Program-made: the position numbers and the translations under genes
Assembly (NCBI RefSeq): GCF_040938485.1
Contig: NW_027271844.1
Span: forward strand, 434,001-498,000
Direction: 5' to 3'
DNA length: 64,000 bases
DNA from: Diadema antillarum
Taxonomy: Eukaryota
Part shown: positions 1 to 64,000 of the stretch, in pieces
Layout of the letters: each line of letters starts with the position of its first letter
How positions within the stretch are numbered: position 1 is the first letter of the stretch
Notes under the pieces: model-generated
Database searches by the model: none
Told to the model about the DNA's origin: nothing
The model's input: the letters and a program-made list of their open reading frames with translations, nothing else

Positions 1-1667
1 TGGTTGAACTGACATTCTTATTGAAGACGGAAAACCAACATGATTAGTACTGGTATTTAGATTCATACTCGTGAGCTCTTCTCCCTTTTCCACACATTTT
101 AATGACAATTTTGTTTTTGTTTTCTTTTATTCTATGTGTTGGTATTTTTTTTTAGGAAGCCGCAATAAAGATCAGATGGCCGATTCAGAGGGTGGTCTGT
201 TTCATTGTGATAATCATATTATTTTATCTGATACATTTCAAACACAAACAGATGTTACTAATAGTCACTAATTGAGTGGTTCACAACATACAAGCTTGCT
301 TTATATTAATGGACCTCTCAGTTCTCTTTTTCTCAACTGAAGCATAACTTTGTACTTTTTTGCCAGTATGCATTCTTTTGTTTATCTGTATCATTTATCT
401 TTTATAAAGTCGAATGTTTATGTTTATGATGTAATTCCAAATTTATTATGCGTTTTGTTTTGTTGAAAAAGGAAGAATGAAAAAATAAATGAATTGAATT
501 GAAACTGAAATTGAATAAAGTAATTTTGTAGATAAAAGACAGATCGAAATTTCAAGTGCAGGTCCTCGTGCAGGAATAAATGTCGCCCTCTCTAGCTAGG
601 AACTTTACAACTATTCGTGGTGTGGAAATAGCCAAATCATATCGAGAACAAATAATTATTACAAAGAATAACTTCGCAATTGTCACTATGCATTTTAAGA
701 ATATATTTCTTTATACCGTATTTTTTTTTTAATGGTGTTTCTGATGTTAGATAAAGCATGTTGTACCACCATTTTTAGTTTACCATGCCTTCTGGCTATC
801 AACAGGTCGCATAATTATAAGTGCACACTGTCGATGTTGTCGACTTCCGTTTTTACTTTTTTGGTTTCATAATATTGTCGTACTAGTGTGACACATTATT
901 ATATGCCTCCGCTTTAAATCATTCAATGTAACTCTGTCCATTCAAAGTCTTCAAAAAGTACTCAAGATCTTTCTATTTTTTTCTAAACATAATTGTTTCA
1001 AATCAAGGATAGGTTTGTATTTTTCTTCTGAAAAGAATGAAGAAATCAACTTGATATGATTCCGATCATATACCAACTCAGTGTCATAAAGGCTTGGTAT
1101 ACTTTTGTCGGTCTCAGCACAAATAATTACTATTACAACCCCCCCCCCAAAAAAAAAAAGAAGGAAAATGTGTTCACGCCTAATACTCCGGTTTAAAAAC
1201 CTTTAACAACCTATTTAGCTTTTCCATCATTTGGTGACTCTTTTTACGTAGAAAGAAGCGGGATATAGAATTGTCTCCAATCTTTGATAGCAATTACAGT
1301 TTAAGATAAATTTTCTCGACTGGTTGTTGCTTGTTCATATTTTCGTATTTTATTTTGGTAAACGATATACAAAATAATAAATCTCATAAAGAATAAGGAG
1401 ACATGACCAAACATAATTATGCAAATTTGTACCAAAACTGTATTCATCATAGACAAGCACGTAAGAAAACAAGCACATCACATGTACAACATAAGTAGTC
1501 CAGAACAAAATTAATAGACCAAAAAGAAGCATGAGTTATGAGTGTACATAGCATCTGCCCAGTGCATTGAGACTTGGATCCTTTATAATACACTGTACAG
1601 TGTATCATGACATGATACAAAATTACAATCTGTGCCTTGATGGCGACTCTTTTGGCTTCTATACGTC

Positions 1668-1680
1668 CCTCCCTCTCTCT

Positions 1681-1750
<70 letters not shown>
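1668..1750. repeat. (CT)n microsatellite
   Basis: Direct reading. Confidence 0.95.
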
Positions 1751-2966
1751 TTGGCCTCTTTGTTAACACCAAACAGTTTTTAGACAGAGGCTGGTATAAA
1801 TGCCAATAACACTGTATCTTTTATAATGTGGTATTCCAGTATACTGCATATCATGTTGAATGTGATTTCGAAGGGTTCGTTTTTCTTACCTTATTTCATT
1901 CTCGGACATCGAACCTTCAGAACAACAAACATTACTTCCATTTAAGAATAACGAACCTTCGAAATAACGCGACAAATAGTAGCATGAACGAATCCAATTT
2001 TATTCTTGGATTAACAAACGTCTAGGTGCAGAGAATCGTGTGCTTAGAATAACAAACCTTCAGAATAACGAACCTTATCTTATTTTGTGATTAACATTCC
2101 TTCAAAATAACCAATATTACTCAAAACCAAGGCTTCTGCCACTGTGACTTTTATGATTACCAATATTAGTAATATGGTAGCTCTCTTTACTTTTACTTGT
2201 CTTTCCCTTATCTTATTAAATACGATATCCTGATTTTGAAAAGGTCTGCAAAAGGCGAATTATCTGTTCTTTATGCTGCCATCACAAACATCCCGTATGG
2301 ATAGTCAAAACAAAGTCAAAACAATAAAATTGTCATGTCTATAACTTTTTTTTCAATTTTTATTTCAAATTTTGAAATAAAAGGTGCAAAAAGTTATAGA
2401 CATGACTTTGGTTTAACAAAGGTTTATTTTCAGCCACGAAAAATAAATTGTATATCAGTACTGTGTTAGTACTCTCGAAGCTATATGTTAAAACAACATT
2501 GTTGCCTTCCGAATGCGCATACGTTGCCTGCATGTGGCATTTCATTGGCAAAATAAAAAATCTGAGCAACCTATATCAGGCCAAAGAGCTGAGATATTAT
2601 GAGTGACTTAACGCTTTCTACGCAAAAGACTTTGTCCAGAGTGTACAATGCTGTGGGATTTTCTTGGCCAATTGCCACTCAAAGTACCCAAAGATCCCCC
2701 CCCCCCCGGACTGGTGTTGCTTGTTTGTTCTTTGTTTGTTTGTTTGTTTGTTTGCTTTTTTGAGGGGGGTGGATGTTTCTTGAACTTGATTTCATTTCTT
2801 CATCAGAATATGAAGAAGCTTGGGATAAACAGTTCTGTTCTATTAAATTCAGTGTAAAATTTTAACCTAAACAACGAGGACTTGTCAAAAATCCAGGTAT
2901 GCCCGTATTGCGTCGTGAAGGCTGTTTTTCCTTTGGTCCTGCTCGCGGTCTTTGGAAGCCGTGTCA

Positions 2967-3164
2967 TCAGGTTTCACTTGTTACCATGGTTACAGCAGAG
3001 TCAGCCTTGGATTCGTCTGGAACGTCATACTTTTGTTTGCTGCCCTCATCTAGTCTTGCCCAATTCTGCAGACGAGTCGTGCCAAACAGGACAAATGTCA
3101 GTCCGCCAAAGGCGTACACTCCGGCCAAGAACCACATCACTTTCTGCCAACCACTGATGTCAGA
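2967..3164 (-). CDS. SLC17 terminal exon 10
   Basis: TGTCCCAAAG acceptor, [36 protein letters not shown]...TMVTSET then TGA. Not in the ORF track; read manually. Confidence 0.92.
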   Translation of the reverse strand, partial: SDISGWQKVMWFLAGVYAFGGLTFVLFGTTRLQNWARLDEGSKQKYDVPDESKADSAVTMVTSET

Positions 3165-6100
3165 CTTTGGGACAGAGAGAAAAAAAAATAATGGGAATGA
3201 AAGAGGGACAGAAGTGAAGGTGACTGGAATTCGGAAAGAGACAGAGAGAGAGATCGATCATAGGAATGTGATTATATAATCAATGACATCAAATGTCTGT
3301 GACCATGAAACAAATTTGTTCCTACCAAAATGACCTTAAATCGCTTCTATGGTCAAATGGTATATAGGTAGAAAGGGCAACGGATACCAAAAGTCGTTGC
3401 ATGCTATTTTTCTTTCTAATGTTTCGAAAATAACTGATATGTAGTTGCATGACACCAAATACAACACCACCCCTAAAATGGAGACCGTTTTATAATCATT
3501 GCTTTCCCAATGATGATAACGATAAACAAAAACTACTATCACCGTCGTTACTATTTCTAGTGCTCAAATCGTCTATACTATATCAGAATGTTGTTTTGTT
3601 TTGTCTTTTTATCATCTTTGCTAAAACAGTTTGCAAGGATATTCTTACAGTGTAGTTAGTCGGAATTAAGTTGAGAAGAACACTAGCCAGCAACGAATGA
3701 TTGTTTGAGTCGTCCCCGTAATGGAATCGAAGTTCTCTTTACCTGGCATAATGTGATTATACGTGGACAATGCCATCTTCTGGTAACCAGCTTGCTTGGT
3801 AATGGTAGCTAAGGCCATAGGTCTTTAATTGCTTTTCTCGTTGAAAACATGTTTTCACTTTAAACTTCTTTGAATTTCTTCACTCTATGAAACGCATGAA
3901 ACATTCTTCCGGATATATTGACTACCTACACAATGTCGTGATATCACGTTGCATATCTCAGATGTCGGCAAGAATCACTTTTCCCCCTTTCGAAAGTACT
4001 AGCTTTATGTATTATGGACAGAGACTATACCTCGAAGCATCTCTTAAATCTCCCTGCCGGAATGTTCGCGAGAAAAATAATGTTCAATGATATTATGTTA
4101 AGGTTAAAGGTAGTTTAAAGTGGGAAATCGAGTTTATGTCTCTGTATGAAGGGGCCTACACGTCTACCTGCACTTCTGTGAACACTCCTACGATGTAAGG
4201 CCCGACAATCCCGCCAAGTGTTCCAGCGGTGTTCATCATGCCCATAGCCGAACCCGCGTAGACTCCGGCTACGTCAAGCAGCGACACGAAGTGACCGGCA
4301 AAGGAAAAACCGATTCCGCCCATTGCCAGCGTGACGAATGCTACAGACATGCCGATGTTACAGCTGGCAAATCCGGTCAGTATGAGAAAGAAAGATCCAG
4401 AGAAAAACCCTGTCAGATAAAGAAGAACAAAGAGGAAATCTGCAAACAAAACGAAGTGATTTTTTTTTTTCGACGCGGTAATTCTGACGAGTGCCTCATG
4501 CAAACAGCGATAAAGCCTTAGAAAAAAAAAAGAGAGAAGAATCCTCAGGAAAAGAAGTGATAGGACTTCAGAGACCATAATGACATGAATGATATGCTTT
4601 ATTCAGACTTTGATGGAACCGTAATGATCGCCAGTATTGATGTTGTTGCTCTCTCTATCATAATAATTGCCATCTGGCTGTTGAATCCACTTCCTGCACG
4701 CTATAAAGGGAGTTGTATGTGGAAAAACCTTTGAAATTTAGGATGTATTTAGCTCTCTTTTCTGATCACAAATAGGTTAAAAACTGGACAGAAAGAATGA
4801 CTTCTGCAGAAAAACGTTATCATCATCTTGCTACTATTGAAGACCTCTTACTGTTATCATTAAAGGGGATGGCTAGTAACCGATCAGTGGGAATCAGTGG
4901 GAATGCTGAGGGTTGATTGTTCCAATCCTTGTGGGATTCATGTAAGAGTACATTACATATCTACTGTTGTGTGAAAATTATTTGCTTCAGAACGGTCTCA
5001 TATTCAAGTAATGTGCAGATTAATGCCCCGTCACTGACCAGGCACGCTACCCTGGAAACATTAAACTGCACATTACTTGAATATGAGACCATTCTGAAGC
5101 AAATAATTTTCACACAACAAGAGATATATAATGTACTCTTAAATGAATCCCACAAGCATTAGAACAATCATCCTCCAGCATTCCCACTGATTCCCACTGA
5201 TCAGTTACTAGCCATCCCCTTTAAGTCGTGACTTTGCCACAATCTGCACGAAGAATGTTATCGAGATATTTCTACAAATGCGTGGATATGGAGACTGGAC
5301 GGGGGAGACTGGCTGGACAACACTGAAAAGTCTTTTATCATTTGTATCATATCAAAGGGAATTCAGAACTATAATCTTACCAACAATGGTATCTCATATG
5401 CGGGGGGGGGGGGGGGGGACTGGGGGTTCGGGCCCCCCCCCCCTTTTTTTTTTGCACCATACAGAGGAATACATAAGGTGTCACCACTTTTGGCCCCACT
5501 TTTTTTTTCTTTTTTTTTCTTTTTTTTTTTACCCCGGCAGTGCGTAAGTGGCATTGGTAAGAAATAGATAAGGTTATGGTAAGGTAAGGTTATGTTGTTT
5601 TTTTTTGTGTGTGTTTTTTGCTTGTCAGCTAAAGAAACCCGGAAGTGGCATCAGAAGTTGCGCTGAAGGCCTTTTTTTTTTTTGGGGGGGGGGGCTTGTA
5701 AGCTCATGAACCAGGAAGTGCTAACCCCCCCCCCCCCCACACACACACACACACTTTTGTAAACGTTCTGCCGGCGGTGCCTCATTATATAAAGCCTATA
5801 TGTCTCAACGTATTGTCAGTAAGAAAAAATAGGATCATAGTCTACCTATTCCTGACATCAGTTTGCGAATAGCCGTCTTGCCAATGACTTCCCGCGCCAG
5901 AAGTCGGTCCGTTAGGTAGCTCGCTGCTATCATGACGACGAACTGAAGAATAAATGGAAGGGCCGAGTACACACCCGCCTGTGCAGAGTGAACCAAAGAG
6001 CAAAGATGTGTGATTACTACAGAAGTGTGACATTGCTTCATGTTTAGATCTACTTTGAAATCATGATAATCAAACAATAATGGTAGGAGCTTCATCAATA

Positions 6101-9100
6101 TGGGATAAAAAATGCGAAAATTCTTAAATTCACTGCAACCAGGTTCGCATTGTATACTGCTGGCCAAATGTGACGTAATTGGTTGCCACTGTGCGTACTG
6201 CTACTCAAAACAAATACAACTACACAAGTGACATCAATAATGATGGTTGCACGACATTTGCTACTGAGACAATTGCTCACATAAAATATCTGCACGCCAA
6301 ACCAAACATAAAGTCTACCCACACACATGATCCCAACCCTAATCCTAGAATCCTCCCATCAAATCAAACCTTAAAACCCTATCACAACCCTAATCCTAAG
6401 TCCTTTGAGAAAATAAGACCGGAGGAATTGTCGCAGGAGCAAATGTCTTGTCACCACTGTGACACATAATTGCCTTAAAACACGCATTCAGTATACTTAT
6501 TGTCACTTCCACTATTGTTTTCAATATGAAGCTTGTCATAATATGTATATATCATTATTTGAATTATGATCTTGCTCATTATCGTCATCAATATGGTTAC
6601 TTCTTCACGGGGTAATGTCATCACCTGTTCGATAGGCACTCTGATACCGTCGCTGAAATAGAGCGGCAGATTGACGAGGAGGGTGAATATGCCGCACGTG
6701 TGAGAAAAGTGAGTGAAGACCAGGACCCACATTGTGGGCGAAGTCAGCATCTTGGCCCACGGAACCGACACTTTGCCTTTCTAACCAAAATGAAAACATA
6801 GAGGAAAAAGCAACGCTAGTGTAAATACAGTGAGTACAAGTTCGATATTTTATGAAATTAAGGTTAAGATTGTTCTAAAAAATGCGAATAATGAATTTCC
6901 GTTTAAATTGAAATTTGTGAAAATACGACGTAAAGGAAGCTAACTGGACAAAGCTTTTGCTTTCGATTCAAATTTTCTTCATCGTAAAGGAATTTAGGCA
7001 CGGTTGTACACCTACATTCCTTTCTCTCTTTACAAAAAAAAAAAAAAAAATTCTCCCTTAAAATTGAACGAAGAGTAGGTTTTATCCCAATTCATGATTG
7101 TTGCGCCTATCTTTTTTATTGCAATTGATTGACAAATCGCCCTTCATAGACGCAATACACACCGATTATTCGATTATTTAGTGTTTTCAGTCACGGCATA
7201 CATCTCTTGTTGGGATTTGTATGCTCATGAAACATGACTCTCTGTGATGATTATGATGTGATATGATAATTCTATTTTTCAAACACCAACATTAATTGAA
7301 AGTTCCCAAACTTTAAGAGGGTAGCATGTTGACCGGTCATATCTTGATCAACTCTGGCTACTTCTTGTTGGTTTCATTCAAATTATCTTGATTCTGACCT
7401 TATCCCTGACCATGCCATTGATTTACCGAGCCTGACAAACGGAGCCCTTCTTCCAAGTACTTTTTCTCTTCCACCGATATCCACGGATGCTCGGCGGGCG
7501 AGCTGTACCCCAGAAAGCACCACGCGATGACCCACACAACCCCGCACGATCCTGCAGTGATGACAGAAACTTTATTATTCTTTAAATCCCAATCATTTTG
7601 CGTTGGCGACATGACAAGGTATATCTAAAGGGTTTTTTTTCACTTATACATCCCTAATTTTTGTTCTACTTACATCTCTCTGTTTCCATTGTAATCATCG
7701 CCTTGTCTTAAACTTTCCTTTTACATTTATGTTTTTCCTTAATTCATAAAAGATGCCGTATTTTGTTTGTCTTCGGCGAATGATTTTGTTACGATATGTC
7801 AGTATGTATGACTGTAAAAACAAAAATCGTTAATGAAGCTGATATAAAGTTGACTCAACTTAATTGAATTCGATACTTTGCTACGTTGTTAAATTGTCAA
7901 ATTGTCAAAGAATTTAGATTCTCTCCGTCGTCACTTTACCTCCCCCCCCCCCAAAAAAAAAAGATATTGATTATATGCTGTAAAAATACAAAGCCTGCGT
8001 CATCATTGTACGGGCAATTAGTGGGGCTTCAAACAATAAGACATAAACATATATCTTCTGAGATATTTTCTCATGTCACAATCTAGACAATCTTTTATAC
8101 ACATCCTAATTTCAGTGAAATCCATCTATGGTCTACGTTCATGCCTCAGTGTACATGGAAATCCAAATTCGTACGTCGTGTAATAGAACGTTAATTTCTG
8201 CTCATTTCAAAAGGAGTGGACGTTCTGCGGACGTAAAAAAAAAAGAACTCTTGAAAATCGTCTCGAACTTTCTAAAAAAAAAATAAGAAATGTCTTAAAT
8301 AGTCTTATGACCCTTTCCAGAACGTTTAGAGAACCCTTCATATTGGGCTCACTCCGTGTAGCTATACTGAGGAATCCATAAAATATGAGGGAGGAAAACG
8401 CGTGAAGACGAACAGCGTGAGATGCAACGGCGTTACTTTCTAAGAACCAGCCAACACAGGGCACTATCTATTAGTGTCGCGTTGAAGGGCGCTATAGTAC
8501 TACTTCTGCCACTGGACTCTAGCGGGAACTCATCATTGGGACTCCGTGGTCTTAACCCGCGAAATTGACACTCACAAGTCATTTAAGAGTTCACGAGTTC
8601 GACACTGAAAAAAAAAGGTCCATGAGTCATACAGCCCACGAGGCATACAGCCCATGAGTTCGACATTATGTATCGAGTTCGATATAACAACACGGGGATT
8701 AATGTGTCACTCTATATAGTGGACCTTCTTTGATTAGTGTCGAACTCATGGGCTGTATGATTCATGGGTGTAGAAGTCGTGACGTGCAGTCGTGGTCTCA
8801 TCCACTGCGCCACAATAGCTATAATCTGAAATGAAATTGCATATCAATACTGACCGTAAATGTAGAAAGTAAACGGCCATCCGCCGGCTATATTTAGGTT
8901 GATCAGAAAACCTGAAAGCGCATTGCCAACAATGTTGCCAAAGTTGAAACCTGGTACAAAGAAAACGCACATATCATGGAAATCGGAAATGAGTATAAAC
9001 AACACATGAATAGCAAGGAGCTATCTCGATAAGAGGGGCAGTGTCTCTGTAAATTTGAATCGATATCTTCAATTCTACAGCAAATAATGACAGTGTTAGA

Positions 9101-12100
9101 TATAATTATTACGTTGCTTGCCCGCACAAAGGCCACTATCGGCAAATTTGGTGTAACTAACTTTGCATTCGCGTTGCGCGATAGCGGCCTTGTGCGGGCT
9201 AGCAACGCGTCGTTAAGGCCGTGTCACACCTTTCCAGGCAAGCCTTCCTAACGACTTGGGAAGAACAATTTTTACAACCCGGAAGTCCCCGCAGATGACC
9301 CGCACATGACAGTACCTAACACGTAGTCGCCCGGAGGTGCGCACGTAAATCTTTTTACCCGCAACTATGTTTAGGCCCTGTCACACCTTTCCGGGCAAGT
9401 TACGCGGGCTTGTTGAGTGTAGGGATTTTTCAGCATACCGGACATTCCTGAGGGCGACAAGGATTTGAGCGAGTCACTGCATGTGTCCTACTTGTTGGAC
9501 GCGTTCTACTTTAAATTCTACTTGCGAGTATACTCTGTGACCTTTGTACCATTCGCGTGGGTGCTGACCACTCAGTAAAGGAATTCCTCGGAAGGAATGG
9601 TAGAAATCCCACAGAACGTTATTATCTTGGCTGCATACTGGACTGCGAAGTACTTGCGTGGGAGTTGCTTGCGAGGTGCTGCAGCTAAGGAACTCCTACT
9701 GGCGTTCTGCGTGGACCTCTCTGGGCATCCCCGCGACTCACCCGGAAAATTTTTGGTCATGCTCAAAGCTTGGCTGCGGTTATATCGGACTTGAGTGCGC
9801 ACCTACGGGCAACTACAGGCGAGATACGCGCTAGTTACTGTCAGGTGCGGACCAACTGCGGAGAGCTCCGTGTAGCAAATTCGTTTACCCGCAAGTCAAG
9901 CCGCAAAACTTCCCAGATGCAGCATGACAAGGCCTTGAGCATGTTCAAAACTTGTTCCGAGTGAGTTATGGGGTTTTGCTCGCAGAGGTACACGCAGAAC
10001 ACCAGTATGAGACCCTTACCAGCAGCACCTCGCAGGCACCTCCAACGCAGGTACATCTCAGTACCTGCAAGTCGCTCGTAACAGAAAACGGATCGCTTCC
10101 AAAGCTCTCACGCAGGTCACACGGAATACACGCAAGTAGAATGTAAGTAGTACGCGTCTAGTAGGTAGGAAACAGGTGCGAAACTCGCAAAATTTCTTGT
10201 CCGTCCGCGAAAATTTTCCTGCGCGCGGAAAATCACTCCTCGCAACAAGCCCGGTTAGCTTGCCCGGAAAGGTGTGACACGGCCTTAAGACTGGAAGGAA
10301 CTACTATACAAATAATGAATATATGAATGCAATCAAAGGCCGCAATGAACAGAATATTTCATGAGGTGAAATATGAAATGATCGATTCAACGAGACGGGT
10401 ATGGTATACCTGCGAATCCAATCACACTCAAGCTACTCCTTTCACTTGGATGCGCCCACTTGGACCACATTGCCAGCATCGATGGGAAAGACACACCCTG
10501 CAGAAAAAAAAAGGTTTACATCAAGGACTAAGAGCTCAGTCCTTCAACATGGTTGGAAAAAAAATAAAGCACATCAAGGCTGTTGTCTGCAACATCATAA
10601 CTAATCTGAGAAGGAGGTATTCCCTGAGTGATCTTCAGCGTATGATTTCGTATACAAATGCGTCTGTCGAAGATACATTAGATAAACTCGCTGCACGTAC
10701 TCAAAATAATCAATTAGTGACCGGGGCTCTAAATCTACCATGTGATTTGAAGCTATTGAATATCAGCGAATTTTTCACTCGGGATGTTTGAAGCTATTCG
10801 ATCGGGTTTGTCGAACCCTTGTTAAAGCAACAACAACAACAACAACAACAACAATCGACCAATAAAGCTCAACCTCGCCAAAGCCGCTAAAGAAGCGGGT
10901 CACGAAGTACCACCGGAAGTCTGTCATGGCTGCCACTGGACCTACGAGAGTGCAGACACTGGACAGAAGAAAACCGAAGCCCAAGACCCACTTCATGCCG
11001 TATTTGTCGGCGAGCCAGCCGCCGGGGATCTGGGTAAGGATGTATCCGTAGAAGAAGGCTGCAAACAACAGCTCCTGCGTGTGGGCGTCCCAGAGAAACT
11101 CGCCGTCTCCCTATAGAGATGCAACACAGAAAGTGTCACATGCGAGTAAAACAATGTGATATGCAAAAACACAAAATAAAAGCACATGATTGATACCCTA
11201 CTAGAAAACAATGTTCAAAAACAATGAAACTAAAATCATAGCTGACGAAATCGATCTGTAGGTGAAAATTAAGAGAGTAGATACATGGCTAGTAAATTAA
11301 GTCATGTCGTTATCAGAAGCATAAACCATCGTATGACCGAGAATTTACGAATATGCAATAGCGCTCTTACTTCTGTGGTTGACGTGTTATTAGTATCAGC
11401 ATTCTGTTGACATGTCTGAAATGTCTCTACGCTGCCGTTCCTTGAAACTTGTTGGGTGACGTAGGTGTCATTCACCATGGCTACCATGGCAACACTGACG
11501 TTTTGTCTCATGGCGCAAACAGCGGTCATTCCGACGAACACAATAATGCCCAGTTGGTGGCGGGTATGGATTGTTCCTGGAACTGCAAAGAAGAACAGCA
11601 AACACAAACAGACAAATAATTCAACCAAAAATGTTCCTGTGAGTGTAACTGAAAGTTAACTGTACAACACTGTAAAGCAATCTGGATGTAAAGAGGAAAT
11701 AAACGTCTGTGAGTGCGTAATTGTAAGAGTTTATATGTGTTTTTTTTTTTCGAATTCTGTGCAAAAAGCCTCAGTGAAAGTCCATTCGTGAGAATTATGT
11801 GTAAGAATGATAATATGTGTTGTTTTGTTGTTGCTTTTTCACACAGAATGATGCAGTTTGCAAGTACTTACTGATTTTTATTCATACCATATGGACTCTA
11901 TTTTCAACGCAGGGCGGTGAGTTGGCTCAGTCGGGAGTGCGTCTGCCTTTGACCCAAGCGACGGGTTCGATACCCGAGTCTGGACTGAGCAATGTTGTGT
12001 GTGATCATATCGTCCCCTCTAGCAAAAGGCAGAACACTCTGTTTCTCGGATAGGACATAAAATGGAGGCCCCGTGTGTGAGAGAGTCACAACTGTGATGG

Positions 12101-15100
12101 GTGTTTAACCCGGTGAAGTGGTCTCGCCTAACATCCAACTGGACTCCATGGAAGACTAGCTTAGTGCAGCTGAATATTTGCTATCCAGCCATCTTCTCAG
12201 ATGGAAAACAAACAAACAAACAAACGCATGACTCATGATTATTACATAACCTCCTTCCTGATGCCACGCAACCTGACACTTTCTACTACAGCAGATGGAA
12301 GCAAGATTACAATCCAGACTAATTTGATTCGCCTCAGGATCAGCTAATGGCCTCCCCACTTTTTACATCTCGAAACATTTTCCCTCATTTCCCTCACAGC
12401 CAGCATCGCCCAGAATTGGTCCACATTGGGTTACAAATTCCAGCCTTCCTATCCAAGCCCAAGCCATGCGCACGATGGGATTTCAGAAAAAAAGCTGATT
12501 GAGAAGGGTACACGCAAGAGGAGGAAGACTCGGTTCCTGGTCTCGCTCCAGTCTTTCTGCAGTATCCTGAAACAAGCGGCAAGGAAGTACATCCCTCAAG
12601 GTTTTCGGAAGACTAACACGAAATGGTAAGTCTGATGAGAACTGCTGGAGCTCACTGAATCAACGGAAGACCCCAGCATCGCCATTGAATTTCTTGCATC
12701 ACTAGGCACGGCAAGACGCCAAAGGTGGCAGGGAATGGTGGAAGATCTAAAATTTTCTCACTTCAGAAGAAAGGCTTGGAACCTTCTCCGTCACTTCGTG
12801 TGAGCCCCACCAGCCCCTCACCAGCCTCCTAAGGTGTCTGTGTTGTTGCCAACTTAAAGGTCTCTCTTCTCTAAGGCAGCTCGAAAGAATAATGTTGCTA
12901 AAGGCCTGTGAGAATCCTACTGACCTTGTCAACAGGCTTCTGGCTTTTGCTATCCCTACTCACTAGCATACATGGAGATTGGTCTGAAAGCCACCAAGTT
13001 AAGCAAAATGGCTGAAATCGATTGTATATCTACTCGGAGTTCCTTAAGAACATTGGCCGCAACGGACGCATTTTCCTGACATCCCCTTTCTCCTGTGCCC
13101 ATTCCACTGGAACAATATTCCCAAAAGCCTGGAGAGAGTTGAGGTCGGGGAAAGCTGCTTCAAACTGTACCAGCTACAGATCTATCTCGCTGATATTTAC
13201 AACTTTCAAATTGTTTGAACTACTCCTATTTGCCAGGTTCTCTCCTTTAAAGGAGCCGATCCTGCCGAGAGAAGAGGCAGGTTTCAGACCGGTAGGAACC
13301 GATGAAGTTCTAGTCCTATAAACCAGTAATGTCGAGGATGGCTTCCGACAAGGCTTGTTAACAGGTCTTGCCTTCACAGACCATAGACAATTTTGCGTTG
13401 CTTGTGTTCAATCCTCAGCAATCGCAGATTCAGGGTCACTCTAGGTAACCATGCAGTCCAGCTGTTTGAAGACTCTGAACCATGCTCCCCCCCCCCCCCC
13501 CCAGGATACTATATTAGCTTAACTCCAACTCTCAACAATATGTGAGTGGCATGCCTTGAAATCATCCAAGAAGCTTGCTAATGCAGATGACCTCGCCCTC
13601 ACATGTCAGAATAGATCCGTGGATGACGTACACCCGCCAAGACCTCATTACAATGGAGGAGTACTTTAACTTTTTGGAGACTTCGCCGCAACTCTTCAAA
13701 GACTACAGTCACTGCCTTCTGTCTAAGTCACCATCTTACCAACGCTAAACTCAAGGTAGCCTTCTGTGATAACTCTGACAATGAAGTACAGGGCGTTTCC
13801 CAAAAACCTTAGAACACTTGAAGAGACTTGCAGACAAACAGAAATATCGAGTCGACATCAACAGGAAAATCCATTTTGGTCTAAAAGCCAGTACTCCCTC
13901 TACTGCAGCACTAGCCCTCATTTATGGACTCGACTGCAGAGTACTGCTCATCTTCGTGGGCCTAGAGCTGCCACACGGAACGTGTCGATACGATCCTGAA
14001 CTCGGCCATGCGGGCAGTCTCAGGAACATTCAGGTCCACCCTCTTCACTGGCTTCCTGTTTTGTCACACATCCCCCCTCCCTACTAATGGTAGAAAAAAT
14101 GGCAAGGATCGCCAGTGCCGTCAATGCAGACCCAGACCTTCCAATCCACGATGACCTGAACAACCTCCTATCAATGGTCCGATGCAGTCTCCGATACTAC
14201 TAAAGTTACATGCAACATCATCATTGACCAGACAGCAGAGCTACGGGGGACTTCGACCTCCCTCGGAAAGAGTGGCTCGCCCTGAACCGCAACCAAATCC
14301 TCCATGACACAAACAGGCCACCGTCCACACCAATGGGGATCCTTAGATAGTCTGGCATGTGATTGCAGCCATCCCGACCAAATCTTGGGTCACATTGTGC
14401 ACAACTGCCACCGTCGCAAATTTTCCGGAGGGCTTGCATAAATTGCTAAACCAAGTGATGCTGCCCTGGACATGATCAGCAACTTGGACATTAACTTACA
14501 AGGATATGACCTCTCCTTTGTACGGTAGCATACGGCCGAAGAAGACTTTATGATTTGGATGAAATCTTGATCTATCTATACTCTATATTCATGAGTAGAA
14601 GAACTTTGTGGAATTGGAAAGTTATTTTGAAAGAGGAGGATTCACTTTATGACAACAAAGGAATAATTGTAAAAGATTTTTTTTTTAAAGTAAAATCTTG
14701 ATTTAAATCAAAAATATTGTGCATGCGTATGTCCTCATGCATGTCACGTAAACTTCTCGTGGAATACACAAAGAACATGCAGCATAAAAGAATGACTTCT
14801 TTTCGTCATGCTTGTAGTGAACACAGAAATGGAGTGAGCAATAAATTAACCCGTTCCGTACGGAATTGTGAAATTCCCATCAATAAACTTAATACACATG
14901 AGTAGTATATATATGTACCCGTATACACCCCGATGGAGCAGGCGGAGCAAGGGTGCTCCATCGTGATTTGAATATGCATGAGATGAGATCTTATAATGAA
15001 TATGCATGATATGACATCATACATGAATATGTATGATGTCATTATTTCCTGGTAAGGTTAGATAGCGTTAATAAGGGGGAAATGAACGCATCCTTCCGAC

Positions 15101-27300: not shown

Positions 27301-30300
27301 AACTCAATTTTCTCTATCCTTTTTAAAGTTTTCAATTTTATATTCTATTGAGAAATTCTATGGTCATCCATTTTACATTTCGAACGAAAAAAATTGACCC
27401 GTAAATAACGAAAATACAGGAATAAGAAGGAGAGCATTGCCAGTTTGCCGGTGCTATTTGGCAGTGAGTTACAACGGGGAGGTGAGACTACTCCCTGGTT
27501 ATTACAATCAGCCTGCTGACTGGATCGTTGAGAAAGCAGCTGTCGTATTACGTAAGAGCATGATAAGGATATCTGCCTGTGGCAGACCATTCAAAGTGAA
27601 CTCAATTTTCTCTATCCTTTCTAAAGTTTTCAATTTTATATTCTATTGAGAAATTCTATGGTCATCCATTTTACATTTCGAACGAAAAAAATTGACCCGT
27701 AAATAACGAAAATACAGGAATAAGAAGGAGAGCATTGCCAGTTTGCCGGTGCTGACAATGTGCTATTTGGCAGTGAGTTACAACGGGGAGGTGAGACTAC
27801 CTCCCTGGTTACAATCAGCCTGCTGACTGGATCATTGAGAAAGAGAGAGAGAGGGAGAGAGAGAGAGGGGGAGAGCGAGAGGGAGAGAGGGAGGGAGAGG
27901 GGGGAGAGATGGGGGAGGGAGAAGGGGAGAGCAAAATGGAATGACAATAGTTCCGGTCACTACAGTACAGGCATGCTCTGTCTGCATACGCTGAATGTCT
28001 ACACTCACACACACACACGTACACACACACACACGCACCATGGAGCTACATGGCCCATGCCAAAACCAAAACAATCTCCTCCTCTCGCGGTGCCCCCCCC
28101 CCCCTCCTGTGGCGCTGTGGCGATGACTGATGCTTAGATTAGGCCAGGGTCAAGAAACAGGTGTTTTATATCTTTGACTTTAAGTCATTGATTGCCAAGA
28201 TATGCACTGGCATTATTTACTGGGGTGTAGCCTCTTCAAACGAGAGATTTGCGTCATGTGAAGTATGTGCTAAACTGGAGCTGCCTCACAGATAGGAAGA
28301 CAATGTGGCATTGCATCATGGCTCGTCACTCTCAATGGAAGATATGTCTTTATGATGGTAATTGCTTTTCGCCGTCCCTTCTTAGAAAACAAGCGGCACA
28401 TTAATAGTACAGGGCTTTGGAAAGGGCTTTGGAAAGGGCTTTGGGAAGCCGTTTAAACAGGGGAAAGTTGATAAACGCAGCCATAGAGGTCAAGGTGAGT
28501 TCGTGGGAAATTACCGGTTTGTTTACTTCCTGAAAACATTTTGAAGGCGAGTTCGTGGGAAATTACCGGTTTGTTTAATCCCTGAAAACGTTTTGAAGAC
28601 GTTGCATGCGTTGCGTACAGATGGTGCAAAATAGCTCGTATAGCTTTCGTTGCGTTGTAAGAGAGAGCAAGACGTCATATATGTGGCAGTGTTGTCAGCT
28701 GCATCGGTGTGGTCTGATTCTAGCTATATCAGTCAACTTACTGGACAAGTAAGCGTTGTATGCACAAGTGAAATGATCGATAGGGGAGCCCGCATGCTGC
28801 CGACGATAGTATCAATTGTAATATAGACACATGTATATCCTAATGACGAGTTGATTATGAACACGAGCATACAACATTTATACAATGACTACCGGGAAAT
28901 TTCTTACAGGATTATCTAAACGTAGAACTTATCATTTATCTTGCCCTGCCATAATAGCATACTACGGTAGTTCATCGTTATTCGTTCTTTCTTGGTGGCT
29001 CTTCAAAGAGTCTTTGGTTTACCAAGGGGGAAGTTTGGGCAGATGATGGTATCAATAAGCAAATACAGATGAAAGTGCATGTCGGGATGACTAGTTGATG
29101 AGGAGCAAAAGCCTACAACATTTTCATCCGACGCGTGCCGCAACGTATAAACCATTTCGATATGTGGTGCAATGATATAGCGATGTCAAGGTTGAGCCAA
29201 ACACTGCGCGATATTGAGAGGATGTCATTGTAATTGATTGTTTGCCTATGTAAAACGCTGTGCAATATGCTCGTAATTAGGTCTTGAGCTCACCAAGAAA
29301 TAAAGGATATCATATCGTGTCAGGCGCGTGCCGCTGACTTTAGAATAGAGAGCAATAAGTGAACTTTGGGCCATTTTTTTTTTTTTTTTTTGCTAGGTCA
29401 ACCACTGGCTACGATTCGATGGGGAATTGAGAGTCACTTCGAGGGCGGGTATTTTCTTTCTCTCTGCATGTGCGCGTAGTGTGTGTGTGGCAACATTGTA
29501 ACTTCTAGGTATAACAGAACAAGTATTTCAAAGCGTACAATTAATAATCATATTAAAAAACCTAACGTTTGATCCGAATTTAGTAACTCTCGCTGATGAT
29601 AAAACGAATATTCCATTGGATGACGAAAACGCATTGAAGTCTCAGCGACCAATAATAATCTAATACTATAGACTCAACCTTACGTACTGGTCTATCATTT
29701 TAACGTTGTATCACACGAACCAATGTCACCGGTCTCCTGGGTGTCGATGTAGAATAGTTTCAAAAAGATGATATTCGCCCTGTAACGACGTTTTAGATTG
29801 CTGTCAACGCGCCTTTACAAGTCCAATTTATTTTTTTTTTACAGGAACTGGGGCGTATAATAGAAACATGTTGTAAGAATCGGTCTAATGAGAGTTGCCA
29901 AGACGGCGGAAAAACTGAAAAACCTGTTGCAATCATGATCATTGTAAAATCACAAGTTCATGTCACAGAGGTTGTTTATAAAACAATTTGAGCGGAATAT
30001 TTGAATACTGAATTTACTCACGAGGCGTATGTTTTGTAACGTATATATAGCTATGTATACCATTATGATGGCGCCATGATTTTTTGCACAAGTTAAACAT
30101 GAAGAAAAAGTTTACATGAGATGGCCGGAAGCCTCTTGTTACATGATTGTGTATGCCTTGTTTTCAATCGGCGGCAGATTCAATATACAGTATATGCATG
30201 AGAGCCATTTTGTGGCATGCAGAGTTCGTGATTATACGGGTGCACGTCACGAGACCGACACCCACGAGTCATACAGCCCACAAGTCATACAGCTCACAAG

Positions 30301-31811
30301 TCATACAGCCCACGAGTCACACAGCTCGCAAGTCATACAGCCCACTAGTTATACAGCCCACGAGTTCGACATCAAGCAAAATAAGCCCACGAGTTATACT
30401 GTTATACAGCCCATGAGTTCGACACTACACACAAAAGGCTCACGAGACCGACACTATGCAAACAAAGCCCACGAGACCGACACTACGCTTAAAAGGTCCA
30501 CGAGACCGACACTAGGCAAACAAAGCTCACGAGATCGACACTAGGCAAAAGAGGCTCACGAGACCGACACTAGGCAAAGAAGGCCCACGAGACCGGCAGG
30601 ATGAACAGCGCCATCTACATGTCAATTACCTGTACAGGGTGTTCCATGAAGGGGAAAATTACACAGGCCCTAATGGTGGGTGTAATTTCGTCACGCTATC
30701 GAGCAAGAGATTGTAACTAATTGAACAGCACCATAGTTTCACTTTAGTGAAGTTTGGAAAAATTAAAAAGTCCGCTCAAAAGTCATGCATTTCTAAAGTT
30801 TTTGTGCTTCCATCGCTACATGACAAGACTAACAACAGTTCGCGACTTTACTGTGTGCAGAATAATGATAAACAAAATCAACAAAATGTATTCTTAATGA
30901 AATGAACACATTTTCTCTAATTGTTACTGATATATCAGGTTAAGGATAATATCATTCTTTCCACTGTATGAAAGAGGAAAGTGAAATGTTCTTACATTGT
31001 GTCACAAAAATGAAAAGGTTGAATTCTCTTCATATTTTTACTATGTTTTTCACATTGTACTTCATGTAAGTATCTTTTTCATATTTACAACACTCATCGT
31101 TTCCAAGTAAAATATTATTAATAGGCGCATGTTCTTTCTGAGAATATGCCGTCTAGCCATAATTGGAATCTTAATTCTTTTATAATGGATGTTGGAATGC
31201 TAATACACATCTAGACTTTCTTGCGTTGTCTTAAAAAAAGGGGGGGGGAAGTTGCATGGAATTTGAATATCCTATAAATTCGTTGTAGTTGACTTGTAGA
31301 GTTCTTCATGAATCCAAATACATAAAGGCCTATTTAATATGGCGTCACCTCTTTAAAGGAGNNNNNNNNNNNNNNNNNNNNNNNNNNNNNNNNNNNNNNN
31401 NNNNNNNNNNNNNNNNNNNNNNNNNNNNNNNNNNNNNNNNNNNNNNNNNNNNNNNNNNNNNNNNNNNNNNNNNNNNNNNNNNNNNNNNNNNNNNNNNNNN
31501 NNNNNTAAGCTCAGGTTGTAAACTACTCATGGTGCAGTCGTCACTTCTATAGAAAAAAGAGATCAATGGGCAAGGATTATGCGAAAGTCAAAACTAAGGA
31601 AACGTAAACCAAGCTTGTCTGGAGATAACTCACTTTTCTTTTCACCAATAAGCGGATCGGTCTCTCTCCCAGTCACATCGGAATGCAGCGACTCTTTCGA
31701 TGACTTTCTGAGGCCCATCGTGTTCGACATCGAAGGATATCTCGAAGGCACTGATGTCGAGGACGACGTCAGGGAGTCAGCCGAAGTCAAAGTTTCGTAG
31801 TTCTTCACCAT
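2967..31811 (-). CDS. SLC17A5-like: Sialin-like SLC17 family MFS anion transporter, 10 coding exons, 1689 nt / 562 aa
   Basis: Exons on minus strand: 31811-31610, 11582-11371, 11110-10874, 10497-10410, 8950-8855, 7551-7427, 6780-6625, 5978-5846, 4409-4168, 3164-2967. All junctions are GT-AG and phases add up. SLC17 motifs: [69 protein letters not shown]. Orthology within SLC17 not determined; the link of the first exon is less certain than the rest. Confidence 0.92.
4168..4409 (-). CDS. SLC17 exon 9
   Basis: TATCTGACAG acceptor, [13 protein letters not shown]...[44 protein letters not shown] donor. Confidence 0.94.
4864..5220. mobile_element. Hairpin MITE, Kolobok/T2-type (TTAA TSD, AGG...CCT ends)
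   Basis: TTAA|AGGGGATGGCTAGTAAC...GTTACTAGCCATCCCCT|TTAA; almost entirely self-complementary. Confidence 0.88.
5846..5978 (-). CDS. SLC17 exon 8
   Basis: TCTGCACAG acceptor, [50 protein letters not shown] donor. Confidence 0.93.
6245..6455. mobile_element. ~210-bp MITE with internal telomere-like CCCTAA hexamers (family copies at ~50330-50562 and 52331-52550)
   Basis: TIR GACATTTGCT(A/C)CTG(A/C)GACAATT ... AATTGTCGCAGGAGCAAATGTC; internal CCCTAATCCTAA-like runs shared by all three copies. Confidence 0.72.
6625..6780 (-). CDS. SLC17 exon 7
   Basis: TTTTGGTTAG acceptor, [18 protein letters not shown]...[22 protein letters not shown] donor. Confidence 0.93.
7427..7551 (-). CDS. SLC17 exon 6
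   Basis: CACTGCAG acceptor, [48 protein letters not shown] donor. Confidence 0.9.
8590..8800. repeat. Hairpin copy of the CATACAGCCC subrepeat family
   Basis: CATACAGCCCATGAGTTCGACA forward and GTGTCGAACTCATGGGCTGTATG reverse. Confidence 0.65.
8855..8950 (-). CDS. SLC17 exon 5
   Basis: TTTGTACCAG acceptor, [38 protein letters not shown] donor. Confidence 0.93.
9217..10284. mobile_element. PIF/Harbinger-like MITE with two left ends
   Basis: TIR GGCC(G/C)TGTCACACCTTTCC at 9217 and again at 9374; right TIR GGAAAGGTGTGACACGGCC ends at 10284. The inner element 9374-10284 has a TTA/TTA TSD. Internal inverted repeats. Confidence 0.78.
10410..10497 (-). CDS. SLC17 exon 4
   Basis: TTTTCTGCAG acceptor, [35 protein letters not shown] donor. 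Confidence 0.93.
10874..11110 (-). CDS. SLC17 exon 3
   Basis: CTCTATAG acceptor, [38 protein letters not shown]...FSGFGE, GTTGAG donor. Confidence 0.95.
11371..11582 (-). CDS. SLC17 exon 2 (TM1 and glycosylated luminal loop)
   Basis: TTCTTTGCAG acceptor, [39 protein letters not shown]...TTE, GTAAGA donor. Confidence 0.93.
11912..12222 (+). mobile_element. tRNA-derived SINE
   Basis: Pol III A box TGGCTCAGTCGG (11923-11934), B box GGTTCGATACC (11964-11974), (CAAA)n tail, flanking AACGCA duplication (11906-11911 and 12223-12228). Confidence 0.8.
12250..14544 (+). mobile_element. Degenerate non-LTR retrotransposon (Ingi/Vingi-like APE-RT) relic
   Basis: Frameshifted remnants: [10 protein letters not shown] (endonuclease), SYRSISL...FKLFE...[10 protein letters not shown] (RT), [14 protein letters not shown]-terminal CDC...HIVHNC knuckle, 3' end CATACGGCCGAAGAAG. 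Clade assigned from recalled motif similarity. Confidence 0.78.
14901..26231. mobile_element. 11.3-kb palindromic non-autonomous element with Polinton/Maverick-like termini
   Basis: Starts AGTAGTATATATATGTACCC, ends GGGTACATATATATACTACT; flanks CACATG (14895-14900) and CATATG (26232-26237). Arms 14901-20595 and 20620-26231 are reverse complements with scattered substitutions and indels. No credible ORF. The palindrome is directly visible; the Polinton class is inferred from the ends and the TSD. Confidence 0.8.
26559..27005. mobile_element. Probable Harbinger-like MITE with GAAAGCC/GGAAAC subrepeats; its right end is repeated at ~28410-28482
   Basis: Left CGTTTATCAATT, right GGGAAAGTTGATAAACGCAGCC; the same right end recurs at 28450-28482. 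Confidence 0.5.
27238..27843. repeat. Tandem duplication, two ~298-bp near-identical units
   Basis: GCAGCTGTCGTATTACG starts at 27238 and 27536; copy 2 carries an extra GACAATGTGCT. Confidence 0.92.
28497..28600. repeat. Two-unit ~52-bp tandem repeat
   Basis: GAGTTCGTGGGAAATTACCGGTTTGTTTA...CCTGAAAAC.TTTTGAAG twice. Confidence 0.85.
30240..30600. repeat. Short-period subrepeat array (CACGAGTCATACAGCC / CACGAGACCGACACT), interspersed family shared with 8590-8800
   Basis: Tandem 15-35-bp units; the same units, including TGCACGTCACGA, occur in both orientations at 8590-8800. Confidence 0.72.
31362..31505. other. Assembly gap (N run)
   Basis: Ns; preceded by TTAA|AGGAG and followed by TAA, so it may hide a Kolobok-type MITE. 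Confidence 0.99.
31610..31811 (-). CDS. SLC17 gene probable first coding exon (Ser-rich cytosolic N-tail with ETDPLI dileucine-type motif)
   Basis: MVKNYET...[20 protein letters not shown] then G|GTTTAC donor in phase 1, matching the phase-1 acceptor at 11582. ETDPLI fits [DE]xxxL[LI], like sialin DRTPLL. An acceptor (CTCATAACAG) just before the ATG implies a further 5' UTR exon. Confidence 0.72.
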
Positions 31812-33736
31812 TTTTCTGTTATGAGATATAAGCTATACGTCATATCCAAAATAAAGAATGTGCACATGTAAGGTCACATCCAACGCACACGCTTTATTCC
31901 AGAGATAATCATGGTTAAATTGGATGGTAGTTTCATATATCCATGACACAGAGGCGTGGAAATGTGACGTCAGGACCCTCATGAACTTGCAGCGTAGTTG
32001 AAGTATTGGTTGCCGTCGTATTTATACATGCCTGAAGGTATGAGGCCAGATGGTGTGCATGATCATAAATATACAATATACCATCGTCTGCGAGCGGTGT
32101 TTAAAGTGTACCTTGTAAACCTAGATAAGGGTCAACATTTGTGACCTTCGTTCCTGGCTCACAAGTGTGATTCGATTTGGAGTTTGATAAAAGATAATCA
32201 GATAGGGCGAAGAAGATGATACGTATGAAGAACGTATAAATGTGAGAGGATACGAAGAGGAGATAAGGCAATGATAGAAAGATGTCAGTTTCATTGTCAT
32301 TACCTTGTTGACCTCTCAAGGTTCTCTGATAAAGAGACTGTATAAACATAAGATATTCAGGTGAATAGAAACGACGTTGAGCTCTGGAGTGAGTTAACAA
32401 ATTCCAGGTTTTCCTCATAGAACAAATTCATTTCAATGTTAATGATGGTCAACAGACAGCACTACAGATTCAAACACTTCACCGAATGCTAAGTACTTTA
32501 ACAGAAGTACGCAAAATGCATGCCAGTAAAAAAAAACAGAGACAAATTTCCGTAATCAGTTTTATTGTTGTTGTCGACAGATGTATTGAAATGAAACGAA
32601 GAAACGCATGCCAGTTATCATTTACACTGTTGAATTCTTAATTGTTACCAGAAATAATTCAATATGCTTTCTTTTGTTTCATTTCAATAAATCTGTCGAC
32701 AACAATAAAATAAACGTTTTATGTAAATTGACAAGTGAAATACGTGCAATGTTAAGGAAAACTCTTTTCCCTTTTATAATGACAATGAAAACAGCTAATG
32801 CCACATCTAATTCTTTAAACTCATACTTCACAAATATTGGACCTCAACTGGCTTCAAAAATAAAAGATTTTTATGTCATTCAAAAATTGAATTTCTGCCA
32901 CTAATATTCTTGAAACATTCTTTAATACTGTAAACTCTGAAATAGACAAAAATCTATCAATGATTGATATACAATAAATATTGTACCTGATCGTCTCTAG
33001 AAGAAATATGTTTTAAACATATTATTTGAATAATGATGATAATAAAAATACTAGTTAAAAATGCTTCCTCTCATTGAACCCAGAATTTCTAACTTTATAC
33101 AGCTTTATTTGGAATAATTTTATTCACAATGCCCACAAGCTTGTCTCATTATCGATGAATTTTATATCGAAGGAAATTCGTGTTACAGCATGCTCGTATA
33201 ACTAAGTCAAAACCTACTTTATATTACATACTTCGAATATGCTGTGAATAAATAATGCAAGATGATAAGAGTATCTAGAATGATATTTACTCACGCATGT
33301 TCAAACGTGTCAAATGTGCAATGTATAGTGCAATAAACATTTTGGTTTACACTAACATCTCTGTAATTGTACATAAAATTGTCTATCGAACAGAACAAAT
33401 TATTGCCAGCTCAGCGCTTATCTATCCAATAAGATGGATACAATTCCATTTGTTGTTGTTTTGTGAGAGATAAGATGCGCAGCCTTTGGACTTCGAACGT
33501 ACCTCCATTCGTGTTGTGTCTGTGTGGTGAACTCTGGTTTATGTCCCACTTCAATGTATAGGGAGCTGTATCCAGTGCCACGTAGGAATAACCAGAGTAC
33601 TCCGGTGACAACATAATATCATCTTTAACAGATACGTCGCGTGAAACTTTAGAATGGTGTCATGCCTATCCTACACTAGGCCATATGATATATGTGTGGT
33701 TGAGGTACATATACATTATTCAGATTTCGAGCCATC

Positions 33737-33797
33737 ATGACTATGAGTCGGAAGTGTACGATATTTACGTTGCTCAGCTATTGCGCACTTTTACAAG
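33737..33797 (+). CDS. Ig-TM-GTPase gene exon 1 (signal peptide)
   Basis: MTMSRKCTIFTLLSYCALLQ, G|GTGAGT consensus donor, phase 1. Confidence 0.8.
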
Positions 33798-34719
33798 GTG
33801 AGTGGATTTCCACACTCTCTTCCTTTCTCTTTTATCCCTTACCGCTAGCAGATATTATGCGAGTAAGTAAATAATTATATATTATATATACAGTGCGAGA
33901 AGAAGATCATTCATGGACGTAGTTAGTGATCAACGTGTGTGTTTATTGCCGAGCTTTCGGTCTCGTTCGGACCTTCATCAGGGCTGTAATGATACAAAAA
34001 TGACTCACTCGTATGGCTACACTCGTAACAATATAAATCTAACTAGCGTGAGTCTATAATGACTATGTCATCAATGAATCCGTAATCATATAACAGAATA
34101 CAATAATAATATACATAATCAATTTCATATTATTGAATACATTTCATATGAAGGTCCGAACGAGACCGAAAGCTCGGCAATAAACACACACGTTGATCAC
34201 TAGCTACGTCCACGAATGCTCTTCTTCTCGCACTGAATATAAATAATGAAAGAGCTACACTGGTGCTGTAAATGGNNNNNNNNNNNNNNNNNNNNNNNNN
34301 NNNNNNNNNNNNNNNNNNNNNNNNNNNNNNNNNNNNNNNNNNNNNNNNNNNNNNNNNNNNNNNNNNNNNNNNNNNNNNNNNNNNNNNNNNNNNNNNNNNN
34401 NNNNNNNNNNNNNNNNNNNNNNNNNNNNNNNNNNNNNNNCTTAGTCTTATTTATAATGCATTTTATAACGTGCTATAATGCCCCTCCTCGGCAAACATAG
34501 CCACACAGTATCACATAAAACGCCTCGCTTTACAAGCATTGTAAATGCAAGTTCCACCTCGCGTGAATTTGTATATGGGAGAAGAGAACTATGTATTCCC
34601 TACCAATGAATTTATGACGAGAATCACTAAAGCTGCAAAAAATATATAGATGCTGTAGAATATGCATACATTCACGTAAATGTATAGACATATACTGAGT
34701 ATGTGTATCATATACATGT

Positions 34720-34751
<32 letters not shown>

Positions 34752-35924
34752 GTATATGTATATGTAGAGAGAAGGAGAGATAGATAGACAGACAGACAAA
34801 CAATCAAATAAAGAGAGAAAAATACTCAGTTAAGTTTTACTGAGCTCAAGTACTTCCAGGTCTTAGGTTTACTTAATTCAGATAGATCTTGTCTTTCGTT
34901 TCTTTCCTTTTCTTGCACACAAAGCGTAGATCTTGTGGATATTACTAGAAAAGAGATTGACTACTATTTTGTCATCTCTGTCTTCAATGAATGATGATTG
35001 AATGAGAGAAGATTGCATCATGAAAATTTAGGGGGTTTTGTTTTTTGTTTGTTTGTTTGTTTTGGTTTTGGTGTTTGTTTGTTTGTTTTTTGTCGGGGGA
35101 GGGGCCACTGGTGATGCAACAATATTTCCTCTCGAACAAAAAGTACTAATTGTTATATACTCTTGCAGGGGCACTCATAGGACCAGTCATCGAGCAGTGC
35201 GGGGACTCCCCGCTTCCCCCCTCTGCCATGTCTGCGGTCTGCTCTCTCAAAGCGTCGCGACGAAAACCCAAGGTGGATCTAGATTGTCGCCTAAGCGGAT
35301 TCACGGGGAATGCTTCCCTAATTTGGAGTTCATCCGAGAAACCCAAGATACCGAGTCATCGACACAAGGATCAGCTCCCCGATGGCTCCCCCGTGCTCGT
35401 AGCTACTATAAGCGTGGACGCCAAAGAAGAATTCGAACAGACATTCACGTGCTTCGCAGACGGTGACGAAATTGCGGGATACCCTTCCGCGACAGTGACG
35501 ATCCTTGCGATGAAAGGTGCGTAATCAATCCGATGAAGTGTCTTCGAGCTAAGCTACATACCCAATGCATAAACTGATGAGCAATTTGTTTTAGTGTTGC
35601 GTTATAGGATCTGCTCATATGAAGTTAAGAAAACGTCAAAGAGTCCCAGAACAAACCTCGCAAAGTTTAAAGGACTCAGTTGTTTAAGAGTCGAAAAGCT
35701 GCTACGGTTTATCCCTGTTGTTTTACGTTTGCAAATAAGAGAGATCCCATTGACCTAGCATACAAGTGCTTACTGTATTCTGTTTTTTCCCCTATTGAAA
35801 TAAAACATGTTCTTTTAAGACTGTAAACCTTGCATTGCAGCCAGTATCATTATTCACGTCACCATGGTCACGTTGGGTTATGTCACGTCACGTAATATTA
35901 TGGCGCCTCCCCTACTCCTCTTCC

Positions 35925-35977
<53 letters not shown>

Positions 35978-38900
35978 CACAGCAAAGACACTGATGCAAT
36001 AAACAGATACTCATGAATATATTATGCCATGGTAGATAAAGATTCGAAACATAAGGCAAAAAGGGCAATCTATTGGGTTTTCTTTTTCATTCCAATATCA
36101 CTGGTTTTTGCATTTGTTTTTAGCGCTTCGTTAAAACATGTACCTTTAGGAGTACTTTTATTCTCTCTCTCTCTCGCTCTGCCCATTCTTTGGCTTCATT
36201 AATGGGTCACAGATATCTATTTTATCCTGGATATTCGTACAATTTTTTTTCCTTCTTCTCGAACTGTGCAGATTTTCTTCCTTAACCAACTGAAATGTTG
36301 TATGTGACTTTTATAGTGTGTTTTGATGGCTGTTGAAGTTGTTGGCTTTTCGATAACCTTTTTTTTTTTCAATTTATCTATTAACTCTTCAGAGGGAAAA
36401 TAGTCGAAGTTAACCAGGGCCCCATTTCATAAATGTTGATATGATGGCATCTCTTGCCTATAGCAACAGCCAATCAGGAAGCTGGATTCTTGTCATTACC
36501 ATGGTAATTGCCATTCCAGCAAAAGTTGCTACCATAATCAACTTTTGTTAATGATATGTCGTCCAGGAGGACTAATGTTTGAATATCTCTGATGATGGTG
36601 TGTTCTGCTTATGCACAAGGCAGTGAAAGATATCATTTATGAGATATCCATAATGAAATAAGCCATATAGATAAAGTCCTACAGAAGCTACAAATTCTCC
36701 GCAAGAGTATAATGGAGCTTTGCAGATCTAAAGCCCTAGAAAAGCTACGAATTCTCATCCTGTCTGTATGAAGAGACATAACATTCAGGAAAATATTTCT
36801 TTTTTTTTTAATCTAAGAAGACTGACCAGTTATCAGGAGGTCGTAGGTTCGTTTCCTGCTCGAGTATGTGCGCCCATGATTTCTTTTGTCATGCCTATTA
36901 CTAAAACACTGATCAATTTCGGTTCTTACTGGCGTCGATGTAAAGCAACTTGTCAATCAGTTGCAATAAGAACTGGACTGAAGAATTTCATCAATTTGGA
37001 TATTTACATAAATTACGTAATTTAATGTCCAATATAACTACTGATGCAACAAATGTTTATTGTTTGTCGGTTCGTTTGAAGCTGGTCTATCGACGGGTGT
37101 AAGGGTCTTCATTGCTTTGCTCGCCGTCATCATAGTCGTCGCCATCTCGATGGTCGTCACGCTGGTAGTGCTTAGAATTCGCAGCAAGATTCGCCGACCA
37201 CGAGCCCGGAGTCACGAAGCCATACCGCTGGGTGAGTTGCACGGGGGAGGATGTACTACATTCACCAATGACATAATTATTATCAGTTTTATAAAAATGA
37301 ATATCGCACTTCCCTCCCTCCATTAGAGATACGTACATTGCATGGATCACATGAGAGATAGATTAAACATCTCCAACGTTATTTAAGTTGTTTATAATCA
37401 TAATCTCTACTATATTGTGCCTGTTAAAAATTTATCGGAGTGTATTTCTAAGATACATACAAAAGATGTATATTGGACTATGAAGTATAACTATAACATA
37501 AGAGAAATCTGAAAGTGAAACAATCATTTACGTCAGGAAATAAAATGTCGATCTTACCTGGCATTAGAGAGTTAAAATTAACCCCAAATAAAGGAATGAA
37601 GTGCAGGTCCTCATTATAATTTTGCCATGATTCTTATTTGTTGGAAGGTAGGCCTAAGGATCAGTTTATTCAATTCATTGATAAAGATCGGTCCCTTTAT
37701 TGATGCTAGAGGAATTTCTATACATTTCTTCGGAAAGGTACTATTTTATAGAATGAGCATTAGCAAAGACTAGCAGTTTCTCCTCATTTGTTGGACTAGA
37801 AATGCTGATTCTACCCTAACAGACTCTTTCTGATTTTCTTCTAAAGTTGGTTTTGATCAAAGGCGACAGTCACTTAGAAAAGAAATGCAGGAGTACGACG
37901 GTGGCAACGTCAACATCAAGATTTACGGTCGACGAGGTTCCGGGAAATCGGCATTGATTAACTCGATGAACTTCGCGTTATCAGGTATTAGTGTGCCATT
38001 TGAATTACCTATCTTAGCGCCTAGCTAGATACTAAGCCTTATTGCCACTGCTGTCAATGTGAGCACTTAACTATTTACAAGAATTTCATTCATCCGAGAG
38101 TGAAATGTAAATTTCTTTTTCATTTCATATGAAGGTAGCATTCAATTCCCAGATAGTACGCGAGCTTAACGAAACTTGAATAGGCCAATGAAATAACACG
38201 ACTGCATCATTAGTTGCACAAAAAATTACCTTCATTTATGGGATTTCGCGGGAAATTATAAAGTGTGATTGATAATAGCAGATACATTTGCCCATGAATT
38301 TATTAGAACAAAATATCCTGGGGAAAAGAATAATCGATTGAATTGTTTTGATCACAGCAAGCTCGGAGCATTGTTTGAATCAAGATAATCATATTCAACA
38401 TATAACAGATAGTTTCTGAAATCAATTTAGACGTTCGTTTCCCCCATGAAGATTTTATCTGCACTGTTCATGCTGTTACCGAAGTTATCCCTGATATTGA
38501 TTTCAATACCACTGAGAAATCTTGTATTTTTCTACATTGACATGTTTGAATATGTTGTCTTGTGCAATTTCTTTTGTGCTGTTATGTCAGTTAATCAAAT
38601 GTGATTGAACGCAAAGTCAAATGTATAATTCTGAGTTGTTTACTATGTCTTCATTGCGTTAATTTCCCATTGCACTTCTAAAAACTGCAGAAAACAAATC
38701 GAACCAAAACAATCAAATCAAGGATGAGTCTTGATTATAATGCGACTGTCTTCATCGTCATTTAAACGCGTTTTCCACACTTCAGGGAAAATATTTTCGT
38801 ATCGTCAAGGTACCTTGGTGAGCATAATTTACACCCACTTGTCAAATCTAACCATTCAGTCACTAATGTATTAAGCAAGGTTTCGTTGCAAGTATTTGTC

Positions 38901-41900
38901 TTAATTGTGTTGCAAGACTATGAGAGCACTTATTCTCACCTGTATTTTGAACTAATTATCCTCAGACTCGGTTAAAAACATTTTTCTGTTTTCAAATTTC
39001 TGTCAGGTGTCTACAGTAATCTGGCAAATGAAGGAGACAGTCGTCCTGAAGAAGATGCCGCCGAAGAACCACGCCACAGCAAACTCACAGAATACATCAC
39101 GCTTATTGAGCATCGTGCGATGGCGGACTACTCAGACTTGGATTTGACTGGCAATACGGCAAAGGGTAGATTCGTAGTTATTCAAAGAAAAATAAACAAA
39201 AAGAATAAGCAAAATAAAAGATGAATAGAGGAAAGGGAGTACGTCAGTAAAATATGACATTATCAAAACTGCTTGGACTTTACTTTGTAACAGATATAAG
39301 TCACAGAACTGGGAGTGAAATGTTACAAAATAAAATGGCAAATTGACAGCAACATTTTGCTTCTCTCAACATTTTGCAACAGCAACAGCACCACTTCTCT
39401 CAGATCATACTTATCAAAGGAGTGGTCACGTGACGTACAACTATTGTGATAATAGAATAAATAGTAAAGTAATACTTATTGATCGTGTATTGTTCTTATC
39501 ATTCCTTCGCACATTTTTTCTTATTCATCAGTTTATATGACAAAAGTCTATATAAAAAAAAAATGAATTTGATTTGTTGATTATGTTTCATAACTTATCG
39601 TCTAGACGGTGTCGGCGCCCTGCGTACACATCAAGATGAGACAAACGTAGTGATCTTTGTCTGCGATTACCCGTAAGTCCAACCCTTTAATCAGTTGACC
39701 CCTTTCAGCAAATTTTAACTATTGATTGCATGAGTGCTACTTCATAATGATTTAGTTTATCTGTTCACCGTCAGTCACACAAGGTTTGAAAGTGGATATG
39801 ATATCATACAACTTTTCATGATCCTCGATTTTGTAAAGTTTTTATCTCGCTATTAGTTAAGTAAAGTCACGATGTTACTGTCAATGCAGGTCCACAATAA
39901 ATAGATAAAATCTATCTATTCTCCGTCAATCCCAACAGATTTGAAAGTAGATACGATAATCATACAACCTTTCATGATTCTGGATTTTGTGAAGTTTTTA
40001 TCTTGATATTAGTTAAGTGAAGTCCCCATATTACTATCAATGCAGGTCCACATTCAAAGATGAGGATCAAGTACTTTCTATTCGAAAAGTGATGGACAAA
40101 CTGCGTGAAATTTACGGTAAGCTTGGAACTCATTTGTCTTCATCGTTTAACGAGTATCAAGCCTTGACACCACTTCAATTGTTACTTCAATTTACTTCAA
40201 TTGATGTCTTTATTGTTTTATGTCACCCTTAGATATATCACCAATTTTTACCGATTTGTGGTGATAAATCCTAAGGACAACATCCAACAATGGCATGCAA
40301 ACAAACACACACACAAGCACATAATCCCAATTATGTTAAAACTTATCTCGTTACGTTTGGCCTGATTGATAGTTTGAGAACTATCAATGAATATCAAGAC
40401 GTGAAACGAACTAATAAAGGCTTGTTTTGCAGGTTCTTTAACCCTATTAGTAGAGCAGTTAAGCCCTCAAAATCACGTGAATTGTGCAAAATTTGACTAA
40501 AGCATGAAACTTTCACCAGTGTTAGTACATACCATAAGATTTATTTTAAGATCGGGAGGTAAGTCTGATTTGACCTCTGATGACCTCCAGAGGTCAATGT
40601 ACTTTAGATATCAGAAAATCGATGTTTTTAGACATTTGTGAATGATATATGTGGTTATGTTGCTCTAAACATGCATTTATACCACAGAGAAATCATTTCC
40701 AGATTCAACAGAGCACTGACAGGTTTTTACCTTTGACCTCTGATGACCTCCATTACCAGAGGTCACTGAACTTTAAATATCAAAATATCGATGTTCTGAG
40801 ACATTTGTGAATGATATATGTGGTTATGATTCACTAAACATGCATCTATACTTCAGGGAAACCATTTTCTGATTCCACAGAGCATTGACAGGTTTTAACC
40901 TTTGACCTCTGATGACCTTTGGAGGTCAATGACCTCAAAATATTATATCGATCTGTGATGTCATTGGTTATAATGGTAACCATTGTTAAGATGTACAAAA
41001 CAAGCATATCTGTCTTACCATGAAATTGTTTTCATATTCTAAAGAGCAGACAGGTTTCTACCTTTGACCTCTGATGACCTTGAGAGGTCAATGACCTCAG
41101 AATATCAGAATATTGAACTATGACATCATTGGTGAAAGGTCAAACATGGTAAAGATGTACAAAACAAGCATATCTGTGTACAATGACATCGTCTTCATAT
41201 TCCAAGGCACACAGACGAGTTTCTGCCTTTGACCTCTGGTGATCTCGAGAGGTCAATGACCTCAAAGTATCAGAATAGTTTGGCATCATCAATGGTAAAC
41301 ATGATGATGTTCAGGAGAGCACTCGTAGGCCCTGCTTATTAACGAGCCATTACCTTTCACCTATGAAAATCACACAAGGTCAAATACCTCTAATGAAATG
41401 TGAGGATGTTAATATTGATATTGCGATAGTTAATACAGTATAGTTAATAATTGTTTATAATGTAGGGCTTACAAACCATGCATTTCTGTTACTAAAAAAG
41501 TGGCTACTCATTCCGCAGAACTTTTCAGGTAATTATCTAAGTCGGGTATGTGCACTGAGCAAGGGGTGTCGATCTGTTTTCACGTGGGGGGGGGGGGGAC
41601 TTGGAAATATGTAAAAGCATAAGTTCATGGTGCAAAGGAATGAAGCGGAGGGGCAGGGGGAGGGTGTGGGTGGGGGATTGGATTTTTGCAGGTTTAGACC
41701 TGAAATCAGTGATTCAGTGTAGCTCTTGTTTAATGTGTGCGTCATCACTTATACGGAAGTTGATGGGGTGTGGGCGCATCTCACCTACCCCCCTCCCAAA
41801 GACGAAGTTTTTGATTTTTTTTTTTTAGAATCTGATGCATACGTTTTGGGGAATATTTGGAAAATTATGGATCGCCAAAGTGTACCAAGTCTATATGGAT

Positions 41901-44900
41901 GGGAACCCAGCAAGGGCAGCGTTGGCGAGGGTAGGGTATTCCACTCCCATTCGAGAGAGCTCTTGTATTTTGAGAAATGAGATTCAACGACCTGGCACAC
42001 ATGCACTTTTGAAGGAATACCTCGAAATTTGTATCAGAAAGGTGTAGTAAGTCAGCCATCTATGGAGGGAGACCAATTGACAGAAGGATGTGGGTGGAGG
42101 TATCCCCTTCCCACATTATGGAGCTTTTGCATTCTTTTGTTTGCAATTCAATGATCTCGTGCCACTCTTGGTTGAACTACCATTTTGAAAAAAAAAAGTC
42201 CATACCCAAATGTGTAACAATAATCAATGCATGGAGGAGAGGTTGATACAGCGAGAGGAGGGTATGAAAGGGGCTGTCCCCCAACCCTTCCCATGCGAGG
42301 GAGCCCTTGGAGTAAGAATAGAAATGTTAAAAAATCTTGTATACACATTTATAATGGAATATTTGGGAAATTATCAGTAAAAGGAGTGTACCAAATCTAA
42401 GGGTAGAAACCGAGGAGGGATTGTTAATTGAAAGATACACTACCCCCTCAAACAAGAGGGATTTTCTTTAATATGTCGGAACTGAAATTAAAGATCTAGT
42501 ACATCTAGAACAAAAATGGGACAAAAGCACTGAGCGTATATGGAAGGGGACATAACGAAAGATAATGTGGGGGAGGGGGTATGCAAAGCAGATTCTGCCT
42601 TTTAATCTGGTGCATACTATACCTGACATGTTCAGTGACAATTCATTTTCTGTCAAAAAAGTGAAGAAAAAAAAATCTCCATCTCAGGAAATACTTGGAG
42701 GCAAAGTTTTATGTCCCCACCATTCCCCCTCCCATATTTTCTCGGGAGGCGGGGCAAATGCCTCTTGCCCTCCAAAATGAACACTCGTGCATATATAGGA
42801 AAGCTTTTTCATCTTTGGAATTCAAATAAAAATATCTCTCAAAAACATTTTCCATAGAATTAGGGAAATTATCATTCCCCAAAGTATGTTATATCTGTGG
42901 AAGGAACCAAGCAGGGGGAAGGAGTCTATTGAAAGGAGATATCCCCTCTCACAGAAGGGAGATTTTGCATTTCAGAATGAAATTTCAACAATCCGGTGCA
43001 CACTTAAAGTGAAAAACTTGGGCAGTTTTCTGTCTAAAAAGCAAAAAAAAAAAAAAAAAACCAAAAAACTAACAACAACAAAACATAGTCCACATTTCAG
43101 AATTTAATGGGGTGGGGGTCAACTATACCTGCCACCACCCCACCCCTCCTCCAAACTGATGCCCCGGTATGTGCATGTGTTGTATTCCACTTGTTGAAAA
43201 GAAAAGAGTTTTAAGAAACAATATTGTTCAGTGGTCGCTATCCCAGTCAAGTAAATTGTTTATCCATAAGGTGATTTCCATCACCTGTATACCTTAAGAT
43301 GATGTAGGCCTGGTATTTGCCTTGCACGTTATTACATCTATTTCTCTTTTAGTATTCTCGTTTATATTTTGATGTGAAAGTGCTTTACTTTGCCATGATT
43401 TTATTTGTACATAGAAAAAATAATCCAAGACTGAAAATGAAACTGATACAATATTTAATGATTGACATGATGCACATATTGTGTATTTCTATAGCAATAA
43501 AAGTGAGCAATTCAAAAGGCGTGTACTCATTTCACATGAACATTAGCGATGACCCTCTGACCTCTGGAGGATATTGAAAGATATGGCCAGCTGCTTGTGA
43601 AATAATAATTATATTAAAAAAAATACATTTTGTGTGTGTGTCCAAAATTGTATGCAGAGTATTCCACACACAGTTCAATTTTGACTTCCATCTAGGACAA
43701 TGAGCGGTTACTTTTTTTCTCAAGTACACTGTAATATCAAAATCTATTGAAAAAAACACGGTGGCGGCTGGGTCTAACACATTATCATTCCTTTTCGTTG
43801 GAGATCCATGCCGGATGGTCAAAACAAACATAAAAACAGATATCTCAGACCTAATTGTTATAACAAAGCATCATATCCTCATAGACCCAACCCAACCCTC
43901 TATGCCCAGACAATGTAAGCCACCCCAAGGACTTACTTGGAGCTTTAGAATATCCTTTGTCAACAGAGAGAGACATCCGAACCTTTGCAGTGCCGACTAA
44001 GATCTGCCATGGAACCGACTGGTATTGGCTCTGAATCATTGACAGCAGATCTCGTTTCCTATTCTCCTTCTTCTTCTTCTTCTTCTTCTTCTTCTTCTTC
44101 TTCTTCTTCTTCTTCATTATACTGTGTAATCTTGTAATATTCTGCCATGGAGCCTTTTCTTAATTGGTTAAAGAAGGTATCCAAAGAGCTATATGAAGCA
44201 TAAAACAACAAACAAATGCAAAAACAAAAAGAGAGACATACGTATCTTTAATAACAGAGCTGAATATTGAGTATCTCTCTCCTGAAGTGTTTCAAAGAGA
44301 TACAAGAGACAGTGGCCTAGAGTAGCTGCCACCTTTTTTGGGAGTAGGCCTACTTTGTGTTCTTGCAAATGATGCCTGAAATTTTTGGTCATTGGCCCTT
44401 TTTGAAGAATGCAGCAATGGAGCCACAACTTCCTGCGGAGTGGATGTTGTGGGGTTCTTGTTGCATATAACATCATCGCTGAATTTACTTGTGCTGTACT
44501 TTCTTACAGGGATTGCCATTGTAGTTTTGTTTTGTTTTGTTTTGTTTTGTTATGTTTTTCAAGTGTGGCTGTAATACTGCTTGTTTTGCATATGATGGTC
44601 ATTGCAGCTAAAGAGTGCATATCTTCTCTGGATCATTCCAAACTTCATGATGTTTCACCTGGGTGAATGGATCCCAGATGATGCATGCATATTCCAGGAC
44701 AGTCCTGAGCGGCATGGAGTAGCAAAACACCTGAACTTAGTGATATATTCGTCTGGAGAGAGTCTTTGGTTGAAGTATAACCTTTTTAAGCTGCTGTGGC
44801 GATGTGATTCTAGCTGAGCCTCCTATTGGAGTAGACTTCAAAATATTTTGCACAATCCGCTTTCTCCATGGTTCGCCATGAATGCTTATCTATTCCCTGG

Positions 44901-46416
44901 GTAGGTCTCGGATGGCAATAGCTAGTTGCAATACACAGGATTGCTTCATGTGGAATGCTTGTTGCGCCTCACAGTATGTCGAAGTTTTCAGGATGGTCCA
45001 TGATGTCGCAGCTGTGGACTGTATACTCCAGGACCATGAGTCATTCATCGCAGTCATACTGTAACAACCCACCAGCTTAACACTGGCCAATACAGGCCCA
45101 CCAGCTGGAAACTATGCAAATATTGCCCATGAGCTTGACACTTAGGCAAACTAGTAACATAATGAGTCCGACAAATGGGGGAAAAGATCTATGAGACTTA
45201 CACTGAATAGATTAAACACTCTGTATATCAGTCTCGTGGGCCTTGTTTTCCTCGAGTGTTGAGATAATGGCCATATTTGCCTATATTTGCTAGTCTACAT
45301 AACTAACCCAAACATAACAGTCATATTTGAGGTCACTGCCATCACTCAAGAAACTTAAGCTTTATTTCTGAAGTAATTGACCTCTCACATTTCAGAGACC
45401 TGTTACTATAAACCAATGCTCTGTGGAATATGCATACATACTTTGATCAAAACGTCAATGCGTGATTTGTACATGATTAAGCATTTACGATTAAACCAAT
45501 GAAGCCAAACATCAATACAGGTAAGCCTACACATATTCTGATATTCTAAAAGCTCAGTGATCTCTCATTGTCCTGAGAGGTCAAAGTTGGATATGATGCA
45601 CAGGCTAATGACCAATGTCCATGGAATGACAAGATTCTTCTATTATAGCATAAATGATGGTACATCGGGTATAAGTTGACCATTGACTATACATAGAATA
45701 TCAATATTCTGATATTTTGAGGTCATTGACCTGTCACCTTCCTCAGAGGTCAAAGGTAGAGACACGTGAGTAATTTCTATTGCTCTGTGGAATAGAATAG
45801 GAAAACAATTCAATTGTAATACAAATGAATAAAACATCTATATCATGTTTATCATCAACCAATTGCACCAAATATCAATGTTCTGACATTTTGAGGTCAT
45901 TGACCTCATCATAGGTCATCTGAGGTCATCAGAGGTCAAAGGTAGAAATCTGACTCGAAAGGCTCAGTGGAACATTAAGGCAATTCCTCTTACAAAAATT
46001 AGTTTTTAGTACATAATTTTCGTGTTTCAGTTATGAGTGACGCATTAAAATATCAATTTTCTGACATTTTGAGGTCATTGACCTCTGGAGGTCATCAGAG
46101 GTCAAAGGTAGAAACCTGTCAGGGCTCTGTGGAACATAAAGACAATTTCACTGTGACAAAAATTAAGTTTTAGTACATCATTACTGTGTTTATCATTAAC
46201 CAATGGCGCAAAATATCAACTTTCTTAGATTTTGAGGTCATCGACCTCTAGAGGTCATCAGAGGTCAATTCAGACTTACCTCCTTACTTAAAATTAATCT
46301 TATAGCATGTACTAACAATGGTGAAAGTTTCATGCTTTAGTCAAATTTTGCACAATTCTTCGGCTTATCTGCTCTACTATATTAAGCCCAAGCTATTTTG
46401 ACCCCTCACAGGCCCA

Positions 46417-46450
<34 letters not shown>

Positions 46451-47838
46451 ATGTGCCCATATATATATATATTTTTTTAATTATTATTTGATGTATCATC
46501 GTCATATTTGCACATGGGTAGAGTAAGTCATACTCTACATGGCTATACATTTGAATTTTCTCAAGGTCACCCATGGAGGGCGCTGTTTACCAAAATATAA
46601 AAAAATACATAGGAAATATGCTAAAAACATGATTTTTCTGTGTAATTTCTTTATCCCCATCATATATGTTTTATTATAGACCATTCACTTTCATATTTGC
46701 CACAAATGATACGCAAGTAGAGTCTTATTATTTGTTATAGTTGAAATTTCTCAAGGTCACCACATGGGGGCGCTATTCATATCAACATAAAGAAATACAT
46801 TATGAGACCTGAGATTAAATGTTTGGGACGGGTACATGTAAAGTTATGACATTTCATATTGGCATAATGTAGTGGCATTTTGTGTTTCCAAATTGATAAT
46901 ATGATAAGCTAATGATATTAGAGGCATAACTTGGGTGAAAGAATCAAAATAACACAAAATAGAAGGGCAATCTTTAGTAAATATAAATTGTTATTAATTA
47001 TCTCTATTACATCTCTTGTTTTATGCCTTTGTCACATAAAAACAAAGGAAACAATAAAAAAATCTTTCCAGGACCACAATTACTTCAAATTTTGCTCCTT
47101 CAACATATTTCAGCCAAGAAACACCTATTTCATACACTATAATGCTGTTAAATGAAGTGGGAACAGAAAAAAAGATGCAAAATCTGACTGACATGGTTGT
47201 CAGTTTATGGTTGCCATGGCAACCAGCAACATCAGATATAGCTAAATTATATATCAAATTGTTTGTAATAAGATTTTAGGAAAAGTCACCAAATTTGGTT
47301 GAAATCGGATTAAGGGCGAAGGGGTTGCAAAAGAAAATCTGGTAGGGGGCGCAATGTGCCCCCCCCCCCCTTGGGCTTTATAGGGTTTACATAAATTGGT
47401 CACAATTTTATTCTTAATGCCTCAAGCAGTTGCACTTTGATAAAAGCATCGAAAAACGAAAGATCGAATAGACTTTTCAAAAAGATATTTTGTCTTTAAA
47501 TCCACGCATATTATTAGGCCATGTATTGGCAGTATTATAGTCTTTGTATTCTACATCAATTATGGCAATTGCCACATGGTGTTGTGATTGTTTGTTTTTT
47601 ATTTGTCCTTCTTGATTCTTCAGTGTGCCCTCCGATGATTGTGCTAACCCATAAAGATGTTTGCCAAGACACAGCGAATCTCAAATCCGACCTCAAATTG
47701 GCAACGGGAGGACAGCTCTGGGAATTCGAGAATTACACGGAATTAGCCCACACGGAAGACGTCGAGAGGGACCTTCAGTTCTTGCAGCTCCTTTCGGCTT
47801 CTGTGGAGTCCTTTGAACAGACACGGGTCCAACACTAG
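33737..47838 (+). CDS. Type I membrane protein: signal peptide + Ig-like domain + TM helix + cytoplasmic IFI44-like P-loop GTPase domain; 8 exons, 1209 nt / 402 aa
   Basis: Exons 33737-33797, 35169-35516, 37082-37231, 37847-37984, 39007-39165, 39606-39672, 40046-40116, 47624-47838. All GT-AG, phases 1,1,1,1,1,2,1 join into one open frame. Ig: LDCRL...LIWSS...TFTCF. TM: VFIALLAVIIVVAISMVVTLVVL followed by a basic stop-transfer stretch. Walker A GRRGSGKS, VVIFVCD strand, IVLTHKD G4-like motif, ENYT...RDLQFLQLL tail recalling IFI44. An N gap in intron 1 could hide a small exon. Confidence 0.85.
33891..34235. repeat. 88-bp inverted repeat with 169-bp spacer (Penelope-like inverted pseudo-LTR)
   Basis: 33891-33978 is the reverse complement of 34148-34235 with about 3 mismatches; contains the hammerhead motif. 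Confidence 0.85.
33941..33990 (-). ncRNA. Minimal type I hammerhead ribozyme (Penelope/retrozyme-like)
   Basis: Minus strand ATTACAGCC-CTGATGA-A-GGTC-cgaacga-GACC-GAA-AGCT-C^GGC-AATAA: core CUGAUGA and GAAA, 4-bp helix II, palindromic AGCU helix III, UC cleavage site, GCC/GGC helix I. Confidence 0.68.
34276..34439. other. Assembly gap (N run)
   Basis: Ns within intron 1 of the Ig-TM-GTPase gene. Confidence 0.99.
35169..35516 (+). CDS. Ig-TM-GTPase gene exon 2 (Ig-like domain)
   Basis: TCTTGCAG acceptor, phase 1-1 exon typical of Ig domains; Cys (LDC), Trp (LIW) and Cys (FTC) about 55 aa apart. Confidence 0.87.
35927..35973. repeat. (CT)n microsatellite
   Basis: Direct reading. Confidence 0.95.
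36820..37000 (+). mobile_element. Degenerate SINE fragment
   Basis: B-box-like GGTCGTAGGTTCGTTTCCTGCTCG followed by SINE-like body; no clear A box. Confidence 0.35.
37082..37231 (+). CDS. Ig-TM-GTPase gene exon 3 (transmembrane helix)
   Basis: TTTGAAG acceptor, AGLSTGVRVFIALLAVIIVVAISMVVTLVVLRIRSKIRRPRARSHEAIPL, G|GTGAGT donor. Confidence 0.87.
37847..37984 (+). CDS. Ig-TM-GTPase gene exon 4 (Walker A / G1)
   Basis: TTTTCTTCTAAAG acceptor, VGFDQRRQSLRKEMQEYDGGNVNIKIYGRRGSGKSALINSMNFALS, G|GTATTA donor. Confidence 0.88.
39007..39165 (+). CDS. Ig-TM-GTPase gene exon 5 (switch / G3 region)
   Basis: TTTCTGTCAG acceptor, GVYSNLANEGDSRPEEDAAEEPRHSKLTEYITLIEHRAMADYSDLDLTGNTAK, G|GTAGAT donor. Confidence 0.83.
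39606..39672 (+). CDS. Ig-TM-GTPase gene exon 6
   Basis: TCGTCTAG acceptor, DGVGALRTHQDETNVVIFVCDY, CC|GTAAGT donor. Confidence 0.83.
39790..40055 (+). repeat. ~157-bp diverged tandem duplication including a splice acceptor
   Basis: GAAAGT.GATA.GA...TCAATGCAGGTCCACA at ~39790-39897 and ~39945-40052. Confidence 0.82.
40046..40116 (+). CDS. Ig-TM-GTPase gene exon 7
   Basis: ATCAATGCAG acceptor, (P)STFKDEDQVLSIRKVMDKLREIY, G|GTAAGC donor; phases 2-1 fit both neighbours. Confidence 0.82.
40448..46379. mobile_element. Non-autonomous DNA transposon with ~0.9-kb modular TIRs (Academ-like, tentative)
   Basis: Ends TAGTAGAGCAG...CTGCTCTACTA, 3-bp TSD TAT/TAT, TIRs built of ~165-bp subrepeats. Superfamily inferred from YR..YR ends and 3-bp TSD only. 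Confidence 0.7.
44067..45200 (-). mobile_element. CR1/L2-group LINE 3' fragment with (GAA)n tail
   Basis: Minus-strand remnants VLEYACIIWDPFTQ (followed, after a frameshift, by IQRRYA) and ETLQER; ends in a (GAA)n tail at about 44067-44115. 5' limit approximate. Confidence 0.7.
47624..47838 (+). CDS. Ig-TM-GTPase gene terminal exon 8 (G4 and C-terminal helix)
   Basis: TTGATTCTTCAG acceptor, VCPPMIVLTHKDVCQD...WEFENYTELAHTEDVERDLQFLQLLSASVESFEQTRVQH then TAG. Confidence 0.86.
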
Positions 47839-47922
47839 ATTTTTAGGACCATTCATCTAAGACCAGACATGCCAGCTTTTAGAGGTTCATTCACTTCTGC
47901 TGATGAGCATGACAAACATTAA

Positions 47923-48487
47923 AGGACAGGTCCACCTCCATATACATATAAGGACTGAGAGAATGCAGCAATATTAGTAGAACACATCAGTGAAAGTTTG
48001 AGGAAAATAGAACAATCCGTTCAAAAGTTACGAATATTTTGGTATCTGCGCAGTCACTGCTGAAATAGGAGACTACTATACAACAGTGTATGATGTCACA
48101 TGCGTACAACTGTATAAGGAAAATAAAAAGAGAATTTCACAAAACTTTACTTTTTGAATAAAGTGCACATTTCTTTGACTTGCTACTGACGTATGTCAAG
48201 GGTAATATTATTCCCCCTGCCTTCTGAAAGAGAGAAGTCGAGTGTTTTTTTGTTATGCAAGAAAAGTGGAAATATGTTGAATTTTCTTTATTCTTTCTTT
48301 ATATCGTTGTACTCATGTAACATCACAAGCTATAGTAGTCTTTTCATCCAGCAGTGACTGAGCAGAAACTTCAAAAATTCATAACTTTTTAACGGATTGT
48401 CCGATTTTGCTCAAACTCTCACTGATGTGTTCTACTAATATTGCTGCATTCACTCAATCCACATGTCTATGAAGGTGAACTTGTCCT
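47923..48487. mobile_element. MITE, Kolobok/T2-type
   Basis: TTAA|AGGACA...TGTCCT|TGAA with long TIR (GAATGCAGCAATATTAGTAGAACACATCAGTGA and its reverse complement). Confidence 0.82.
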
Positions 48488-49142
48488 TGAAGGAGCCCTG
48501 CACACATTTCTCCTCACAATATAATTATGTACTGTACGTTTGATGTATTTCATCACCACCAGCCTGCTGCATTCTGTTTCATTTTTTTCTTGTTGTCACA
48601 TCTTAATGGGTAAAAGACACCCAAAAAAACCCCACCTAAAATATCGCGTTGGCTCTACAGTAAACAACCGATAGGCATGACTTCGTCGTAGATTAAATAC
48701 AAGTGGTATCGTTCTGTGAGAGGCACACACACGGTAATTAAAAGGGGAATTCCATAATGTTGCTTTCCACGAATGATTTATCAATTTCATTTCTTCTCCC
48801 CAGAAAATTTTCTTCAGACCTGTTCTTAGTATGTTATATTATGTGTAATGCCCTTTCGTGTGTCCTTCTCCGTCAGTTCAGAAATATTTGAGAGAAATGA
48901 AATTATTGAAATTTTGTGTGCAAACCGAATTTAGAGCTGCTGTAGATACCAGAGAGTTGTCGATTTGTCGTATACTCTCTAAACTTTTCCATTTCGTAAT
49001 TTTATGATTTATGATTTTTCCCAATATTGTCAGATTTACGTTTCTTGTTTTCCGTTTTCATGCAAAGCCACGCAATATCAGGATAGAATTTCCCTGTAAA
49101 AGTTGTGTGTATAGAATCTGTAAGCACCACACATTATGTTAA

Positions 49143-49601
49143 AGGAGACCTCCGGATGATTTTCAGATTTTTACATTTGAACAACTATGAATTAGTTATA
49201 CTGAGGACAGAGTTTCAGAATTTATGATAATTGGGATGAAGAATAAGAATATGTTCAAAGTTTATAACAAATCGAAATGAACAAGGATGATGACATGGCA
49301 GAGTCACTATAAGAATGCATGAGTTGGGGCTCAAGGAAGCAGAACAAAAGAAGGAGGCATGCATAGATTATACACAGGTGAACTCGCAAGCAAGCGGTAT
49401 TGTAATGGAATTACACTGCTACATTTCTGAAATATATGAACCTCCTCTGTCATCATCCTTGTTCAGTGTAATTTGTTTAAGGTTTTTCAAAGTATTGTTT
49501 CTCTGCTCAAGAAACACAATAAATTCCACAAATCTAAACATTGGGTTGTCGATTTATGTGCTACATGATGTGAAATTATGAAAATTGTCTGGAATGTCCC
49601 T
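49143..49601. mobile_element. MITE, Kolobok/T2-type (degenerate TIR)
   Basis: TTAA|AGGAGACCTCCGGATGATTTTCA ... TGAAAATTGTCTGGAATGTCCCT|TTAA. Confidence 0.68.
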
Positions 49602-50329
49602 TTAATGCCTTCATGTTGCCTGGCCTTGATCAGGCTATAACCAAGGTGTCTTCTTCCATGCAGTTGTGAAAAATGATGTCATTCTCTCTGAAAAGTTCTT
49701 AAAACAGTTTTAGGTGATTCCTGGTGAAAAAGCCTATAAAGCAATTATGTAGTGCCTATATACAGGTATACAGTAGACGCGTGGTTAGACTTCCTTATTT
49801 GTTTCATCTTTCAAAGCAGACTGGTGTTGCTGTTGGACCTCACAAGATAGTGTTGTACGTTTATTTTTTTTATTGAAACTGTCTGTAATCTATGTTATGC
49901 TATGAAAGCGCCGTTATCAAATAACGAAGCACTATACGGCTCAAATTGACCTCAATGAAATTTGGATGTTCCGTGATCGATATACTTAATCGCATAAGTT
50001 GCTTCAAAGAATGCATTGTTTTGCATTGGAGTGGGATATTTTAGGAACCTAGACGCATACATGATGAAAATGAATGCAAATGAATATTGATTACTCGATA
50101 CTTTGCTTGGGGTGATTTTTTTTCCGTCCCTTAAATTTCAACAAGGAGTGCAGAATGAGATAAAAACCATTACATTTCAGAAATAATGAGAGCAAAATAT
50201 GTTATGCTGCACACTCTGGATGAAATATTTGGAAATTGTTAAATCCCAAAAGTGCATTAAGTCTATAGGCCGGAGGTGAACCAAACAGGGGAAAATTGAG
50301 GGAGAGGGGGTACCTCCCCCCACCCCCCC

Positions 50330-50562
50330 ATGATTCCATGAGATTTGCTCCTGCGCCAATTGTTCCCATGAAATATTTGCACACTCCGCCAAACGTAACA
50401 AATTCTACCCACAAACATAGCCCTAACCCTAATCCTAATCCTAATCCTCACATGAAACTAAAGCTAAAACCATATCATAACCCTAACCCTATTCCTAAGT
50501 GCTTGGAGAAAATAAGACAGGAACAATTCATGCGGGAACAAAATTTAATGTCGTATCATACC
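50330..50562. mobile_element. Copy of the CCCTAA-containing MITE family
   Basis: ATTTGCTCCTGCGCCAATTG...CCCTAACCCTAATCCTAATCCTAA...GAGAAAATAAGAC, collinear with 6245-6455. Confidence 0.68.
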
Positions 50563-50699
50563 ACCCTCAACCCTACACACGATAGGCTTTTGCATTTTTA
50601 GAATATAAATTCAACGATTTCATGCACACTTTGGGTTATGAAAACGATATGAAATGAATATGGCTATAGGAAAAGACCAAAAGAAGAAAACCCTCACTT

Positions 50700-51960
50700 T
50701 TGAATGTTATGAAGAAGCGCTAGCATAATATGACCTTCCATTAGATGTTAGTCAGACGTGTAGAGTAGAAATGAGATAAATGAAGTACGGGCATTTATTA
50801 CGAACACGCAATGTAACTCATTCATCTAACGAAAGGCGCTGTAGCATAAGGTAATGATTAAAAAAAAAGAGCTTGAGCAAAACTTTGCCTTCGATTACCT
50901 CTTTGAATCCGCCTGGCTGAAAACAAAATGAGAGGAAAACATTTGGTCTAAAGTGAGAGACAACAAAGAAAATGCAACTCATTCATTTAAAAATAAAATA
51001 GTCACATTGAAATGCGTCTTTAATAGCAGGATATTTACTTATACAGTGCTGCTTGTTGCGCCTTCCATTTACTCCTAAGTCGTGGTTGCCGATCAGAAAT
51101 GAGAATAAAGAAATATTCCTTTATCACGAGCATGATATTTGAAAAGGAAGGCCAAGTCATTCGTCTGAATATACTTTAAAGAGGCCTCAGCACAATTAAT
51201 GTCAACTGTGCATAGCTGGTTAGGTTGTGCCTTCATTAGCTATGTGAGTCAGACCTGCTGGGCGAAATGAAAAGAGAGAGAGAGAGAGAGAAATGTAGCA
51301 AGAATAAGGATAGGAATGCAACTCATTCAGTACAACACACTGAAAGGCTTTCAGCGAGATTTGTAGCCTTGTACAATGTACATAGCTGCTATTTGTGCCT
51401 TCCATTAACTCGTTAATTCAGGGTTGCCAAACAAAAATTAAAAACGAAGCATGTTGCTTTCAAAAGAAAATACGAAGATATTACAGCCCATACATTTGAC
51501 AAATATTTATACCGAAAGGCGTCTTTGCAGGATATGCTTAAACTTGTACACTGCTTCTAGTTGTGCCTTCTATTATTTCTTTCCGGTAAGTAGGGTACGT
51601 CGTAGAGTTTGTAATCATCTCCGACATGCAGATCAAAACACGCCAAACGCCCACCATGATTGATTGCTTCTCAATTCCTGCCAAATGTACTCGAGAATAA
51701 ACAAATGCAGGATGTACACGTAAACCATGACCGCAGCAAAAGCCCATCAAGGCTTGGTATTTCCAAGAGATGAATGATATATTACTGCTCTCTTGATCTC
51801 CTCATAATGGGCGTGAACACTGTACCATAGTACATGGCTGGTGCATGATTGCTTTTGTACTGCATCGAAGAGCTTTGTTAAAACAAATAAAACAACTCAA
51901 CAAAAATACGAACGAACATTTTACACCTTTAAAGACTTTGTGTAAGGGTTTCAGCGAGTG
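50700..51960. repeat. Highly degenerate ~168-bp periodic repeat
   Basis: GCCTTC(C)ATT-like motif at 50887, 51060, 51229, 51397, 51565; AATGCAACTCATTCA and GAAAGGC motifs recur between them. Outer limits approximate. Confidence 0.6.
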
Positions 51961-52330
51961 TATATTTTTGGAGTTTATCATTGCACATTTTTATTGTACC
52001 CAGTTAGTTTTTTAATTGTTTGTTTGTTGGTTTGTTTGAATGACCGATTGATTGACTGATGACTGAATGCCTGGTTGATCAATTGAGCCCTTGGCAGTGC
52101 AAAGACTGCATTTTGTAAACAGGGCTGACTTTTAAAACATCGATGTTATCTTGATTTATCGGTGTCAAATTATAATCTATTCAAATCAAAGATTCACATC
52201 TGCATCGTAATGTAAACATACACCATTCCCATCCCCATTCACGCTGTGCAATGAATACTGAAAGAGGGTCATATTACTCTGTTTGCAGTGATAATTTTTT
52301 TTTTCAGAGAAGGGCAAATCCTTATTGATA

Positions 52331-52550
52331 GGTTCCATGACATTTGCTCCTGCGACAATTGATCCCATGAAATATCTGCTCCCTATTAAAGCTTGAAATA
52401 AATTCTACCCAAAATATAACCCGAGTAAACCCTAATCTTACTATTCAAATGAAACCAAGCCTAAAACTCATCACAATCCTAGTCCTAACCCAAAGTCCTT
52501 GGGGATAATAACAAAGGAGCAGTTGTCGCCGGAGCAAATGCGCTGTCACC
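52331..52550. mobile_element. Copy of the CCCTAA-containing MITE family
   Basis: GGTTCCATGACATTTGCTCCTGCGACAATTG ... GTTGTCGCCGGAGCAAATGCGCTGTCACC. Confidence 0.7.
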
Positions 52551-53362
52551 TTTTGACAGAGATGACATACTAACTTTCAGACTTTTAAATTTTTGTTCAT
52601 CATATGACAATATTGTGTTAGGAGACAGCCGGCGTTATAGTCCAAGTATTCAAAGAAAACAAACCTTATTTTCTTCCTCTTTTCAAAATGTCCAACGCAC
52701 TAAGTTCATGGTGCGTAATGGCAAATATATGGGGTTTAATAACGGAACATTATCTTGAACAAACTACACTCGACCTTAACAACTCTGCGGTGCTCAAGTA
52801 GTGATTAGAAGCAATAAGGGAAGACGTCAGATGTGACATATGATGAAATGGTGTAGAGGGTTGTCATAGCGACCCTCTCTGAATACGTAGCTTGTAACTG
52901 CGTTGTCTTGTAATTCTTACCAAGGCTGACGAGATAGCTCGAGCTAAGCGGAAATTAGGTCTCTCAATCTTCTAATTGTATGGCGTCCGAATTCAAACCT
53001 CGTCTAAACAGCCATAAAAGTTGTGGTTGAGCGCCGGAAAATGTTAATGGAGAGCATGTACGTCGCTATTTATTGTCACCTACTTCCCAACGTCGTCAGC
53101 ACAATTAGACACTCGAATGTAAGTTTAACTAACAACCATAAAACCAAGACGAAGTATCAAACCAAACTTATGAAAAGGACTCTCTAATCGAATGTCGCCT
53201 TGATCTAACTCTTTGCTTACATGGAGATTAAGAAGCGAGCAGACAGGATCATCACGACGCAATATTGTAAAGCCACTTCTGACAGGTTGTCTGACATGTC
53301 TGAATTCATGTTTTTCCCCTTTCTTCCTCCGACATGTATTGAAGAGCTTCCGTTTGCAAATG

Positions 53363-53394
<32 letters not shown>

Positions 53395-54219
53395 CACACA
53401 CACACACACACACACGAAAATGAAAACGAAGACAAAACGCCAAGATCTGCCCTGACTGGATATGAATATACCAACGACCAGATTGACATCTTCAGGGGAT
53501 ATTGATATCTTAAGGGATTTATGATATTTGACAGACGTAATGCTTGTCCTCCACGCTCCAGCTTCTCTTCCACGTCTGATATCAGGACAATAACCTTGTG
53601 ACCGTGACAGCTCCTCTCGAACTTTCAATTCACCATTGTGACGGTTCATATCCGGAGAGACGTTTCGCAGCAACAACACAGTATAAACACGTATAAAGAG
53701 AATAAGAGTTCATATTTTTTATGCCACATGAAGCACAACATTTTATTGACATGTGGTCACTCTGTTTTACACTGTTTTGTTTCTCTCTGTAAAAGTGCTT
53801 AACAAGAGAGAGCAAATCAAAGCAAAGCAAAGCAAAAAAAAAAAAATAGTTGGTACGAGTTCTGTGGTATCCTGTCACCACCATGAAAAGAAAAGATCCT
53901 GAAAACCGATTAATCATCGTTATTATTCATAGACCAGCATGGAACTAGACATCTCAAGAGAATAAAAAAGTACGGCTTATTCCGACTTTGCCTTCAGTAT
54001 CGAAGATGATTTCGAGGAAGAAAAGTGACAACGCTTGTACTCTAAATCTTGATTTACGACTAAAACAGTTGTTTCATGCTGATTACATGCGATTTTCTTT
54101 TCCTTCTAAGCCCCTATCTCCAGATGTGAGTACATACAGCATAATTCTGCTATCAAACATAAAATGTGCACACAAAATCTTTAAAGGTATTCCTTTATTA
54201 TAGTTTAAGACAACAGATT

Positions 54220-54470
54220 CCCAGTTGGAGGACCTGAGTTAGATTTCCGCAGCTCAGTGCTTACACATTTGGAGAAGACGTTTTTTTTTATAAAATCGGC
54301 TATGTCACTCTCGACCCAGGTTTATAAAAGGGTACATGGCAACGCTAGGGTAATAATAATGACAGTGCCGTCTGGTACAACAGTGGCAACAGTGAAGAGG
54401 CTACTCCAGATATCAAGAAGATCATACTGTTGTTAAGGTCTACGACCTATCCTGCTGCAGCTAGTTTACA
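54220..54470 (+). mobile_element. Degenerate SINE
   Basis: CACTCTCGACCCAGGTTTATAAAAGGGTAC core resembling deuterostome tRNA-SINE central domains; boundaries approximate. Confidence 0.4.
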
Positions 54471-54859
54471 GTCAAGTTCAACGTCCTATCAGCAGTAATT
54501 GACCACACAGCCCAATATAAACTGGGAGTTTAACGAAGTTGTTAACACCCCTTGTAGTAATCATGTGTTAAGTCCTTTTGTCCCATTGTTGTATAGCTTA
54601 TCCTTTCGGTGTTTAACATTGCACTAGTCAAATCATTCTGTGGAGGGCAGTTGTAGCCCACTGCCTGATTGTGCAAGGATTAGTGCCCTTGTAAGACCAA
54701 GATAGATGCCTTGGTGAATTCAGATTGCATTTTGACTTCTTGCAGATAGGAGTCTGAGCTTTGCCATCTTGAAATAAAGACCTGAGTAAATGTTTGTTCC
54801 AGCATCTGACATGACTTGATGGCTCTTTGACTGATTTCCTGACTCCACATCTAACGCAT

Positions 54860-54909
54860 TATTATCGTTGTTATTATTATCATTAGTATTATTATTATTA
54901 TCATTATTA

Positions 54910-54951
<42 letters not shown>
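54860..54951. repeat. (ATT)n microsatellite
   Basis: Direct reading; explains the poly-Asn ORF. Confidence 0.95.
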
Positions 54952-54953
<2 letters not shown>

Positions 54954-55887
54954 CTCTTCCGGCCAATTGCTCACGCTTCGGTACTAGCTAGAGGATTGTG
55001 GGGCATGCATCAGTGTTAAAACTTTTTTCTTACATCTCTTACGCTGACAACTCTGGCGTGAACTGTACGTGGTATGGACAAGCACATTGGTAACAATACA
55101 AAGAATGAGCTAAATGGTATTTTCTAGCCACCAACATATCGACTTACTCTGAGCAACCTCATGGTAAAGCCCAACTACACGAATCGAATATATCATGTAT
55201 TCGTACTAAAGAGATGAACTTATGCTTAAAAATTATGATATATACTGTATGCAAACATGTGACCTTAGATTGCTACCCACGTGGTGTCCAACTCGAGTTG
55301 TTTAAACAAATACAAGACACAGAATAACATATTCACAAATCATAAAGCTGTGATTAAGCTGCCAAAATTGATGATAAAGATGAATAGAGCCCTCCATAAA
55401 AAGTAATTGACACTTTGATAGATTTCAGCAACAGATTACAGGTATGCCTGGGAAAACACTGCCAACACTTTCCCGACGTAGGAACTAAAATGCATCTACT
55501 ACTGCCCAGAGGACTTTAAACAAAAGATTGATTGCATGTAAGGAGTAAAATAGAGGGGGGTTTCTTGGTTGTGATAGTGCTAGACTTCATGTCACAGTTA
55601 CTTTTTTTTGCAGCATTTTAGCGAAAGATATGAGACTCCAACCTACATCGACGACTGAAATTAGATAGCATATTCCATTAACACACTGTTATCAGAACGA
55701 TCAGTGTTTTCTACCAATCACAAGAAATGAAACCAGTCCTTCGCATTTTCCTTCTACGAAAAATAGGTTCAATTTTGCACTTTTACGTGTGACAAACCGG
55801 GAGAACCTTTACGGGTGCAATTTTGCACCTTTCAGACCAGAGAGGTGCAAAATTGCATCTTTAACGGTGCTTATATCGTCTGACAAT

Positions 55888-56362
55888 TGAAGACCTGAAT
55901 ATAAGAACGACCCAAGTCCAATTTTTGGCCAAGTTCAGTTTGATATGGGAAATTGTAGCTTATGCATGGACTCATCTTGTGTATAAATGATAAATCCTGC
56001 TTACCCTCGGAAGTGCCTGAAATGAATGAGTTAAATCTTACATCAATGTTAGAATGAAGGACTTGGGTCATTCTTACATTCATATTATAGCGCCCTCTGT
56101 CATCCTTCTCTTATCTCTATAGCAGAATATCATGTATATGAATCAAAGAACGACCCAAGTCCATCACACAAAATGGCCTCCCCACAATTAATGTAAATGT
56201 TAATTGTCATAATAATATATGTTCTAATTTGTATATACAATGTTGCCTTCCCATCACATTTAAATAGAACATTTTTGGAAAAATAAAAAAGATATGAAGT
56301 TTTTTAAAGTTTACTCGAAATGGTCTTCCATGGACTTGGTCGATCTTATATTCATATACTCA
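55888..56362. mobile_element. ~475-bp MITE, copy A (TGA...TCA ends)
   Basis: Subterminal TIR TGAATATAAGAACGACCCAAGTCCA / TGGACTTGGTCGATCTTATATTCA; flanks AT/AT; inverted copy at 57536-58014. Confidence 0.8.
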
Positions 56363-56576
56363 ATTGCAAAGTTGTACCCGTAAAGGTACTACAATATTGT
56401 GTCACATATAAAGGTGCGAAGTTGAACCTTTGCATCTGAGAGAATGAATTGTTATAGATATTGAATGAAGAGGAGCATGTCTTGACTACAATCTATTGAA
56501 CGGGTTAAGAGAAACAAACGTACCGCAAGCTGGAAAAGGGATGATGTTAATTACAAGGTTAAAAAGGGGCCTGATT

Positions 56577-56819
56577 CTACAGACTGACTGTTTGCATGAC
56601 TGTCGAAGAAGACTTCGATGGGATGCTTTTCCTTGAAGAGAACGACTGCTTGCGCTGCGTGCACCACAGGTCGAACACTCTCTTGTTGGCGCAAAAAGCG
56701 AAAAAGATGTAGACCCCCTGCAGAGAGTTCAGAATGATGAAGACGTACCAGAGGGCGTCCTGTTGACAGAAAGCCGCCACGTACCCAATCAGCCAGGTGA
56801 AACCCATAATCGTCGAAAT
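56577..56819 (-). CDS. SMB-7TM receptor exon 3 (TM6-7 and tail)
   Basis: TTTCAAAG acceptor, ISTIMGFTWLIGY...LNSLQGVYIFFAFC...QTVSL then TAG. Confidence 0.94.
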   Translation of the reverse strand: MSTIMGFTWLIGYVAAFCQQDALWYVFIILNSLQGVYIFFAFCANKRVFDLWCTQRKQSFSSRKSIPSKSSSTVMQTVSL

Positions 56820-59800
56820 CTTTGAAATTAATGCCAAACAAAGAAAAGTTAGATGACCCATGAATACTCTTAATCGATCAATTTTAAAAGAGTATTTTGG
56901 TAAACAACTGTGCTCTGAATGAATGGAATAAATTAATCTCCACACTTGTCATCAAGTTGTTAAATTTTGATTTACTTCTTGCTTCACTCTGTTTCAGAGG
57001 ATAGAAGAGGAGTAGGTGTAAATCAAATAATACTTGACAGGCTTGCAAATACACGACAAGGGCTTCGTGTCATTGACCTAAAGCATGTAAAGACAAACTC
57101 GGTAGAAAATATTGACGACACAATATTCACTTGGAGAGTATACTAAGAGACGAATTCTGGGATGACTTTGTTTTCTCCAGAAAACAAATACTTTATTGTT
57201 CTTCAAATGTAGATATGACAGTGTGTTATCAATTAAGGAAAAATCTTACTCCTTCTATGTCTTTATGTTTTCCGTTTTAAGTTTCATCGATTTCAGTACT
57301 CATATTTCGCCACATAGGGAAATTGTCTTATGTACCTACTCAAGTGTCGCAGCCGTCATTCTTGTTTGCACAGTAAGTTATTCTTAAAGATTGTCCCAAT
57401 AACGAATCTGGCGCATATAGTAAAATAACTTCATGATTAGCTATTACAAACACTCCATTTCAGTAATGAAAGATGTAATCGCATTTACTGCATTTATTCT
57501 TTGTTGCATTAAGTCAATTATAACTAGGGCTTAAATGAGTATATGAATATAAGAACCACCCAAGTCCATGGAAGACCATTAATTTTCGAGTAAACTTTAA
57601 AAAACTTCATATCTTTTTTATTTGTAAAATAATATTGTATTTAACTGTGATGGGAAGGCAACATTGTATATACAAATTAGAACAATATATTACTATGACA
57701 ATTAACATTTACATTAATTGTGGAGAGGCCATTTTGTGTGATGGACTTGGGTTGTTCTTTGATTCATATACATGATATTCTGCTATAGAGATGGGAGAGG
57801 GATGAGAGAGGCGCTATAACATGAATGTAATAGTGACCCAAGTCCCTCATTCTTACATTCATATAAGATTTAACTCATTCATTTCAGGCAATTCCGGGGG
57901 TAATTAGGATTTCATTTATACACAAGATGAGTCCATGCATAAGCTACAATTTCCCATGTCAAACTGATTTTGGCCTAAAATTGGACTTGGGTCGTTCTTA
58001 TATTCAGGTCTTCAAATGCTTGTACATGGGGGAAATAAAAAACAACGACAACTAATCGGCAAACAGACAAACACATTCGGAAAGGAAAGCTAACATTTCT
58101 TTTCTTCATGTTACGTCTCATCTTCCCACGCAATATACTGGACACTTTTGTGACTGACAATATTAAAGATGGTGGTACATGCGTTTTACCTTGGTATAGA
58201 TACGCAAATTTTCTGCGTTGTTGGTTTCTGTCTTTGCGCCCTCACGAAGTTCTCTTCTCTCCCGAGTACTGAGGTGAATTCCACGGACAGTTTTGGCGAA
58301 GAAGATGGCGTTCAGCGTCAAGGCTACGGCCACGGGACCGCCGAAAGCTACCAGATTAGCGTAACCATCACCGATCCAACAGGACAGTTCATCGCCATAC
58401 CGAATGAGGTCTGAGTTCACGCCAAAACTTACAGCAACACCAACTCCCACTATCAAGAGTGGCAAGCCAAAGGCCACTAGAAGGTACTTCCTCAAGATCG
58501 CGCTGCTCTTGCCGGAAATGCTGATGGACGAATGAGCTCCAAATGTCCTAGCGAGATCAAAGGCGAGCGACGTCGATATCGAGAACACCGACAACCAGAA
58601 GAAATGTGATACCGCGGCGACAATCGAGCACGTCAATGGATGTGCAGTGGCGAACCCGCCGAGCATCAACAGGGCTTGAGCAATGAGAAGGCAAGCGCAG
58701 AGAATCATGATAAGTTTGCTACTGACTAATTTCCGCAATGAAGCGAAAGTGAAGTACGTAATGAGGGTGAAAGTGAGCGCGGTGACTGAAAGCAGCGTGC
58801 CACCAAAACTCAAATAAACATGTACAGGGGAGTACTGGAAGAATGACCAAATTGTTGTCACGTTAATTGTGCCATTTTGTGCCAAAAAGTGACATACACT
58901 AACAAGATATCCAGTATAGAAATAATTTTCTGGTGGTATAACATCACCGGTCGGCTTGTATTTCAAGCTGTTGTTCCCGTCAAATCGTTCAAACAGGTCG
59001 ATACTCAACAATAGACGGGGACAGGTAGGAGTAGTAACTGTCTGATTACAATTGATTATCGTAATGTCTTTCACGAAATTGACTGCGCCTTGCATGCCAC
59101 TATAAGTTGTTCCTAAAACCATGAAGTTGTCTTCCCCACTCCAGTCAATGCTCTCCCAAAAGGTGTCAACTTCTGTTCGCAGCTCTGATGACTCCATGGA
59201 TCGATTGCAAATTGCTAGATTGCCTGGAAAATTGCAATGTCCGAATATCGATGCGGAAGAGAGCCCGCATCCGGGGTCAAGATGGTTAGTCAAATACTCG
59301 TCAAAATGGGCCACTACGCTCGCATAGTCGACGTGAGCAAATATATTTAATCTCGATCTGTTGGTTCCAATTGTGTAGTTGTCTCGACATTCCATGGAAT
59401 GGCTTGTAAAACCTGCGATACTGTTCAGTATTTCCAACGTGCAGTTGTGAAATAGTCCGTTCAACATGCCTGAACATGTGTCGCTCTCCGATACAAATAC
59501 GATTGTAGTCATTGTGTTGTTGGTGGACTCCAGCAAGTCGCAAATCACATCCTCAACATTGTCTTCCCACACGCATTCGTTTTCATACAACGTAGAACCT
59601 TGTGGGCACGTGAGTGTCAAGCAATGGCTGGTGAAAGGGTCAAACGCCCTTCCAGAAATGCATGTTATTGTTTTTGCTGTTATAGTCTCGTATTTCGTCG
59701 AAAGCCTGACTCCGCTTTCGGAAGAAAAATCGAACAAAACTGAAATCGGCTGTCCAAGTAATGCTTCCATCCTACCTTCACAGGGACATTTGAAGTACTT

Positions 59801-62040
59801 AAAACGGCTAGGAATACCTGCAGGTGAGCAGTCAAAGTGTCCATAGTTTTCATAGATTATCAGATTGTTTTCGTACAGTACTGAATCGACATGAAGAGTA
59901 TCACACGCTTGCGAAACTAAAATATCTGTACCTAAAAAGCACGTCTCGACGGTTTGGGACATGTATCTAGAGCACGTTGTCAGAATGGGCTCATCGAATC
60001 CATAGTCTGGGGGATCAACGGACAATGTGCAGCCTGACTCGTTGACTGCTTTTTGAATCGAGAACGTTTGTTCCATTTTAAAGCTATAAATATCACAGTT
60101 TAACAGTGTCACTTTCCATGGTGTGACGTAATCAGCCGTAATACCATTGCAAACGGCACAGAAAATGTTCTTAAAACTGCCTACGCCTTCCTGGCTGACA
60201 GGTAAGTCCGCCACGGATAACTCAGCGGTTGACACGTTTTCGCATTTCCATCGAATGTCATCGTCGGTCCAATCTGCTGGACAGGACGCAATGAGAAGGT
60301 AGTTTCGCTTTTCCTCGAACATTAGACTCATCTTTGTCTTCACTTCGGAGCAGCGAAAACTGCTTCGCTGGTACTGGTGAGAGGTGATGCAACCATTGTC
60401 CTCCAGAGAGCCGTATGTGTTTACGGGACAGCAATCTCCGAACACGACGCAGGCGGCATCGCATTTACAGGATGGCGTTGTCAGAGTAGGCTTTGGACAG
60501 AGAGGATCACTGCAATTCTCATTAGGACACAGTGGGATTGACAGGTCGTTGTAAGAGATGTTGTGGCATTCTACGTTGAATGAGGAAGAGTAGGGTTGAT
60601 AAACAGAAGAAAAGAAATAATATACACGTATATAAGAAAGGTAGTTTAGGGTTAGGGTATGCTTAGGGAATAAGGTGAAAAATTTACGACACTTTTACAA
60701 TAATCAGATTTTTTTTTCAATTCAGCTCGAATCGAATCAATTCCATTTTCATCAAGTACGAAATTTTACAAGGAAAGACAATCTAGCAATAATGAGAGGA
60801 CCGAGACCCCAAACAGTAAGGGCTTACGAGATAGGTGTATCCCTTTACTTTACATTTTCAAAGGCATGTAACATGTCCATGAAAACGAGCAGATATAAGA
60901 TTGTACACTTTAGACAAACAAAGAAAAAAAAATGGTGATCAGACAGAGCATGAAGACGTCATCTACATCGGACACAAAAACACATATGCAAAAAAAAAAA
61001 ATAAAAATGTGGCATTGGTACTTTTTAAGTGCCACGAGAAAGTGATGGTACCTCTTTTCAAAGGCTTTAGATGGTTTGAAAAAAAAAATACTTAATTTAA
61101 TGTCTTTGCTATGATTTGACAGCAGCTGATTGGGCAATGACAAAAGTTGATATTTCCATAACCCGAAATGTCACTATTGTCACTCGTCATTTGGTTCAGC
61201 TTACAAAGCTTAATTTACCATTTGCAGATGAAACAAAAACCCAGCATTAGTGCTTCAAAATAGTTCTAAAATGTGAGTCAGGAATAGAAACAACCAATGT
61301 AAAAATTGAATCAGTACAATCGATCTTAAGTATAATTAGACATACAAAATGTGAACAATAGTTATAATAAGACTGTTTCCAGACTAATTCATCTACAGTT
61401 ATGGTTTATTGAAAAAAGCAGTGATATCTCCTTAAGTTTAAGGCTTTATTGCAAACAATGTTATATGGTAGGATGTTTTGTGATACAACAGACCTACACA
61501 TATCCATCAAAATGTGATATCTTGAACATTTTTCAATCACTGCTCCCAAAGGTAAACAGGTCTTTAATATGCTAATAACCCGAAATTTCACAACTCTTCA
61601 CTAATCATCTTGATTCGGCTCAATCGCAAAAAAAAAAAAAAAAAAATGAATACGCTTTCTTTTCAGATATCAAATTTTAAAGATACGAGTTGAACATGTA
61701 CTTTGTTTCATTTTTTCATGTTTTGTATAATAGAAAATGAGTGATGGGAAATGATGAAATCAAAGGAGTGAAGAGTGCGAATAAATAGGTTATGCTGAAG
61801 AAACATTCAAGAAATGGAGATTTGGAGATTAGACGACGCGTCGAGACGGAGCTGCGGATGCAATAACGTTGAGAATAAAGCAAAAGCCTTCCACATTCAT
61901 ATTACAAGCTCACCACATCCGTGATTCTCAACCGTCGACACACCGCTGACACTCGATGTTGCCTGTGACGGTGGATTGGTTGTTGATGCGCTAACAGTAA
62001 TCACCGCCCACGCCCATGCCATTATTACGCTGGTCCACAT
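56577..62040 (-). CDS. Somatomedin-B-domain class B (secretin/adhesion/methuselah-like) 7TM receptor; 3 coding exons, 2751 nt / 916 aa
   Basis: Exons 62040-61914 (signal peptide MWTSVIMAWAWAVITVSAS..., G|GTGAGC), 60570-58190 and 56819-56577. SMB-like SCKCDAACVVFGDCCP, Cys-rich ectodomain (KNIFCAVCNG), 7tm_2 motifs (HFFWLSVFS, YGDELSCWI, FGGPV, IMGFTW, LNSLQGVYIF). Phases are consistent. Confidence 0.92.
57536..58014. mobile_element. ~480-bp MITE, copy B (inverse of copy A), in the last intron of the 7TM gene
   Basis: Reverse complement of 55888-56362 along its length; flanks AA/AA. Confidence 0.8.
58190..60570 (-). CDS. SMB-7TM receptor exon 2 (SMB, ectodomain, TM1-5)
   Basis: Long pyrimidine tract and CGTAG acceptor; 2381-nt open frame; AAG|GTAAAA donor. 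Confidence 0.94.
61914..62040 (-). CDS. SMB-7TM receptor exon 1 (signal peptide)
   Basis: ACCATG start context, hydrophobic leader, phase-1 GTGAGC donor matching the acceptor at 60570. Confidence 0.83.
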
Positions 62041-63190
62041 GGTGATGTTGTGTCTAAATCATGATAAATTTTCACCGAAAAATATACATAGCACAAACAA
62101 TGATTGGTCTGCATCACGAAAACAGTAATAGCTTCCCACTAAAGAAGAAAAAAAAAAATCGCATTTCTAACGTGATGACGGGCATCAGAGCAAAAATCGA
62201 ACGAACTAAAGTATGCTTGTTACGAAATATAATCCGATATTCATGTCATCCACTCATATCCCTACTGGAAAGAACACAGTATTCCTGTGTGTGTTCACAG
62301 TGTGTTCGCATAGTCGACTATGTAAAATAAAAAGCGCGCATTTAACAGTATGAAGATGATTTCACTCTGTGGTGTGATTTTCACAGTGTTCTCATAGTAA
62401 TGGTTTGTTTCACACTGTGAATTGATGACTCACATTGCGTTCACACTGTTAAAACGCTTGAATTTCACAGTGTGAAGGGATTTCACACTGTGTTCAAACT
62501 GTGTTTCTCACACTGTAAGGATACCGTGTTCTTTCCACCAGAGATTCACTAACAATTGACTTCGATGCTATAGTATTCATTTCAGCACTGATTTAATTCG
62601 TATGTAGGCCTAAAAAGAAATGAAGTGTCGATAAGAGATAATATTTTGATTTGTATGAAGAGAGAAGGAAACATAAAATTAGTCAAGCCGAAAATGTAAC
62701 CTCGCAAACAGGTGGACAAGTTGCAACCTCTAAGTGTTTTTATATACAGACAACAAACTTGATTATCATTGACAATGATGATACAGGGGACTATCAAAGT
62801 GCAGTAACGTGACCAGAGCAGCTGATTAGCTTCATGGGGAATATATTTTCTCTTAAGTAATGAGAACCAAAACAAATTCTGCGTAATAGATAAAAAAATC
62901 CACTGGAAACTGGTCAGTTATCTCATAGCATTGATCTATTTCAATACTGGATATCTTTAAGCACAGCGATATGTCACAGGTATGTTACTCAGATTTTAAA
63001 GAATATACTTTCGTAGATACCGGCGGTAGCGTTATATAGGTTTGAGACTCAACGAGCTGTTTTTGGTTGTTGTTTTTTAATAAAAAACAAAACATTCGGG
63101 AAACAAGTCTTTTGTTCAAGCAAGATCCCCTCTCTGGAACAAGCTTCCTTTACATATTCGTACTATCTCCTACGTAGCTGGATTCTTTAA

Positions 63191-63552
63191 AGGGATGGTA
63201 TAGTATTGGTGGAGATGAGAATTAAGCTTTTAACTTTTTCCGAAATACCAAGAAAACACTTATGAAGTAGTACAGAGCATACCATTTTAAAAGGAATTCA
63301 AAGTTTATGTGATGAAAAGCGGTTTTGGAATGACCGAAACATCCTAAAACAAAGCGATCGTAATAAAAAATGGGTTCCACACTTTATTAAAATCGCTCTG
63401 TTTTGGATATCTCAGCCATTTCAAAATAAATTTTCATCAAATAAACGTTGAATTCCTCATGCTCTTTCATATTTCATAAGAGGTTTCTCAATATCCCACC
63501 AAAAAATGTTAGAAACCTGAAATTAGGCCTCAACCAAACCTATACGATCCCT
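63191..63552. mobile_element. MITE, Kolobok/T2-type
   Basis: TTAA|AGGGATGGTATAG ... CTATACGATCCCT|TTAA. Confidence 0.78.
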
Positions 63553-64000
63553 TTAAGACAGCACTAAAAAAAGAGAACTATTTCAGCTTAATAGCACAAG
63601 ATAAGTCAATGATGCAATTTTTAGATTCTTTCTTTCTCTTCTCCATTTATTTATTTATTTTATGCCACCACCATAGGCCACCACTATTGTAGTTTGCTGC
63701 TGTGTATTATATTTTCACCTGAAATAGAAAAATATCTTTAAATGGGATTGTAATGTTTTAGTTGCCTTTGCAAGGTTGGACAGCTTCTTAATTGCCAGAT
63801 TGAAGACTATTGTTAGATTCGCAACATATTCAGAAGATTAACGTTCCCGTTTCCTGTCAATTTGGTACAGATATAATTACCTACTGAAGCAGTTCCCATC
63901 TAATATTTCCACCTAAAACACAAGAAACCATATTCGAGGTGCCAATTGAAGAATGACTGAAAGATTACTTCTGTAGCAAAACGTCCTCCTCCACTTCTGG

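What the first reader, a model, noticed from the sequence alone, without database searches (positions are those of the whole stretch)
33737..47838. Candidate receptor GTPase: extracellular Ig domain joined through one TM helix to a cytoplasmic IFI44-like P-loop domain
Seen: eight exons splice in frame into signal peptide - Ig - TM - GxxGxGKS domain with LTHKD and ENYT...DLQFLQLL motifs; most exons are absent from the ORF track. Established: vertebrate IFI44/IFI44L are soluble interferon-induced antiviral proteins with an N-terminal TLDc domain and a C-terminal P-loop GTPase-like domain, and IFI44-like genes are expanded in several marine invertebrates. Inference: a cell-surface Ig receptor wired directly to an IFI44-type nucleotide-binding module, analogous to receptor kinases or TIR receptors but signalling through a GTPase fold, possibly by ligand-induced dimerisation. 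I know of no characterised receptor class with this architecture, so it may be an undescribed invertebrate immune receptor family.
Basis: partly seen in the sequence, partly recalled or inferred. Interest (0 to 1): 0.88.

Follow-up and report, generated by a model that had tools for sequence, protein, structure and literature searches.

The report
Sea-urchin Ig membrane protein, IFI44-like tail
This is a real, conserved sea-urchin gene for a single-pass membrane protein with one antibody-like outer domain and an inner nucleotide-binding domain shaped like the antiviral protein IFI44. It is an odd, stripped-down member of a small, undescribed urchin receptor family, and it has probably lost the GTPase "switch".

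Summary
Eight GT-AG exons (33737-47838, + strand) splice in frame into 402 aa: signal peptide, one Ig domain, TM helix, P-loop domain. The N gap lies inside intron 1 and touches no exon.

- **Ortholog:** the syntenic Diadema setosum gene (RefSeq XP_072175683.1, 399 aa) uses the same eight exons. Identity is 93% and dN/dS about 0.2 in the Ig, TM and P-loop parts alike.
- **Family:** the protein belongs to a small echinoid family, usually IgV-IgC-TM-G domain. A spliced 1.7-kb Logan contig from another urchin carries that whole architecture in one ORF.
- **Inner domain:** by fold it is closest to IFI44/IFI44L (TM 0.66-0.80, against about 0.5 for GIMAPs). No significant sequence match to IFI44 was obtained, and there is no TLDc domain.
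- **What is particular here:** there is no V-set domain. Two motifs kept by all nine aligned relatives are lost (GG-x-T to ED-AA, DNRG to EHRA), while GKS and THKD remain. The gene sits on a long branch inside the Diadema clade. I read it as a likely switch-impaired (pseudo-GTPase) subunit.

No RNA reads for this gene could be listed, and function is untested. The scan already found two-Ig paralogs elsewhere in this genome (s1-220764, s1-229737). Chordate databases hold unnamed Ig+IFI44-like predictions. No paper describing the architecture was found.

The parts
33737..33797 (+). Exon 1: start codon and signal-peptide-like N-terminus (MTMSRK + hydrophobic core), ends in phase 1
   Evidence: Conserved (92% with flanks) and used as first coding exon in D. 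setosum XP_072175683.1.
34276..34439 (.). Assembly gap (N) inside intron 1, next to an inverted-repeat insertion at about 33891-34235; not part of any exon
   Evidence: The flanks are collinear with the orthologous locus.
35169..35516 (+). Exon 2: one C-type Ig domain (Cys60-Trp-Cys115 core, an extra Cys31-Cys45 pair, NAS sequon at residue 68)
   Evidence: phmmer E 1e-20 to 1e-12 against the membrane-proximal Ig domain of urchin IgSF proteins. Invariant C/C/C/W/C columns. AF2 model pLDDT 81.6 with only Ig folds among its PDB matches. Pfam on this exon alone is sub-threshold (C2-set_3, E 0.044).
37082..37231 (+). Exon 3: TM helix (about residues 146-167, KD19 maximum 3.27) followed by RIRSKIRRPRAR (7 K/R in 18 residues), so the C-terminus is cytoplasmic
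   Evidence: dN/dS 0.12.
37847..37984 (+). Exon 4: start of the cytoplasmic domain, with the P-loop/G1 motif GRRGSGKS
39007..39165 (+). Exon 5: switch region. The family's GG-x-T is ED-AA here and its DNRG is EHRA
39606..39672 (+). Exon 6: central strand of the G-like domain
40046..40116 (+). Exon 7: helix of the G-like domain. A degenerate duplicate of its acceptor region lies about 160 nt upstream and carries stops
40428..47411 (.). About 7 kb of intron 7 that is absent from D. setosum. It contains a foldback-type element (about 40479-46358) whose inverted ends are arrays of roughly 165-nt repeats. This explains the long 40116/47624 junction
47624..47838 (+). Exon 8: G4-like LTHKD, ENYT, C-terminal helix DLQFLQLL, and the stop codon
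48122..48162 (+). Two AATAAA signals, 284 and 319 nt after the stop; candidate polyadenylation signals
   Evidence: sequence only.

Best explanation
The region holds one intact, selectively maintained gene, most probably in Diadema antillarum. Its product is a type I single-pass membrane protein with four parts: a signal peptide, one membrane-proximal C-type Ig domain, a TM helix with a strongly basic stop-transfer stretch, and a cytoplasmic P-loop domain of about 215 residues whose fold is that of the C-terminal G-like domain of IFI44/IFI44L. It belongs to a small echinoid family whose usual form is IgV-IgC-TM-G domain. The same G domain also occurs behind a Death domain. This member arose inside the Diadema lineage, evolved fast, lost the V-set domain, and lost two motifs that all nine aligned relatives keep: the GG-x-T switch-I candidate and the DNRG (DxxG) switch II. 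It kept the P-loop (GKS) and THKD. Shown: gene structure, conservation, Ig fold, topology signals, fold class of the tail, the motif losses, and a transcript carrying the whole architecture in a relative. Inferred: the protein still binds nucleotide but cannot run a normal hydrolysis-coupled switch. It would then act as a regulatory or partner subunit (a pseudo-GTPase) that pairs through its Ig/TM or G domain with V-bearing, motif-intact paralogs. Clustering at the membrane would control nucleotide-dependent G-domain dimerisation, as in GIMAP, IRG and septin-type GTPases, and so downstream innate-immune or cell-death signalling.
For: - Gene model: eight GT-AG exons in frame.
- Ortholog: a syntenic locus flanked by the same MFS transporter and 7tm_2 genes, with 1:1 exons, 93% identity, and dN/dS of 0.20 (Ig), 0.12 (TM) and 0.23 (P-loop).
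- RefSeq support: two D. setosum RefSeq isoforms both join Ig to TM to the P-loop exon.
- Family: members in D. setosum, D. antillarum, S. purpuratus, L. variegatus and L. pictus.
- Transcript: Logan contig L002 (1741 bp) holds the complete 528-aa V-C-TM-G ORF and aligns to the S. purpuratus locus in 8 blocks; several block ends fall on GT donors or AG acceptors. It is therefore a spliced mRNA.
- Ig fold.
- Topology signals.
- Tail fold: in Swiss-Prot, ranks 1-4 and 6 are IFI44L/IFI44 (E 5e-9 to 8e-7, TMq 0.66-0.69), against about 0.5 for GIMAP, Toc and EF-Tu. Atlas and AFDB clusters give IFI44 and IFI44-like entries at TM 0.71-0.80.
- Motif losses are unique to this ortholog pair.
- Tree: a long stem branch (2.35) inside the Diadema clade, support 99/96.
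- Death+G protein.
Against: - No RNA run of the window's species could be listed. The four runs laid on the region behaved as DNA contigs, so the junctions of this gene rest on the ortholog's RefSeq model and on conservation.
- No significant sequence match to IFI44, to any Pfam G-domain family or to any PDB chain was obtained.
- The AF2 model of the tail is of medium confidence (pLDDT 72.6) and the switch loops are disordered.
- Which residues contact nucleotide in IFI44-type domains is not known experimentally, so 'switch-impaired' is inferred from conservation only.
- Human IFI44/IFI44L restrict RSV independently of their predicted GTP-binding region (PMC7459546). The domain may therefore act as a scaffold whatever its nucleotide state.
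- The tree placement involves a long branch.
Confidence: 0.7

Rival explanations
1. It is a membrane-anchored effector rather than a receptor. The short one-Ig ectodomain would be only a stalk or a lumenal stub, and the point of the architecture would be to tether an IFI44-type domain to the plasma or an organelle membrane. There it would act locally, for example as a scaffold or negative regulator of signalling like IFI44, with no ligand sensing.
For: This member has no V-set domain, only about 115 ectodomain residues, and degenerate switch motifs. IFI44 function does not need its GTP-binding region (PMC7459546).
Against: The Ig domain is under purifying selection as strong as that on the tail (dN/dS 0.20). 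It keeps all five invariant Cys/Trp positions of the family. Paralogs carry a V-set domain typical of ligand-binding IgSF receptors.
Confidence: 0.2
2. The Ig/TM exons and the P-loop exons belong to two separate genes, or mostly to separate transcripts, and were joined only by prediction. A soluble G-domain protein could start at the in-frame ATG inside exon 4 (37885).
For: There is no RNA evidence for this gene in this species. An internal Met lies 13 codons into exon 4. S. purpuratus has a G-only prediction, LOC576240.
Against: Exon 3 ends in phase 1 without a stop and exon 4 begins in phase 1. The same join occurs in two D. setosum RefSeq isoforms and in every paralog in five species. A spliced mRNA contig carries Ig-Ig-TM-G in one ORF. 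The S. purpuratus G-only model starts inside the P-loop, so it is a fragment.
Confidence: 0.05
3. The gene is a decaying duplicate, an incipient pseudogene that lost its V exon and its catalytic motifs and is no longer functional.
For: Loss of the V-set domain and of GG-x-T and DNRG, and a very long stem branch.
Against: The ORF and all 14 splice sites are intact in two species. dN/dS is 0.2 in every part, with dS 0.16. The derived motifs ED-AA and EHRA are themselves identical in both species.
Confidence: 0.05

Closest known systems
IFI44 / IFI44L (vertebrate interferon-induced proteins)
   Same: The C-terminal P-loop G-like domain has the same fold. They are the best Swiss-Prot structural matches (E 5e-9 to 8e-7, TMq 0.66-0.69), and Atlas IFI44 clusters match at TM 0.79-0.80. 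Both have a GxxxxGKS P-loop.
   Different: There is no TLDc domain. The protein is membrane-inserted with an Ig ectodomain rather than soluble. Structural alignments show only 15-16% identity, and no significant sequence hit was obtained. Interferon does not exist in urchins as far as is known (own knowledge).
Echinoid IgV-IgC-TM-G-domain proteins (unnamed; e.g. S. purpuratus LOC100890756, L. variegatus LOC121422193, Diadema XP_ models; scan findings s1-220764 and s1-229737)
   Same: Homologous Ig-C domain, TM and G domain. They share the P-loop, the LT-x-x-I strand, the P-x-x-V-x-TH motif, NY and the L-x-x-L C-terminal helix.
   Different: This gene has no V-set domain. It replaces GG-x-T with ED-AA and DNRG with EHRA, and it sits on a long branch.
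Butyrophilins (IgV-IgC-TM-B30.2)
   Same: Type I topology with a membrane-proximal Ig-C domain. Pfam's best weak hit for the exon is the butyrophilin Ig-C model (C2-set_3). NCBI auto-names two paralogs 'butyrophilin-like'.
   Different: The cytoplasmic domain is a P-loop NTPase fold, not B30.2/SPRY. This member has no IgV domain.
GIMAP/AIG1 immune GTPases
   Same: TRAFAC-type G fold, and they are the best solved structural neighbours (GIMAP2 2xtp, E 1.8e-5, TM 0.49). Some GIMAPs are membrane-anchored and act by nucleotide-dependent dimerisation (own knowledge).
   Different: Pfam AIG1 is far below its cut-off (13 bits against 27, on paralog P0007). The TM-score is clearly lower than for IFI44. 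GIMAP anchors are C-terminal and have no ectodomain.
Chordate predicted 'IFI44-like' proteins with I-set Ig domains (ESM Atlas clusters of 365 and 411 aa, 72 and 75 members)
   Same: An Ig domain plus an IFI44-type G domain in one protein. They are the nearest named clusters by language-model features for the full-length ortholog (score 0.87, 186 and 184 shared features) and match at TM 0.76-0.79 on the tail.
   Different: They are automatic predictions and I could not fetch their sequences, so the presence of a signal peptide or TM helix, and any common origin of the fusion, are unknown.

Membership tests
IFI44/IFI44L family | C-terminal P-loop G-like domain of the IFI44 fold | tested here: met
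   In the Foldseek Swiss-Prot search, ranks 1-4 and 6 are IFI44L/IFI44. Atlas and AFDB clusters named IFI44 or IFI44-like match at TM 0.71-0.80. The model was built from the D. setosum ortholog tail, which is 95% identical to the window's.
IFI44/IFI44L family | N-terminal TLDc domain | tested here: not met
   Pfam scans of the ortholog and of paralogs show no TLD/TLDc. The N-terminal part is signal peptide, Ig and TM.
IFI44/IFI44L family | Significant sequence similarity to IFI44 proteins | tested here: inconclusive
   Word-indexed profile searches returned only echinoid proteins. Structural alignments show 15-16% identity. No IFI44 sequence could be fetched for a profile-profile test.
IFI44/IFI44L family | Soluble cytoplasmic protein induced by interferon or virus | not testable with these tools
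   The sequence predicts a membrane protein. Expression data could not be obtained.
Immunoglobulin superfamily type I membrane protein | Ig fold with a Cys-Trp-Cys core | tested here: met
   C60, W73 and C115 are invariant across 20 homologous domains. The AF2 model has pLDDT 81.6 and all top PDB matches are Ig domains.
Immunoglobulin superfamily type I membrane protein | Pfam Ig-family model above its gathering score | tested here: not met
   On the window exon the best hit is C2-set_3 at E 0.044, 14.2 bits against a 27-bit cut-off. The homologous domain of paralogs passes C1-set and C2-set models, so the assignment is by transitive homology plus fold.
Immunoglobulin superfamily type I membrane protein | N-terminal signal peptide, one TM helix, positive-inside rule | tested here: met
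   Hydropathy maximum of 3.27 at residues 149-167; 7 K/R within the 18 residues after the helix; hydrophobic N-terminus. No dedicated signal-peptide predictor was available.
Classical switch GTPase (TRAFAC G1-G4 motifs) | G1 P-loop GxxxxGK[ST] | tested here: met
   GRRGSGKS at residues 214-221.
Classical switch GTPase (TRAFAC G1-G4 motifs) | G2 switch-I Thr and G3 DxxG | tested here: not met
   The family's GG-x-T is ED-AA here and its DNRG is EHRA, in both the window and the D. setosum ortholog. All nine other aligned members keep both motifs.
Classical switch GTPase (TRAFAC G1-G4 motifs) | G4 [NT]KxD guanine-specificity motif | tested here: inconclusive
   This gene has THKD. Family members have THGD, THRD, THAD, THAN or THAA, so only T-H is invariant and the Asp is not conserved.
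GIMAP/AIG1 | Pfam AIG1 domain above its cut-off | tested here: not met
   13 bits against a 27-bit cut-off in paralog P0007, and no hit in the ortholog. Fold TM is about 0.5.
Echinoid IgV-IgC-TM-G family (unnamed) | Homologous Ig-C, TM and G domains in that order | tested here: met
   The tree places the gene inside the Diadema clade (99/96).
Echinoid IgV-IgC-TM-G family (unnamed) | N-terminal V-set domain | tested here: not met
   tblastn of paralogs against the window finds no V-set exon or remnant. The ortholog also lacks it.

The most novel reading that the evidence does not exclude
IgSF receptors with IFI44-type cytoplasmic domains are an undescribed, ancient deuterostome class of innate-immune surface receptors, present in urchins and, as unnamed predictions, in fishes. 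On this reading the soluble vertebrate IFI44/IFI44L would be one form of a receptor-proximal signalling module. This gene would be the class's dedicated pseudo-GTPase partner chain, which regulates V-bearing paralogs by heterodimerisation.
Probability: 0.2. Interest if true: 0.85.

Novelty: new variant of a known kind. Interest (0 to 1): 0.6.

Why it matters
IFI44 and IFI44L are prominent interferon-signature genes whose biochemical mode of action is still unclear. A family in which the same fold is wired directly behind an Ig ectodomain and a TM helix, and elsewhere behind a Death domain, suggests that this domain is a membrane-proximal signalling or assembly module. That idea can be tested in a tractable invertebrate. 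It would also add a receptor type to the echinoderm innate repertoire, alongside TLR, NLR and SRCR expansions. This member, with its lost V domain and lost switch motifs under continued purifying selection, offers a natural contrast (intact versus switch-less tail) for asking whether nucleotide cycling matters for IFI44-type domains.

Tried and rejected
- **Pfam on single exons:** the pieces were too short, and only generic P-loop hits came back.
- **PDB sequence searches, single sequence and profile:** nothing significant.
- **Two profile searches of the 5.8-billion-protein set for a sequence link to IFI44:** only echinoid relatives were returned. The tool needs shared 5-mers, so this says little.
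- **RNA evidence:** no RNA run was listed. A search of kind 'any' listed 18 runs. The four I laid on the region (X17, X18, X4, X8) covered introns and high-copy repeats, so they behaved as DNA.
- **Tandem paralogs in the window:** none found.
- **GIMAP/AIG1, IRG and dynamin assignments for the tail:** rejected as nearest family, on sub-threshold Pfam scores and lower TM-scores.
- **Butyrophilin membership:** rejected, because there is no B30.2 domain.
- **The full 402-aa spliced product:** The 93%-identical D. setosum ortholog (P0028) served as proxy for folds and searches.

Full report
**Observation**

I rebuilt the gene model from the window sequence. Eight exons are each bounded by AG and GT: 33737-33797, 35169-35516, 37082-37231, 37847-37984, 39007-39165, 39606-39672, 40046-40116 and 47624-47838. 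They sum to 1209 nt and translate without a stop into 402 residues.

The product has these features:
- a hydrophobic N-terminus after MTMSRK;
- a Cys/Trp/Cys-bearing segment of about 115 residues with one NAS sequon;
- a 22-residue hydrophobic helix (19-residue Kyte-Doolittle maximum 3.27), followed by seven Arg/Lys in 18 residues;
- a tail of about 215 residues with GRRGSGKS (214), LTHKD (339), ENYT (367) and DLQFLQLL (381).

**The gap**

The N run 34276-34439 lies in intron 1, between exon 1 and exon 2, so its unknown length cannot alter the reading frame. The sequence on both sides (window 33865 and 34440) aligns in the same order and orientation to positions 10130 and 10206 of the orthologous Diadema setosum locus. 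The ortholog's protein joins the exon 1 and exon 2 residues in the same way.

**Is it a real gene?**

A phmmer search of 1.84 billion representatives with the Ig exon gave one close hit (88% identity). Its 90% cluster contains XP_072175683.1 of D. setosum, 399 aa (P0028). That protein is collinear with my model from the first Met to the last His.

Its locus (L001) is flanked by an MFS/sugar-transporter gene and a 7tm_2 receptor gene on the minus strand. ORFs suggestive of the same two genes lie in the window at 4156-6167 and 56577-60445. The loci are therefore orthologous.

All eight exons map one to one with identical lengths, apart from one 9-nt indel in exon 2. Protein identity is 93%. By Nei-Gojobori, dN/dS is 0.20 overall (dS 0.16), and it is 0.20 for signal peptide plus Ig, 0.12 for TM plus juxtamembrane, and 0.23 for the P-loop domain. 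All three parts are thus maintained as coding sequence.

The long intron 7 is explained by about 7 kb (40428-47411) that D. setosum lacks. This stretch contains a foldback-type element with inverted arrays of roughly 165-nt repeats.

**One transcript or two?**

I could not get RNA reads for this gene. No RNA run was listed. The four runs I could lay on the region covered introns and repeats and showed no exon-exon joints, so they are DNA. The indirect evidence is nevertheless strong:
- Exon 3 ends and exon 4 begins in phase 1, with no stop between them.
- Two RefSeq isoforms of the D. setosum ortholog both join Ig to TM to the P-loop exon.
- Every paralog in five urchin species has the same order of domains.
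- A 1741-bp Logan contig (SRR31798692, L002) carries a complete 528-aa IgV-IgC-TM-G ORF with UTRs. It aligns to the 14-kb S. purpuratus LOC100890756 locus in eight blocks, several of whose ends fall on GT donors or AG acceptors. It is therefore a spliced mRNA.

That contig proves the architecture at transcript level for the family, although not for this particular gene.

**The outer domain**

Pfam on the exon alone is sub-threshold (C2-set_3, E 0.044). The exon is nevertheless clearly homologous (E 1e-20 to 1e-12) to the membrane-proximal Ig domain of urchin IgSF proteins, where Pfam C1-set and C2-set models pass their cut-offs. Twenty aligned domains share invariant C, C, C, W and C columns. 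An AF2 model (pLDDT 81.6) is an all-beta sandwich whose PDB matches are all Ig domains, including Rst D1-D2, titin, MHC class II C1, B7-1 and RAGE.

Unlike its paralogs, this gene has no V-set domain. tblastn with paralogs finds no V exon or remnant anywhere in the window, and the ortholog lacks it too.

**The inner domain**

Pfam gives only sub-threshold AIG1, MMR_HSR1, Dynamin_N and AAA_23 hits, and PDB sequence searches give nothing significant.

An AF2 model of the ortholog's tail, built on an 8-sequence alignment (pLDDT 72.6, pTM 0.76), has a Rossmann-like G-domain topology. The fold searches gave:
- **Swiss-Prot AlphaFold set:** ranks 1-4 and 6 are mouse, chimpanzee and human IFI44L/IFI44 (E 5e-9 to 8e-7, TM by query 0.66-0.69). 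GIMAPs, Toc GTPases and EF-Tu follow at about 0.5.
- **AFDB fold clusters and the ESM Atlas:** many entries named IFI44 or IFI44-like, from fishes, scallop and oyster, at TM 0.71-0.80.
- **Solved structures:** the best match is GIMAP2 at TM 0.49.

It is not shown at sequence level. Structural alignments give 15-16% identity, and two profile searches of the large protein set returned only echinoid relatives, though that tool depends on shared 5-mers. There is no TLDc domain.

**The family**

Relatives with IgV-IgC-TM-G occur in D. setosum (at least three more genes on the same chromosome, two of them 2.6 and 9.4 Mb away), D. antillarum, S. purpuratus, L. variegatus and L. pictus. NCBI names them 'uncharacterized protein' or, in two cases, 'butyrophilin-like'.

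The same G domain follows a Death domain in S. purpuratus LOC105443692 (E 4e-35 to the profile; Pfam Death at 21.9 bits, just under its 22.6-bit cut-off). A D. antillarum protein with the same ectodomain and TM carries a NACHT P-loop instead (P0014).

The scan had already reported two-Ig paralogs of this family elsewhere in this genome (s1-220764 and s1-229737). Those notes name the species as D. antillarum, which fits my data: the window differs by about 7% in protein from D. setosum. Outside urchins, the Atlas holds two chordate clusters auto-named 'IFI44-like' that carry I-set Ig domains (365 and 411 aa; 72 and 75 members), and a V-set+AIG1 cluster. I could not fetch their sequences.

**What is particular to this gene**

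In an alignment of ten tails, the P-loop, an L-T-x-x-I strand, P-x-x-V-x-T-H, N-Y and the C-terminal L-x-x-L helix are invariant. All nine other members also keep G-G-x-T in the loop after helix 1 (in one member a single G followed by V-Q-T) and D-N-R-G at the end of strand 3, which is the DxxG position. The window protein and its D. setosum ortholog have E-D-A-A and E-H-R-A at these positions. They retain GKS and THKD.

A maximum-likelihood tree places the pair inside the Diadema clade (support 99/96), on a stem branch of 2.35 substitutions per site, against 0.1-0.4 for the others. The placement involves a long branch and should be read with caution. The picture is a lineage-specific duplicate that changed fast, shedding the V domain and the switch motifs, and has since been held under purifying selection.

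**Mechanism (inferred)**

The topology signals put the Ig domain outside and the IFI44-type domain in the cytoplasm. The nearest solved relatives (GIMAPs, IRGs) act by nucleotide-dependent dimerisation. I therefore think the family signals by ectodomain-driven clustering that controls G-domain association, with Death-domain and NACHT variants pointing to innate-immune or cell-death pathways.

This member most likely still binds nucleotide but cannot switch. It would act as a partner or regulator chain of the V-bearing paralogs. A rival reading, which I put at about 0.2, is a simple membrane tether for an IFI44-like scaffold without ligand sensing. Human IFI44/IFI44L restrict RSV independently of their predicted GTP-binding region (PMC7459546). 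That finding fits a scaffold role and warns against assuming GTPase chemistry. Guanine specificity is also unproven, because the Asp of the G4-like motif is not conserved in the family.

**Novelty and verdict**

Full-text searches found no paper describing an Ig-TM-IFI44-type protein. The proteins do sit, unnamed, in RefSeq for several urchins, and look-alike domain pairs exist in chordate predictions. I rate the finding as a new variant of known kinds: IgSF type I receptors combined with an IFI44-type G domain. It has an additional twist in this gene, the switch-less, V-less member.

Noticed in passing
window:40428-47411: About 7 kb of intron 7 is absent from the D. setosum ortholog. It holds a foldback-like element (about 40479-46358) whose two ends are inverted arrays of roughly 165-nt tandem repeats (arms up to 212 nt, 76-94% complementary). 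No ORF longer than 100 aa lies inside.
   Followed up: partly
window:39720-39919: A direct duplication of about 160-200 nt just upstream of exon 7 includes a copy of the exon 7 acceptor region that carries stops. One low-coverage contig of the same species (run X17) joins 39720 to 39919, which suggests an indel polymorphism or a collapsed copy.
   Followed up: partly
window:36410-36605 and 36802-36997: Two short stretches of intron 2 reach word depths of 50,000-230,000 in DNA runs of the related species. They are very high-copy interspersed repeats.
   Followed up: no
window:33891-34235 (intron 1, next to the N gap): An inverted duplication (arms visible at about 33913-33975 and 34150-34215) corresponds to an insertion relative to D. 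setosum, where 76 nt stand in place of about 575.
   Followed up: no
P0014 (D. antillarum XP_071499057.1, 633 aa): It has the same IgV-IgC-TM front end, but the cytoplasmic part begins with a NACHT-type P-loop (Pfam NACHT 26.5 bits, cut-off 26.7). This could be a modular swap of the inner domain or a mis-joined model.
   Followed up: partly
P0038 (S. purpuratus LOC105443692, 368 aa): A Death domain (Pfam 21.9 bits, cut-off 22.6) is fused to the same G domain (profile E 4e-35), with no Ig or TM. This links the domain to death-fold signalling.
   Followed up: partly
window:4156-6167 (-) and 56577-60445 (-): ORFs suggestive of the flanking genes seen at the D. setosum locus, where Pfam assigns an MFS/sugar-transporter gene and a 7tm_2 receptor gene. 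Both are in conserved synteny; the window ORFs themselves were not scanned.
   Followed up: partly
ESM Atlas clusters: Chordate clusters combine Ig domains with immune G domains: I-set plus IFI44-like (365 and 411 aa) and V-set plus AIG1 (480 aa). The sequences could not be fetched, so the presence of a TM helix is unknown.
   Followed up: no
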